Assembly (NCBI GenBank): GCA_963796055.1
Contig: CAWCKH010000003.1
Span: 384,001-448,000, forward strand
Origin: an uncultured delta proteobacterium
GTDB lineage: Bacteria > Myxococcota > Myxococcia > Myxococcales > Myxococcaceae
Direction of reading: 5' to 3'
DNA: 64,000 bases
The notes under the pieces were generated by a model that saw only the letters and a list, made by a program, of their open reading frames with translations, was not told where the DNA came from and made no database searches. Shown piece after piece: positions 1-64,000 of the stretch (the first letter of the stretch is position 1; the number at the start of each line of letters is the position of its first letter). Made by a program: the position numbers and the translations under genes.

Positions 1-1
1 C

Positions 2-1471
2 CACCGTCGCGGTGCGAGCGCCGGCGAGAATGGCCGGCGCCGAGGCCTGGTCGCCGAGGGTGGTCAACCCCTCCACTGCCGCGGCCCGGACGAGGGGATC
101 CAAGTCCTGAAGAAGGGGCCGGAGCGCAACGGTGAGCTCGGGTGCCTTGGCCGCGGGCACGACCCCCGCGGCGGCGGCTCTGACTTGTGGGGAGGCATGG
201 CGGAGCAACGGCGCCAGCGCCTTCTGCACCCGCGCCTCGGGGAGCCGGGGGCTGGTGGCGACCGCCTCCAGCCCGAGCCGCAGCCGCCGGGCCTCCGGCA
301 CCCGGTCGTGGCCGCAGCGGAGCGTCTCGTCCAGCCAGCCCCGCTGCCGGTCCTCGGCCGCGGCCATCCGGCAGTCGAGCCAGGCCGCGGTCGAGGCCAC
401 CCCCTCCACCAGCGCCGTCTCCGCCGCCGAGCTCAGGCTGGTGCGGAGCCGCACCAGCACCCGGCGTGCCGATTCAGGGACGGGCGCCTGGGCGAGCGCC
501 AGGAGCGGGGGGACCGCCTGGGGAAGCGTCGTGCTCCCCAGCCCCGCTGCCAGTGGGTCCAGCTCCCCCAGCGCCTCCGCGGGGGTGCAAGGGCCGGGCT
601 TGCACCGCTCGGCCAGGGTCACCAGACCGCGCACCGCCTCGGCCGCGACGCGGCCGTCGAGATCTCGCAGCAGCACCCTGAGCGCCGCCGTGTCCTCGGG
701 CAGCGCCACGTCGGAGACGCCCTTGGCGGCGATGGCCCGGACCTCCGGGTCGTCGTCGCGCAGCGCTCCGAGCAGCACCGCCCGGCTCGCAGGGGATTTC
801 AGCTGGGCAAGCGCGTACACCCCGGCCCAGCGGTAGGCCGGCAGCAGCGCCCGGCCAAGGCGCTCGAGACCAGGGCGCGCCGCATCGGGCACCGGAGCCT
901 TGGCACGGGCGGCGACGCCCAGGGCGATGGCGGCGCGGACCGGCACCTCGGTGCGGGCGTCGTTCTCGTCCACCCGCTGGCCGGTGGGCACGGCGAGCAG
1001 CAGCGCCAGCCGCTCGAGCGCGGCCGGGGTCCGTACCCGGCCCAGCGCGTCGACCTCGAGAAGCCGGGCCGCGGCGTCCGTCTCCTTCGCCTCGGCATCG
1101 AGGAGCGCCCGGGCGAGCAGCGCGCGCGTCTCGTCGGGCACCGGCTCCCAGGCCAGGGCGAGCTCGCCGGCGGCGAAGGCCGCGGCGCCGCGCACCGACG
1201 GCACCGGGTCGGCCAGGGCCTCGGCGACCTTGGGCGCGGTGGCGAGGTCCTGCACCCGCGCCAGCGCCAGCAGCGCCCGCGCGCGCACCGTGGGGTCGGC
1301 GTGGAGGCGCGCCCGCGAGGTGAGCACCTCGCCCCGCGTGTCCCGGGCGAGCTCGAGCTCGGCGATGCGGGCCCGCTCCACCGCCGCGAAGTCGGTGGAC
1401 GGCTGCTTCGGGGGTGCGGTGGCGCAGCCGACCAGCAATGAGACGAGCACCCCCGAGCGACGGACTCCCAT
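2..1471 (-). CDS. HEAT-repeat lipoprotein; 3' end runs off the window
   Basis: Not in the ORF track because it has no stop in the window. Manual translation from ATG 1471 gives MGVRRSGVLVSLLVGC (lipobox LVGC), then HEAT-like units (ALADPVPSVRGAAAFAAG, ALRDDDPEVRAIAAKG, LLQDLDPLVRAAAVEGL). Confidence 0.8.
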   Translation of the reverse strand, partial: MGVRRSGVLVSLLVGCATAPPKQPSTDFAAVERARIAELELARDTRGEVLTSRARLHADPTVRARALLALARVQDLATAPKVAEALADPVPSVRGAAAFAAGELALAWEPVPDETRALLARALLDAEAKETDAAARLLEVDALGRVRTPAALERLALLLAVPTGQRVDENDARTEVPVRAAIALGVAARAKAPVPDAARPGLERLGRALLPAYRWAGVYALAQLKSPASRAVLLGALRDDDPEVRAIAAKGVSDVALPEDTAALRVLLRDLDGRVAAEAVRGLVTLAERCKPGPCTPAEALGELDPLAAGLGSTTLPQAVPPLLALAQAPVPESARRVLVRLRTSLSSAAETALVEGVASTAAWLDCRMAAAEDRQRGWLDETLRCGHDRVPEARRLRLGLEAVATSPRLPEARVQKALAPLLRHASPQVRAAAAGVVPAAKAPELTVALRPLLQDLDPLVRAAAVEGLTTLGDQASAPAILAGARTATV

Positions 1472-1533
1472 GGGACAGACGTTTGCACGCGGCACGGCCC
1501 GACGTCAGCTTCCTTCGAGGTAGACTCCGTGGA

Positions 1534-4231
1534 GTGGCGGAGCCGGTCCGGGAGAAGGTCGCGGGGGAAACCCCGCTCACGCGGTTTCATCAGCGGTTGC
1601 TGGCAGAGGAGCTGGCGCTCCGGGGAGGACGGGCCACCGACCGGCTCGCCTCCGCGCTGTCCGAGGCGCGGGTCGACCTCAATCCCCACCAGGTGGAGGC
1701 GGCCGCGTTCGCGCTGGAGTCGCTTCCCCGCGGCGGATCCATGCTCGCCGACGAGGTGGGGCTGGGAAAGACCATCGAGGCCGGCATCGTGCTCGCCCAG
1801 CTCGTGGCCGAGGGAAAGGGACGGGTCCTCGTCCTCACCCCCGCGACCTTGCGTGCCCAGTGGCAGGCGGAGCTCCAGGGGAAGTTCGACCTCGATGCGG
1901 TGGTGGTGGACGGCCGCAGCGTCCGGGCGGGGCACAACCCGTTCGACCAGCCGGTCCCGGTCATCTCCAGCCACCCCTTCGCCGCCGGCCGCGCCGAGCT
2001 GGTGCGGCAGCTCCCGTGGGACCTGGTGGTCATCGACGAGGCCCACCGCCTGCGGAACGCCCACCGGGCGGGAAACAAGATCGCCCGGGCGCTCCGGGAT
2101 GCACTGCGGGACCGGCCGAAGCTCCTCCTCACCGCCACCCCGCTGCAGAACGAGCTGATGGAGCTGTTCGGGCTGCTCTCCTTCCTCGACGAGCAGATCC
2201 TCGGCCCCGAGCACGCCTTCAAGAGCCGCTACCCGGTGGACCCCGAGGCGGGCGGCATCCCCGACGGGCCCGCCCAGGAGCTGCGCCAGCGCCTCTCCCC
2301 GGTGGTGCACCGGACCTTGCGCCGTCAGGTCCGCGAGTACGTTCGCTTCACCAACCGCCGGAGCATGGTGGAGGACTTCGCCCCTTCCGAGGAGGAGCAG
2401 TCGCTCTACGACGAGGTGTCGGAGTACCTCCGCCGCGGCGAGGCGGCGGCCATCGCGCCGGGGAAGAAGACCCTTCTCACCCTGGTCTACCGGAAGCTCC
2501 TCGCCTCCTCGAGCTACGCCATCGCTCCCACGCTGCGCCGGCTGGCGGAGAGCCTGCGCCAGCGCATCGAGGCGGCGAGGCGGGGGGCGGAGGAGCTGGG
2601 TCTCTTCGAGCCGGAGGAGGTCAGCGGCTACGCCGAGGAATCCGAGGCCTGGTCCGACGAGCCGGGGCGCCCCATCCTCCCCTCGCTCGCCGCCCTCGAG
2701 GCCGAGGCCTTCGAGCTCGAGCGCTACGCGGCACGTGCCGAGTCCATCCGGGTCAACGCCAAGGGCGAGGCGCTGAAGCGCGCGCTGGATCGGCTCTTCA
2801 CCGTCGCCCGGGCGCACCAGTGGCCAGAGAAGGCGGTGGTCTTCACCGAGTCGCGGCGGACGCAGTGCTATCTCGCAGAGCTGCTCTCCGCGCACGGCTG
2901 GGCGGGGCGCATCTCGCTGCTCTCGGGTGACGCCGGCACGCCCGAGGAGCGGCAGGCGCTGGTGGACGAGTTCCAGGGGCGCACGCAGATCCTCCTCTCC
3001 ACCGAGGCAGGGGCCGAGGGGCTCAACCTCCAGTTCTGCAACCTGGTCGTCAACTACGACCTCCCCTGGAACCCCCAGCGCATCGAGCAGCGCATCGGCC
3101 GCTGCCACCGCTATGGCCAGCAGCGCGACGTGCTGGTCCTCAACTTCCTCAACCGCCGGAACGCCGCCGACGCCCGGCTCTATGAGCTGCTGGAGCGGAA
3201 GCTCCACCTCTTCGACGGCGTGTTCGGCGCCTCGGACGAGATCCTCGGCGCGCTGGAGACCGGGATCGACTTCGAGAAGCGGGTCCTGGACATCTACCAG
3301 TCCTGCCGCTCGACCGAGGAGATCGCCCGCGCCTTCGACGCGCTCCGCGAAGATCTCGGAATCGCGGATCGACGCCCGCATGACGCAGGCCCGCTCGCTG
3401 CTGCTCGAGCGGTTCGACGGGGATGTGCGCCGGCGGTTGCGGATGGCCGGCGAGGAGGCCGAGGCCGCCGTGGACCGGCATCGCCGGAACGCGCGCACCT
3501 TCGCCCGGCAGGTCCTGGGAAAGGACGCCCGCGGGCGGCGGGTGAGCGAGGCCGCCGGCGCGGTGCGCTCCAGCCCCGCCGACGGGGTACACTGGCTGCA
3601 GCTGGACGCCGCCGCGCTGCCGTCCCGGCTGGCCCGCCTCGCCGGTGGTGAGGGCTGGTGGTTCGTCTACCGCTTCGAGGCCACCGGCCTGCTCCCCGAG
3701 GAACGGCTGCTCCACCTGGTCCTGCTCCGCGATCGCGACGGCTTCCGCGCACTGCCGCCCGACGACGCTGCGCTGCTGGCACGGGTGCCGGCGCGCGAGG
3801 GGCAGCTCCGCCCGCCGCCGCCCATCTCGGTCGCCCAGGCCCAGGAGCAGGCGCTGGCCGCCGCGCGGGAGGCGCTCCGCCGCGACGCCGAGCGACGAAA
3901 CCAGCTGGAGCTGGACCGACTCCGCGAGCAGGCCGACCGCTACGCCGAGGACTGTCTGCTGGAGGTCCGCGAGGCGCTGGGGCGGGCACGGACGGGCTGG
4001 GAGGAGGCGCGCGCACGGCTGGCCGGCCTCGAGGACGCGACCGAGCGCGCCCGGGCGCGGGCTGCCATCGAGCGGGCCGAGCGCGACCACCGCCGCCGAC
4101 TCGCAGCGTTGCGGAGCGAGGAGGAGACCCGCTACGGGGTCAAGGACCGCACCCTGGCCGAGCTGGCCACGCGGGCGAAGGTGGTGGACCGCCGCGCACT
4201 GGTCGGCACCGCCTACTTCTGGTTGAGCTGA
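1534..4231 (+). CDS. SNF2-family helicase/ATPase with an apparent +1 frameshift at about 3358
   Basis: Motifs LNPHQ, LADEVGLGKT, DEAH, LTATP, EGLNLQ and WNPQRIEQRIGRCHRYGQ. The C-terminal part continues in another frame to TGA 4231. Confidence 0.85.
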
Positions 4232-4239
4232 GGCCCGGT

Positions 4240-5157
4240 CTACACCTGGATCCGGAGCGCGCCGGGGAGGACCTCGAAGGTCGCCGGCAGCCGGCCGGGC
4301 TGCTCGCCGTCCACGTCGAGCAGGACCTCCTCGTCGCTGGCTGCCTCGAGCCTCCGGCAGCGGAAGGTCCGGGTGCCGGCCCAGCGCACGTGGCTCCCGT
4401 CGTAGACCGAGGCCGATTTCAGGGCGAAGTCCTTCAGGTGGTAGCCGCTCCAGACGGTCACGTCGAGCAGTCCGTCGGAGGGGTCGGCCTCCGGCGCCAC
4501 CCGCATCCCGCCGCCGAAGAACTGGCCGTTGGCGACGGCCAGGGTGGTGATGGCCAGGGACTCCTCGGACCCGCCGTCCACACGGATGCGGACCGCCTGG
4601 TCTCGCCAGCCGAGCAAGATACGCACGCTGGCGACGAAGAAGCTGACCTTCCCCCCGAGGAGCTTCCGGCTCGTGTTGACCGCGCGGTCCACCTGACCGC
4701 TGACTCCGAAGCTGGCGACGTTGACGAAGTAGCGCTCGCCCGGGCTTCCGTCCGGCCGGGTGAAGCGGACCTTGCCCACGTCCAGCGGCCTGACCTCGCC
4801 CTGGAGCCGCGCACAGTGCTCGCGCAACGAGCCGTTCAGGCCGAACGTCCTCCGGAAGTCGCCGCCCGTCCCCCGGGGGACGAGCGCCAGGGAGGCATCG
4901 GGCGGCACGCCGCCTGCGGTCTGGAAGAAGCCGTTCACCACCTCGTTGAGCGTCCCGTCGCCCCCCACCGCGACGATGCGGCGGAAGCCCCGCTCCAGCG
5001 CCTGGGCGGTGAGCGCGGCGGCATGCATCGGGCGCTCGGTGAAGGCGTGCTCGGCGCCGTCTCCGAGCGCCCGCAGCACCTCGGCGCGGATCTCCGGCCA
5101 GCGGCGACCGGTCGCTCCGCCCGCGCTCTCGGGATTCACCACCAGAAAGGTGCGCAT
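4240..5157 (-). CDS. Diacylglycerol/lipid kinase family protein (YegS/BmrU-like)
   Basis: NPESAGG, GGDGTLNEVVNG, PRGTGGDF, FFGGGM and DGE motifs. Confidence 0.9.
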   Translation of the reverse strand: MRTFLVVNPESAGGATGRRWPEIRAEVLRALGDGAEHAFTERPMHAAALTAQALERGFRRIVAVGGDGTLNEVVNGFFQTAGGVPPDASLALVPRGTGGDFRRTFGLNGSLREHCARLQGEVRPLDVGKVRFTRPDGSPGERYFVNVASFGVSGQVDRAVNTSRKLLGGKVSFFVASVRILLGWRDQAVRIRVDGGSEESLAITTLAVANGQFFGGGMRVAPEADPSDGLLDVTVWSGYHLKDFALKSASVYDGSHVRWAGTRTFRCRRLEAASDEEVLLDVDGEQPGRLPATFEVLPGALRIQV

Positions 5158-5286
5158 CGCTGTCTGTGGGCCACTGTGGCACGCCGCCGGACAGGCGCTC
5201 GCAGAAAGTGTGGTTGACGCTGCGCGCCAGCTCCGGCCCCGGGTTTCTTCGGGTCTCGGCTCTCCGCGTTAGCATGCGACTCCAGC

Positions 5287-5721
5287 GTGGAAGCCGGGAA
5301 CGACGAGCGCTGGGTGCTTCTGGCCGAGGACGACGGCGCGCTGCGCTTTCTCCTCGCCTCGGTGCTCCGCAAGGACGGGCACCGGGTGCTGGAGGTTCCG
5401 GACGGCGAGCAGCTGGTCGTGGCCCACGCGGCGCTCCCGCCCGGTCGGAGCGGGCGTACGGTGGTGTTGAGCGATCTGTCGATGCCGGTCCGCAGCGGGC
5501 TCGAGGCGGTGGAGGAAATCCAGCGGCGCGAGCCCGGGCTGGGGGTCATCCTGATGGGCGCCTTCCTCGAGCCGGCGGACGTGCCACGCGCGGCGGCCCT
5601 CGGTGCGGCGTTCCTCACCAAGCCCTTCGAGCTGGCCCGGATGCGGGCGCTGGTCCGGGCCCTGGTGGACGCGCCCGATGCTCGCGCAGCCGATCTGGTC
5701 GACGCGGCGGCGGGTGGGTAG
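5287..5721 (+). CDS. Stand-alone response regulator receiver protein
   Basis: LLAEDD, LSDLSMP (phospho-Asp) and TKPF; no output domain. Confidence 0.8.
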   Translation: MEAGNDERWVLLAEDDGALRFLLASVLRKDGHRVLEVPDGEQLVVAHAALPPGRSGRTVVLSDLSMPVRSGLEAVEEIQRREPGLGVILMGAFLEPADVPRAAALGAAFLTKPFELARMRALVRALVDAPDARAADLVDAAAGG

Positions 5722-5729
5722 CGCGGATT

Positions 5730-7550
5730 TCAGGACTTCGGGGGCGGCACGACGCGGACGTGCACCTCGCGCAGCTGCTGCTCGTCCACCTCGCCCGGGG
5801 CACCGGTCATGCTGTCGGTGCCGGTCTTGGTCTTCGGGAAGGGGATGACTTCGCGGAGTGACTCGGCGCCGGTGAGGAGCATGGCCAGCCGGTCCATGCC
5901 CAGGGCGATGCCCCCGTGTGGCGGGGCCCCGTAGCGGAGCGCGTCGAGGAGGAAGCCGAACTTGTTCCGGGCCTCCTCCTCGCCGATGCCCATCGCCGCG
6001 AACACCTCGGCCTGCACCCGCGGGTCGTGCAGCCGGATGCTACCGCCGCCGATCTCGAAGCCGTTGAGCACCACGTCGTACCGCCAGCACTTCACCCGGC
6101 CCGGGTCGGTGCGGAGGTACTGCACGTCGGCGTCATGCGGCCGGGTGAAGGCGTGGTGGGCGGCCACCCAGGACCGGCGCTCCTCGTCGTACTCGAAGAG
6201 CGGCGGGTCCACGACCCAGAGGAACTCCCAGCGGCCGCCGGAGCCCACCTCGGGGATGAGGCCGAGCTTCTTGGCGACGTGGACCCGGAGGTTGGCCATC
6301 ACCGTGTGGACCAGCGAGGGCCGCCCGAACTGGAAGACGATGAGGTCGCCCGGCCTCGCCCCGCAGGCCTCGTTGATCGCCGCCCGGAGCGCGGGGGAGA
6401 TGGTCTTGGCCAGGGGTGACTGGGTCCACTCGCCGCCCTCCCCCACCTTGGCCCGGGCCAGGCCGCGGGCGCCGGCGCCCTTGGCGAACTCCTCCAGCTT
6501 GTCGGCCTCGGCGCGCGAGAGCGGGTGCGCGGCCGGGATGACCATCGCCTTGACGATGCCTCCCTGCTGCACGGCCTCGAGAAGCATCGGGACGCCGCCC
6601 TCGCCGCCGTGGGCGGTGATGACGTCGGTGAGCACCGCGTGCTCCAGGCCGAAGCGGAGGTCCGGCTTGTCGTTGCCGTACTTCGCCATCGACTCGTCGA
6701 AGGGCATCCGCCGGAACGGGGTGGGGACCTCGACCTCGAGGATCTCCTTCCACAGCCGGGAGATGAGCCGCTCGACGACGGCGAACACGTCGTCCTGGCT
6801 GACGAAGCTCATCTCCAGATCGATCTGGGTGAACTCGGGCTGCCGGTCGAGCCGGAGGTCCTCGTCGCGGAAGCACTTCACGATCTGGAAGTAGCGGTCG
6901 AACCCCGCGACCATGAACAGCTGCTTGTAGAGCTGGGGGCTCTCGGCGAGCGCGTAGAACTTCCCCGGGTTGAGCCGGCTGGGGACGAGGAAGTTCCGGG
7001 CGCCGCCGGGCGTGTACTTCCCCATGTAGGGCGTCTCCAGCTCGAGGAAGCCCTGCTCCACCAGGGTGCTGCGGGTGATGGCGTTCATCCGCGAGCGGGT
7101 GATGAGCGACTGCTGGAGCGGCCGGCGGCGGAGGTCGAGGTAGCGGTGGGTGAGCCGCTTGTCCTCGGCGGTGTCGACCTTGTCCTCGATGGGGAACGGC
7201 GTCGGCTCGCTCCGGTTGAACACGCCGAGGGCGGTGGCCTTCACCTCGATCTCCCCGGTCTTCATCTTGGGGTTCACGTTGGCGCCGCGGCTGGCGACGG
7301 TCCCCTGGACCCCGATGCACCACTCGAGGCGCAAGCTGCCGGCGAGGGCGTGGGCCTCGGGGTCGATGTCCGGCTCGAAGACCACCTGGGTGAGCCCGTG
7401 CCGGTCCCGGAGGTCGATGAACACCGCGCCGCCGTGGTCGCGGCGGTTCTGGACCCAGCCGAAGAGGACCACGTTCTTGCCGACGTCCTCGCCGGTGAGC
7501 TCGCCGCAGGAGTGGGTGCGCTTGACCTGGGTGATGAAGGGAACGGACAT
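5730..7550 (-). CDS. aspS: Aspartate--tRNA ligase, probably non-discriminating (Asp/Asn)
   Basis: RTHSCG, RRDHGG, YFQIVKCFRDEDLR, QPEFTQIDLE and GAPPHGGIALGMDR; start at MSVPF. Confidence 0.95.
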   Translation of the reverse strand: MSVPFITQVKRTHSCGELTGEDVGKNVVLFGWVQNRRDHGGAVFIDLRDRHGLTQVVFEPDIDPEAHALAGSLRLEWCIGVQGTVASRGANVNPKMKTGEIEVKATALGVFNRSEPTPFPIEDKVDTAEDKRLTHRYLDLRRRPLQQSLITRSRMNAITRSTLVEQGFLELETPYMGKYTPGGARNFLVPSRLNPGKFYALAESPQLYKQLFMVAGFDRYFQIVKCFRDEDLRLDRQPEFTQIDLEMSFVSQDDVFAVVERLISRLWKEILEVEVPTPFRRMPFDESMAKYGNDKPDLRFGLEHAVLTDVITAHGGEGGVPMLLEAVQQGGIVKAMVIPAAHPLSRAEADKLEEFAKGAGARGLARAKVGEGGEWTQSPLAKTISPALRAAINEACGARPGDLIVFQFGRPSLVHTVMANLRVHVAKKLGLIPEVGSGGRWEFLWVVDPPLFEYDEERRSWVAAHHAFTRPHDADVQYLRTDPGRVKCWRYDVVLNGFEIGGGSIRLHDPRVQAEVFAAMGIGEEEARNKFGFLLDALRYGAPPHGGIALGMDRLAMLLTGAESLREVIPFPKTKTGTDSMTGAPGEVDEQQLREVHVRVVPPPKS

Positions 7551-7644
7551 GGAGGGGGCGGAACCTAGCGCGCCGCGTGTGTCGCCGCTACGCGTCATGG
7601 AGCCCGGTGAGCTCGAGGGAACGCCCGTCGCTGCGGGCCTCGTC

Positions 7645-9399
7645 TCAGGAGCCGGTCGGAGAGAGGACGGCCGCGTCCGAGGCCCGAAGGTCACGGATGG
7701 TCAGCGAGACCCGGCTCCGGCCGTTCCAGGTCTCGATCGAGGGCCGAAACGCCAGGTCCACCGGGCCGTCCACCTCCGGGAGGCGCGGGCCCAGGCCCCA
7801 GCCGATGGTGTCGAGCGCCGGCGCCTCCGGGAGCACGAGCTTGAGATGCGCCACCCCGCCGTTCTTGGCGGTGACGATGCGAGCCTGGGCCTGCAGCGAC
7901 TCGGCGACGAAGGTGGGCTCCGGGTTGCCGGCGCCGAACGGACCGAGTGCGGAGAGCGCCTCGACCGCGCGCTCGGTGAGCTCGTCGGGCGAGACCACCG
8001 CGTCCACCCGGCAGCGCGGCTCCAGGTCCTCCTCGCGCAGGAGTCGCGCGGCGATGGCCTCGAAGGCGCGGCGGAAGTCGAGGAGTCGCTGCGCCTCGAG
8101 CGTCACACCGGCGGCGTGGCGGTGGCCGCCGAACTTCGTCAGGTGCTCGGCGCACTCCCTGAGCGCCTCGACCAGATGGAAGCCCTCGATGCTGCGGGCG
8201 CTCCCCTTTCCGAGGCCCCCCTGCACGCCGATGACCAGGGTGGGCTTGTGGAAACGCTCGACCACCCGGGCGGCGACGATGCCCACCACCCCCGGATGCC
8301 AGCCTTCCCCCCAGAGGACCAGGCCGCGTGCGCCCTGCCGCTCCTCGGCCTGGGCGATGGCCTCGACCAGCATCCGCCGCTCGATCTCCTGGCGCTCCTT
8401 GTTGGCCCCGTCGAGTCTGGCCGCGAGGTCGCGGGCCTCGGCGAGGCTGCGCGTCCGGAGCAGCTGCAGACCGACGGACGCGTCGTCGAGGCGGCCGGCG
8501 GCGTTGATGCGCGGGCCGAGCCGGAAACCCACCTGCCCAGCGCTCACCGCGCCTTCCGTCTCCAGACCGGCGACTTCCTTGAGCGCGCGAACGCCTGGAC
8601 GGTCCGCCCGGCCCAGCGCCTCCAGACCGTGCTGGACGAGGATGCGGTTGGCCCCGGTGAGCGGCACGACGTCGCAGACCGTGGCCAGCGCGACCAGGTC
8701 CATCAGCGGCTTGAGCGCGGGCTCGGGCCTGCGCTCGAACCAGCCCAGCGTCCGGAGCGAACGGCGGAGCGCCATGATGAGGTTGAAGGCGACACCGGCC
8801 GCGCACAGCGCCTGGGTGGGGTACTCGCAGCCGGGCTGGTGCGGGTTCAGGACCGCGGTGGCCGCGGGCAACGTCTCCGGGACGGTGTGGTGGTCGACGA
8901 TGACCACGTCCATCCCCAGCTCCCTGGCGCGCGCCACCTCGGCCACGCTGGCGATGCCGCAGTCGAGCGAGACCAGCAGCTGCGAGCCCTCGCGGGCGAT
9001 GCGCTCCACGGCGCGGACGTTGAGCCCGTAGCCCTCGTCGATCCGGTGCGGGATGTACGTCTCCGGCGGGGCCCCCACCGCGTCGAGAAACAGCGAGAGG
9101 AGCGCGGTGGAGCACACCCCGTCGACGTCGTAGTCACCGTAGAGGGTGACCTTCTCCTGCTGCACGACGGCCCGGGTCAGGCGCTCGACCGCGGCCGACA
9201 TGCCCTTCATCCGGAACGGGTCCGGGAGGTCCGTCAGCTCGTGCGAGAGAAAGCGCGCGGCGTCCTGGGGGTCGAGCACCCCGCGGGCGACCAGCACCCG
9301 CGCCGCCAGCGGGTCCAGTCCGAGCTCGATGGCCAGACGGCGCGCCGCGCGCCGCTGCGCCTCGACGTCTCGATCTCCACCCGGAAACACCCAGCGCAA
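7645..9399 (-). CDS. recJ: ssDNA-specific exonuclease RecJ
   Basis: GDYDVDG, DCG, DHH, GPRINAAGR, GSARS, FGGH and PFGAGNPEP; TTG start after a GAGGAG SD. Confidence 0.93.
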   Translation of the reverse strand: MRWVFPGGDRDVEAQRRAARRLAIELGLDPLAARVLVARGVLDPQDAARFLSHELTDLPDPFRMKGMSAAVERLTRAVVQQEKVTLYGDYDVDGVCSTALLSLFLDAVGAPPETYIPHRIDEGYGLNVRAVERIAREGSQLLVSLDCGIASVAEVARARELGMDVVIVDHHTVPETLPAATAVLNPHQPGCEYPTQALCAAGVAFNLIMALRRSLRTLGWFERRPEPALKPLMDLVALATVCDVVPLTGANRILVQHGLEALGRADRPGVRALKEVAGLETEGAVSAGQVGFRLGPRINAAGRLDDASVGLQLLRTRSLAEARDLAARLDGANKERQEIERRMLVEAIAQAEERQGARGLVLWGEGWHPGVVGIVAARVVERFHKPTLVIGVQGGLGKGSARSIEGFHLVEALRECAEHLTKFGGHRHAAGVTLEAQRLLDFRRAFEAIAARLLREEDLEPRCRVDAVVSPDELTERAVEALSALGPFGAGNPEPTFVAESLQAQARIVTAKNGGVAHLKLVLPEAPALDTIGWGLGPRLPEVDGPVDLAFRPSIETWNGRSRVSLTIRDLRASDAAVLSPTGS

Positions 9400-9571
9400 C
9401 CCACCGCTCCTCTCGCCCCCAAACACCCGTTGTTGCGAGTGTTCGTACCGGAGTGGTCTGACAGCGGACGACATCCACCCGCGCCGGATCAGCCGGACGA
9501 TCGAAGGACCGGGAGATGCGGGCGCGTGCGTCGCCAGGACGATCAGCCCGGACCTCTTGCCGCAGGCCCGC

Positions 9572-10297
9572 TCAGGCCGGCTGGACGGCACCGATGCGGA
9601 TCCCCAGCGTGACCTCGCCGCGGTAGCCCAGGCCCATCTGTCCCTCGAGCGGGACGAGCAGCTCGCTCTGGCCGCCGTAGATGGGGTCCGTCGCATTCCG
9701 CGTGTCACGCGGCCCGCGCCCGACGTATGGCGCGGTGGCGAGCACCGCGTCCGTCACCGCGTCGTCGAAGAAGAGCTGGGTGCTGACGTCGGTGGTGGGT
9801 TCACCGAACACGTCGAAGAGGCGCACCCGGGTGTGGATGTGCACGGCCCGACCCGCATACCAGCCCGGGAAAACCGTGGAGAAGGTGACCTGCCCCGACG
9901 GGTCCGTGACCTGGTAGCCGCGGAGGAAATCCCGACCACCCGTCCCGCGCTCCGGGACGTCCGAGTAGACGCCCGAGGCGTCGCAGTGCCAGACGTCCAC
10001 CCGGGCGCCACGGACGGGGCGGCACCGGTCCTCGAGCGCGGTGACCACCCGGATCGCGAGCTGGAGCAGGACCCCGGAGCGCGGCTCGGCCTCCGTGCCC
10101 GCCGTGTCCCAGCGCAGATCCGAGCGGTGAAGCGGCGAATCCCGCCAGTACGGGCCGGGGGTCAGCTCGCGGGCCAGCGCACAGGGTGGCGCCTCGGGAG
10201 CGGTCCCGCAGCCGGCCACGAGCAGGACGCCCGCCCGCCCCAGCAGGGCGAGCGCCTCGCGGCGGTCGAGCCCTGACCGTGGACGCCCCGGTGCCAT
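9572..10297 (-). CDS. Intradiol ring-cleavage dioxygenase-like protein with a twin-Arg/lipoprotein signal
   Basis: DRREAL...VAGC, GPY, VDVWHCDASGVYS, FLRGYQ and PGWYAGRAVHIH. Confidence 0.85.
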   Translation of the reverse strand: MAPGRPRSGLDRREALALLGRAGVLLVAGCGTAPEAPPCALARELTPGPYWRDSPLHRSDLRWDTAGTEAEPRSGVLLQLAIRVVTALEDRCRPVRGARVDVWHCDASGVYSDVPERGTGGRDFLRGYQVTDPSGQVTFSTVFPGWYAGRAVHIHTRVRLFDVFGEPTTDVSTQLFFDDAVTDAVLATAPYVGRGPRDTRNATDPIYGGQSELLVPLEGQMGLGYRGEVTLGIRIGAVQPA

Positions 10298-10368
10298 GTC
10301 CCGGAGACACCGGACCCGCGCATCGGTGCGGACGCGACCATGCCGGTTGACATGACCCAGCTGCCGCT

Positions 10369-11526
10369 CTAGGCGGCGCGCACCTTCATCGCCCCGCTGG
10401 CGGCCTTCTTCTTCGCCGCGCGCTCGTCGAGCCAGATGGTCAGCGGGCTGGCGATGTACACGCTGGAGTACGTGCCGACGATGATGCCGATCAGCATCGC
10501 CATCGCGAAGTCCCAGATCTCCCCCACCCCGAAGATGAGCAGGCCGACCAGTGACAGCGCGGTCACGCCCGAGGTGAGGATGGTGCGCGACAGGGTGTCG
10601 TTCACCGCGATGTTGATGATCTCCGGGAGCGGCTTGCCCTTGTACCGGGCCATCTCCTCGCGGATCCGGTCGTAGACCACGATGGTGTCGTTGATCGAGT
10701 AGCCGGTGATGGTGAGCAGAGCCGCGATCGAAGTCAGATTGAACTCGCGGCGGCTCACCAGGTAGTAGCCGCTGACCATGATCACGTCGTGGACCATGGC
10801 CAGCAGCGCACCGGGCCCGAACTTGAAGTCGAAGCGGAACGCGACGTACACCAGGATCGCCAGCATCGCGTAGAGCAGCGCGGCGATGCCCTTGTTCCGC
10901 AGCTGGTTTCCGACCTGCGGGCCCACGTAGTCCACCCGCTGCACCTTGAAGTCGGGCTGGGCGAGCCCCTTGGCCATGGCGGCGGTGATCCGATCGGCCA
11001 TGCCCGAGGCGACGATCTGGTAGTCCTCTCCCCCGCCCTGCGCGGCGCCCAGGTCGCGGACCTCCTTCACCCCGGTGCCGGAGGCGGAGACCGCCTGGCG
11101 GACCCGGTCCGGATCCACCTTCTGCGCCGAACGGAAGTTGATCAGCCCGTTCTGCACGTCGGCGTGGAGGTTGCTGATTCCGCCGAGCGCCTCCAGCGCC
11201 TGCCGCGCGGTCACCGCGCTCTCCGCGGTCAGCTGGGTCACGCCCCCCAGCCGGAGCAGGTAGCTGTTGTCGCCGGAGGAGCCGATGCCCTGCACGCTCA
11301 CGTCGTGCAATCCGGCCTTCTCGGCACGGGAGCGCACCTCGTCGGGGCGGATGGGGTGAGCGAACTTGAGCTCCACCACCGTGCCACCGGCGAAGTCGAC
11401 CCCGAAGTTGAAGCCGAAGATGGCGATGCCCACCAGGATGGCGAGGTTCAGCACCGAGCTGATGAACAGCGCGGGCTTCCGCTTCCCGATGAAGTCGATG
11501 TTGGTCTTGTGCTTGATGATCTGCAT
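10369..11526 (-). CDS. secF: Protein translocase subunit SecF
   Basis: GVDFAGG, VGPQVG, HD, GYSINDTIVVYDRIRE and GTYSSVYIA. Confidence 0.95.
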   Translation of the reverse strand: MQIIKHKTNIDFIGKRKPALFISSVLNLAILVGIAIFGFNFGVDFAGGTVVELKFAHPIRPDEVRSRAEKAGLHDVSVQGIGSSGDNSYLLRLGGVTQLTAESAVTARQALEALGGISNLHADVQNGLINFRSAQKVDPDRVRQAVSASGTGVKEVRDLGAAQGGGEDYQIVASGMADRITAAMAKGLAQPDFKVQRVDYVGPQVGNQLRNKGIAALLYAMLAILVYVAFRFDFKFGPGALLAMVHDVIMVSGYYLVSRREFNLTSIAALLTITGYSINDTIVVYDRIREEMARYKGKPLPEIINIAVNDTLSRTILTSGVTALSLVGLLIFGVGEIWDFAMAMLIGIIVGTYSSVYIASPLTIWLDERAAKKKAASGAMKVRAA

Positions 11527-11528
11527 CG

Positions 11529-13299
11529 TCAGACCGAGACCGTCCGGGCTCCACGCCCGTGGACGAAGTAGGTGGTGATCGCCCGGGTCACGACGATCGA
11601 GGTGAACAGCGAGGCCACCAGCCCGATGATCAGCGAGGTGGCGAAGCCCCGCACCGGACCCGTCCCGGTGGAGAGCAGGATGAACCCGGCGATCAGCGTG
11701 GTGACGTGGGCGTCGAAGATGGTCCAGAACGCGCGGTCGTAACCCTGGTCCACCGCCGCCCGGGCGGTCTTCCCCGCGGCGAGCTCCTCACGCACCCGCT
11801 CGTTGATCAGCACGTTGGCGTCCACCGCGATGCCCAGGGTGAGCACGAAGCCGGCGATGCCCGGCAAGGTCAGGGTGGCGTTGAACAGCGCCAGTCCCGC
11901 CAGGATGAGCAGGCCGTTCAGGATCAGCGCCACGTCGGCGATCATCCCCGACTTCCGGTAGTAAACCGCCATGAAGGCCACCACCAGTCCCAGGCCGACG
12001 ATCGCCGCCAGGCTGCCCTTGCGGACCAGCTCCTCGCCCAGGCTCGCCCCGACCTGACGGATCTCCCCGGTGGTCACGGGGGCCGGCAGGGCCCCGGCTC
12101 GGAGCACCAGCTCGAGGTTCTTCGCCTCCTGGTACATCTGCTCGTCGGTCTTGCCCAGCGAGCGACCCATGGTGATGCGGGCCCGCCCGTTGGGGATGCG
12201 CTCGTTGATCCGGGGCGCCGAGTTCACGTTGTCGTCGAGCACGATCGCCATGTACCGGCCCACGTTGTCCCCGGTGAGCTTCCCGAACTCGATGCCCCCC
12301 TGGGTGTCGAACGAGAGGTTGACCTCGAAGTCGTTGCTGTTCTGGCTGCGGTTGGCGTCGGCCCCGGCGAGGCTCTCGCCGGTGAGGGGCACTGCCTTGT
12401 CCACCAGGTAGGCCAGGTAGCTGTCGCAGGTTCCCTTCTGGGCCTGCGCGCTGACGCACTGGAGAAGGACCTGCCGATCGGAGGGAACGTCCTGCCGGGC
12501 ATAGGCCAGGAGCGCCTCGCGGTCCTTGCCCTCGAGCTGCTCGTACCCGTTGGGCTTGACCAGCCGGATGCCCGAGTCCGCCGAAGGCGGATGCTTGGAC
12601 ACCAGCTGGCTGAAGAAGGTGCTCTTCTCGTCCACCATCCGGAACTCGAGCTGGGCGGTGGTGCCGATCAGCTCCTTGGCCTGCTCCGGATTCTGCTGGC
12701 CGGGGAGCGAGATTCTGGATCGAGTCGGTGCCCATCTTCCGCACGTCCACCTCGGCGACGCCCCACTTGTCGATGCGGCGGCGGATCACCAGCATCGCCT
12801 GGTCCACCGCGTCCTCGCGGAAGCGCGACACCTGGGTGTCCTTCAGCTGGTAGGTGAGTGTCTCGGGGGTCCGGCCGGTCCGGGTGAAGTCGTCGAAGCC
12901 CTTCAGCTCCTTCTCCACCCGGTCCAGCGCCGCCGCATCGGGGGCCTTCAGGGTGAGCTCGAGCTTCTCCGGATCGGTGCTGTAGGTGACGCCCTCGATC
13001 TTCTGGTCCTTGAGGTAGTTCACGATCTGCAGACCCCGACGCTCCACCCGCTTCTGGAGCGCGGTCTGGGTGTCCACCCGCATCACCATGTGGATGCCAC
13101 CCTGCAGGTCGAGGCCGAGGTTCAACCGGTGCTTGGCGCTCGGCGCCCAGCGCGGCAGCTTCGACTGGAGCAGCTTCTCGTCGTTCCGCTGCGACTTGGG
13201 CAGCACGAAGAACGAGTAGTAGGTGGGGATCAAGTACCAGATCGCGCCGAGGGTGACGGCGATGATGATCGCCCACCGACCCCACTGACGACCCATCAC
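11529..13299 (-). CDS. secD: Protein translocase subunit SecD with an apparent +1 frameshift at about 12713
   Basis: The N-terminal frame has LGLDLQGG and IRRRIDKWGVAE. The C-terminal frame has TAQLEFR, LRAGALPAP and GIAVDANVLINERVREE. Confidence 0.93.
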
Positions 13300-13646
13300 T
13301 TGGACTCCTTCTCCGCCTTGGCGTCGTCGGACTTCGCCGACTCGGCCGGATCCTTCAGGACGCTCTGCACCGAGGTCTTGAGCACCCGGAGCTTGACGTT
13401 GTTCGCGACCTCGATCTGAACCTCGCGATCAGCGACCAGGAAGATGCGGCCGATGATGCCGCCCTGGGTGACCACCACGTCGCCCTTCTTGAGGTTGGCG
13501 AGGAGGGCCTTGTGCTCCTTCAGCTGCTTCTGCTGGGGCCGGATCATGAGGAAGTACATGATCGCGAACATCCCGGCGATGAAGATGAAGAGCGACGATG
13601 GGCTTCCGCCGGCCGCCTGGGCCAGGAGGACTTGGTGGGTGAACAC
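13296..13646 (-). CDS. yajC: Preprotein translocase subunit YajC
   Basis: MYFLMIRPQQKQ and LKKGDVVVTQGGIIG; lies directly upstream of secD. Confidence 0.93.
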   Translation of the reverse strand: MFTHQVLLAQAAGGSPSSLFIFIAGMFAIMYFLMIRPQQKQLKEHKALLANLKKGDVVVTQGGIIGRIFLVADREVQIEVANNVKLRVLKTSVQSVLKDPAESAKSDDAKAEKESK

Positions 13647-13919
13647 GGGGGTGGACTCCGTCAGGGCCTCTCGAACCGGGGAATCGTGAGAGGGCGCGCA
13701 TCCTTAGCAAGAGCATGACCCGGACGACAAGGCACGTCGCTCCCCTCCCCGGCAGGCGAGCACGGGCCCCGGGCAGGATCAGAACTGGATCAGACCCGGC
13801 CCTCTGAACGGACGTTCAACACCCCGGAGTTGCCCGAGATTCCTGGTTGGATTGGCTCGAGACCGGCAGGCGGGCGCCCTCGCCGCATCCCCGCGCGCAT
13901 GGGGCGGATCAGCCAGGGC

Positions 13920-15047
13920 CTATTCAGCAGCCGGCACCCGGCCCGCTTCCCGCGCCCGGACGTCCTCCACGAACGCGCCGAGGCGGTCCTCGTCGATGGC
14001 CCGGCGCGCCTCGCGCATCAGCTCGAGGTAACGGTGCAGGTTGTGGAGCGTCGCCAGCCGCAGCGCCAGCAGCTCGTCGGCGGCGAAGAGGTGCCGGAGG
14101 TAGGCCCGGGAATGCGTGCGGCAGGTGTAGCAGCTGCATGCCGGGTCGGCGGGCCGCTCGTCCCGGGCGTGCACCCGGTTGCGGAGGTTGAGGCGGCCCT
14201 GGGTGGTGAAGAGCAGGCCGTTGCGCGCGCACCGGGTAGGGAGCACGCAGTCGAACATGTCCACCCCGGCGGCGATCGCGGTGACGAGGTCCACCGGGGT
14301 CCCCACGCCCATGAGGTACCGCGGCCGGTCCTCGGGGAGCAGCGGCGCCACCTCGGCCACCGAGGCATGCATCTCCTCGGGACGCTCGCCGACGGAGTAG
14401 CCCCCGAGCGCGTAGCCCGGGAGCTCCACCGCGCAGACCTCGTCGACGTGCCGGCGCCGGAGCTCGAGGTCCAGCCCTCCCTGGACGATGCCGAAGAGCG
14501 CGCTCCGGCCGCGGCTCCAGGCGCCCGCGCAGCGGTGCAGCCAGCGCGTCGTCCGGGCGAGGCTCTCCTCGAGGTACGCCCGCTCGGCCCTCGACGGCGG
14601 GCACTCGTCGAAGGCCATGACGATGTCCGCGCCGAGCGTCTCCTGGATCTGGATCGACCGCTCCGGCGTCAACAGCCAGCGGCTTCCGTCGAGGTGCGAC
14701 TGGAAGCTCGCCCCCTCCTCGGTGATTCTTCGATTCTGGGCGAGGCTGTAGACCTGGAATCCTCCCGAGTCGGTGAGGATCGCCCGGTCCCAGGCCATGA
14801 AGCGGTGCAGCCCCCCGAGCGCACCGACCAGCTCCTCGCCCGGCCGGAGCATCAGGTGGTAGGTGTTGCCGAGGACGATCTCCGCCCCCAGCGCGTGAAG
14901 GTCGTCCTGGCCGACGGCCTTCACCGTGGCCTGGGTGCCCACCGGCATGAACACCGGCGTCTCCACCGTCCCATGGGGGGTGTGCAGCCGCCCGCGGCGG
15001 GCGTGGCTCCCGGCGTCCCGGTGAAGCAGCTCGAAGCGAACGCTCAA
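13920..15047 (-). CDS. tgt: tRNA-guanine transglycosylase
   Basis: TPVFMPVGT, NTYHL, TDSGGFQ, MFDCVLPTR and the Zn motif CSCYTC...H; TTG start overlaps the queA stop. Confidence 0.95.
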   Translation of the reverse strand: MSVRFELLHRDAGSHARRGRLHTPHGTVETPVFMPVGTQATVKAVGQDDLHALGAEIVLGNTYHLMLRPGEELVGALGGLHRFMAWDRAILTDSGGFQVYSLAQNRRITEEGASFQSHLDGSRWLLTPERSIQIQETLGADIVMAFDECPPSRAERAYLEESLARTTRWLHRCAGAWSRGRSALFGIVQGGLDLELRRRHVDEVCAVELPGYALGGYSVGERPEEMHASVAEVAPLLPEDRPRYLMGVGTPVDLVTAIAAGVDMFDCVLPTRCARNGLLFTTQGRLNLRNRVHARDERPADPACSCYTCRTHSRAYLRHLFAADELLALRLATLHNLHRYLELMREARRAIDEDRLGAFVEDVRAREAGRVPAAE

Positions 15048-16120
15048 GGAACCGCTCCCGCGGCGATGAACGTCGCGTCCCCGTAGCTGAAGAACCGGTA
15101 GCGCTCGGCGACCGCGGCCCGGTAGGCGGCGAGCACACGCTCGCGGCCGGCGAATGCCGCCACCAGCATCAGCAAGGTGGAGCGCGGGAGGTGGAAGTTG
15201 GTGAGCAGCGCGTCCACCACCTGGAAGTCGTACGGGGGCCGGATGAAGAGCTGCGAGGAGCCCGTCCCGGCGCGCACCCCGGCGCCGTCGACCGCGCTCT
15301 CCAGGGTCCGCACCACCGTGGTCCCTACCGCCACGATGCGTCGCCCCTCGCCCCGGGCCCGGTTCACCGCCGCGGCGGTGTCCTCGGGGACGTGGTAGCG
15401 CTCGGCGTGCATCCGGTGGGTCGACTCGTCCTCGCCACGCACCGGGAGAAAGGTCCCCGGCCCGACGTCGAGGGTGACGAACCGCCGCTCCACGCCGCGG
15501 GCCCCCAGCTCGGCGAACGTCTCGGCGGTGAGGTGCAATCCGGCGGTCGGCGCGGCGACCGAGCCAACCACCCGCGCGTACACCGTCTGGTACCGGGTGC
15601 GGTCCAGGGCGGTGGGCTCGCGCGCCACGTAGGGTGGAAGCGGGACCTTCCCTGCCCGTTCCAGCAGTCCACCCACCGACCCCTCGGCCTCGAAGCGCAC
15701 GCGGAGCTCGCCCTCGCCCGGCGCCTCCAGCACCGTCGCCGAGCCACCCTCGAGCTCGACCACCGTCCCTGGCCGGAGCCCCTTGCTGGCCTGGCCGAGA
15801 CAGATCCAGCTCAGCGCACCGGCCGGACCGGAGAGCGCTCCGTCGGCGTCGACGTCGGCACCGGGACGAACCAGCAGGAGCTCCACCCGACCGCCGCTCC
15901 CCTGCTTCCGCCCGAGGAGCCGGGCTGGAACCACCCGGGTGTCGTTGAGAACCACGAGGTCGCCCCGGCGGAGCAGCCCCGGCCAGTCCCGGAACCGGCG
16001 GTGGGCGACCGCACCCGAGGTCCGGTCGAGCACCAGGAGCCGCGAGGCGTCGCGCTGCTCGAGCGGAGCCCGGGCGATGAGCGCCCCGGGGAGGTCGAAG
16101 TCGTAGTCGGAGACGGGCAA
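15044..16120 (-). CDS. queA: SAM:tRNA ribosyltransferase-isomerase
   Basis: DYDFDLP, NDTRV, PLPPY, YQTVY, AAPTAGLH, TNFHLPRSTL and YRFFSYGDA; start is TTG 16120 or GTG 16150. Confidence 0.95.
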   Translation of the reverse strand: MPVSDYDFDLPGALIARAPLEQRDASRLLVLDRTSGAVAHRRFRDWPGLLRRGDLVVLNDTRVVPARLLGRKQGSGGRVELLLVRPGADVDADGALSGPAGALSWICLGQASKGLRPGTVVELEGGSATVLEAPGEGELRVRFEAEGSVGGLLERAGKVPLPPYVAREPTALDRTRYQTVYARVVGSVAAPTAGLHLTAETFAELGARGVERRFVTLDVGPGTFLPVRGEDESTHRMHAERYHVPEDTAAAVNRARGEGRRIVAVGTTVVRTLESAVDGAGVRAGTGSSQLFIRPPYDFQVVDALLTNFHLPRSTLLMLVAAFAGRERVLAAYRAAVAERYRFFSYGDATFIAAGAVP

Positions 16121-16156
16121 CGAGGCCCGTCTTGTGAGGCAGGCACGCACCCCCGG

Positions 16157-17065
16157 TCAAGGGCCGCCGGCGGGCGCGGCCGCTGGCTGCACCTCGACCA
16201 CCCCCCAGAGCATCGAGCGGTCCTCGCCGGCGACGTTGGTCGCACTGGCGCCCAGGGGCTCGCCGAAGCTGCGGAGAACCTGGATGGCGCCTGGCTGGGC
16301 CGCGCGCTCCACCGCCGCCAGCAGGCGGTCCCGGTACTCGGAGGGCGCGCCATCCAGGACGTTGGACAGGCTGAAGCCGCCGTAGCTGCCGGGCTCGCAG
16401 GACTCGAGGTAGGCCGCGGCGTCGGAGCAGACCAGGTCGATGGGATGGCGCGAGAGAGGCGGAGCGGGCGCCGTCTCGCCGAGCAGGAGCACGCGGGCGT
16501 ACGGGTTGGAGGCGTTGGGGTGCCGGGCGAAGCACCGCTCCATCCGGCTGCGCATCACCCGTCCGAAGTGGCCGGGCAGGGCCTGCAGGAACGGCGAGGC
16601 ATAGACCGCGCGGAGGCCGGTCACCGAGAGCAGCAGGTCCAGTCCCGCCCGGAAGCGACGCGTGTCCAGCCGCTCCTTCCAGAAGGCGAGCTGCGCCTCG
16701 ACCGAGTCGAAGGCCAGGAACCGTTCGACGTCCCGCCGGCGCCACCCGGCGAGCGGAAGCAGCGCACGTCCGAAGGCGAGCAGGCGCTCGGCGCTGCCCA
16801 CCCGCGCCGGAGCACCGGCGATCCGTGCCCTCGCGTAGTCGAGCTGGACGGGGTTGATGTCCACCGCGGTCACCGGATGCCACGTGGCGAGGGCCAGCGC
16901 GGTGTCGCCCGCGGAGGCGATGCAGAACACCGGCGCCCCGGGTGGAAATGCGCGGAGCTCGACCTGGGGATCCTCGTACATCTGGCCAAAGAGGATCCGC
17001 CGCGGGCCAGTGCGCTGATCGAAGCGGCCACCCGCCCAGGGCGTGTCGCCGGCGGTGGCGGTCAC
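16157..17065 (-). CDS. DUF3419/BtaA-like SAM-dependent transferase
   Basis: FGQMYEDP, CIASAGDTALAL, AVDINPVQL and LSNVLD; GTG start overlaps the upstream TGA. Confidence 0.7.
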   Translation of the reverse strand: MTATAGDTPWAGGRFDQRTGPRRILFGQMYEDPQVELRAFPPGAPVFCIASAGDTALALATWHPVTAVDINPVQLDYARARIAGAPARVGSAERLLAFGRALLPLAGWRRRDVERFLAFDSVEAQLAFWKERLDTRRFRAGLDLLLSVTGLRAVYASPFLQALPGHFGRVMRSRMERCFARHPNASNPYARVLLLGETAPAPPLSRHPIDLVCSDAAAYLESCEPGSYGGFSLSNVLDGAPSEYRDRLLAAVERAAQPGAIQVLRSFGEPLGASATNVAGEDRSMLWGVVEVQPAAAPAGGP

Positions 17066-17457
17066 GGAGCCGCCGTCCCCTGCGCCGCGGCCACCCACAT
17101 CAGGACGATCAGTGCCGCGTTCTTCACCACCATCCCCCCCGGGTCGTGGATGAGCTTGCGGGCGAAGAGGAGCCCGTTGGCGTTCATCCCCACCAGGAGC
17201 ACGGTCTGCACCACCGCGGCCCAGACCGGCTCCCAGCCGGAAAGCACCCACACCCCGAGCAGGGACTCGAGGATGCCCAGCCCCTTGAGGAACGGGGGTC
17301 CTGCGCTGGGTCCGAGGAAGGGGACCGCTTCGACGATCCGCTCCTGCTCGGGAAGCCGGCCCAGCACCTTGCACCACAGCCCCTCGTACAGCCACACCGC
17401 GGCGATGGCCGAGCGGACCAGCACCGGCGGGGGCATCAGGTCGATCGCGAGATTCAT
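17062..17457 (-). CDS. DoxX-like membrane protein
   Basis: IAAVWLYEGLWCK, LGILESLLG and DPGGMVVKN; about four hydrophobic segments. Confidence 0.75.
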   Translation of the reverse strand: MNLAIDLMPPPVLVRSAIAAVWLYEGLWCKVLGRLPEQERIVEAVPFLGPSAGPPFLKGLGILESLLGVWVLSGWEPVWAAVVQTVLLVGMNANGLLFARKLIHDPGGMVVKNAALIVLMWVAAAQGTAAP

Positions 17458-17517
17458 CGTGGACGCTACAGAGCACGTGCCGGTCCGAGTTTCACCGGCC
17501 TTCGGCTGCCACGCCGG

Positions 17518-18594
17518 TCAGTACAGCGTCTGCAGCTCGGTCCCCGGGTAGAAGTGGGCGAGGATGGCCCGGTAGTCCTGGCCGGAGTCGGCCATCTCCT
17601 TGGCTCCCCACTGGGAGAGGCCGGCGCCGTGTCCCAGGCCGCGGCCGGTGAGCACGGCCCCGCCGCCCGAGCTGGGGGCCACGTCGAAGGCGAGGGAGCG
17701 AACCCGGTCGTACCCGAGCCGCTGGCGGAACTCGACCCCGCTGAGGCTCCTGCCCCCGAGCTCGAGTCGGCGGACGCGGCCGGTGGGTGTCCGCGCCGCA
17801 ACCCGGAGCTCGCCCCGACCGCCGCCGAAGGCCCGCTCCAGCGCGCCGGCCTCGAGGTCCGCCTTCCAGCGGGTGGCCGGCCCAGGGCGGCACTCGCAGG
17901 CGACGCTCTGGAGATAGGGCAGGTCGCGGCCGAGCGCATCGAGCCCGGTCTCGGTGTTCCCCTCGCAGGAGGCGTGGAAGTAGGCCTCGATGGGCGCCAG
18001 CTGGAAGGTGAGGACTTGCCCGGCGGTGGCAGCAGTGGCGGCGCGCGTCCGGGGGTTCTCGCGGTTCACCCCGCCGTAGACCTGGGCGAGCACGCTGCTG
18101 CCGAGGTGAACGGGCTGCCCGAGGGCGTCGATCTTCCGCTGGAGGGCGTAGGTGCGCGCGGCGACTGCCTGGGCCTTGAGGGCCTCCATGGGGAAGCCCA
18201 CCGGCATCTCGCCGCCGAGGACCGCGGCCACGTAGTCCTCGAGCGGGAGCACGTTGACCAGGAGTACCTTGCTGCCCCTGGGCAGGGCGACCACCTCGCC
18301 GCGGACCTCGGTGCTGCCGGCGCGGAGGGCGTGCCCGGTGTCGGAGGTGCGGAACCGGATCGCGCCCTCCACCCGCTCGCCCTCCACCTCCAGCGCGTCG
18401 CCGACGTGGCGGATGCGGACCTCGTCGCGGTCGAGCGGCTGGAACGGGCCGTCCTCGGAGTCCGGACCGAGCTGCAGCCCCTTTCCCCGGACGACGACCT
18501 CGCGCTCGGGGCGCTCACCCATCGCGATGCGGACGGTCTCGGCGGCGTGCGCGCTGGTGGCGATGAGGAGCGGAAGGAGGAGGACCGGGCGCAT
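17518..18594 (-). CDS. SpoIID/LytB domain protein (lytic transglycosylase-like)
   Basis: Signal peptide, LEDYVAAVLGGEMP, EALKAQAVAARTYA, QVYGG and GHGAGLSQWGA. Confidence 0.9.
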   Translation of the reverse strand: MRPVLLLPLLIATSAHAAETVRIAMGERPEREVVVRGKGLQLGPDSEDGPFQPLDRDEVRIRHVGDALEVEGERVEGAIRFRTSDTGHALRAGSTEVRGEVVALPRGSKVLLVNVLPLEDYVAAVLGGEMPVGFPMEALKAQAVAARTYALQRKIDALGQPVHLGSSVLAQVYGGVNRENPRTRAATAATAGQVLTFQLAPIEAYFHASCEGNTETGLDALGRDLPYLQSVACECRPGPATRWKADLEAGALERAFGGGRGELRVAARTPTGRVRRLELGGRSLSGVEFRQRLGYDRVRSLAFDVAPSSGGGAVLTGRGLGHGAGLSQWGAKEMADSGQDYRAILAHFYPGTELQTLY

Positions 18595-18681
18595 CGCTGG
18601 CCCAGGATCGCCGCTCTCGCTGGCCTGCGCCAGAACGTCGCCACCGGCCGGTGAGCGGGTGCACCCTGGGGGCGCGCTAGA

Positions 18682-19542
18682 ATGGCATGCGTGCTCTTCC
18701 TTCTGTTCGCCACGCTCGGGCTCATCGCGCCGGGGGCGAGTGAGGGCGCACGGCCCGGCGACCTTCCGCTCTTCGTCGTCGAGCGGAGCCGGGTGATCTG
18801 GCCACAGAGGTGCTCACGCGCGGCGAGCCAGGTTCCCGCCGAGCTTCGGTCGCAGATGCGCAGAGCCCTCGGGGACAAGGGCCTCTTGATCGGCGACGGG
18901 CGGATGGACGAGGTGACGTTCGAGACGCCGGAGTGCATGCCGGGCGAGTGCGGTAGCGGACAGCTCTCGGTCCCGCTCGCGGTGCGGCAGTCCGAGCGGT
19001 CCGGCATCGTCCTGCCGGCCGGTCGGATCGAGACCGGGGCGATTCATCCGTTGAGGCTGGTGGGCATCGAGGGGAGCGATCCGGACGGTCTTCGACCCGG
19101 GCTGGGGCCGGCCATGGAGTCTCCTCCGCCCTGCGGTGAGCCGCCGCCGGCGCCCTCGGTGTCGCCCGCGAGCGGGCTGCTGGTCAGCTGCCTCAGCTAC
19201 CTCGAGGCGAGCGGAGATCTCGGTGTGCAGGTCCAGGGACGCGGCCGACTGCAAGAGAACGGCTTCGCGCTCTACGACGTCGTTCGCTTTCGCGTGCTCC
19301 CGCGGCGCGAGGGGAAGCGGGTCCTCGGGCCATGGCATTGGCAGCCGCGGGGGAAGGGCTCCCACCTCCCCGTTCCCGTCGCCGCCCTCTCCGGAGCGAA
19401 GGGGACCGATCTCCGGCTGCTGTGGTTACGCCGGGAGGGAATCTGCTGTCCCAGCGCCGCGAGCGCCTGGGTGACGGACGTGGGCGAGCAGGTCCGGGAC
19501 GGACCGCAGCACGTCGCCGGATTCGGACAGCCGTGTGACTGA
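18682..19542 (+). CDS. Hypothetical secreted Cys-containing protein
   Basis: N-terminal hydrophobic signal; fills the gap between spoIID and kamA; no recognised motif. Confidence 0.6.
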   Translation: MACVLFLLFATLGLIAPGASEGARPGDLPLFVVERSRVIWPQRCSRAASQVPAELRSQMRRALGDKGLLIGDGRMDEVTFETPECMPGECGSGQLSVPLAVRQSERSGIVLPAGRIETGAIHPLRLVGIEGSDPDGLRPGLGPAMESPPPCGEPPPAPSVSPASGLLVSCLSYLEASGDLGVQVQGRGRLQENGFALYDVVRFRVLPRREGKRVLGPWHWQPRGKGSHLPVPVAALSGAKGTDLRLLWLRREGICCPSAASAWVTDVGEQVRDGPQHVAGFGQPCD

Positions 19543-19551
19543 TGCCCGGCG

Positions 19552-20715
19552 CTACGAGGCGCGCGCCGCCCAGACCTCGTCGTACGGGCAGCGACAGTCC
19601 GTCTCCTCGGGCTCCGGGTACACGTACCGCTTGCCCAGGTAGTTCCGGAAGACGGTCTCGTGCCCGCGGCGCTCCACCAGGTACTCGGGCTGGAGCGTCA
19701 CCTTCCCTCCCCCGCCCGGGAGGTCGACGGCGAGGTGCGGGACCGCGAGGCCGGTGGTGTGCCCGCGCAGCTGCTCGAGGATCGCGACCCCCGCGGAGAG
19801 CGGTGTTCGCAGGTGCTCCAGCCCCTCGGCCAGGTCCATCTGGTGCAGGTAGTACGGCCGCACGCGCGTCCTGAGCAGCGCGTGGTTCAGCTCCTTCAGG
19901 ATGCGGGCGTCCGAGTTCACCCGCCGCATGAGCACCGTCTGGTTCTCCACCGGCACGCCGTGGTCGACCAGCCGTTCGCAGGCGGCGCGGGCATCGGCGG
20001 TCAGCTCCTTGGGATGATTGAAGTGGGTGACCACGAAGAGCGGAGCGTGGCGGCGGAGGAGCCGCGCCAGCTCCTCGGTCACCCGCATCGGGAGCGTCAC
20101 CGGAACCCGGGTCCCGATGCGCAGCATCTCCACGTGGGGAATCGCCCGCAGCTCGCCGAGCAGCGCGTCCAGCCGCTCGTCCAGAAGCAAGAAGGGGTCA
20201 CCGCCCGAGACCAGCACGTCCCGGACCTCGCGGTGGGCGCGCACGTAGGCGACGCCGTCCGCCCAGGCATCCCGTCCGAGCACCGCCTCCCCACCCCGGG
20301 TGATGCGCCGCCGGGTGCAGTGGCGGCAGTAGGTCGAGCAGCTGTCGAGGGCAAGGAAGAGCACCCGGTCCGGGTACTTGTGCACGATGGCCGGCACCGG
20401 GCGATGCGGATCCTCGCCCAGGGGGTCGCGCAGCTCACCGGGTCGGATCCGTGCCTCCGCCCGGGTGGGAATCGCCTGCATCCGCACCGGACAGAAGGGG
20501 TGCTCCCGGTCGACCAGTGACAGGTAGTAGGGCGAGATGCCCAGGCGGAACAGATGCTGCGTCTCCACGCACCCGCGGCGCTCGTCGTCGGTCAACGGCA
20601 CCAGACGCGCCAGCAGCTCCAGGGAGCGGATGGAGTGGCGCATCTGCCACCGCCAGTCGCCCCACTGCTCCTCGGTCGCCTCGGGGAAGAGGCGGCGCCA
20701 GTCCGCACCCTGCAT
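19552..20715 (-). CDS. KamA-family radical SAM protein (lysine 2,3-aminomutase-like), copy 1
   Basis: WGDWRWQ, HKYPDRVL, CSTYCRHC, SGGDP, HFNHP and VDLPGGGGK. Confidence 0.9.
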   Translation of the reverse strand: MQGADWRRLFPEATEEQWGDWRWQMRHSIRSLELLARLVPLTDDERRGCVETQHLFRLGISPYYLSLVDREHPFCPVRMQAIPTRAEARIRPGELRDPLGEDPHRPVPAIVHKYPDRVLFLALDSCSTYCRHCTRRRITRGGEAVLGRDAWADGVAYVRAHREVRDVLVSGGDPFLLLDERLDALLGELRAIPHVEMLRIGTRVPVTLPMRVTEELARLLRRHAPLFVVTHFNHPKELTADARAACERLVDHGVPVENQTVLMRRVNSDARILKELNHALLRTRVRPYYLHQMDLAEGLEHLRTPLSAGVAILEQLRGHTTGLAVPHLAVDLPGGGGKVTLQPEYLVERRGHETVFRNYLGKRYVYPEPEETDCRCPYDEVWAARAS

Positions 20716-20729
20716 CGCGTGCTCGCCGC

Positions 20730-22142
20730 TCAGGCCCGGGCCTGCGCGCGCCACCACTCCTGGCCCGACTCGGGCAGCGTGTACACCGGGTCGTAGTACT
20801 CGTACCGCCGCTCGAGCGCGTAGGGGTCCGACAGCTCGATGCCCGTCCGGTAGTTCTTGGTCCAGTAGGAGATGCCGTGCTCGCGATCGTACTCCGCCAC
20901 CTGGTGCACCCAGCGCTTCCCCACGAACGGCACGTCACAGACGATGCGCGGCGTGGCGAACCCCGGCAGGTAGCCCATGATGTCGTGCTGGAGCTGCTGC
21001 GCCTCCGCCACCGACGTCCGCCAGTGCTCGGAGTTGGGGATGATGTCGCACATGTAAAAGTAATACGGGAGGATGTGTGCGTGGTCCTGCAGGGTGAAGC
21101 ACAGCTCCAGGAGATCCTTCGCCGTCGCGTTCACCCCGCGCAGCAGCACGCCCTGGTTCCGGATGTCACGGAACCCGGCATTCAGCACCGCATCGGCCGC
21201 CTTCTGCACCAGGGGGGTGAGCTGCCGGGCGTGGTTGACGTGGGTGTGGAGCGCGAGCTGCGCACCCCGCTCGAAGGCCTTCTTCGCCAGCCGGGCGAAC
21301 CCCTCGAGCACCTTGGGCTGGAGGAAGTGCTGTGGCAGCCCCATGAACCCCTTCGTGGCGAGCCGGATGTCACGGATGTTGGGAATGTCCAGCAGCTGGG
21401 AGACGAAGCTCTCCAGGGTCTGGATGGGGAGGTTCGCCACGTCGCCGCCCGAGACCACCACGTCGCGCACGCCGGGGGTCCGGCGGAGGTACTCGAGGAT
21501 CTTCTCGTAGCGCTCGGGCTGGGGCAGCGCGAAGCGATGCTTCTCCACCTGGGGCACGTCGTTGCCCACCAGGTCCATGCGGGTGCAGTGGCCGCAGTAC
21601 TGAGGACAGGTGGAGAGCATCTCGGCCAGCACCTTGGTCGGGTAGCGGTGGGTCAGCCCCTCCACCACCCACATGTCTGCCTCGTGAAGGCTGTCGCGGC
21701 TGGCGCGGGGGTGGTTCGGCCAGTCGGATCGCCGGTCGACGAAGGCCGGGAGCATGTACCTGCGCACCGGGCAGTGCCACAGGTCGTCCAGATCCATGGT
21801 GTTCAACATCTGCGGCGGGATGAGGATCGACATCGTCGCCCGCTCCCGCTGGTCCCGGTCGACGCTCGCCAGCAGCGTGTCGGGGATGAGGTCGCCGAGG
21901 GCGTCCTTCAATTCCCGGAGGTTCTTGACCGTGTGCCGCCGCTGCCACAGCGCGCTCTCCCAGTCGGCGCGGGAGGCGGAGCGGTAACCGGGAATGCGGG
22001 TCCAGTCCGGCTCCCGGAACTCCCGCTCGAGCGGATAGACGAAGGGCTGAGGCGCGGTGGCGGCCACCGGTGGGCGGCCGCCCGGCGACACGGCCGCGCC
22101 ACCGCGCGCGGGCGCCAGAGGGTTGAGGGGCTTCACGTCCAT
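20730..22142 (-). CDS. KamA-family radical SAM protein (lysine 2,3-aminomutase-like), divergent copy 2
   Basis: HRYPTKVL, CPQYCGHC, SGGD, HVNH, YYFYMCD and CDVPFVGK. Confidence 0.9.
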   Translation of the reverse strand: MDVKPLNPLAPARGGAAVSPGGRPPVAATAPQPFVYPLEREFREPDWTRIPGYRSASRADWESALWQRRHTVKNLRELKDALGDLIPDTLLASVDRDQRERATMSILIPPQMLNTMDLDDLWHCPVRRYMLPAFVDRRSDWPNHPRASRDSLHEADMWVVEGLTHRYPTKVLAEMLSTCPQYCGHCTRMDLVGNDVPQVEKHRFALPQPERYEKILEYLRRTPGVRDVVVSGGDVANLPIQTLESFVSQLLDIPNIRDIRLATKGFMGLPQHFLQPKVLEGFARLAKKAFERGAQLALHTHVNHARQLTPLVQKAADAVLNAGFRDIRNQGVLLRGVNATAKDLLELCFTLQDHAHILPYYFYMCDIIPNSEHWRTSVAEAQQLQHDIMGYLPGFATPRIVCDVPFVGKRWVHQVAEYDREHGISYWTKNYRTGIELSDPYALERRYEYYDPVYTLPESGQEWWRAQARA

Positions 22143-22213
22143 GAGATGAGCGGTCCTACTACAGAACGTGCAGCCCGGGGCTTCCCGGAGAGGGAGCGTC
22201 TCCAGACGGCCGG

Positions 22214-22909
22214 TCAGCCCCTCAGCCCACCCACCCGGAACATCAGCTCGAGGAAGAGCCCGTGAATGCCCAGCCCCCGGAGGGGCAGCGCGAAGACCGA
22301 TCCGTCCCGGAGACGGGCCGGGACCGAGAGCTGGACCAGCTCCTCGTGCTCCACCATGCCCTGCCCGTTGCAACGGCTGCAGGCGAACGGGCCGATGGAC
22401 CCCGAGCCGTGGCAGGAGCGGCAGGGGTAGAAGACCGGGACGGTGAGCTCGAGCAGCCCGCCGCGGGCGGCGCGGTCCGGTGGGAGCACCACCTCGAGCC
22501 GGAGCGCCTCCGGGCGCTGCGACTTGGGCAGGTCCGGATGGGTGAAGCTCCGGCGAAACCGGCTGGCCACCTCCTGAAGGCCGGGCCGGCGGACCGCGAA
22601 GTCGCGAAAGAGCGAGATGGGCACCGGCGCCAGCGGCTCGGCCTCGGGCCATGGCGCGGGCGTGATGGGCCGGCGGCGCTCCACCATGCGCTCGCCTCCA
22701 TCGCGCAGACCCGCATCGTAGGAAGCCCGGCGGTCCGGATCCGCGAGCACCCGGTACGCCGCGACGATGTCCTGGAAGAAGGGCATTCCTTGCGAGCCGG
22801 CGCGGTCCGGGTGGTAGCGCTGGACGAGCTCGCGAAACGCGCTGCGGATTCCGTGCGACGACTCGAGGGGATCGACCCCCAGGACGACGTAGTAGTTCCT
22901 GGTCTCCAT
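22214..22909 (-). CDS. Short J-domain protein with a zinc finger
   Basis: NYYVVLGV, YHPD, DPDRRASYD, CRSCHGSG and CSRCNGQG. Confidence 0.85.
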   Translation of the reverse strand: METRNYYVVLGVDPLESSHGIRSAFRELVQRYHPDRAGSQGMPFFQDIVAAYRVLADPDRRASYDAGLRDGGERMVERRRPITPAPWPEAEPLAPVPISLFRDFAVRRPGLQEVASRFRRSFTHPDLPKSQRPEALRLEVVLPPDRAARGGLLELTVPVFYPCRSCHGSGSIGPFACSRCNGQGMVEHEELVQLSVPARLRDGSVFALPLRGLGIHGLFLELMFRVGGLRG

Positions 22910-23078
22910 CGGCCCTCCGGCGGGCGAGCGACGGACCTCGGCCAGGAGGTCGGGGCAACTTCGCCCGAGCCAGAAGCGACCACTAACGCAGCCCGGGGCG
23001 CAGTCAAGCCTCGCCTGCCGGCCAGGTGGCGGACCGGTTGTTGCACCCCGGAGGGTGTCCGTCACCAGGAGACGCATC

Positions 23079-23681
23079 ATGGCCACCGTCCTCGTCGTCT
23101 ATGCCACCCGCGACGGGCAGACCCGGAAGATTGCCGAGCGCATCGCGACCGTTCTCCGGGTCCGCCGTCACGCCGTCGAGCTGCTCGACGCCGCCCGGCC
23201 GTCCCGCGAGCTGGACCTCGGGCGCTTCCAGGCGGTCTTCGTCGGCTCGCCGATCCACGCCCAGGGATACCTGCGACCCGTCGTTCGGTTCGTCCAGGAG
23301 CACCGCGCGGCGCTCGAGCGCGTCCCGACCTTGTTCTTTTCGGTGGGGCTCGCGGTGCTCAGCAAGGTGAGCGACGGCCGGGCGCAGACCATGGAGATCG
23401 TCGACAAGCTCATCGCCACCACCGGCTGGCGTCCCGGGCGGATCGAGCTGGTCGCCGGGGCGCTCCCGTACACCCGGTACAACTTCCTCGTTCGCTTCGT
23501 GATGCGGCGGATCTCGAAGAAGGAGGGCGGGGACACCGATACCTCGCGCGACTACGAGTACACCGACTGGAGCGCGGTCGACCGCTTCGCGCTCGAGCTC
23601 GTGGACGAGGCCACGGCGAGGCGCGCCCCCGGGGCACCGACCCCACCCACCCGGGGCACGGGCCCGGAGGCGCGGGCATGA
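23079..23681 (+). CDS. Flavodoxin-domain protein, HemG-like protoporphyrinogen oxidase
   Basis: VYATRDGQTRKIAE, FFSVGL, AGALPYTRY and DTSRDYEYTDW. Confidence 0.85.
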   Translation: MATVLVVYATRDGQTRKIAERIATVLRVRRHAVELLDAARPSRELDLGRFQAVFVGSPIHAQGYLRPVVRFVQEHRAALERVPTLFFSVGLAVLSKVSDGRAQTMEIVDKLIATTGWRPGRIELVAGALPYTRYNFLVRFVMRRISKKEGGDTDTSRDYEYTDWSAVDRFALELVDEATARRAPGAPTPPTRGTGPEARA

Positions 23682-24142
23682 GCGCGTCCCCGGATGGAGT
23701 CAGCCGCGCCTTCCAGACCTTTCTGGACGAGGCACCAGGACAGGCAGAGGCGTGGCTGGGCGCGGCCCGAAGGCTGGAGGAAGCCACCGCGCTCGACGAG
23801 AAGACCTTGCACCTTGCCTACTTGGCCGTGCTCGCGGCGATGCGCCTCCAGGGGGGCCTTCCGGCACATGTCCAGCTCGCCCGGGAGGCGGGCGCTTCGC
23901 GTGCGGAGATCGCGAGCGCGGTGCTGGTGGGACTCCCGGCCGCCGGGAACATGGTCATCCAGTCACTGCCCATCGCGCTCGCAGCCTACGATGCGGCGGA
24001 ACGTTCCAGCAGGGACGGTCAGGCGACGGCGCGAACGCAACCGGTGCGCCCCGGTCGACGAAGGGCGCAGCCACTGCAGAGGGGTCACTCGAAGCGGAGC
24101 GCGTCGATGGGATCCAGGCGCGAGGCCTTCCGCGCCGGGTAG
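23678..24142 (+). CDS. Carboxymuconolactone decarboxylase/AhpD-like protein
   Basis: ALDEKTLHLAYLAVLAA and HVQLAREAGASRAEIASAVLVGLPAAG; ATGA-coupled to the HemG-like gene; the tail overlaps the convergent gene. Confidence 0.8.
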   Translation: MSASPDGVSRAFQTFLDEAPGQAEAWLGAARRLEEATALDEKTLHLAYLAVLAAMRLQGGLPAHVQLAREAGASRAEIASAVLVGLPAAGNMVIQSLPIALAAYDAAERSSRDGQATARTQPVRPGRRRAQPLQRGHSKRSASMGSRREAFRAG

Positions 24143-25314
24143 AGGCCGAACACCACCCCCACCAGCGCGCTGAACCCCAGCGAGAGGACCACCGTCCCGG
24201 CGCGGATGATGGTGGGCCAGTGGAACTCGTGCGCCAGCAGCAGCGCTGCGCCGATGCCGACCGCCACGCCGATCAACCCGCCGCCCGCCGAGAGCGCGAG
24301 GGCCTCGGCCACGAACTGGGTCAGGATGTCGCCCGGCTTTCCCCCCACCGCCATGCGGATGCCGATCTCCCGCGTCCGCTCGGTGACGCTGACCAGCATG
24401 ATGTTCATGATGCCGATCCCACCCACCAGCAGCGAGACCGCGGCGATGCTGGCCAGCAGCGTGGTCAGTACCTGGGTGCCCTGGGCCTGGGCGCTGGCGA
24501 TCTCCGAGAGGTTCCGGACCGAGAAGTCGTCGTCGATGCCCGGGGCCAGCCGGTGCCGATCACGGAGGAGCCCGGCGATCTGCTGCTGCGCGCGACCGGT
24601 CGCGTCGGCCGACACCGCGCCCACGAAGATGGCGCCGGGGAGGAACTTGCTCAGCCCACCTTGGATCTTGGCCTGGAACGTGGTGACCGGAACGAAGGCC
24701 GCATCGTCGTAGTCCTGCCCCATGGGTGACTGGCCCTTCTTCGCCAGCACCCCGATGACCTGGAAGGGCACCATCTTGATCCGCACCGTGCGGCCCACCG
24801 GATTGGCGCCCGTACCGTAGAGCTTCTCCACCACCGTCTGCCCGAGCCACACCACCTTCGCCCCTGCGGTGACGTCCTCGGCGGTCATCCGCTGGCCAGC
24901 CGCGACGGACCAGTTCCGGATCTGGAAGTACTCGGGCGTCGTGCCCACCGCCGGGGTGGTCCAGTTCTGCTCCTCCGCCTGGACCACGCTCGCTGCCCGC
25001 AGCACCGGCGCGGCGAGCTTCACTGCGCTCAGCTCGGTCTGGATCGCCTTCAGGTCCTCCCAGGTCAGGGTGGGCTGGGTTCCGAATCCCCCTTGCATTC
25101 CACCGGTCGCCGTGGAGCCCGAGAGAACGATGAGGAGGTTGGTCCCCATCGACTCGAAGGTCTGCTGCACCCGGTACTTCGCGCCCTCGCCGATGGCGGT
25201 CATGGCGATCACCGCGGCCACCCCGATGACCACCCCGAGCGTTGTCAGGAAGGAGCGCAGCCGGTTGCGCCCGAGCGCACGGCCGGCGAGCCGCACCAGG
25301 GTGCCCGCTCTCAT
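24085..25314 (-). CDS. MacB-family ABC permease
   Basis: [44 protein letters not shown] and [15 protein letters not shown]. Confidence 0.92.
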
Positions 25315-26049
25315 GCGGTGGCCTCCGCCGGCATCGAGACCAGGCTGGGATCGGCCCGCATCGGGCTCTGCCGGCGGTCGCTGAGGATGCGTCCGTCGCG
25401 CATCCCCACCATCCGCCCGGCACAGCGGCCGATGTCCGCCTCGTGGGTGACCAGAAGGATGGTCACCCCTGCCCGGCCGAGCTCCTGGAAGATCTGCATC
25501 ACCTCCATGCTGGTGCGGGTGTCGAGCGCGCCGGTGGGCTCGTCGGCCACGATGAGTCGCGGGTCGTTCACCACTGCGCGGGCGATGGCGACCCGCTGCT
25601 GCTGTCCACCCGACAGCTGGTTCGGTGGATGCGCCGCGCGGTCGGCGAGGCCCACCCGCTCGAGGGCACCGAGCGCGCGCTCCCGCCGCTCCCGCGCGGG
25701 GAGCCCGGCGTATACCAGCGGCAGCTCCACGTTCTCCAGCGCGGTGGTCCGCGGGAGCAGGTTGAAGTGCTGGAAGACGAAGCCAATCTGTCGGTTACGC
25801 ACCTCGGCCAGACGCGCCCGCGAGAGCCCGCCCATCTCGGCGCCGCCGAGGCGGTACGTGCCCGAGGTGGGTCGATCCAGGCAGCCGACGATGTTCATCA
25901 AGGTCGACTTGCCCGAGCCGGAAGGGCCCATCACCGCCACGAACTCGCCCTCGTCGATGCGGAGGTCCACGTGTTGCAGCGCCGGGACCTCCACCTCGCC
26001 CATCCGGTAGATCTTGCTCACGTCCTCGAGCGGAGATCAGCGGCGCCAC
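25311..26049 (-). CDS. MacB/LolD-type ABC ATP-binding protein with an apparent +1 frameshift at about 26032
   Basis: [17 protein letters not shown] and ADEPTG. A GAGG SD precedes GTG 26049, and removing one base gives [14 protein letters not shown]. Confidence 0.88.
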
Positions 26050-26059
26050 CGGTACGCCT

Positions 26060-27331
26060 CTAGAAGACCCGGCCATAGCTGCCCGGTCCGCTCCTGGACG
26101 GCGCCACTGCCTCGGTGACCACGGCGTCGCCGTGGTCGAGGCCTCCCTCGAGCACCTCCGAGAGCACGCCATCCGAGACGCCGATGCGAACAGGCACTGG
26201 ACGCGGCTGGCCGTCCCGGAGCACCCACAGCAGCCGCTGGTCCGGCCGGAGGACCGGAACGGCAGGAGCGCCGCTCACCATCGCCGGGGGAGCCCGGAAG
26301 CGCACCGCCGCGTTCGGCACCCGGAGGACGTCGGCCCGGTCGGCGTAGACCACCGTCACGTTCGCGGTCATCCCGGGCTTCAGCTTGAGCTCGAGGTTGT
26401 CCACGTCGATGACCGCGTCGTAAGTGACCACGTTCTGCACGGTCTGGGGCGCGTTGCGCACCTCCCGGATGGTCCCGCGGAACGTCTCCGCGGGGTAGGC
26501 GTCGACGGTGAAGCTCGCCGCCATCCCCGCGGCGATGCGCCCCACGTCCGCCTCGGCCACGCTGGTGTCCACTTGCATTCTCCGGAGGTCCTGGGCCACG
26601 AGGAACAGCGTGGGCGACTGAAGGGTGGCGGCGACGGTCTGCCCCACGTCCACGTTCCGCGAGATGACGACTCCGTCGATTGGCGCGACGATGGTGGTGT
26701 AGGCCAGGTTGATCTCCGCCTGGTGCAACGTGGCCCGGGCGTCCGCCTCCTGCGCCAGCGCGGCGCGGCCCTGCGCCTGCGAGACCCGAAGTGCCGTCTC
26801 GCTGTCGTCCAGCGCGGACTGCGACACCAGGGACTCCTTGCGCAGGGCCCGGTTTCGCTCGGTCTGGATCCGGGCATTGGCGAGCTGCGACTCGGCGAGC
26901 TGACGGTTAGCGGCCGCGGTCTGGACCTTCGCCCTCGCCTGCTCGACGGCTGCCGCGTACAGCGAGGGGTCGATGCGGGCGACCACCTGCCCCTTGCGGA
27001 CGACCGTGTTGAAGTCGGCGCCGAGCCACTGGATGCGTCCAGAGATCTGGCTCCCCACCTGCACCGTGACCAGCGCCGAGAGCGTCCCCGAGGCAGTCAC
27101 CCGCGCCTGGATCGGCCCCCGAGAGACCAGGGTGGTCTCGAACTTGAAGACGCTCGGCTTGACCTGGCGTGGACGGAGCGCCTCGAACACCAGCGCCACG
27201 ACGACCGCCAGCAGCACCAGCCCCCCCGCGAGCAAGGGACGCCAGTGCCGTCGCAACCAGCCGCTGGCCGGACGGTCGCGACGGTCGGGCTCCTCGCCCG
27301 TGGCGACCACTCCGCGGTGCACCGATTCCAT
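26060..27331 (-). CDS. MacA-type periplasmic adaptor (membrane fusion protein)
   Basis: One TM segment, VQVGSQISG, IVAPIDGVVISRNVDVGQTVAA and LKPGMTA. Confidence 0.9.
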   Translation of the reverse strand: MESVHRGVVATGEEPDRRDRPASGWLRRHWRPLLAGGLVLLAVVVALVFEALRPRQVKPSVFKFETTLVSRGPIQARVTASGTLSALVTVQVGSQISGRIQWLGADFNTVVRKGQVVARIDPSLYAAAVEQARAKVQTAAANRQLAESQLANARIQTERNRALRKESLVSQSALDDSETALRVSQAQGRAALAQEADARATLHQAEINLAYTTIVAPIDGVVISRNVDVGQTVAATLQSPTLFLVAQDLRRMQVDTSVAEADVGRIAAGMAASFTVDAYPAETFRGTIREVRNAPQTVQNVVTYDAVIDVDNLELKLKPGMTANVTVVYADRADVLRVPNAAVRFRAPPAMVSGAPAVPVLRPDQRLLWVLRDGQPRPVPVRIGVSDGVLSEVLEGGLDHGDAVVTEAVAPSRSGPGSYGRVF

Positions 27332-27523
27332 GCTCCACCATGCTGCATCGCGCATGCCCGTGAACCCCTGGAAGATCGCGGAGATGTCCACGGCGCGGCG
27401 CAGTTCCTGCGCGACGCAGCTCCCCGGCGCAGGGCAGGCGCATCGACTTCGCCCGAGCCACCTCCGGCGCACGCTGGACCGCAGAGCCCGGGGCCCACGA
27501 GTTGCACGTGGGCCTTCCCCGGC

Positions 27524-28780
27524 ATGGACGAACGACCGGACCGCGTGGCCGGGGCGATGACCCTGATGACCGGCTTCGCCGAGCGCACCGGTGTGGTCGG
27601 CGAGCGGCCACAGGTCCGGTACCTGTGGACGGACGCCTTCGCGCTCTGCAACCTCGTCGGGCTGGCGCGGGTCCTGGGCAGGCCCGGGCTGCTCCGGCTC
27701 GCCGGGCTGCTGGTGGCCCGCGTCCACCACACGCTCGGACGTCACCGGCCGGACGACGCTCGCGCCGGCTGGATCAGCGGCGCCAGCGACGCCGAGGGCG
27801 AGGCACACCCCACCCGGGGCGGACTGCGCATCGGCAAGCGGCTCCCGGAGCAGGCTCCGGGTCAGCCGGCGGACGACCGCCTGGAGTGGGACCGCGACGG
27901 GCAATACTTTCACTACCTGACGCGCTGGATGCACGGGCTCGACCAGCTCGCGTGCGCAACTGGCGACGCGTCCCTCAACCTCTGGGCCCGCGAGCTCGCC
28001 GCCGCGGCCTTCGCCGGGTTCGTGCTGCCCGGACCGGAAGCGCCCTCTCGGCTGGCCTGGAAGATGAGCATCGACCTCTCGCGGCCGCTGGTCGCCTCGA
28101 TGGGACAGCACGATGCCCTGGACGGGGCCGTCGCCTGCGCCCAGCTACGGCAGACCGCGGCGGCGTTCGGCGCTCCTCCGGAGGGACCCGGGCTGGAGCA
28201 CGAGGAGCGGGTACTGCGGGACATCGCCGAGCGCGTCGCCTGGCCCACCGCGGACCCCCTCGGAATCGGAGGCCTCCTGGCCGATGCCGCGTGGACCGCC
28301 CAGCTCGTCGCCGCCGGGGCGTTCGACGCCCCGCTCCTCCTGCCGCGGCTGCTGGAGTCTGCGCTCCCGGGACTGCAGCACCTCCGCGCCGTCTCCGAGC
28401 TCGAGGGCGACCCGGCCCGCCGGCTGCCCTTTCGTGAGCTGGGGCTGGCCATCGGCCTCGAGGCGCTCGGGGTCGTCGACCTCGCGCTGCAAGCCGCGCC
28501 CGACCGCTTCGCCGAACGAGAACGGACGAAGCGGATGCTCCGCAGCCTCCAGGAGCACCTGCCGTTCGGTGCGGCGCTCCGCGCCTTCTGGCTCGAGCCC
28601 CGGAACCAGAGAGCGCCGACCTGGAGCGACCACCTGGACATCAACGCGGTGATGCTCGCCACGAGCCTGGTGCCGGAGGGTTACCTGGTGCTGCGGGCTC
28701 CCGAGCCGTCGCCGGACGGCGCCGCGGCCGGGGGCGCTCCGGAGCTCACTTCACCGCGCCGGTCGTCATCCCCGAGATGA
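27524..28780 (+). CDS. Conserved-looking hypothetical protein (RYLWTDAF / DGQYFHYL type)
   Basis: Protein-like ORF with RYLWTDAF, GGLRIGK, DGQYFHYLTRWMH and HLDINAVMLATSL blocks; start could also be ATG 27557. Confidence 0.75.
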   Translation: MDERPDRVAGAMTLMTGFAERTGVVGERPQVRYLWTDAFALCNLVGLARVLGRPGLLRLAGLLVARVHHTLGRHRPDDARAGWISGASDAEGEAHPTRGGLRIGKRLPEQAPGQPADDRLEWDRDGQYFHYLTRWMHGLDQLACATGDASLNLWARELAAAAFAGFVLPGPEAPSRLAWKMSIDLSRPLVASMGQHDALDGAVACAQLRQTAAAFGAPPEGPGLEHEERVLRDIAERVAWPTADPLGIGGLLADAAWTAQLVAAGAFDAPLLLPRLLESALPGLQHLRAVSELEGDPARRLPFRELGLAIGLEALGVVDLALQAAPDRFAERERTKRMLRSLQEHLPFGAALRAFWLEPRNQRAPTWSDHLDINAVMLATSLVPEGYLVLRAPEPSPDGAAAGGAPELTSPRRSSSPR

Positions 28781-29861
28781 AGTAGTCCAGTGACAGCGCG
28801 TACACGATGACCACCGGGATGGACCCGAGCACCGCCGCGGCCATCAGCGGGCCCCAGAAGTAGACGTCCCCGCGCACCATGTCGACGGTGATGCCCACCG
28901 GGAGCGTCCGGTTGAAGGTCGAGCTGATGAAGGTCAGCGCGTAGACGTACTCCTGGAAGGACAGGGTGAAGGCGAAGATGGCCGCGGTGAGGATGCCCGG
29001 GAGCACCACCGGGATGACCACCAGCCGCAGCATCTGCAGCCGGGTCGCCCCGTCGAGCAGCGCCCGCTCCTCGATCTCCTTGGGCACGCTCCGGAAGAAC
29101 CCCATCAGCAGCCAGGTGCAGAAGGGAATGGTGAAGGTGGGGTAGCTGAGGATCAGCGACCAGATGCTGTTGTCCAGCTTGAGCGCGCCCACGAACTGCG
29201 AGAAGGGGATGAAGAGGATGGTGGACGGGATGAGGTAGGTGAGGAAGATCGAGATGCCGATCGCGCTGTTCCCGGCGAAGCTCAGCCGGGCCAGGCCGTA
29301 GGCCGCCGGGACCGCGAAGACCAGGGTGATCAGAACCACCATCAGCCCGGTGATCAGGCTCACCTGCATCCAGCGCCAGAATGGGGTGGTGACCAGATAG
29401 CGATAGTGGGTGAGGCTGGGGCTGCGCACATGGATCACCCCCACGACGTCGTTCGGATGGGCCACGTTGCCTGCCGGCACGTCGATCTCGCTCAGGACTC
29501 CGTCCACCGGGCTGAACACCGGCTGATCCCCCACGAAGGCGATCGGCGTGGGGTGACGCTCGCTGTCGGAGCGGGTGGTGTGCGATCCGGGCCCCACGTT
29601 CCAGCGGATCGGACCCTCGGCGTACGAGGCGGGGATGATGATGTCCTTGTGGTAGGGCCGCCCGGTCACGTCGACCTGGCTGAACCAGAACGGGTTCCGC
29701 TGCAGATCGTAGAGGTTGGCATCCGCCTTCAGCGAGGTGACCAGCATCCAGTAGAAGGGGAAGAGCGCAAAGAACAGGAACGGCAGCATCCCTACCCACG
29801 AGGCCAGGTGGGGGCGGAAGCGGCGCCAGAGCAGACGGGTGCGAACGCTGGGAGCCACCAC
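28746..29861 (-). CDS. Carbohydrate ABC permease (MalG-like) with an inserted periplasmic domain
   Basis: LFPFYWML, EAA loop EIEERALLDGA, and C-terminal GAVK. Confidence 0.9.
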   Translation of the reverse strand: MVAPSVRTRLLWRRFRPHLASWVGMLPFLFFALFPFYWMLVTSLKADANLYDLQRNPFWFSQVDVTGRPYHKDIIIPASYAEGPIRWNVGPGSHTTRSDSERHPTPIAFVGDQPVFSPVDGVLSEIDVPAGNVAHPNDVVGVIHVRSPSLTHYRYLVTTPFWRWMQVSLITGLMVVLITLVFAVPAAYGLARLSFAGNSAIGISIFLTYLIPSTILFIPFSQFVGALKLDNSIWSLILSYPTFTIPFCTWLLMGFFRSVPKEIEERALLDGATRLQMLRLVVIPVVLPGILTAAIFAFTLSFQEYVYALTFISSTFNRTLPVGITVDMVRGDVYFWGPLMAAAVLGSIPVVIVYALSLDYFISGMTTGAVK

Positions 29862-29865
29862 CTCG

Positions 29866-31197
29866 TCAGGCCTCCTTCCTGAGGAAGCGCAAGATCAGGA
29901 ACACCATCACCGCCATGAGCGGGAACATGAAGAGCGACGTCGCCGCGCCCTTCCCCAGGTAACCGGCGTTCACCCCCAGCTGGTACGCGTACGTCGCGAG
30001 CACCTGGGTCTGATCGAACGGCCCCCCCTTGGTGATGATCCAGATGGTGTTGAAGTCGGTGAAGCTGAAGATCACCGAGAAGAGGAGTGACACCATCAGG
30101 ATGGGACGGACCATCGGACCGATGATGTAGAGGAACCGCTGGAAGGCGTTGGCGCCGTCCAGCCGGGCGCGCTCGAGGATCTCGTCGGGGATCGCGGTGA
30201 GTCCGGCCAGGATGACGATGGCGGTGAACGGGAACCCACGCCACACGTTCACCATCACCACGCTGAACATTGCCCACTGGGGGTCGCCCCGGAAATTGAT
30301 GATGTTCGCCGGGCTGAGGATGCCCCAGTGCACCAGGCACCAGTTGATGACGCTGTAGGTGGAGTCGAGGATCCACAGCCAGGCCTGGGCGCTGATCGCG
30401 ATGGGGATGACCCAGGGGATGACCACCAGGCCACGGAGCAGCCGGCGGGCCCCGAACTTCCGGTTGAGGAGCAGCGCGCAGGGCACGCCGATCATCAACT
30501 TCAAGATCTCCGTCCCGAAGGTGTACTTGAAGGTGTTGACCACCGCGAGCCGGAAGTTGGGGTCCTGCACCACCCCGGTGCCGTTGGTCCGGATCTGCGT
30601 GTTGGCCTTGACCAGGAAGGTCGACTCCAGAGCCTTCTTCAGCGCCGCCCGGTCAGGAAACGGACCGAGGCGGATCGGCTCTTCCGGGGCATGCGCCACC
30701 ACCGCGAATCCGCCCTTGGCCGGATGCACCAGCCAGTCGAGCTCGTTCACCACCGTGTCTGCCTGGAACTCGGCGTCCGAGGCGCTCTCCATGGCGAAGA
30801 GCGGGATGGTGCGCCCGGCGATCGCCACCGAGGTCCGGAAGAGCGCGCTGTCGGGGGTGGTCTCGAGCTTCGCCCCGCTCCGGGCCTGCAGCAGCGCGTC
30901 CGCCTCGGCGCGGGTGGGCACGGTGGCGATGACGAAGTCGTTGGCCCGGACCTCGTAGCTGACCACCTTCGAGTAGTTGTCCAGACCAACCCAGTTCCAT
31001 TTGAGGTGCCCGGCCTCGGCGTCGGTCAGGCTGAGCCAGATCGCCATCAGGAAGGGGTAGGCGATGAAGACGGAGAGGTAGAGAACCGCCGGCAGCACCA
31101 GCACGTATCCCAGGGGCGCTTCCCGCTCGAGGAACGGAGTGCGGGGGACGGCGGGCTGCTCCTCGAGGCGCGCCTGCGCTGCGGGAAGGGTCCTCAG
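29866..31197 (-). CDS. Carbohydrate ABC permease (MalF-like) with an inserted periplasmic domain; start uncertain (possibly CTG)
   Basis: VGLDNY, PWVIP, WRGFPF, EILERARLDGA and TKGGP. Confidence 0.88.
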   Translation of the reverse strand: MRTLPAAQARLEEQPAVPRTPFLEREAPLGYVLVLPAVLYLSVFIAYPFLMAIWLSLTDAEAGHLKWNWVGLDNYSKVVSYEVRANDFVIATVPTRAEADALLQARSGAKLETTPDSALFRTSVAIAGRTIPLFAMESASDAEFQADTVVNELDWLVHPAKGGFAVVAHAPEEPIRLGPFPDRAALKKALESTFLVKANTQIRTNGTGVVQDPNFRLAVVNTFKYTFGTEILKLMIGVPCALLLNRKFGARRLLRGLVVIPWVIPIAISAQAWLWILDSTYSVINWCLVHWGILSPANIINFRGDPQWAMFSVVMVNVWRGFPFTAIVILAGLTAIPDEILERARLDGANAFQRFLYIIGPMVRPILMVSLLFSVIFSFTDFNTIWIITKGGPFDQTQVLATYAYQLGVNAGYLGKGAATSLFMFPLMAVMVFLILRFLRKEA

Positions 31198-32279
31198 AGC
31201 GCAAACTCCGTCTGCCGGTCGAAGAGGTGCATCTGCGCGGTGTCGAAGAAGAGGTCCACGCTCTGGTGTGGCTTCAGCTCTCCCTGGAGCTCGGTCTCGA
31301 TCTGGAGCAGGCCCGCTTCGCACCGGGCGGTGATGATGGCCTCGTGCCCCAGCGGCTCGACCACGTCGATCACCGCGGGGACCTTCACCCGGGTCCCGTT
31401 GCCCTGGCCACCGAGCTGGATGTGCTCGGGGCGGATACCCACGATCACCGAGCGTCCGCTGGAGCCGGTGATCCGCGGGCGTGGGACCGGCAGGGTGAGG
31501 CTTCCCTTCAGGTCCACCGAGAGGCCCGCCCCCTCCCCTCTCAGCTCGCCTTCGAAGAAGTTCATCGGCGGCGTTCCGATGAACCCGGCCACGAAGCGAT
31601 TCGCCGGACTCCGGTAGGCCTCGAGCGGGGTGGCCACCTGGCAGATCTTCCCCTTGTCCATGATCACAATCCGGTCGCCCATGGTCATCGCCTCGACCTG
31701 GTCGTGGGTGACGTAGATCATGGTGGACTTCACGCTCTGGTGGAGCCGCTTGAGCTCGGTCCGCATGTGGACCCGGAGCTTGGCGTCGAGGTTGGACAGC
31801 GGCTCGTCGAAGAGCAGCACCCCGGCCTGGCGACACAGCGCCGCGCCCACCGCCACCCGCTGGCGCTGGCCGCCGGAGAGGGCCCGGGGCTTGCGCTGGA
31901 GCAGGTCGCTCAGGCCGAGGATGCCGGCCGCCTCCTTCACCCGGCGGTCGATCTCCGACTTCGGCATCCGGCGCAGCTGCAGGGAGAAGGCCATGTTCCG
32001 GTACACCGTCATGTGCGGGTAGAGCGCGTAGCTCTGGAACACCATGGCGATGTCGCGGTCCTTCGGCGGCAGGTGGGTGATCGACCTGCCGCCGATGCTG
32101 ATGTCCCCACCGCTCACGTCCTCCAGACCGGCGATCATCCGCAGCGTGGTCGTCTTCCCGCAGCCGGAGGGCCCCACCAGGATCACGAACTCGCGATCCT
32201 TGACGGTGAGGTCCACCCCGGCCACGGCGGCCACGTCGCCGAAGCGCTTCTCGAGTCCGGTGAGGACGACCTCCGCCAT
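31194..32279 (-). CDS. Sugar ABC ATP-binding protein (MalK/UgpC-like)
   Basis: GPSGCGKTT, FQSYALYPHM, LSGGQRQR, DEPLSNLD, YVTHDQ and a TOBE-like tail. Confidence 0.93.
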   Translation of the reverse strand: MAEVVLTGLEKRFGDVAAVAGVDLTVKDREFVILVGPSGCGKTTTLRMIAGLEDVSGGDISIGGRSITHLPPKDRDIAMVFQSYALYPHMTVYRNMAFSLQLRRMPKSEIDRRVKEAAGILGLSDLLQRKPRALSGGQRQRVAVGAALCRQAGVLLFDEPLSNLDAKLRVHMRTELKRLHQSVKSTMIYVTHDQVEAMTMGDRIVIMDKGKICQVATPLEAYRSPANRFVAGFIGTPPMNFFEGELRGEGAGLSVDLKGSLTLPVPRPRITGSSGRSVIVGIRPEHIQLGGQGNGTRVKVPAVIDVVEPLGHEAIITARCEAGLLQIETELQGELKPHQSVDLFFDTAQMHLFDRQTEFAL

Positions 32280-33583
32280 CAGCCCGCCACTGCCCGGAGC
32301 TTCTTCTCCGCGTCGTCCATGGCGGCGCGGGGCGATTTCCCGCCGTTGGCCACCTCGGCGAACATGGTGGGGATGATGTACTTGGCGTACATGCTGGTGG
32401 CGGTCTTGGTCATCGGGCCGGGGTAGCCGATGAACTTCACCCACTCGTTGAAGTCTTGCTCGATCTGAAGCTTGGGCTCGTGTCCGATGACCGGCATGGG
32501 CTTCTTGAGGAAGTTCTTCAGGAAGGGATGGTTGTAGCCGGTGGACGCTTCCATTCCCTCCAGGCCCTCGGCGTTCATCTGGTACAGGAACTCCTTGGCC
32601 AGGTCCTGCACCTGGCTGAACTTGTAGATGCCGTAGGACATCGTCCGCGCACCCCCGATGCGCCCCGCGGCGCCGAGCGGCGGCGGCTGGATCTCCAGCG
32701 CCTTGTAGACGTCCGGGTTGTCCTTGGCCGCGGTCCGGTAGGCGCTGATGGGATTGCAGACCATCGAGCCCTTGCCCGAGGCGATGAAGCGGTTGTTGGA
32801 GGTGTCGTCCCAGCTGAGCACCTCGTCGGTCATCGTCTCCTTGTAGAGCGCGGTGCCCCACTTGAGCACGTCGACGATCTCCTTCCTGGCGAAGGCGATG
32901 TTGCCCTGCTTGTCGAACATGTATGCCTTGAAGGCGAGCATGATCGGGTAGAGGTCGTCGTTGGCGTCCGGGGTCTGCGAGTAAGGAATGCCGATGGGAT
33001 GGCCGATCTTCTTCAGCTTCCCGCCGATGCGGATGATGTCCTCGTAGGTGGTCTTGGAGTTGTAGTCCTCCTTGACCTGGTCGAGGTACGCCCGGTTCAC
33101 GATCCACGGGTAGCGGATGTACCAGTGGGGGATGGCCAGCCACTTCCCCTTCACCACCGCGATGCTCTCCGAACCGGGGCTCCAGCCGCCGAACTGCTTG
33201 CCGAGCCGGTTGGCCACGTCGGTGACGTCGACCTCCACCTGATCATAGAGCCAGGCCCCGGTGCCGTTGAGGTGGAAGATGTCGTGGCCCCCGCCCCGGG
33301 AGATGTCCGCGGCGATGGCGGTGGGCAGGTCGGCGGTGGCGACGAAGTCGACCTCCACCTTGCAGTTGTGCTTCTCGCCGAACTTCTTGGCGAAGCCGCT
33401 GAAGTACGTGTCGTACGCCGGCACGAAGTGCTTCCAGTGCACGATCTTGAGCACCTTCTCCGTCTGCGCCGAGGCCTTCCGGGAGAAGATCGTCGGCGCA
33501 GCGAGCGCTGCTCCGACTCCCAGCGAGCCCTGGATGAACGTCCGGCGCTTCAGCAGACCCTTCTTCCGCGTTCCATCACTCAC
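32279..33583 (-). CDS. Tat-exported extracellular solute-binding protein (family 1)
   Basis: AGGAGG SD before GTG; KRRTFI twin-Arg signal ending ASA; first gene of the CUT1 operon. Confidence 0.88.
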   Translation of the reverse strand: MSDGTRKKGLLKRRTFIQGSLGVGAALAAPTIFSRKASAQTEKVLKIVHWKHFVPAYDTYFSGFAKKFGEKHNCKVEVDFVATADLPTAIAADISRGGGHDIFHLNGTGAWLYDQVEVDVTDVANRLGKQFGGWSPGSESIAVVKGKWLAIPHWYIRYPWIVNRAYLDQVKEDYNSKTTYEDIIRIGGKLKKIGHPIGIPYSQTPDANDDLYPIMLAFKAYMFDKQGNIAFARKEIVDVLKWGTALYKETMTDEVLSWDDTSNNRFIASGKGSMVCNPISAYRTAAKDNPDVYKALEIQPPPLGAAGRIGGARTMSYGIYKFSQVQDLAKEFLYQMNAEGLEGMEASTGYNHPFLKNFLKKPMPVIGHEPKLQIEQDFNEWVKFIGYPGPMTKTATSMYAKYIIPTMFAEVANGGKSPRAAMDDAEKKLRAVAG

Positions 33584-34116
33584 GGTGTTCCTCCTGGTGA
33601 CTGGACTGCAGAGACCTCCCCTGCCACTTGGCCAGTCGGGCGAGACATCCGACCGGTCGCACTGCAGAGGCGGCCCGTGTTGGGGGGATGCACAGTACAC
33701 GAGGCGCACCGCCGCAACCCGTTCGCATCTCGTCCAGCGTTCGACAGTCGCAAGTTGCGAACGCATCGGCCGTGATGGGCCACGTCGAGCGCAACGCTGG
33801 CCACGGCAGGTGTCAGCACCCGGCGCAGGCCACGGCGCAGCCGACCTCGACGACGCCTAGGCACCGGCCAGCGCGCACCGATCGCAACGCTCGCGGGCGC
33901 AGCAGCCCTCGATGACCGAGCAGCAGAAGGCCGCCAAGCAGCAGATGACCGGCCGAAGCTCGCTGAGCAACCAGACCCATGCGCATCGGAGAGATTGCTG
34001 GACTGGCTGCGGGGGTCCGCGCGCTCGCCGCGGGTGCCCTGGGCTGTGGAGACGACACCGGCTCTGCCCGGGACGCCGGGACTCAGCTGACCCCGTGCAC
34101 GTGGCCTCGGCGGCGC

Positions 34117-34163
34117 ACAAACGCCGACGGCCGCCAGCCCCCGGAGGGACTGACGGCCGTTGA
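34117..34163 (-). terminator. Hairpin after the 5S gene, probable rrn terminator
   Basis: Minus strand ACGGCCGTCAGTCCC-loop-GGGCTGGCGGCCGT (with G-U pairs) followed by a short T-rich tail. Confidence 0.6.
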
Positions 34164-34172
34164 ACGAAAAAA

Positions 34173-34286
<114 letters not shown>

Positions 34287-34289
<3 letters not shown>

Positions 34290-34320
34290 AAATTGTCACT
34301 GCAGAAAAATTGTCACTGCA
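34287..34320. repeat. Perfect 17-bp tandem duplication GAAAAATTGTCACTGCA x2
   Basis: Read directly at 34287-34303 and 34304-34320. Confidence 0.95.
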
Positions 34321-34468
34321 TACGAAGGGTAGATTCAATTTCTGCCGAGAGATGTGCCGTCTCGAGTCAGCGTCCTGGAGCTCTCAACGAGCTCCGGACC
34401 TCGACCTTGACCTCGAATCCCGTACTCCCCACGGATCGACTCCCGGGGAGCATGCAAGAAACAGAGGT

Positions 34469-37442
<2,974 letters not shown>

Positions 37443-37679
37443 ACCTTTGTATCTCGAACGCCCCCACCGATCAGGGCCGTGGCCCCAGGGGGATTGTTGA
37501 AACTCGAGATCAAGGTCCAGGTCCCCGGCTCTTCGCCACGGGACGCTGAATTTCGAGACGTCTGACTCCGAGCTCTCCTCCAGGGCGCCTCACGGCGGCC
37601 CGGAACCGAGCACGGAGTAGAACTCTCAGCAGAAATTGAATTCTACCCTTCGTATGCAGTTTTCAAAGAGCGGTTGGTG

Positions 37680-37752
37680 TGGAGCTGATCGGGTTCGAAC
37701 CGACGACATCCAGCTTGCAAAGCTGGCGCTCTCCCAGCTGAGCTACAGCCCC
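37680..37752 (-). tRNA. tRNA-Ala(TGC); CCA not encoded
   Basis: GGGGCTGTAGCTCAGCTGGGAGAGCG...TTGCAA...GGTTCGAACCC...CTCCA. Confidence 0.95.
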
Positions 37753-37800
37753 AGGAAGAGAAGAGGACGATCGCCACCGCCCAGCGTCAAGAAACTGACT

Positions 37801-37874
37801 TGGGCCTAGGTGGACTCGAACCACCGACCTCGCGCTTATCAGGCGCGCGCTCTAGCCAGCTGAGCTATAGGCCC
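37801..37874 (-). tRNA. tRNA-Ile(GAT); CCA not encoded
   Basis: GGGCCTATAGCTCAG...CTGATAA...GGTTCGAGTCC...GGCCCA. Confidence 0.95.
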
Positions 37875-38091
37875 GGCTCCCGCGCCCGAGCGCTCCACGT
37901 ACCAACTAGAGGGTTCAAAGAGCGAGCCTTCTCGAAGCTCGGCCTCTCAAAACCGGACAGCAAGTCCATCCTGACGACTGCGGGGGCACTGAAGCCCCTG
38001 GAAACCACGGTTGACCTAAAGTCGACCACTCCGAGGTTGCCCTCGGCGGGATGGGCCATGCCGGCGCCGGAGCGCCGACCCCATCCCAGGG

Positions 38092-39647
<1,556 letters not shown>

Positions 39648-39925
39648 AAATTGAAGGATTTGAACTGGCGTACCTCCTGCCTTCCCCGGCGCTCGCCGGA
39701 CGGCCCTCACGGGCGGTCCCTCGAGCTCCGGCGTCGAACAGGAGTCGCTGTTCGGGACACGCGACGCTCCGCCCGTCCGAGCTGCCTCGCGGCAGACCCT
39801 GGGTGAAACGCGCGCATCCAATTGAATTGACTGCGGTTTCCGCAATCGTCTTGGACTTGCTATCCGGTTTTCAAAGACCGAGCCGCCGTCCTCCGGACCG
39901 TCACTGATCCGTTGGCGGGCCGACC

Positions 39926-39954
39926 CTTCTACGGTCGGCATCGGAGGCTGTCAA
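39926..39954 (-). promoter_or_regulatory. rrn sigma70-like promoter (proximal)
   Basis: TTGACA-17 nt-TAGAAG. Confidence 0.7.
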
Positions 39955-40082
39955 GCACCCGCGGAGTGCGGGAAGCCCAGTGCTTTCAAGGACCTGGAAC
40001 AGCATCCATGAGGTGACCTGGGAGCCTCGGAGAGGAGCCAACCCGCCGCTGATCCGGAGGTGGTTCGTCCGAGGGGCCGAGT

Positions 40083-40111
40083 TTCATACCGCTGGAACCG
40101 GGCCCTGTCAA
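40083..40111 (-). promoter_or_regulatory. rrn sigma70-like promoter (middle)
   Basis: TTGACA-17 nt-TATGAA. Confidence 0.7.
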
Positions 40112-40263
40112 CCTGGAGGAGCCGCATGCGACTGCAGACTCGCTCCGAGGTGGTCCGTTTCTTCGAACGCGGTGACCGGACCCGTCAGGCCGCGCGGAAC
40201 ATATTCGATTGTCGCCCTGCGCCTTGCCCAACCCTCCCCGCCCGACCGATGCGAGGGGCGCGC

Positions 40264-40292
40264 TAGATAGAGACTTCGACCGCGCGTGTCAA
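40264..40292 (-). promoter_or_regulatory. rrn sigma70-like promoter (distal); the -35 overlaps the gmk stop
   Basis: TTGACA-17 nt-TATCTA. Confidence 0.6.
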
Positions 40293-40924
40293 CTCCCTCG
40301 ACGCGGCGTCTCGAGTCCCAGCGCCGTGAGGTCCACCCTCCCTTTCCGGCAGCGCTCGGCGGTGACGATGGCCTCCAGCTCGGCGTAGGCCCTGTCCACC
40401 GAGTCGTTCACCACCAGGTAGTCGTAGGCCCGCGCTCCGTGCTCGAGCTCCGAGCGTGCGGCCAGCATCCGGCGCCGAATCGAATCCTCGCTCTCCGTCC
40501 CCCGCTCCCGGAGCCGCCGCTCGAGCTCGTCCATGGTCGGAGGGAGCACGAAGACCAGGACTGCCTCCGGATACCGTCGCTGGATAGATTGCCCACCCTG
40601 CACGTCGATGTCGAAGACCGCGATGCCTCCGGTGGAGAAGGCGCGGTCCACCGTCGACTGCGGGCTGCCGTAGAAGTGGCCGTGCACCTCGGCCCATTCC
40701 ACGAACTCGTCCCGCTCGATCATCCGCTGGAAGGTGAGCGCGTCCACGAAGTGGTAGTCCACCCCGTCCCGCTCGGGCCCCCGCGGCTCGCGGGTGGTCA
40801 TGCTGATGCTGAACGCCGCCTCGGGGTGCGCCTGCACGAAGCGCCGGGCAAGGGTGGTCTTTCCCGTCCCCGACGGGGCGGAGAGCACCAGGAGGAGACC
40901 TCGGTGGAGGGACGTGGGGCTCAT
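40289..40924 (-). CDS. gmk: Guanylate kinase
   Basis: SAPSGTGKTT, TTREPRGPERDGVDYHF, EWAEVHGHFYG and DIDVQG. Confidence 0.95.
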   Translation of the reverse strand: MSPTSLHRGLLLVLSAPSGTGKTTLARRFVQAHPEAAFSISMTTREPRGPERDGVDYHFVDALTFQRMIERDEFVEWAEVHGHFYGSPQSTVDRAFSTGGIAVFDIDVQGGQSIQRRYPEAVLVFVLPPTMDELERRLRERGTESEDSIRRRMLAARSELEHGARAYDYLVVNDSVDRAYAELEAIVTAERCRKGRVDLTALGLETPRRGS

Positions 40925-41799
40925 TCGACGTTCTGCACCTGCTCGCGGATTCGCTCCAGCTCCGCCTTGAGCTCGACGATGCGGGTGGAGATCTCCGTCG
41001 ACTGGCTCTTGCTCCCGGTGGTGTTCACCTCCCGGTGCATCTCCTGGACGAGGAAATCCATGCGCCGTCCGGCAGGGTCGCTGCTGGCGAGGAAGGCCCG
41101 GAAGGCCTCGAGGTGCGCCTGCAGGCGGGTGGCCTCCTCCGCCACGTCGGTCCGCTCGGCGAAGAGGGCGATCTCCTGCACCAGCCGCGCCTCGTCGACC
41201 GGCGCGCCCTTCAGCAGCTCCGTGACGCGGTCTTGCAACCGGGCCCGGTAGGCCTCGACCGTGCGCGGCGCCAGTGACGCCACCTCGGCCGCGAGCGTCT
41301 CCACCCGTTGCAACCGCGTCGAGAGGTCCGCCGCCAGCGCCCGCCCCTCGCGCTCCCGCATCGCGACCAGAGCCTCGATCGCCTCGCCGAGGGCGAGCTC
41401 CAGCGCCCCCTCTGCGACGCCGAGATCCATCAGCGGCTCCTCCATCCGGATCACGCCCGGCAGCGCGGCGATCTGGGCGGTGGTGGGCGTGTCCGCCATG
41501 TCCACCGCCCGAGCCACGGCCCGGACCGCCTCGCGCCAGGCCCGCGCCATCGCCGGGTCGACGGTGGGCACCGCCCCGCTTGCAGTGCTCGCGCTCCGCC
41601 GCACCGCCACGTCCACCGCCCCGCGCGCGCAGCGGGCCCGGACCGCCTTGAGCACCAGAGGCTCCAGCGCGGACAGCTCGCGCGGAAGCCGCACCTTCAC
41701 CTCGAGGTGCTTGTGGTTCACGGCCCGGACCTCGACGGAGATCTCCTCCTCCCCGGCGTGCGCCCGACCCGTTCCGAAGCCGGTCATGCTCTTGAGCAT
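40921..41799 (-). CDS. yicC: YicC/YloC family endoribonuclease
   Basis: MLKSMTGFG, GRRMDFLVQEMHREVNTTGSK and REQVQNVE. Confidence 0.93.
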   Translation of the reverse strand: MLKSMTGFGTGRAHAGEEEISVEVRAVNHKHLEVKVRLPRELSALEPLVLKAVRARCARGAVDVAVRRSASTASGAVPTVDPAMARAWREAVRAVARAVDMADTPTTAQIAALPGVIRMEEPLMDLGVAEGALELALGEAIEALVAMREREGRALAADLSTRLQRVETLAAEVASLAPRTVEAYRARLQDRVTELLKGAPVDEARLVQEIALFAERTDVAEEATRLQAHLEAFRAFLASSDPAGRRMDFLVQEMHREVNTTGSKSQSTEISTRIVELKAELERIREQVQNVE

Positions 41800-41809
41800 G
41801 TGCCCAGGG

Positions 41810-41839
41810 GTGCTAGGAGGCCCCCGGCCCGGCCGTCAA
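41810..41839 (-). promoter_or_regulatory. Putative sigma70 promoter of yicC-gmk
   Basis: TTGACG-18 nt-TAGCAC, 10 nt from the ATG. Confidence 0.5.
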
Positions 41840-41849
41840 GGCCCACCGC

Positions 41850-42929
41850 ATGGAACCCTGGCACAAGCGACTGGAAGGCACCGGGAAACGGGCCCTGGCC
41901 CGCGTCGCGGCGCTGGCCTTCCGGAGGCCCATCCGCCTGCTCCCGGCCGGCCCGGGGCGGGTGTTGCTGGTCCGCATCGACGACCGCGTCGGGGAGGCCC
42001 TTCTCACCACCCCGCTCGCGGTGGCGCTGAAGCGACTCCAGCCCTCGCCGGCGGTGGAGGTGCTCGTCCACCGGCGGAGCGCCCGGGTGCTCGAGAACCA
42101 TCCGGCGATCGACCGGATCTTCCCTTTCGACCGGCGGCTCCTGGGCCTGGGGCCGCTCGCGCCCGGCATCCGCGCCCTCCGGGGCGCCGGGCCGTGGGAC
42201 GTGGTCATCGATTGCGGCAACTGGGAGGTCCCGAGCGTCACCTCGGCGCTGGTCTCGCGGCTCGTGGCCGGCAAGGCTCAGGTCATCGGTCCGGCGGTGG
42301 CGCCCACCGGCCCCCTGCACGACACGCCCGTGCCGGCGCGCACGGACACGCGGTCGGAGCTCGCACAGCGGCTGCACCTCCTCTCGCCCATCGTGGAGCC
42401 GCCGGATTCGATGCTGCCCACCTTCCGGACTCCGCGGGTCTCGACCTCGCTCCGGCCGTTCCTCGACCAGGTCCGCGCGAGCCCGCACGCGGTGCTCGTC
42501 CCGGGGGGTCGTCTCGGGTGGAGGCGGATTCCTCCCGAGCTGTTCGGCGCGGCCGCCCGCATGCTCACCTCCCTCGGCCGGACGGTCGTCGTGGCGTGGG
42601 GACCGGGCGAGGAAGAGCTCGGCCACGCCGTCGTCTCCGAGGCGCCCGGCGCACAGCTCGCGCCGCCCACGGACCTGGACGGGCTCGCCGCGCTGCTGGC
42701 CGCGGCGGGCTGCACCGTCTGCAACAACTCGGGGCCGATGCACCTCTCGGTCGCGGTGGGAGCACCCACCCTCGCGCTCTTCCTGAAGATGGATCCGGAG
42801 CGGTGGGGATACCGAGGGGCGCCACACGCGGTGCTCGACCTCACGCCGGTGCTCGAAGACGCCGGTCGGGCCGTGCTCGAGGTGGAACGAGCCGTCCGAG
42901 CGTTCGCCCTGGCGCTTCCGGGGGGCTGA
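41850..42929 (+). CDS. Glycosyltransferase family 9 (heptosyltransferase-like)
   Basis: RVLLVRIDDRVGEALLTTP, WGPGEE and NNSGPMHLSVAVGAPTLALF. Confidence 0.88.
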   Translation: MEPWHKRLEGTGKRALARVAALAFRRPIRLLPAGPGRVLLVRIDDRVGEALLTTPLAVALKRLQPSPAVEVLVHRRSARVLENHPAIDRIFPFDRRLLGLGPLAPGIRALRGAGPWDVVIDCGNWEVPSVTSALVSRLVAGKAQVIGPAVAPTGPLHDTPVPARTDTRSELAQRLHLLSPIVEPPDSMLPTFRTPRVSTSLRPFLDQVRASPHAVLVPGGRLGWRRIPPELFGAAARMLTSLGRTVVVAWGPGEEELGHAVVSEAPGAQLAPPTDLDGLAALLAAAGCTVCNNSGPMHLSVAVGAPTLALFLKMDPERWGYRGAPHAVLDLTPVLEDAGRAVLEVERAVRAFALALPGG

Positions 42930-42990
42930 GCGCACCCGGCAGGTTGGATGGGTACGTATCCTCGGAGGGCCCTCGCCCGTCCTGCCCGGC

Positions 42991-44037
42991 ATGACTGACC
43001 CCTCCGCCATCGACCCCCGAGCGTCCGAGCTCTCCGCCACGGTGACCGACTCCTGGAAGCGCTTCCTCGAGGTCTACGAGCCGCTCCGTCCGGAGCTCTA
43101 CCGCTTCTGCCGCTACCTGAGCCGCAGTCCCTGGGATGCCGAGGATCTGGTCCAGGACGCGCTGGCCCGGGCGTTCGCCACCCTGGGTGGGCTGACCGAG
43201 CCCCCGCGCGACCCGCGCGCCTGGCTGTTCCGTGTCGTCTCGAATCTCTGGATCGACGACGTCCGCCGTCGCGAGCTCCGGCCGAGCGGCAGCTCGCCAG
43301 CGGAAGAGAACTCGGGCCTCCTGGCGACCGCACCCGGCGTCGCTTCCGACCGCGCCACCCGCGAGGCGGCGGGCACGCTGCTGGTCCAGCTCTCGCCCCA
43401 GGAGCGTGCAGCGGTGGTGCTGAAGGACGCCTTCGACCTCGGCCTCGAGGAGATTGCCGAGATCCTCTCCACCTCGGTGGGGGCGGTGAAGGCGGCGCTG
43501 CACCGCGGCCGCGGCAAGCTCCGCGAGCCAGACCGGGACGACGGGCGCAGGCCCGCCCCCGGAGTTCTCGACGCGTTCACCGCGGCGTTCAACGCCCGCG
43601 ATCTCGACCGGCTGACGGCGCTGCTCCTCGATCACGCCACCGTCGAGGTGGTCGGCGCCTCGACCATCTACGGTGCTCGCAGCGCGCGGGGAACGGTGCT
43701 GACCGGCATGCTCTTCGGCAGCCAGCGGATGGCTGCCCCGGCCGACGGCGGCAGCGGCGACGGCATGGACCCCCGCTTCGCCCAGGGCGTGCTGCCCCAG
43801 CCGGCGCGGCTCGAGCTTCGGTTCCATCGCGGTGAGCCCCTGCTCCTCTCCTGGTACGTCCACCACGATGGGGAGTTCGTCCGGGCGGTCTCCCTGGTCG
43901 AGCCCTCGACCGAAGGCGACCGGATCGCCCGGCTCCGGAACTACTTCTACACCCCCGAGGTGCTCCAGGAGCTGTGCCGCGAGCTCGGACTGCCCTGCCG
44001 GACCAACGGCACCTTCCGCGCCCGGGGTGGCCGGTGA
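42991..44037 (+). CDS. ECF sigma factor with a C-terminal SnoaL-like extension
   Basis: DAEDLVQD, AWLFRVVSNLWID, LSPQERAAVVL, VKAALHRGR, then FTAAFNARDLDRLTALL. Confidence 0.88.
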   Translation: MTDPSAIDPRASELSATVTDSWKRFLEVYEPLRPELYRFCRYLSRSPWDAEDLVQDALARAFATLGGLTEPPRDPRAWLFRVVSNLWIDDVRRRELRPSGSSPAEENSGLLATAPGVASDRATREAAGTLLVQLSPQERAAVVLKDAFDLGLEEIAEILSTSVGAVKAALHRGRGKLREPDRDDGRRPAPGVLDAFTAAFNARDLDRLTALLLDHATVEVVGASTIYGARSARGTVLTGMLFGSQRMAAPADGGSGDGMDPRFAQGVLPQPARLELRFHRGEPLLLSWYVHHDGEFVRAVSLVEPSTEGDRIARLRNYFYTPEVLQELCRELGLPCRTNGTFRARGGR

Positions 44038-44300
44038 GCCCGCCGACGCAGAAGCTGGCCACAGCGATGTTCGCGCTCGCCGCCTGGACCTCGGCGGCTG
44101 CCGGGGCACCGCCCTCCGCCGCGCCCGGCCGGTACGCCCGCATCGGTCCGTTGCGCATGTACTACGAGGTCCACGGCGCCGGGACCCCGGTGGTTCTGCT
44201 GCACGGCGGTGGCTCGACCATCCAGACCTCCTTTGGCCGCTTGCTGCCACGGCTGGCGCCGCTGAGCTTCACCCAGGGCGCGGGCCCACGGCCGCGCTGA
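44034..44300 (+). pseudogene. Truncated alpha/beta hydrolase (N-terminal 88 aa only)
   Basis: GTGA-coupled to the ECF gene; signal-like stretch, then MYYEVHGAGTPVVLLHGGGSTIQTSF; no GxSxG before the stop. Confidence 0.75.
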
Positions 44301-44350
44301 CGCAGTGGGCTACCTGGGGCGGCCCACGCCGTGACCCTTGTTCGCACGGT

Positions 44351-44833
44351 TCACCGCTCCCTGCTCAACTGCTCCAGGAGCTCGGTGGTGCTGTGGTCCT
44401 TGGGATCCCCGGCGATTGCGACCCTGCCGCCCCAGGCCGCCAGCTCGTCGCGCTCGGGCACCGTCTCCGCCGTGTAGTCGGTCCCCTTGACGTGGAGGTG
44501 CGGGCGGAGCCGGTGCAGCACCGCGCGCACGTCCGGCTCTCCGAAGAGCACCACGTGATCGGTGCACTCCAGCGCCGCCACCAGCTCTGCCCGTTCGGCG
44601 GCCGGGATGCGCGGGCGCCCGGGTCCCTTCAGCGCGCGGACCGAGGCATCGTCGTTCACCGCCACCACCAGCACGTCCGCCAGCGCCTTCGCCCCCTCCA
44701 GGTACCGGACGTGCCCCACGTGCAGGAGGTCGAACGCCCCGTTCGCCAGGGCCACCGTCTTCCCTGCCTCGCGCGCAGCCTCCACGGCGGCTGCCACTGA
44801 CTCGAGTGGCTGCACCTTCCCCGCCGTGCTCAC
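44351..44833 (-). CDS. Heptose 1-phosphate adenylyltransferase (HldC/RfaE domain II)
   Basis: [28 protein letters not shown] and STT. Confidence 0.9.
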
Positions 44834-45810
44834 CGGCTGCCCAGCTCCGCCGCGAGCTCGTCCGCGGTCACCAGGGCCGTTCCCGGCTTGAGGACCACCA
44901 GCGCCCCGGCCACGTTGGCCAGCTCCGCTGCAGCGCGAGGGGCCGCGCCGGCGGCGAGCCCGAGGGTGAAGGCGGCCATCACCGTGTCCCCCGCCCCGGT
45001 CACGTCCACCGCCGCCCGGCTGCCGTGCGCCGGAAGCAGCTGCACCTCTCCGCCGCGCTCGAGCAGCGCCATCCCCCGACGCCCCCGGGTGATCAGCAGC
45101 ACCTGCGCGTCGAGCAGCTTCAGTCCGGCGTCCGCTGCCCGCCCGAGCGCGCGCTCGTCCTCGACCGGCATGCCGGTGAGTGCCGCCAGCTCCGGCTCGT
45201 TCGGCTTCGCCGCCCGGAACCCGGTCAGCTTCCCGAGTGCGTATCGCGAGTCAGCCGACACGAGCACGCCCTTCCCGGCGAGGTGCCGGAGCGTCGCCCG
45301 CGTGGCATCGCCCACCACGCCTCCGCCGTAGTCGCTCACCAGGATCGCGTCCGCACCCTGCGCCGCCTCCTCCAGCGCCTGCCGGAGCCGCGCGGAGACC
45401 GCGGGCGGCAGGGGGAGCGCGTTCCCGCGGTCCAGCCGGAGCATCTGCTGCCGCGAGGTGTTCAGTCCGCCGGCGAGAATGCGGGTCTTGGTCTCGGTCA
45501 CCGGTGCCTCCACGGTCACCAGGCGGATGCCGCGCTCGGCAAACCGTTTGCTGACCGCCTCGCCCATCTCGTCTCGGCCGAGCACACCCACGGCCGTCAC
45601 CTCGGCCCCCAGCGCCCGGGCGTTGGCCGCCGCGTTCGCCGCTCCGCCCAGGGTCACCTCGGAGGACTCGTGGCGCACCACCAGCACCGGCGCCTCGCGG
45701 CTCACCCGGTCGGTCTGGCCGTACACGTAGTGGTCGGCCACCAGGTCCCCGAGCACCACCAGCTTGCGCGAGCGAAAGCCCGAGAGCAGCCGCGACAGTT
45801 CGGACGCCAC
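44830..45810 (-). CDS. Heptose 7-phosphate kinase (HldA/RfaE domain I, PfkB family)
   Basis: [18 protein letters not shown] and DVTGAGDTV. Confidence 0.9.
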
Positions 45811-45862
45811 GTTGACCCTCGCTTGTCCCACACCCCGCCCCCCCGGCGCCAATTCCTCGCCG

Positions 45863-46900
45863 TCAGGCCCCCGACACGAGCCGCTCGAGGTGCTCCTGGC
45901 CTTCGAGCACCTCCACCCCGAGCCGCAGCACGTGCACCCCCGCCCCCTCGGGACACCGCACCCGGTCCTTCTCCGTCGTCACCAGCCACGCGCCGGCGGC
46001 TGACGCCTGCCGCTCCAGCGCCCGCAGCTCCTCTGCGCCGAACGGATGGTGGTCCGGGAATCCCTGGAAGCCCACCACCTCCGCCCCGAGCCCTTCCAGC
46101 GTTCGGCGGAACGCCGTCGGCCGGCCGATCCCCGCGAAGCCCACCACGCGGCGCCCGCGCAGCACGTCGGCCGGGTGCACCTCGCTTGCCGGGTCCACCA
46201 CGTCGCGCGGCCCGTGCCGCGCCCTCACTCTTGGTCGCCCCGCCGGGCAGGGCATCGGGACCGGCGACTCCGCCGCCCGCACCCACAGCAGCGTCGCCCG
46301 GCCCAGCGCCGAGACCGGCTCGCGGAGCGGCCCGCGCGGAAGGAGATGGCCATTGCCCAGGCCCACCGCCTCGTCCACCACCACCACGTCGGCGTCGCGC
46401 GCCAGGCGCCAGTGCTGGAAGCCATCGTCCAGCAGCGCCACCGAGGCGCCGCACCGGGCCGCGAGCCGCGCCAGCGCCAGCCGGTCCGCGCCCACCCAGA
46501 CCGTCACCGCCGGAAGGCTCCGTGCGAGCATCAGCGGCTCGTCGCCGGCCCGCTTCACCTCGGGCCAGGGCGGCCCTTCCACCCGTACGTCCGCGGTCGA
46601 CGCCCGCCCGTACCCGCGGCTCAGGATGGCCACCGGCTGGCCCCGGGCGACGAAGCGCTCGGCCAGCGCCTGCACCACCGGCGTCTTCCCCGTCCCACCC
46701 ACCAGCAGGTTCCCCACCGAGACCACGCGCAGCCCCGGCACCCGCTCGGAGTGGAGCCAGTTCTTCGCGCAGGCCGCCGTCCGCATCCGGACCCCGGTCG
46801 CGAACAGCGCTTCCGCGACCGCCAGCGGCGAGAGGGCAATCTCGCGCAGCGGCCCGTCCGGACGCTCGGGATAGAAGAGCCGCTCGACCCAGCCGCTCAC
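45863..46900 (-). CDS. lpxK: Tetraacyldisaccharide 4'-kinase
   Basis: SVGNLLVGGTGKTP, SRGYG, GDEP, LDDGFQH, GPLREP, FPDHH and TTEKD. Confidence 0.95.
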   Translation of the reverse strand: MSGWVERLFYPERPDGPLREIALSPLAVAEALFATGVRMRTAACAKNWLHSERVPGLRVVSVGNLLVGGTGKTPVVQALAERFVARGQPVAILSRGYGRASTADVRVEGPPWPEVKRAGDEPLMLARSLPAVTVWVGADRLALARLAARCGASVALLDDGFQHWRLARDADVVVVDEAVGLGNGHLLPRGPLREPVSALGRATLLWVRAAESPVPMPCPAGRPRVRARHGPRDVVDPASEVHPADVLRGRRVVGFAGIGRPTAFRRTLEGLGAEVVGFQGFPDHHPFGAEELRALERQASAAGAWLVTTEKDRVRCPEGAGVHVLRLGVEVLEGQEHLERLVSGA

Positions 46901-47910
46901 GCCCGCGCCCCCGCGCGCGCGTACAGCCCGACCACCTGCTCCGCCACCGCCCGGGTCTCCGGCAGCGCGAGCGAACGCCGCTCGCCTCGGAGCGCGACCC
47001 GCGCCAGGGCCTCCGGGGTGGGCCCGGGGAGCACCGCGTCCACCCAGTTCCGCAGCGCACCCTCGTCCACCCCGACCACGCGCGCCCCCACCGCACGCCC
47101 CTGCACCACCGGACGCCCGGCCCAGTCGTTGCCCAACCCCAGCACCCACAGCTCGTCGAAGGCCTGCATCCAGTGCACCAGCGACGCGCCGCTCTGGTAC
47201 CCGGTGAAGCGCATGTGCGAGGACAGCCCCAGCGCGTGCGCCTGCGCCCGGAGCGTCGGCCCGAGCTGCCCGTCGCCCACCAGCACCAGCATCGCCCCGG
47301 GCTCGCGCACGTGCAGCCGGGTGAAGGCGGCGAGCGCGACGTCGTGCCGGCGTGACGCCTGGAAGGTGGACACCATGCCGATGACCGGAGCGGTGAGGCC
47401 CAGCGAGGCCTGAAGCGCGGTGCGGTCCCGGGCGGGCCGGAACGCGGGACCGAGCAGCGGGGGCAACACCATCCACGGGCGCCGGAGCCCCACCCCCAGC
47501 TCGGCCGTGGGCACGGTGAAGGCCGCGGCGGGGGGACGGAGCGCCCGGCGCGACCGCGCGGCGTGGAAGGAACGCACCCGGATGCCCCGGTGCCCGGACA
47601 GCGCCGCCACCCAGTGGTCATGGCTGAAATGGGTGTGGACCACGTCGACCTCCAGCGTCCTCAGCCGGCGTGCATCTCGCCACACTCCGGCCGCGCCGTC
47701 TCGGGTGCTGAGCCGGAGCCCCCCGCCGTCCAGGAGCCCCAGCCGCTCGAGGTACGGCGCGGCCGGCTCCTCCGAGCCCGTCCCGGCGCGGGTGGAGTCG
47801 ATGGCCACCGAGACGGTGTGTCCGAGCGCCCGCTGCGCCTCCGCGAGCAGCGCCACCGGCTCGGCCGGCCCGCTCCAGACCGGGCTGGAGAGCAGATGGA
47901 GGATCCTCAC
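46897..47910 (-). CDS. Glycosyltransferase family 4 (LPS core)
   Basis: RILHLLSS, VVHTHFSHDH and LVLVGDG; coupled within the LPS operon. Confidence 0.8.
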   Translation of the reverse strand: MRILHLLSSPVWSGPAEPVALLAEAQRALGHTVSVAIDSTRAGTGSEEPAAPYLERLGLLDGGGLRLSTRDGAAGVWRDARRLRTLEVDVVHTHFSHDHWVAALSGHRGIRVRSFHAARSRRALRPPAAAFTVPTAELGVGLRRPWMVLPPLLGPAFRPARDRTALQASLGLTAPVIGMVSTFQASRRHDVALAAFTRLHVREPGAMLVLVGDGQLGPTLRAQAHALGLSSHMRFTGYQSGASLVHWMQAFDELWVLGLGNDWAGRPVVQGRAVGARVVGVDEGALRNWVDAVLPGPTPEALARVALRGERRSLALPETRAVAEQVVGLYARAGARA

Positions 47911-48884
47911 CGGAGCCGCTCCACCCGCGCGTACACCCCCCGGAGAGCCTCCACCTCGACGCCCAGCGTCCACCGGGCGCGGATCTCCGTCACCGCCGCG
48001 CGCCCCACGGCCTCCGCCCGGGAGGGGTCGGCGAGCAGTGGCTCGAGCAGGTCCCCCAGGGCGGTGACGTCTCCCGCCGGGTAGAGGAACCCGGTCACCC
48101 CGTGCTCCACCAGCTCGGGGTAGTGGGGCAGCGCCGCCGCCACCACGCAGCAGCCACTGGCCATCGCCTCGAGCAGCACCAGCGAGAAGCTCTCCTGTCG
48201 CGATGGCTGGACCAGCACCGTCAGCCCTCGGTAGAGCGCGGTGGTGTCGTCGAGCTCTCCCAGCTGCTCGAGCCCGGCCAGGCGATCGGCGAACCCCCGC
48301 CAGCGCCGGGTCACCAGCCCGACCAGCACCGCCCGCCAGCCGGGAAACATCCGGCCCAGCACACCCCAGGCCGCCGCGAGGTCCTGCTGCCCCTTCGAGG
48401 GACGGATCCGCCCCACCGCGCCGAGGCCTCGCGCGCCTCCCACCCCCAGCGCGCGCCAGGCCTCCGCCCGGTCGCTGGGAGGCGAGAAGCGCTCCACGTC
48501 CACGCCGTGCGAGACCACCTCGGCGGCAAGCCCCAGCTCGCGGAGCGCCACCCGGGTCAGCACCAGGCGCGCATCGGCCCGCCGCGCCAGGAACCGCGTC
48601 CACGCCGACGGCCGACCCGCCGAATGCCGGGTGAAGACCACCCGGACCGAGCGCGCCATCGCCCGGAGCAGCAGCGCCGCCAGGAGCTCGAGGTTGCGAT
48701 GGGCGTGCACCACCAGCGGGCCAGCCCGTGCCCGCGCCCGGAGCTCGCGCCAGGGGAGCCGCCGCACGCCGGAGAGCGGACCCCAGCCCGTGACCTCCGC
48801 GGGCAACAGCCGGGCCACGTCCTCCACGTGGCGGGTCACCCCGGTGCGCCGTCCGTGGAAGTGGAGGTGCACCACCGGGATCAT
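47907..48884 (-). CDS. Glycosyltransferase family 4 (LpcC-like core transferase)
   Basis: RRTGVT, HAHRNLE, HGVD, GRIRPSKGQ and ESFSLVLLEAMASG. Confidence 0.85.
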   Translation of the reverse strand: MIPVVHLHFHGRRTGVTRHVEDVARLLPAEVTGWGPLSGVRRLPWRELRARARAGPLVVHAHRNLELLAALLLRAMARSVRVVFTRHSAGRPSAWTRFLARRADARLVLTRVALRELGLAAEVVSHGVDVERFSPPSDRAEAWRALGVGGARGLGAVGRIRPSKGQQDLAAAWGVLGRMFPGWRAVLVGLVTRRWRGFADRLAGLEQLGELDDTTALYRGLTVLVQPSRQESFSLVLLEAMASGCCVVAAALPHYPELVEHGVTGFLYPAGDVTALGDLLEPLLADPSRAEAVGRAAVTEIRARWTLGVEVEALRGVYARVERLR

Positions 48885-50188
48885 CCCACCGACCCCGTCC
48901 GTCGCGGAGTCGAGCGGGTTCCGGCGCCCAGCAGCAGCCGGGCCACCAGGTCCACGTTGCGCTGGCTCGCCCCGGACACCTGCCGCACCGACTGCGCGGC
49001 CAGGGCCCCGAGGTTGGCGAGGACGTCCGGACGGCCCAGCAGCTCCGAGAGCACCCGATGGAGCTGCTCGGCGTCGGCCACCTGGAGGCCTCCCCGACCG
49101 AGCAGCACCTGGACGCTGTCGCGGAAGTTCTCCATCCGGGGGCCGAAGAGGACCGGGCGGCCCTGCGCGGCGGGCTCGAGGATGTTCTGGCCGCCGCGGG
49201 CGGTGAAGCTCCCGCCGACGAACACCACCGTGGCCAGGCGGTAGGCCCGGGCGAGCTCGCCGATGGTGTCGAGGACCATCACCGGCGACCCCGAGGGCCC
49301 TCCCGTCCGCCGGCCGGCCTCCACGCCGCGAGCCTGGGCCAGCGACTGCACCCGCGCGGCCCGGTCCACGTAGCGCGGCGCCAGCACCAGCCGGAGCCCC
49401 GGGTGCGACTGCCGCAGCCGCTCCCACACCGAGAGGAGAATCTCCTCCTCGCCCTCGTGGGTGCTCCCCCCCATCAGCACCAGCGCCTCCGGCGGCAACC
49501 CGAGCGCGGTCCGGAGCGCGTCGTCCTCCGGCGAGGGGGCTGGCACCGCCAGCCCATCGAACTTGGTGTTCCCCGTCACCCACACCCGGTCCAGCGGCGC
49601 CCCGAGCGACAGCGCGCGCTCGGCCTCCTCGTCCTCGCGCATGAGCAACAGGTCCAGCTCGGCGAGGGGATTTCCGAAGACGGCGAAGAGCGTCCGGTAG
49701 CCCCGGAGCCGCTCCGGCGAGAACCGGCCGTTGGTGAGCACCACCCGCGTGCCGGCGACGTGCGCGGCGTGAATGAGGTTCGGCCAGATCTCCGCATACT
49801 CGAGCACCAGGAGGTCCGGCCTGAGCGCCCGCACCGCCCGCCGGGTGCTCCCCGCCAGGTCCCAGGGCGCGTACAGCACCGCGTCCACCTGCGAACGCAG
49901 CCGCTGCTCGGCCATCGCCCGCCCGGTGTCGGTCATGGTGGTGAGCACGATGCGCGCGTCGGGGAAGCGCTCGCGGAACCGGCCGATCATCGGCGCCAGG
50001 GCCTGGAGATCACCCGCGCTCGCGCCGTGGAGCCACACCCGCGGCCACCCTCCTGCGAGGAGGCTCTCGGGGCGGTAGAAGCCGAACCGCTCCAGGAGGC
50101 CTGCCCGCGTCTTCCGCGCAACCAGGAGCACCGGCGCGAGGAGCAGGAAGAGGAGCGTGCTGAGCAGCACGTACAGCGCCCGCCTCAC
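48881..50188 (-). CDS. waaA: Kdo transferase
   Basis: WLHGASAGD, EYAEIWPN, GNTKFD, STHEGEE, DTIGEL and GGQNILEP. Confidence 0.93.
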   Translation of the reverse strand: MRRALYVLLSTLLFLLLAPVLLVARKTRAGLLERFGFYRPESLLAGGWPRVWLHGASAGDLQALAPMIGRFRERFPDARIVLTTMTDTGRAMAEQRLRSQVDAVLYAPWDLAGSTRRAVRALRPDLLVLEYAEIWPNLIHAAHVAGTRVVLTNGRFSPERLRGYRTLFAVFGNPLAELDLLLMREDEEAERALSLGAPLDRVWVTGNTKFDGLAVPAPSPEDDALRTALGLPPEALVLMGGSTHEGEEEILLSVWERLRQSHPGLRLVLAPRYVDRAARVQSLAQARGVEAGRRTGGPSGSPVMVLDTIGELARAYRLATVVFVGGSFTARGGQNILEPAAQGRPVLFGPRMENFRDSVQVLLGRGGLQVADAEQLHRVLSELLGRPDVLANLGALAAQSVRQVSGASQRNVDLVARLLLGAGTRSTPRRTGSVG

Positions 50189-51336
50189 GGCCCAGCCTCC
50201 ACCTTCACCGGCTGGGCCACGAGCCAGGGCCAGGACACGTCGCCCAGCCCGAGCCCCGGCGTCTGCACCCGGACCTCCACCAGCACCTGCCCGGGTCCCT
50301 CCAGGCGGAGGCGCGAGGCATCCACCATGCGCCCCGGGCCGTGCACCCGGATCTGCACGCCGGACGGATGTACCGCCGGGAGCCGCACCTCGAGCACTTC
50401 GCCCACCCGGAACGTCCGCCGGTCCGCCGGCAGGACCGCGAACCCGGCCGCCGCGGCCAGCGCGTCCACGGCGCAGTAGAAGCGGCCGGCCCGGAGCTCC
50501 TGCACCACCGCCTGCGCACCCTCGGCCGGCGCCACCGGCAAGGAGGTGATGCCGGTGAGGTGCACCGACATCCAGCGGAAGGCCGCGCCGTAGCTCGGGT
50601 AGCCGTGCGCGTCCGGGCCACAAAAGGCGAGCTTGGGCTCCGCCCCGTCGAGGGCGAGCAGCCAGTCCTCCACCGGCGAGGCCTCGGCCAGCGCGTAGAC
50701 CATCGCGCGCTCGGGGCTCACCAGGGCGGTGCCCAGCGCCGGCAGCAGACGGGTCAGGGGCCGCTGGCGGAGCGCGCCCCAGGCCGAGTCGCCGCTCCAT
50801 ACCTCGGCGCCGCTCGCGCTCCGGGCCTGCGCCAGGTCCGTCCATGCCCGCTGGGGGTGCAGCGGATGGGCCACCACCGCGATGCCGCCCAGCTCGAGCA
50901 CGGCGCGGACCGGGGCCGAGACCTTCTCCGCGTCGGTCAGCGCCCGCCGGCTCCCCACGTCCGCCAGGTGACCGAACGGGGTGCTCGACTCCTCGCCCGG
51001 GACGAGCAGCACGCCTTCCTCGCGCGCCGGGGTGGGCAGCTCCCTGGGGTTGTGGTCGGTCAGCACCACGAAGTCGAGGCCGGCCGAGCGCGCCGCCAGG
51101 GCGACATCGCTGGGGCTTCTGCGGCCGTCGCTGCGGGTGGTGTGCACGTGCCATGCGCCCCGCAGCTCGCGCGTCGCCGGCGGTGGAGTCAGCGGGAGCG
51201 GACGCACCGCGGCCAGCAGCGCGAACCACCCCAGGGTGAGGACCAGGAGCCCCAGCGCCCAGCTCAGCACCCGGACCCATCCCGGCGTCTTCCTCCGGCG
51301 CCGGATGGGCCGGAGCACCATGCTGGGACGTCTCAC
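50185..51336 (-). CDS. Membrane-anchored PHP-domain metallo-phosphoesterase
   Basis: TM segment after a basic N-terminus, then HVHTTRSDG, LTDHN, AHP and GPDAH; start is GTG 51336 or ATG 51321. Confidence 0.8.
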   Translation of the reverse strand: MRRPSMVLRPIRRRRKTPGWVRVLSWALGLLVLTLGWFALLAAVRPLPLTPPPATRELRGAWHVHTTRSDGRRSPSDVALAARSAGLDFVVLTDHNPRELPTPAREEGVLLVPGEESSTPFGHLADVGSRRALTDAEKVSAPVRAVLELGGIAVVAHPLHPQRAWTDLAQARSASGAEVWSGDSAWGALRQRPLTRLLPALGTALVSPERAMVYALAEASPVEDWLLALDGAEPKLAFCGPDAHGYPSYGAAFRWMSVHLTGITSLPVAPAEGAQAVVQELRAGRFYCAVDALAAAAGFAVLPADRRTFRVGEVLEVRLPAVHPSGVQIRVHGPGRMVDASRLRLEGPGQVLVEVRVQTPGLGLGDVSWPWLVAQPVKVEAGP

Positions 51337-53183
51337 CGGGTCGTCCCCGTCGCCGCCGGTGGTGGGTGCTGCAGCGCCCAGGCCTCCGCATACCACCCGT
51401 GGTGGACGAGCAGCGCCTCGTGCGTCCCCTCCTCCACCACCCGGCCCGCGACCAGGACGTGGATCCGGTCCGCCCGGGAAATGGTCTCCAGGCGGTGGGC
51501 GATGACCAGCGCCGTCCGGCCCGGAAGGACCGCCTCCAGCGCCGCCTGCACCTCGCGCTCGCTCTCGGGGTCGAGGTTGCTGGTGGCCTCGTCGAGGACC
51601 AGCAGCCGTGGGTCGCGCAGCACCGCCCGGGCGAGCGCCAGCCGCTGCCGCTGTCCACCGCTGAGCCTCGCCCCGCGTTCGCCCAGCGGCGTGTCCCACT
51701 GCCGCGGCAGGGCCATCACGAACTCTTCGGCCCGGGCCGCCCGGAGCGCCGAGCGCAGCTCGCCACCGGTCGCCTCCGGCCGCACGGCGAGCAGGTTCTC
51801 ACGCACCGTTCCCGAGAACAGCAGCGGCTCCTGGGTGACCAGCGCCATCTGCGCGCGGAGCGAGGCCACGGTGCAGGCCTCCACGTCCACCCCGTCCCAG
51901 CGGATGCGCCCGGCGTCCGGCCGGAGGAACCGGAGCAGCAGCGCGGCCACTGTGCTCTTGCCGCCGCCGCTCGGGCCGACCAGCGCCGTCACCTTTCCCA
52001 CCGGGATCTCCAGCTCCAGCCGCGAGAGCGCCGACCGATCTCCATACGACAGGCTCACCATGTCGAATTGCACCGCCCGGGCGAGCCGCGGGGCCGCCTT
52101 CGCCTTCGGCGCGTCGGTCACCAGCGGCGGGGTCTCCAGCACCTCGAGGAGCCGCTCGGCTGCCGCCGCGCCCTGGGTGGCGAACTGCGACGCACGCCCC
52201 AGCTCCTTTGCCGGCTGGTAGAGGAGGATGAGCGCGGCGAGGAACGAGAGCAGCCGCTCCGGCGCGACCTCCATGCTTCCCGCCGCCCACACCAGCACCC
52301 CGGCCACCGCGAGCGCCGCCAGCACCTCGGTCAGAGCGGGGACCGCGGCGCGAGCCCAGGCGGCACGGGCCAGGGTAGCGGCGTGCGCCTCGGCCCGGGC
52401 CGAGAACCGCGCCGCCTCGGCCCCCTCCACCCCGTAGGCCTGGACGGTCCGCACCGCCCCCAGCGCCTCCCGCAGCTGACCCGCCATCCCGCCGAGGCGG
52501 ACCTGTCCCTCCCGTGTCCGGCGGAGCACCGACCGCGTGAGCCGCGCCACGGGCAGGCCGGCCACCGGAACCACCGCCAGCGCCACCAGGGCCAGCCGCC
52601 AGTCGAGCGCCACCGCCACGGCGGCCAGGACGGCGATCTGCAGCCCGTCGCGGATCCACGAGCCCACCGCGTAGATGGCAGCCGTCTCCACCGCGTTCAC
52701 GTCGGCCGAGAAGCGCGAGAGGAGGTCCCCGCTCATCCGCCCCGCCAGCTGCACCGGCGACTGCCGCAGCAGCGCATCGAGCAGCGCCCTCCGGAGCCAG
52801 GCCACGGTGCGCTGTCCGAACTGACCGGTCCAGGTGAACTGCGCGGCGTACGCCAGCCCCTTCACCAGCGCCACGGCGATGAGCAGCAGAGGGAGCGAGA
52901 GCAGCAGCCGATCCCGGCCCGCGGCCTCGAGCGCCGGTGCCCAGCCCGCCACCCGGCCCAGCGCCGAGGCGCCGCCGGTCAGCAGAAAACGGAGGGCCGG
53001 ACCAACCAGGAAGGCATACAGGCCGGTGGCCAGCGCGAGCACGGCCATCGCCAGGGTCGCCAGCAGCAGCCGCCCCAGGTGCGGACGCGCGTACGGCACC
53101 AGCCGCCACAGCGCGCGCCACCCCGAACGGCGGCCGAGGGTGTTGTCCGGAGCGGTGGTCACCAGGGACCCGAGGTGTACCAT
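51333..53183 (-). CDS. msbA: Lipid A flippase-like ABC transporter
   Basis: TMD plus NBD (GPSGGGKST, LSGGQRQR, LDEATS, IAHRL); heads the waaA-lpxK operon. Confidence 0.82.
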   Translation of the reverse strand: MVHLGSLVTTAPDNTLGRRSGWRALWRLVPYARPHLGRLLLATLAMAVLALATGLYAFLVGPALRFLLTGGASALGRVAGWAPALEAAGRDRLLLSLPLLLIAVALVKGLAYAAQFTWTGQFGQRTVAWLRRALLDALLRQSPVQLAGRMSGDLLSRFSADVNAVETAAIYAVGSWIRDGLQIAVLAAVAVALDWRLALVALAVVPVAGLPVARLTRSVLRRTREGQVRLGGMAGQLREALGAVRTVQAYGVEGAEAARFSARAEAHAATLARAAWARAAVPALTEVLAALAVAGVLVWAAGSMEVAPERLLSFLAALILLYQPAKELGRASQFATQGAAAAERLLEVLETPPLVTDAPKAKAAPRLARAVQFDMVSLSYGDRSALSRLELEIPVGKVTALVGPSGGGKSTVAALLLRFLRPDAGRIRWDGVDVEACTVASLRAQMALVTQEPLLFSGTVRENLLAVRPEATGGELRSALRAARAEEFVMALPRQWDTPLGERGARLSGGQRQRLALARAVLRDPRLLVLDEATSNLDPESEREVQAALEAVLPGRTALVIAHRLETISRADRIHVLVAGRVVEEGTHEALLVHHGWYAEAWALQHPPPAATGTTR

Positions 53184-53200
53184 CCCGGCTTCGAGCGTCC

Positions 53201-54370
53201 ATGGCCAACGGCGAGCTGATGGTGGTGGCAGGCGAAGCCTCGGGCGATCTTCACGCGGCGGACGTCCTGGCCGAGCTCCGGCGCCGGCGGCCCGACCTCC
53301 GTGCCTTCGGCATGGGGGGCCCACGTCTGGAAGCTGCCGGGCTGGAGCGGCTGTTCGACGCACGAGAAATTTCCGTGATGGGCATCGCCGAGGTGCTGCC
53401 ACGGTTGCCGCGCATCTGGCGGGTGTTCCGCGCGCTGGCGCGGGCCGCCCGGGAGCGACGGCCGACGGCTGCCCTCCTGGTGGACGTGCCGGACTTCAAC
53501 CTGCGGCTCGCGCGGAAGCTTCGGGGACTCGGCATCCGGGTGGTGTTCTACGTGAGTCCCACGGTCTGGGCGTGGCGGCGCGGCCGGGTCCGGCAGATCG
53601 CCCGGGACGTCGACCGGATGCTCTGCATCCTGCCCTTCGAGGAGGAGTTCTACCGGGCCCACGGAGTGCGCGCGCGGTACGTGGGCAACCCGGTGGTGGA
53701 GCAGGTTCCCCCACCCGGCCCGCCCGAGTCGTTTCGCCGCGCGCTGGGGCTCGACGCCGCCCGGCCCACCCTGGCGCTGCTCCCGGGGAGCCGCCCGAGC
53801 GAGCTCTCCCGGTTGCTCCCGCCGCTGGTGGAGAGCGCGGCGCTGCTCCAGCGCGAGCGTCCCGAGCTGCAGATCGTCGTGCCGGTCGCGCCGGGGCTGG
53901 ACCGGGCTCGGCTGGAGCAGGCCTTCTCTGCCCGCGGACTTCGCCCCACGCTCGTCGCCGGGCGGGCCCCGGAGGTGGTGGGCGCCTCGGACGTCGCGGT
54001 GGTCGCCTCGGGGACCGCCACCCTGGAGACCGCGCTGATGCTGCGCCCGATGGTGGTGGTCTACCGGATGTCGGCGCTCAGCTGGGCCATCGGCAAGCTC
54101 ATGGTGAAGGTGGCTTTCGTCTCGCTGGTCAATCTCCTGTCCGGGCGACGGCTGGTCCCCGAGCTGCTCCAGGGGGAGCTCCGCCCCGAGGCGGTGGCCG
54201 ACGAGGTCCGCCGGCTCTGGGCTCCGGGAAGCGCGCGCGACGCCCAGCTGGAGGGTCTCGCGGCGCTCCGGACCCGGCTGGGTGACGGCCCCACCGCCTC
54301 GCGCGTGGCCGACGAAGTGCTGGAGGTCCTCGACGCGCGTGGTAAGGAGCCGGCCGCCCTCGCCCGATGA
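53201..54370 (+). CDS. lpxB: Lipid-A-disaccharide synthase
   Basis: VAGEASGDLH, DVPDFN, YVSPTVWAWR, LPGSR and SGTATLE. Confidence 0.95.
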   Translation: MANGELMVVAGEASGDLHAADVLAELRRRRPDLRAFGMGGPRLEAAGLERLFDAREISVMGIAEVLPRLPRIWRVFRALARAARERRPTAALLVDVPDFNLRLARKLRGLGIRVVFYVSPTVWAWRRGRVRQIARDVDRMLCILPFEEEFYRAHGVRARYVGNPVVEQVPPPGPPESFRRALGLDAARPTLALLPGSRPSELSRLLPPLVESAALLQRERPELQIVVPVAPGLDRARLEQAFSARGLRPTLVAGRAPEVVGASDVAVVASGTATLETALMLRPMVVVYRMSALSWAIGKLMVKVAFVSLVNLLSGRRLVPELLQGELRPEAVADEVRRLWAPGSARDAQLEGLAALRTRLGDGPTASRVADEVLEVLDARGKEPAALAR

Positions 54371-55062
54371 ACCCCGCCCTGGTCTGCATCCCCACCTACA
54401 ACGAGCGCGAGAACATCGACTCCATCGTCCGCGCGGTGCTCGCCGCCGACCCGCGGGTGGACGTCCTGGTGGTCGACGACGCGAGCCCGGACGGAACCGG
54501 CGCGCTGGCGGATGCGCTGTCCCGGGAGTCGCCGCGGGTGCACGTGCTCCACCGTTCCGGCAAGGAGGGGCTGGGGAAGGCGTACCTCGCGGCGTTCGAC
54601 TGGGCGCTCCAGCGCGGCTACGGCTGGGTCCTCGAGATGGACGCCGACTGGAGCCACGACCCGCGGTACCTGCCGACGCTGCTCGACCGCGCCTCCACCG
54701 ACGCCGATCTGGCGCTGGGCAGCCGCTGGGTAGAGGGGGGGGGCACCCGGAACTGGGGCATCGGCCGGCAGCTCATCAGCCGCGGTGGCTCGCTCTACGC
54801 CCGCACCATCCTCGGCCTCGGCATCCGCGACCTGACCGGGGGCTTCAAGTGCTTCCGGGCCGAGGTGCTCCGGGCCATCGAGCTGCCCACCGTCACCAGC
54901 ACCGGGTACGGGTTCCAGATCGAGCTCACCTACCGGGCCATCAAGCGCGGGTTCCGCGTGGTCGAGGTACCGATCGTGTTCGAGGACCGGCGGGTCGGGC
55001 AGTCCAAGATGTCCAAGGCCATCGTCCTCGAGGCGCTTTCCATGGTGTGGAAGATCCGGTGA
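54367..55062 (+). CDS. Polyprenol monophosphomannose synthase-like GT2
   Basis: IPTYNEREN, DDASPDGT, MDADWSHDP and DLTGGFKCF. Confidence 0.9.
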   Translation: MNPALVCIPTYNERENIDSIVRAVLAADPRVDVLVVDDASPDGTGALADALSRESPRVHVLHRSGKEGLGKAYLAAFDWALQRGYGWVLEMDADWSHDPRYLPTLLDRASTDADLALGSRWVEGGGTRNWGIGRQLISRGGSLYARTILGLGIRDLTGGFKCFRAEVLRAIELPTVTSTGYGFQIELTYRAIKRGFRVVEVPIVFEDRRVGQSKMSKAIVLEALSMVWKIR

Positions 55063-55703
55063 GCGACGCCGTCTCCTCCGCGCTGGTCGCCTTCTCGGCG
55101 GTCTTCTTCGTGGTCGACCCGATCGGTGTGGTGCCGATCTTCATCGCCATGACCCAGGGCGACCCGCCGGAGGAGCTCCGCGACACTGCCCGGCGCGCCT
55201 CGCTGGTCGCCGCGGGGCTCCTGGTGTTCTTCGCGCTCTGCGGCACCTTCCTCTTCAAGGTGGTGGGGGTGAGCCTCAGCGCCTTCCGGGTGGCGGGGGG
55301 CATCGTGCTCCTGATCACCGCTCTGGACATGCTCCGTGCCCGTCAGTCCGAGACCCGCACCTCCCCCGAGGAGGCGCAGGAGGCCACCAGCAAGGAGGAC
55401 ATCGCGATCGTACCGCTGGCCATTCCGCTCCTGGCCGGCCCGGGCGCCATCGCCACGGTGATGGTCCTGATGTCGCGGGCCTCGGGCGTGGTCTCGGTGG
55501 TGGCGGTGATCCTGAGCGTCCTGGTGACCATGGCCGCGGCCTACTTCCTGCTGCGCGGCGCGTCCCTGGTGCAACGGGTGCTGGGGCAGTCGGGGGTGGC
55601 GATCATCCAGCGGGTGATGGGGCTGCTCCTCGCCGCCATCGCGGTGCAGTTCATCGCCGAGGGCGGTCGCGAGCTGGTGGGCCTGCCCCCGCTCCAGGGC
55701 TAG
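55059..55703 (+). CDS. MarC family membrane protein
   Basis: VDPIGVVPIF, FRVAGG, IVPLAIPLLAGPGAI and RVMGLLLAAIAVQ. Confidence 0.92.
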   Translation: MSDAVSSALVAFSAVFFVVDPIGVVPIFIAMTQGDPPEELRDTARRASLVAAGLLVFFALCGTFLFKVVGVSLSAFRVAGGIVLLITALDMLRARQSETRTSPEEAQEATSKEDIAIVPLAIPLLAGPGAIATVMVLMSRASGVVSVVAVILSVLVTMAAAYFLLRGASLVQRVLGQSGVAIIQRVMGLLLAAIAVQFIAEGGRELVGLPPLQG

Positions 55704-55723
55704 CCCGCCCGGGGAGCGTCACG

Positions 55724-56551
55724 TCAATGCGAGACGGGCGGCGGGCCCGTACGGGCGAGCAGCGTGATCCCGCTCTCCGTCGCGAGCGAGAGCAGCCGGT
55801 CCCCTTCCAGCAGCAGCGTCTTTCCGGCCTCGACAGCCAGGACCCGTCCGCCGACCGACACGAGCACCTCCAGCGTTCCAGGTCCGACCGCCGGCAGGTC
55901 GAAGCGCTCGTCCTGCCCGGGCTTGCTCCGCTTGACCACCACCACACCCGGGCCACCGAGCTCGGCGCCGCGGCGGATGCAGGCGTCGGTCCCCTCCACC
56001 GCCTCCAACGCCAGCACGTGCCCGTTCTTCACCACCACCGTCTGCCCCACGTCAGCCTGGCCGAGGAGCGTCGCCACCTCCTCGCCGAGCGCCACGTCCC
56101 GCTCCTGCGCGGCATCGAGCGGCGGGCCGGCGAGATGTCCCTCGGGGGCGAGAATCTCCCGGAGCAGCTCCGTGGGTGCCACGATGCGGATCCCCGCGGA
56201 CTCGAACTCGTCCGCAGCGGCGCGCAGGAGCGCGTCGTCCCGGAAGCTCCGCAACCGCGAGGCGATCCGGAAGAGCCCGAGGTCCGGCCGCATCTGTTGC
56301 ACCGCACGCATCCGCGAGAAGCCGCCCGCCAGCACCGCCTCGGTGACGCCCTGGTCCCGGAGCAGCCGCTCGATGCGCGCCACCTGCCCCACCTTGACCC
56401 ACTCGAGCGAATCGACCTCCGAAGCCAGCTCCGGGTCGGTCTCGCCCACGTGGCCCACCGCGATCACCGAGAGGCCGCGGCCGCGGGCTGCCCGGGCGAA
56501 GAGCCGGGGAAGCGCGCCGTTCCCGGCGATGAGGCCGATGCGTCCGGCCAC
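55724..56551 (-). CDS. lpxI: UDP-2,3-diacylglucosamine diphosphatase
   Basis: IGLIAGNGALP, DVGQTVV, ALEAVEGTD and QDERFDLPAVG; directly downstream of lpxA. Confidence 0.92.
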   Translation of the reverse strand: MAGRIGLIAGNGALPRLFARAARGRGLSVIAVGHVGETDPELASEVDSLEWVKVGQVARIERLLRDQGVTEAVLAGGFSRMRAVQQMRPDLGLFRIASRLRSFRDDALLRAAADEFESAGIRIVAPTELLREILAPEGHLAGPPLDAAQERDVALGEEVATLLGQADVGQTVVVKNGHVLALEAVEGTDACIRRGAELGGPGVVVVKRSKPGQDERFDLPAVGPGTLEVLVSVGGRVLAVEAGKTLLLEGDRLLSLATESGITLLARTGPPPVSH

Positions 56552-56555
56552 GGCC

Positions 56556-57329
56556 CTAGCGCGTCAGCCCGCGGTGGCTGGTGGTGACGAACCCGAGCAG
56601 CACCTGGATCTCCGGCTGGTCGCCGAGCTCCGTCCGGAGGCGCTCGATGGCCTCCTCCAGCGGCAGCTTGCTCCGGAAGAGGATGCGGTAGGCCTCCTTG
56701 ACCCGGGCGATCTGCTCCTCGCCGAACCCGTGCCGGGCCAGGCCGACGCTGTTGATCCCCACCAGCTCGGCACGGTCGCCCTGGGCGGTGCAGAACGGCG
56801 GCACGTCCATCACCACCATCGAGCCGCCGGCCACGAAGGCGTGGCGGCCGATGCGGGTGAACTGGTGCACCGCCGCCAGCCCGCCCAGGATGGCGTGGTC
56901 CCCCACCTCGACGTGGCCCCCCAGGGTCGCCCCGTTGGCGAACACACAGCCGCTCCCCACCTGACAGTCGTGCGCCACGTGGGCGTAGGCCATGAAGAGA
57001 TTGCCGTCGCCGATGCGGGTCACCCCCCCGCCGCCGGTGGTCCCCTTGTGGAGGGTGGTGAACTCGCGGATCAGGTTCTCGTTCCCGATCTCCAGCGCGC
57101 TGTCCTCCCCCGCGTACTTCAAGTCCTGGGGCTGCGCGCCCACCGAGGCGAACTGGAAGACCCGGTTGCGCTCGCCGAGCCGGGTGCGCCCCTCGATCAC
57201 CGCGTGCGGGCCGACGGTGGTCCCGGCGCCGATCTCCACCTGCGCGCCGATGACCACGTAGGGCCCGACCTCGACCGTGGGATGCAGCCGGGCTCCGGAG
57301 GCGACGATGGCCGTGGGATGGACGCTCAT
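56556..57329 (-). CDS. lpxA: UDP-GlcNAc O-acyltransferase
   Basis: VHPTAIV hexapeptide repeats, PQDLKY, HVAHDC and VHQF. Confidence 0.95.
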   Translation of the reverse strand: MSVHPTAIVASGARLHPTVEVGPYVVIGAQVEIGAGTTVGPHAVIEGRTRLGERNRVFQFASVGAQPQDLKYAGEDSALEIGNENLIREFTTLHKGTTGGGGVTRIGDGNLFMAYAHVAHDCQVGSGCVFANGATLGGHVEVGDHAILGGLAAVHQFTRIGRHAFVAGGSMVVMDVPPFCTAQGDRAELVGINSVGLARHGFGEEQIARVKEAYRILFRSKLPLEEAIERLRTELGDQPEIQVLLGFVTTSHRGLTR

Positions 57330-57766
57330 CGGTCCTTGTCCACCACCGTGGCCAGGAACTCGCCCTCCGCCACCACCTCGCCGTCCACCTTCGCCACCCC
57401 GCGGGTCTTGAGGATCGCGCCCTTGAAGCGCAGCACCTCCACCTCCAGCTCCAGCCGGTCGCCGGGCACGGTGGGCTTGCGGAACTTCGCCCGGTCGATG
57501 GCCATGAGGTAGGTCACCTTCCGGGACGGGTCGAACCCGGTGGAGCGGTAGGCGAGGATCGCGCTCGCCTGGGCCAGCGCCTCCAGCACCAGCACCCCCG
57601 GCATCACCGGGTGGCCCGGGAAGTGCCCCTCGAAGAACGGCTCGTTGACCGAGACGTTCTTGTAGGCCCGCAGCGCCTTGCCGGGGTCGATCGACACCAC
57701 CCGGTCCACCAGGAGGAACGGGTAGCGGTGGGGCAGCAGCTTCTGGATCTCCTGCACGTCCATCAT
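57326..57766 (-). CDS. fabZ: 3-hydroxyacyl-ACP dehydratase
   Basis: LPHRYPFLLVD and GHFPGHPVMPGVLVLEALAQ. Confidence 0.96.
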   Translation of the reverse strand: MMDVQEIQKLLPHRYPFLLVDRVVSIDPGKALRAYKNVSVNEPFFEGHFPGHPVMPGVLVLEALAQASAILAYRSTGFDPSRKVTYLMAIDRAKFRKPTVPGDRLELEVEVLRFKGAILKTRGVAKVDGEVVAEGEFLATVVDKDR

Positions 57767-57769
57767 GTC

Positions 57770-58816
57770 TCAGGACTCGTCCTTCCTCGACTCCAGCGCG
57801 GCCAGGCGCGCGCGCAGCTCCCTCACCTCGCGCAGCAGCTCGGGCAGGTGCTTCATCGCCGCCGACTGCCGCAGCCACAGCGCACGCTCCACCGCGGGGT
57901 ACCCGGAGAAGGTGGCGCCGGGCGGCACGTCGTGCGGCACACCCGATTGCGCGGCGACCCGGGCCCCGTCTCCCACCCGCACGTGCCCCACGATGCCCAC
58001 CTGGCCCGCGAGCACCACGCCGCTGCCCACCTCGGTCGACCCGGAGATGCCCACCTGCGCGCAGAGGATGGAGAGCGGCCCCACCCGGACGTTGTGCGCG
58101 ATCTGCACCAGGTTGTCGATCTTCGTCCCCCGGCCGATGACCGTCTCCCCGGTGGTCGCCCGATCGATGCAGCTGCCTGCCCCCACCTCCACGTCGTCCT
58201 CGATGCGGACCGTGCCCACCTGCGGCACCTTCACGTGCGCCGGGCCTGCCGGGTCGAAGGCGAAGCCGAAGCCGTCCGAGCCCACCACCACCCCGGGCTG
58301 GAGCAGCACCCGGTTCCCCAGCACGCAGCGCTCGCGCACCACCGCTCCCGGCTGGAGCACGCAGTCCTCCCCCAGCCGTGAGCCCTCGCCGAGGTAGCTG
58401 CCCGGCCAGAGCACCGAGCGCGGCCCCACCACCGCGTCCGCCTCCACCACCGCCAGCGCCATCACCGTGGCCGAGGGGTCCACCCGCGCCGAGGGGTGCA
58501 CCTCGGCTCGCGGATGCACGCCCGCCGCCGAGTGGGCCGCGGGGTGGAACAGCGAGAGGATCTGCGCGAATGCCAGGTGCGGCGAGGCCACCCGCACCCA
58601 GGCCACGTCGGTGCGGGTCACCGGCTCGCCGGGCGGGACCAGGACCGCAGAGGCGCGGGTGGTCCCCAGCTCCTTGCGGTAGCGCGGGTTCCCGTAGAAC
58701 GACAGCTCGCCCGGGCCGGCCTCCTCCAGAGAAGCCAGTCCCCGGACCCGCAGCGACCCGTCGCCCTCGACGGTGCCGCCCACGTGTGCCGCGAGCTCTG
58801 CGAGGGAGCGTTCCAT
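57770..58816 (-). CDS. lpxD: UDP-3-O-acylglucosamine N-acyltransferase
   Basis: GSDGFGF, IDRAT, KIDNLVQIAHNV and hexapeptide repeats. Confidence 0.95.
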   Translation of the reverse strand: MERSLAELAAHVGGTVEGDGSLRVRGLASLEEAGPGELSFYGNPRYRKELGTTRASAVLVPPGEPVTRTDVAWVRVASPHLAFAQILSLFHPAAHSAAGVHPRAEVHPSARVDPSATVMALAVVEADAVVGPRSVLWPGSYLGEGSRLGEDCVLQPGAVVRERCVLGNRVLLQPGVVVGSDGFGFAFDPAGPAHVKVPQVGTVRIEDDVEVGAGSCIDRATTGETVIGRGTKIDNLVQIAHNVRVGPLSILCAQVGISGSTEVGSGVVLAGQVGIVGHVRVGDGARVAAQSGVPHDVPPGATFSGYPAVERALWLRQSAAMKHLPELLREVRELRARLAALESRKDES

Positions 58817-58830
58817 CCGCTCCCTGGAGG

Positions 58831-59403
58831 CTACTTCTTCTTGGCCGGCGTGGCGGCCGGCGCCGTCGAGCTGGTCTTGACCTTGTTCTGCTCGTTGTAG
58901 GTGCGGACCAGCTGCGGGGTCAGGTCGAGGGAGTCCGGGGCGTAGGCGATGCCGCCGGCGTCGAACACCATGGTGAAGCCCTCCCGCTGGGCGAGGGAAT
59001 TGATGATGTTCCGCATCTTGGCGACGATGGGCTGGAACTCCTCGTTCTCCTTCTGCGCCAGCTCCGCCCGGCCCTTCTCGAAGTTCTGCTGCAGGTCGAT
59101 GAACCGCTTCTGCAGGGCCTCGGCCTTGTCGTTCCGGGCCTGCTCGGTCATGGTCGCGGCCTGCTTGTCGAAGGTCTCCTTGTCCTTCTTCAGCGCCTCC
59201 TGTGCCTTGTCCAGGTCCTTCTGCTTCTGCTCCTTGAGGCCCTCGAGCCGGGTCCTGGCGGCTTTGGCCTCCTCGAGCTCGGCGAGCGCCTTCTGGAAGT
59301 TGACGTAGCCGATCTTCGCCTCCGCGTGCGCAACCGCGGAGAAGGTCAGCGGAATCGCGGCGGCAAGGGCCACCATCAGGCGACGGAACGACATCACGTG
59401 CAT
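58831..59403 (-). CDS. skp: OmpH/Skp periplasmic chaperone
   Basis: GAGGAG SD, signal peptide ending AHA, KIGYVNFQ, coiled coil and DLT. Confidence 0.9.
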   Translation of the reverse strand: MHVMSFRRLMVALAAAIPLTFSAVAHAEAKIGYVNFQKALAELEEAKAARTRLEGLKEQKQKDLDKAQEALKKDKETFDKQAATMTEQARNDKAEALQKRFIDLQQNFEKGRAELAQKENEEFQPIVAKMRNIINSLAQREGFTMVFDAGGIAYAPDSLDLTPQLVRTYNEQNKVKTSSTAPAATPAKKK

Positions 59404-59507
59404 GCTCCTCGGGGAAACTCCGGCGATTGGATGGGCGACCACCGCCGACCGGAGTGGAACGGAAGCCCCCCGGCGGGTGCTCCCGATGCGGTCGAAAAAG
59501 TCCGCGG

Positions 59508-59537
59508 ACACTAGGAGGAACGCCGCCGGTCCGTCAA
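59508..59537 (-). promoter_or_regulatory. Putative sigma70 promoter of skp-lpxD-fabZ-lpxA-lpxI
   Basis: TTGACG-18 nt-TAGTGT. Confidence 0.5.
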
Positions 59538-59579
59538 GCAGATGCCACTTGGCAGTCAGGCAGGCCTTTGGGTCGGGGG

Positions 59580-60968
59580 TCAGAGCGCCTTCACCTCGGT
59601 CACCAGCCGGGTCAGCGACGACTTGGCGTCGCCGAAGAGCATCGAGGTGTTGGGCGCGTAGAAGAGGTGGTTCTCGATGCCGGCGAAGCCGGGGTTCATG
59701 CTCCGCTTGAGCACGATGACGCCCTTGGATTTGTCCGCGTCGAGGATCGGCATCCCGTAGATGGGGCTCTGGGGATCGCTCCGCGCGGCGGGGTTGACCA
59801 CGTCGTTGGCTCCGATGACCAGGGCCACGTCCGCCCGCTCGAACTCGGCGTTGATCTGTTCCATGTCGTAGAGCCGGTCGTAGGGGACGTTGGCCTCCGC
59901 CAGCAGCACGTTCATGTGGCCGGGCATCCGCCCGGCGACGGGGTGGATGGCGTACTTCACCGTCACCCCCCGCTTCTCCAGGAGGTCAGCCAGCTCCCGC
60001 ACCACGTGCTGGGCCTGCGCCACCGCCATCCCGTAGCCCGGGACGACGATCACCTCGCTGGCGTAGGCCATCCGGAGCGCCGCGTCCTCCGCCGAGACGC
60101 TGCGGACGGTGAGGTCCTTGGCCTCGGCTCCCGCGGCCAGCGCCGGCTGAGCGGAGCCAAAGGCGCCGAAGAGCACGTTGCCGAAGCTCCGGTTCATCGC
60201 CTTGGACATGAGAATCGAGAGCATGAAGCCCGAGGCCCCGTCGAGGGCGCCGCAGATGATGAGGACATTGTTCTGGATGGCGAACCCCGTCGCGCTCGAG
60301 GCCAGTCCGGCGTAGGAGTTGAGCAGCGAGACCACCACCGGCATGTCCGCCCCGCCGATGGGGAGGACCATGAACACCCCGAGCAACAGCGCCAGGGCGA
60401 TCATCCCGTAGAAGACCGTCGGGGTTCCGGGGCGGAAGATGAGGAAGAAGAACATGGCGATCGCCACCCCGAAGAGGGTGATGTTGACCGCGTTCTGTCC
60501 CCGGTAGGTCACCGGCCTCCCGGTGATGAATTCTTGAAGTTTTCCGAAGGCCATGAAGCTGCCGGTCACGGTGAGCGCGCCGAACAGCACCTCGAAGCCC
60601 AGCGCGGCCATGGTCGACCGCGGCATCGAATGCTGGTGAATCCGGAACTCGGCGATGCCCACCAGCGTGGCGGCCAGGGCGCCGAACATGTGGCTGATGG
60701 CGATCCGCTGGGGCATGGCGGTCATCGGCACGAACATGCCCAGCGGGTAGCCGATCACCGTCCCCAGGATCAGCGCCAGGGCGATGAAGTCGAAGCGGAC
60801 GATCTCGTGATTGAACAGCGTGCCCACGATCGCCAGGACCATGCCCAGCGCCGCCTGCTGCATGCCCAGCCGGGCCTTGTCCGGGTGCGAGAGGCTCTTC
60901 AGGCCGAGGATGAACAGCACCGAGGCGGCGAGGTAGATCGCCTCGATGACCAGGTCGCGGGTGTTCAT
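59580..60968 (-). CDS. pntB: NAD(P) transhydrogenase beta subunit
   Basis: MTAMPQ, IGGADMPVVVSLLNSYAG, PGYGMAVAQAQ, HPVAGRMPGHMN and GANDVVNP. Confidence 0.96.
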   Translation of the reverse strand: MNTRDLVIEAIYLAASVLFILGLKSLSHPDKARLGMQQAALGMVLAIVGTLFNHEIVRFDFIALALILGTVIGYPLGMFVPMTAMPQRIAISHMFGALAATLVGIAEFRIHQHSMPRSTMAALGFEVLFGALTVTGSFMAFGKLQEFITGRPVTYRGQNAVNITLFGVAIAMFFFLIFRPGTPTVFYGMIALALLLGVFMVLPIGGADMPVVVSLLNSYAGLASSATGFAIQNNVLIICGALDGASGFMLSILMSKAMNRSFGNVLFGAFGSAQPALAAGAEAKDLTVRSVSAEDAALRMAYASEVIVVPGYGMAVAQAQHVVRELADLLEKRGVTVKYAIHPVAGRMPGHMNVLLAEANVPYDRLYDMEQINAEFERADVALVIGANDVVNPAARSDPQSPIYGMPILDADKSKGVIVLKRSMNPGFAGIENHLFYAPNTSMLFGDAKSSLTRLVTEVKAL

Positions 60969-61300
60969 CGGGCCCCGCCTGCGCGCTGGCCGGCCTTCTC
61001 CACCGCTGCGCCGGGCGCAGGCTTCACCTCCCGGCGGAACATCTTCAGCATCCGATCGGTGATCAGGAACCCGCCCACCACGTTGATGCTCGCGGCGGTG
61101 ACCGCGACGAAACCCAGCCAGTTCGAAACGGTGTCTCGGTTGGCGCCGGCCAGCACCAGCGACCCCACCAGGCTGATGGCGGAGATGGCGTTGGTCGCCG
61201 ACATCAGCGGGGTGTGGAGAAGCGGCGGGACGCGGGTGATGACCTGGTAGCCCACGAACGCGGCGAGTACGAACACGTACAGCTCGATGACGCTGATCAC
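60965..61300 (-). CDS. pntAB: NAD(P) transhydrogenase alpha-2 subunit
   Basis: LHTPLMSATNAIS and NVVGGFLITDRML. Confidence 0.95.
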   Translation of the reverse strand: MISVIELYVFVLAAFVGYQVITRVPPLLHTPLMSATNAISAISLVGSLVLAGANRDTVSNWLGFVAVTAASINVVGGFLITDRMLKMFRREVKPAPGAAVEKAGQRAGGAR

Positions 61301-62415
61301 CGTCCGCTCCCTCCCGGCACCTGCCCGTTCAAGGTGACCAGCATCGCCCCGGTGATCTCGTCACCGGGGTCGATCTTCAACGCCCCCTCCTTGGTGGAGA
61401 GGTGCTGCACCAGGGTCAGCACGTTGCGGGCGAACATCTGGCTGGCGTGCAGGGGCACCGTGGCCGCGAGCTGCACCGGCCCGAGGAGGACCACCCCGCC
61501 GACCACCGCCCGCTCGCCGGCCCTCGTCCCCTCGACGTTCCCGCCGGTCTCGGCTGCCAGGTCGACCACCACCGAGCCCGGCCGGAGCGTCCCCAGCGCC
61601 TTGCGGTCGACCAGCACCGGCGCCCGCTTCCCCGGGACCTGGGCGGTGCAGAGCAGCATGTCCTGCTGGGGGATGGCGGCGGCCAGCGCCTCCCGGGTCT
61701 TCGCCTCCTCCTCCGCGGTCTGCGCCCGGGCGTAGCCACCGGCCGCCTCGGCGTCGGAGGACACCTCCGGACCGACGAAGCTCGCCCCGAGGCTCAGGAT
61801 CTGCTCCCGGGCGGCGAGCCGCACGTCGAACCCGGCGACCACCGCCCCCAGTCGCCGGGCGGTGGCGATCGCCTGGAGCCCCGCCACCCCGGCCCCCAGC
61901 ACCAGCACCCTGGCCGGGGCGAGCGTCCCGGCGGCGGTGGTGAGCATCGGGAGCAGCTTGCCCAGCTCGGCGGCGCCGATGAGCACCGCCTTGTAGCCGG
62001 CGACGGTGGCCTGTGAGCTCAGCACGTCCATCGACTGGGCGCGGGTGATGCGAGGCACCCGCTCCAGCGCCAGGAACGTCAGCCGGCGCGCGGCCAGCGA
62101 GGGGATCAGCGCGTCGGCCGGCTCGACCCCGAGCATGGAGACGATGGTCGTCCCCTCGGGCGCCTCGGCGATCTCCGCCGGGGCGGGCCGGCGCACCCGG
62201 GGCCAGAGCTCCACCCCGGTGAGCGCCTCGGCCCGTGAGCCGAGCGGCCGCGCCCCGCCCTTCTCGTAGTCGGCGTCGGTGAATCCGGCGGCGAGGCCCG
62301 CCCCCCGCTCGATCGAGATCCGATGGCCGGCCTTGGTGAGCCGCGCCACCACCTCGGGAACCAGTGCCACCCGGGCTTCCCCCGGTGCGGTCTCCCGTAC
62401 CACCGCGATGCGCAT
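61297..62415 (-). CDS. pntAA: NAD(P) transhydrogenase alpha-1 subunit
   Basis: PRITRAQSMDVLSSQ, GYKAV, GAGVAGL and VDLAAETGGN. Confidence 0.95.
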   Translation of the reverse strand: MRIAVVRETAPGEARVALVPEVVARLTKAGHRISIERGAGLAAGFTDADYEKGGARPLGSRAEALTGVELWPRVRRPAPAEIAEAPEGTTIVSMLGVEPADALIPSLAARRLTFLALERVPRITRAQSMDVLSSQATVAGYKAVLIGAAELGKLLPMLTTAAGTLAPARVLVLGAGVAGLQAIATARRLGAVVAGFDVRLAAREQILSLGASFVGPEVSSDAEAAGGYARAQTAEEEAKTREALAAAIPQQDMLLCTAQVPGKRAPVLVDRKALGTLRPGSVVVDLAAETGGNVEGTRAGERAVVGGVVLLGPVQLAATVPLHASQMFARNVLTLVQHLSTKEGALKIDPGDEITGAMLVTLNGQVPGGSGR

Positions 62416-62427
62416 CGCACACCCCTT

Positions 62428-64000
62428 CTAGAAGGAGTTGCCGATCGTGAACTCGAAGAGGATTGGGTCGTCGATCGGGCGTCTGGTGAGTGGAATGCCC
62501 CACTCGAATCGTAGCGGACCGACCGGAGAGAACCAGCGAATCCCGAAGCCGGTAGACCAGAACAGTCCCAGCGGAAGTGAATGCTGTTTGTCTTCGAAGA
62601 AGCTGGCATTCACGGCGAAGGCGTTTCCGGCGTCGACGAAGACCACGCCCTTGACCCCGACCTTGGGGACGATGGGGAACTCCAGCTCGAGATTGAGCAC
62701 GAACTGCTTGTTGCCACCGACCACGAAGGCGGTCGCCGGACAGTCGGGCCGGTTGCAGGTGGGCACCAGGATGGTGGGAGAGATCGAGCTCAGCGAGTAG
62801 CCGCGGATGGTGTTGATGCCGCCGAGGTAATAGAGCTCGGAGACCGGCAGGGGGCGGGTGCTGTCCAGATTCGCGATGTAGCCGATGGTGGTGTTGGTCT
62901 TGAACACCATCCCCAGCGGGAGCGACCAGTAGAAGCGCGAGAAGAGGGTGTAGCGCGCGTAGTTCAGGGTCCCCCCGAGGAAGTCCGGGGCGAACTCGGC
63001 CGAGGCGAACTGGTAGAAGCCCTTGCTCGGGAAGAGCCGGTTGTCGCGCCGGTCCCAGGCGAGGGTGAAGCGCACCGCCGAGGTGACCTGGGTGCCGATG
63101 CGGAAACGCCCGTAGAGCGGCACGGTGTTGGTGTTGATCACGCCGGCATTGGGCCCGGTTCCGGTTCCTCCCGGCGAGGCCTCCACCCACTCCCGGGTGT
63201 ACCCCACGCTGGCGATGAGGTCGTCCCAGATGTGGTAGCCGAGCCCCACCGAGCCACCCAGCGCCTGGCGGGTGAAGTCGAACTGGTCGATCTGGGTCCG
63301 GTAGACGTCGAGGGAGAAGATCCAGTCGGTGTCGAAGAAGTAGGGGTCGTAGAACGACAGCTGTATCAGCTGCCGGAGGCTGCTGAGCTGGGCGGACAAC
63401 GAGACCGTCTGCCCCCACCCCAGGAAGTTGTTCTGGGTGACCTGGGCGGTGAAGATGAAGCTCTCCACCGAGCTGAAGCCGAAGCCCACCTGGAAGCTGC
63501 CGGTGCTCTTCTCCTTCACCTCGACGGTGACCACCACGTGGCTGTCGTCGCCACCCGGCTTGTAGGTGATCTCCACCGTCTCGAAGAAGCCGAGCGCGGT
63601 AACCCGCTCCTTGCTTCGCCGCAAGCCACTTCCCGAGAAGAGATCGCCCTCGTAGATCCGCAGCTCGCGCCGGATGACCTTGTCCCGGGTCTTGGTGTTC
63701 CCGATGACCTCGATCCGGTCGATAGTCTGCAGCTTCCCCTTCTCCACCCGGAAGTCGAGCGCCACGGTCCGTTCCTGGGGATTGACCTGGGTCTCGGGGT
63801 TGAAGTTCGCGTAGGCGTAGCCCTGGTCTTGGTAGATGTCGGCCAGCGACTGGTCGTCCTTCAGGACCTTGGCCCGGCTGAAGTAGTCGCCCCGGCGCGA
63901 CTCGAGCACCGCGAACAGCCGCTCCTTGGGAACGATGAGGTCGCCGGAGAAGTCGATGCTGGAGATCCGGTACTGCTCGCCCTCGGTGATCTTCACCGTG
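62428..64000 (-). CDS. bamA: Outer membrane protein assembly factor BamA; 5' end outside the window
   Basis: POTRA GNTKTRDKVIRRE, VKEKSTG, NFLGWGQ, IRGY, WFSPVGPLRFEWG and terminal F. Confidence 0.95.
   Translation of the reverse strand, partial: TVKITEGEQYRISSIDFSGDLIVPKERLFAVLESRRGDYFSRAKVLKDDQSLADIYQDQGYAYANFNPETQVNPQERTVALDFRVEKGKLQTIDRIEVIGNTKTRDKVIRRELRIYEGDLFSGSGLRRSKERVTALGFFETVEITYKPGGDDSHVVVTVEVKEKSTGSFQVGFGFSSVESFIFTAQVTQNNFLGWGQTVSLSAQLSSLRQLIQLSFYDPYFFDTDWIFSLDVYRTQIDQFDFTRQALGGSVGLGYHIWDDLIASVGYTREWVEASPGGTGTGPNAGVINTNTVPLYGRFRIGTQVTSAVRFTLAWDRRDNRLFPSKGFYQFASAEFAPDFLGGTLNYARYTLFSRFYWSLPLGMVFKTNTTIGYIANLDSTRPLPVSELYYLGGINTIRGYSLSSISPTILVPTCNRPDCPATAFVVGGNKQFVLNLELEFPIVPKVGVKGVVFVDAGNAFAVNASFFEDKQHSLPLGLFWSTGFGIRWFSPVGPLRFEWGIPLTRRPIDDPILFEFTIGNSF

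Follow-up and report, generated by a model that had tools for sequence, protein, structure and literature searches.

The window analysed here, a 64,000-nucleotide stretch of DNA from an uncultured member of the Myxococcaceae, carries a same-strand operon of four genes encoding a binding protein, an ATPase, a MalF-like and a MalG-like permease, which gene calls and domain searches identify as a CUT1-type ABC importer (Table 1). The compact operon with enlarged permeases described in an earlier note on this DNA is thus borne out.

Table 1. Positions of the importer genes and of the features within them
Feature	Position in window	Strand	Evidence
Solute-binding protein, 434 aa, SBP_bac_1	32279..33583	-	SBP_bac_1 E 1e-13
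MalK/UgpC-type ATPase with OB/TOBE tail, 361 aa	31194..32279	-	UgpC subfamily model 455.6 bits, cut-off 432
Likely CTG start of MalF-like gene overlapping ATPase stop (CTGA)	31194..31197	-	register conserved in 75/77 loci
MalF-like permease, 443 aa	29866..31197	-	BPD_transp_1 E 5e-17
MalF-like insert, predicted folded domain, residues 79-208	30574..30963	-	pLDDT 93.6
MalG-like permease, 371 aa	28746..29861	-	BPD_transp_1 E 3e-14
MalG-like insert, predicted biotinyl/lipoyl (barrel-sandwich hybrid) fold, residues 61-147	29421..29681	-	pLDDT 92.0
Shortened hairpin IAFVGDQPVFSP, site of the modified lysine in lipoyl/biotinyl domains	29508..29543	-	no lysine at turn

Results

The operon encodes a conventional CUT1 importer

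The binding protein scores 52.3 bits against Pfam SBP_bac_1 (cut-off 26), which places it in family 1. Its N-terminus has a twin-arginine-type motif (RRTFI) and an A-S-A cleavage-like site, Pfam TAT_signal matches at E 5e-4, under its cut-off, and the protein is likely to be soluble and periplasmic. A binding-protein profile matched 31 PDB sequences, with CUT1 binding proteins among them and none of them close (best E 1e-17), while a single-sequence PDB search returned no match; the solved relatives among the matches listed are all sugar binders or unassigned. The ATPase exceeds the Pfam cut-offs for ABC_tran, OB_MalK and TOBE_2 and is therefore of the MalK type with a C-terminal OB/TOBE region. 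Both BPD_transp_1 permeases carry the EAA coupling loops of CUT1 permeases (ERARLDGA and ERALLDGA), and SugA, MalF and AlgM1 align to the MalF-like permease flanking its insert or past it.

The full length of the MalF-like permease requires a CTG start, the database annotation being a 410-aa form. We consider this start likely because its register is kept in 75 of 77 loci; in 13 of the 77, the window among them, CTG is the sole start ahead of TM1. Judging from the sequence, the overlap of this codon with the preceding stop likely reflects translational coupling of the ATPase and MalF-like genes. Scans for promoters and terminators gave nothing exceeding chance.

Both permeases carry an insert in the first outward-facing loop

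The limits of the inserts were set by comparison with insert-less relatives, including a paralogous operon of the same genome (L009) whose permeases measure 309 and 281 aa. The MalF-like insert comprises 130 aa bounded by VGLDNYSKV and VVQDPNF, and the MalG-like insert 87 aa bounded by NPFWF and PSLTHY, so that the polar inserts proposed to follow TM1 in both permeases are now delimited by alignment. They had been said to occupy equivalent positions. This holds for the loop, which in both proteins is the one after TM1, but not for the position relative to the conserved motif: the MalF-like insert follows G-x-x-N-Y, while in the MalG-like permease the insert comes ahead of the corresponding motif, L-x-H-Y. 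Neither contains a hydrophobic segment (peak 19-residue hydropathy 1.17 in the MalF-like and 0.78 in the MalG-like insert, compared with 1.65-2.55 for the membrane segments), and homology suggests that both are periplasmic. Insert size is constant in at least 120 homologues per protein, at 125-137 aa for the MalF-like insert (one row being the window's own protein) and 87-88 aa for the MalG-like insert. An origin of the two inserts by artefact or frameshift was rejected.

The MalG-like insert is predicted to be a lipoyl-type domain lacking its lysine

The two inserts are predicted to be folded (pLDDT 94 and 92), not disordered, and as the earlier note held they are unrelated to each other, the MalG-like one having a predicted lipoyl fold and the MalF-like one a three-unit domain. 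The MalG-insert model superposes on 2d5d with a Z of 10.8 and an rmsd of 1.2 Å over 65 residues, and every structural match down to Z 6.6 has the barrel-sandwich hybrid fold; the lipoyl and biotin carrier domains sharing it include 2D5D, 1BDO and 1IYV (Z 9.6-10.8) and 1LAB (Z 6.0). At the sequence level, the insert profile matches 1lab at E 0.0068, and Biotin_lipoyl is matched at E ≤ 0.5 in 26 of 35 members (best E 4e-4), the window's own copy reaching 14 bits, below the cut-off of 22.1. The insert is colinear with the lipoyl domains of E2 enzymes and with biotin carboxyl carrier domains, sharing the patterns E.G.I..W and SP..G.L..I.V..G.

It differs from these enzyme domains in its predicted periplasmic location, in a six-residue insertion ahead of the hairpin and in the hairpin itself, which is four residues shorter than in a lipoyl domain encoded by the host genome and has no lysine at its turn. 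Among 121 rows lysine occurs 0, 0, 1 and 1 times at residues 110-113, and 28 times at residue 114, on the return strand. Lipoylation or biotinylation was accordingly rejected, and because the lysine hairpin is shortened we assign the insert no cofactor role. Conservation is nevertheless high: of the 87 columns, 34 reach 90% conservation or more, and 11 of these have polar or charged residues (D64, H71, K72, D73, S79, T95, R97, D99, S100, S117 and N137), which seems to exceed what the fold alone would require.

A structural module of the same fold, without cofactor and periplasmic, is found in AcrA, EmrA, MacA and HlyD (Z 8.3-10.1). In these adaptors, which work in export, a helical hairpin interrupts the lipoyl-like domain, which is also linked to a beta-barrel domain, whereas the MalG-like insert is a continuous domain without a long helix and lies within an importer permease.

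The MalF-like insert has no whole-domain match among the structures listed

In the model of the MalF-like insert, two long terminal strands flank three beta-beta-beta-alpha-like units, with three helices and nine strands in all. This three-unit reading rests on predicted secondary structure, and an internal-repeat profile comparison was weak (E 0.006-0.24, probability ≤6%). Among the matches listed, no PDB structure covers the whole domain: the best superpositions, from VIA-align in its wide run and a second look, have Z values of 5.4 (over 45 residues) and 5.3 and cover one unit only, and the Foldseek search against PDB and viral models found nothing at E ≤ 0.001. The insert profile had no match among PDB sequences at E ≤ 10, single-sequence PDB searches with the two inserts gave no match and one match (E 1.4), and ESM Atlas gave no usable match to either of two versions of the MalF-like insert. 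Against 1.84 billion proteins the profile made 18 matches, and nine of the ten inspected were fragments or chimeras of this importer family. One four-stretch match, P0270, is repetitive, looks spurious and was discarded.

The unit at model residues ~30-78 superposes on UPF0339/DUF1508 (YegP-like) structures (6Q2Z, Z 4.8; 3BID, Z 4.3), level with unrelated rows; with dsRBD and AP2 domains included the range is Z 4.3-5.4. This likeness covers about one third of the insert, with scores typical of a common arrangement, and hhalign against 13 DUF1508 repeats detected no profile similarity (E 0.22). No described permease loop family was matched by sequence. Membership of MalF_P2 was rejected, the sequence being unrelated (profile E 0.22 against E. 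coli MalF P2; P2 family matches in 0 of 33 members), the insert lying after VGLDNYSKV and a single helix preceding it. The structural matches listed contain no MalF P2 or SPOR structure, though they may not take in every family. The insert has 19 near-invariant columns and only four conserved polar positions.

The two inserts occur together in one small clade

We found the two inserts to co-occur without exception. Among the 39 loci found via the MalG-like insert, two are cut off before the MalF loop and all of the other 37 have the MalF-like insert (one frameshifted). Conversely, 53 loci were found via the MalF-like insert; 38 have enough downstream DNA and all 38 have the MalG-like insert, as do three of the 15 shorter ones. 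Close homologues do routinely carry the loops, at least 120 of those listed keeping them, yet the trait is clade-limited: neither insert is present in any of the 23 next-nearest relatives (core identity 53-57%). Paired inserts are confined to one small clade spanning four phyla (129 clusters with the MalG-like insert, 18 representatives with the MalF-like insert), with no loss in any testable locus, and their co-occurrence is the shared descent of this clade, not a set of independent events. A weak insert match in G367 (E 4e-4) has a stop inside it and no permease around it and was rejected. Insert-less relatives are present in many genomes and, including the one in the same genome, share the four-gene layout. 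A complete binding protein is encoded in the operon at every locus whose contig extends to it.

The system occurs in 7 of 401 genomes of the host phylum, all of 4.7-5.5 Mb, and is common in Acidobacteriota; none of the 9-12 Mb members sampled from the host family yielded it.

Neighbouring genes point to glycolate or lactate

Of the 36 genome loci and 29 metagenome loci, 27 and 20 respectively (47/65) have malate synthase A, glcD-like or lutAB genes in their flanks, either upstream and divergent or downstream and co-oriented, in both Myxococcota and Acidobacteriota. The background for the same genes in the host genome is 66 of 5435 14-kb windows; the loci are related by descent, and the neighbour counts are overstated to that extent. 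In the window's own subclade glc or lut neighbours are found in none of the seven loci with flanking sequence, and the malate synthase-glcD cluster of the host lies on another contig than the operon. A lactate permease adjoins the operon in two loci, where the cargo of the ABC importer could instead be something else. A distant relative of the binding protein (26%) lies within an erythronate/threonate cluster of Sinorhizobium medicae, and a porin O/P-type gene adjoins the operon in 6 of 92 loci. From these neighbours we infer glycolate or lactate, and not a cell-wall sugar, as the likely cargo. A literature search for glycolate or sugar-acid ABC importers, taking in few subscription papers, found nothing pertinent among the titles listed.

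Discussion

In this study we have delimited two unrelated inserts, each predicted to fold as a domain, that occur as a pair in the permeases of a CUT1-type importer. The earlier suggestion of an undescribed system is overstated: the importer is not a new kind of system but a normal one with add-on domains, and Thermotoga Mal1/Mal2 provides a precedent for large hydrophilic loops in both permeases: there a P2-type loop in MalF is accompanied by a MalG insert, of unknown function, that lies between TM1 and TM2 (PMC2246101). By its description, the Thermotoga MalG insert is distinct from ours, at ~500 aa with no known similarity (PMC2246101) as opposed to 87 aa with a predicted lipoyl fold. Literature searches on lipoyl domains in periplasmic loops of ABC-transporter permeases listed efflux reviews, within a set that took in few subscription papers, and none was found on biotinyl/lipoyl insertions in MalG of ABC importers, again with few subscription papers covered; the passages on MalF/MalG in PMC13543919 make no mention of such inserts.

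The best-described counterpart is E. coli MalFGK2-MalE (PDB 2R6G; PMC6906923), which has the same four kinds of subunit and a folded domain in the loop ahead of the permease core. MalF P2 has ~180 aa, is described as Ig-like and lies ahead of G-x-x-N-F and after two extra N-terminal helices. According to PMC6906923, the P2 and MalG P1 loops touch MalE's N-lobe over the whole cycle and isolated P2 binds MalE at 7-22 μM. The MalF-like insert has 130 aa, lies past the motif, is unrelated in sequence and comes without extra helices, and the MalG-like insert is predicted to be folded, unlike E. coli MalG, which has no folded P1 domain. Because the MalF-like insert lies on the other side of G-x-x-N-Y and is unrelated in sequence, the analogy with P2 is one of position only.

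By this analogy with MalF P2 and MalG P1 the inserts may contact the binding protein, and clamping of that protein is our best guess among the roles raised earlier. We tentatively propose, with a probability of roughly 0.4, that the two domains act as periplasmic arms that together keep the binding protein positioned above the pore, and that the importer takes up a small hydroxy acid, for example glycolate or lactate. The exported binding protein would capture the hydroxy acid and remain tethered by both arms, ATP binding would open the pore outward, and oxidation of the imported acid would fall to GlcDEF together with malate synthase A, or to LutABC. Such arms would be dispensable for importers of this kind, because the insert-less relatives keep the same four-gene layout.

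A possible but less probable alternative is that the domains bind one another, or some third protein of the envelope, and not the binding protein. They would then form a cap stabilising the MalF-MalG pair, or else an adaptor extending to an outer-membrane channel in the manner of the efflux-adaptor lipoyl domain. The strict pairing of the inserts, the fold shared with EmrA, AcrA and MacA, the two long terminal strands of the MalF-like domain, which could make a stalk, and the adjoining porin gene are all compatible with this. However, the MalG-like insert is continuous, is colinear with the E2 domains of dehydrogenases and lacks the adaptor helical hairpin, the porin gene is found at few loci, and 90-130 residues appear too few for a domain to bridge the periplasm. 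A bolder version strikes us as a long shot: a lysine-less dehydrogenase lipoyl domain would have been recruited jointly with a new three-repeat fold to act like an efflux adaptor in reverse, in a trans-envelope machine that links importer and binding protein to an outer-membrane porin and scavenges very dilute glycolate or lactate.

It is unlikely that one or both domains bind the cargo or a precursor directly (e.g. an oligomer or ester yielding glycolate or lactate) and concentrate it at the pore. The conserved polar and aromatic residues of the MalG-like insert (Y70, W87, H71, K72, D73, R97 and D99) would suit such a role, and the pseudo-threefold MalF-like domain, as modelled, could house a central site; yet the operon already supplies a complete binding protein, conserved polar positions are scarce in the MalF-like insert, and no carbohydrate-binding fold is among the structural matches listed.

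The earlier note had also envisaged a periplasmic crown, one that anchors the importer to peptidoglycan or binds glycans of the wall, with sugars from the wall as the cargo of a predator; we now regard this as improbable. Pfam SPOR does match 3 of 33 MalF-like inserts (best E 0.013; window copy 12.5 bits), but every score falls under the cut-off of 21, and the profile comparison is confined to 16 columns of a strand-helix (E 0.019, probability 2.4%). A SpoIID-like gene is present in the window (17521-18594) and in two loci of the same subclade, and a putative glucoamylase-family gene in five loci of another; the former, however, lies ~10 kb from the operon and is not conserved family-wide. Apart from the SpoIID-like gene in those two loci, the 95 neighbour gene clusters include no wall-recycling enzyme, and no NagZ, AnmK, MurQ, amidase or lytic transglycosylase family is named among them. 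Nor does the distribution favour predation, given the few, small host-phylum genomes, the absence from the sampled larger members of the host family and the frequency in Acidobacteriota. Least probable of all, the inserts might do nothing for transport, being passengers that an ancestor gained once and that its descendants have tolerated and retained, as their restriction to a single small clade and the many genomes with insert-less relatives would allow, but their constant length, the near-invariant columns in each and the retention of both across four phyla speak against this.

If the docking reading is true, this clade presents a compact, testable case of importers gaining docking arms for their binding protein, with the insert-less paralogue in the same genome serving as a natural control. 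A known enzyme module appears to be reused without its cofactor and paired with a domain that has no solved overall match. Finally, a cargo class, glycolate and lactate, is predicted for a branch of transporters of uncultured Myxococcota and Acidobacteriota that is annotated everywhere as 'sugar' permeases.

Each permease carries one delimited insert

By the features that can be tested on sequence, the importer is of the CUT1 type (see the table). Alignment to an insert-less paralogous operon of the same genome and to other short relatives cleanly delimits the inserts as residues 79-208 of the MalF-like and 61-147 of the MalG-like permease. Both are hydrophilic and follow the first membrane helix, in good agreement with the earlier note, which had placed a hydrophilic insert in this loop of each permease; judging from homology with SugA, MalF and MalG, they probably face outward. 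Their positions are not equivalent, contrary to what had been proposed: relative to the conserved loop motif they lie on opposite sides, the MalF insert after G-x-x-N-Y and the MalG insert before L-x-H-Y.

Genes of the importer operon in the window and their Pfam/NCBIfam families
Gene	Position	Strand	Family
Binding protein	32279-33583	minus	SBP_bac_1
ATPase	31194-32279	minus	MalK/UgpC type
MalF-like permease	29866-31197	minus	BPD_transp_1
MalG-like permease	28746-29861	minus	BPD_transp_1

The paralogous operon (locus L009, 7509-11781 on contig G000:C4) has the same order of four genes and permeases of 309 and 281 aa; identity to the window operon is 32% for the binding protein, 41% for the MalF core and 55% for the MalG core. 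All eight sampled genomes of the host genus have a MalG core in this 53-57% range.

The inserts are inherited as a pair

Insert length is near-constant in all 120 homologues listed for each permease. The MalG-insert profile matched 129 proteins among 8000 candidates, and the 120 listed are all permeases or short fragments. The MalF-insert profile matched 18 proteins among 1.84 billion representatives; nine of the 10 that were read are fragments or chimeras of the importer family, and the tenth is a repetitive sequence.

In species genomes the MalG insert occurs at 39 loci, all metagenome-assembled, from Myxococcota, Acidobacteriota (mostly Thermoanaerobaculia), two Burkholderiales and one Methylomirabilis. 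Counted for pairing were the 37 with the MalF loop on the contig, every one of which has the MalF insert (one frameshifted). Metagenomes yielded the MalF insert at 53 loci, with the MalG insert in 38 of the 38 that extend at least 1.2 kb downstream. Among 401 genomes of the host phylum, seven encode a MalG core that is 83-100% identical, all seven with inserts; the next relatives reach at most 57%, and both inserts are absent from 23 of 23 such loci examined. The co-occurrence across genomes that the earlier note had proposed to check was borne out. A tree of 37 joined cores (four cut or frameshifted loci were omitted) groups the window with two Myxococcaceae records and has many open forks; its mixing of phyla may point to gene transfer. 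The co-occurrence counts as a single inherited event rather than as repeated independent ones.

Individual loci show further variation. L030 has a closely related second binding-protein gene (75%) in tandem (1655-3025), in L017 (7938-11471) and L026 (2-1910) another CUT1 operon, lacking inserts, directly adjoins the first, and several frameshifts across the MalF-like gene and neighbours of L020 (5560-6850) look like assembly errors.

Predicted folds of the inserts

The AlphaFold2 model of the MalG insert (112 sequences, pLDDT 92.0) matched biotinyl, lipoyl and adaptor-protein barrel-sandwich domains in a wide structure search; the top match (Z 10.8) superposes over 65 residues with an rmsd of 1.2 Å, and 34 chains score Z 8 or higher. 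In profile searches of PDB sequences an E2 lipoyl domain scores best (E 0.0068), and Biotin_lipoyl is matched weakly by 26 of 35 members. The insert is colinear with a lipoyl domain encoded in the host genome, from which it differs by six inserted residues and by a hairpin shortened by four, and lysine is nearly absent from the hairpin turn. Fold, shortened hairpin and lysine loss together argue that the insert is a lipoyl-type module without cofactor, sharing the fold of biotinyl/lipoyl domains but not their modified lysine. At least 90% conservation is seen in 34 of its 87 columns, 11 of them polar, which suggests a putative binding surface. A literature search, mostly outside subscription journals, found no publication on a lipoyl-fold domain within an importer permease.

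The MalF insert (116 sequences, pLDDT 93.6) is predicted to have three helices, strands before each, and two long terminal strands. It had no whole-domain match in any structure library searched; the best partial match covers one unit (Z 5.4 over 45 residues), at which dsRBD, AP2, PH, DegV and UPF0339 tied. Its overall fold may be new. Internal repeat similarity is weak at the sequence level, a short likeness to SPOR falls below threshold, and conservation (19 of 130 columns) is lower than in the MalG insert. By profile it is unrelated to E. coli MalF P2 and so no member of that loop family; E. coli P2 precedes its loop motif, whereas the window insert follows its own. DUF1508 was likewise rejected by profile.

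The MalF-like start and flanking DNA

No ATG, GTG or TTG lies upstream of TM1 in the window MalF-like gene. The frame is in register with the base preceding the ATPase stop in 75 of 77 loci; most of the 77 start at an overlapping or nearby ATG, GTG or TTG, and CTG is the sole possible start in 13, the window included. This register and the CTG-only starts argue that the 443-aa form is likely real and the 410-aa database call likely truncated. ATPase/MalF-like translational coupling is conserved (window 31194-31197; loci L010-L120). Where CTG is the only start, database gene calls cut into TM1.

A full rRNA operon (16S, two tRNAs, 23S, 5S; 34172-39647, minus strand) lies upstream of the binding-protein gene, co-oriented with it and ending about 590 bases away. 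This adjacency recurs in six of seven close relatives tested, so transcription read-through into the importer operon is possible in the window's subclade.

A long convergent open frame (26132-28780, plus strand) overlaps the MalG-like stop region; its part at 26570-28687 has no Pfam match at E 1e-8, and L068 and L011 carry a similar unnamed gene. Downstream, 20730-27732 holds a MacAB-like efflux set (adaptor, ATPase, permease), flavodoxin-like and DnaJ-domain genes and one gene that we take, from motifs, to be a KamA-like radical SAM; L068, L070 and L071 show synteny with parts of this stretch. A SpoIID-like gene (17521-18594, minus strand) is 89% identical to the L070 copy.

Gene neighbours and cargo

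Cell-wall-derived sugars, the cargo proposed earlier, found no backing: the 95 remaining neighbour clusters, scanned with Pfam, include no wall-recycling gene set, and malate synthase A, glcD-like oxidases and lutAB recur instead. Counting loci whose flank reaches 1.5 kb or more (3 genome and 24 metagenome loci were shorter and omitted), these genes lie near 27 of 36 genome and 20 of 29 metagenome operons, against 1.2% of 14-kb stretches of the host genome, upstream and divergent at some loci, downstream and co-oriented at others. These neighbours suggest glycolate or lactate as candidate cargo. The 95 remaining clusters include lutC-like, branched-chain ABC and acyl-CoA ligase genes, lactate permease (2 loci), porin (6), putative glucoamylase (5) and SpoIID-like genes (2). 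Glycolate or lactate as cargo is argued against by the neighbourhood of the window's own subclade, where malate synthase A, glcD and lut genes are absent and the operon follows the rRNA operon instead, by the host's own glcD and malate synthase genes, which lie on a different contig, and by the non-independence of the loci.

Among distant plasmid-borne relatives of the binding protein, one (26%) lies within an erythronate/threonate cluster, one (31%) adjoins kdgK and another (35%) has an uninformative context. Beside the operon in six loci (among them L015, 8441-9202, L018 and L019) is an excisionase-like HTH fused to PTS EIIA, often after a tautomerase-like gene.

Discussion

In E. coli the MalE N-lobe is contacted by MalF P2 and MalG P1 through the cycle (PMC6906923). 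The window binding protein has a twin-arginine-type leader, scoring under the Pfam cut-off, and is likely soluble. With the inserts in the P2 and P1 loops, kept as a pair and accompanied by such a protein, the most economical reading by analogy would be that they act as docking arms for it, the importer working like MalFGK2-E. Less economical readings are that the inserts form a cap with each other or link to another envelope protein, that they capture cargo directly, or that they tether the importer to the wall; they might also be neutral.

The two-insert importer is real and conserved, and it joins a known type of architecture, large loops in both permeases of one importer having been published for Thermotoga Mal1/Mal2 (PMC2246101).
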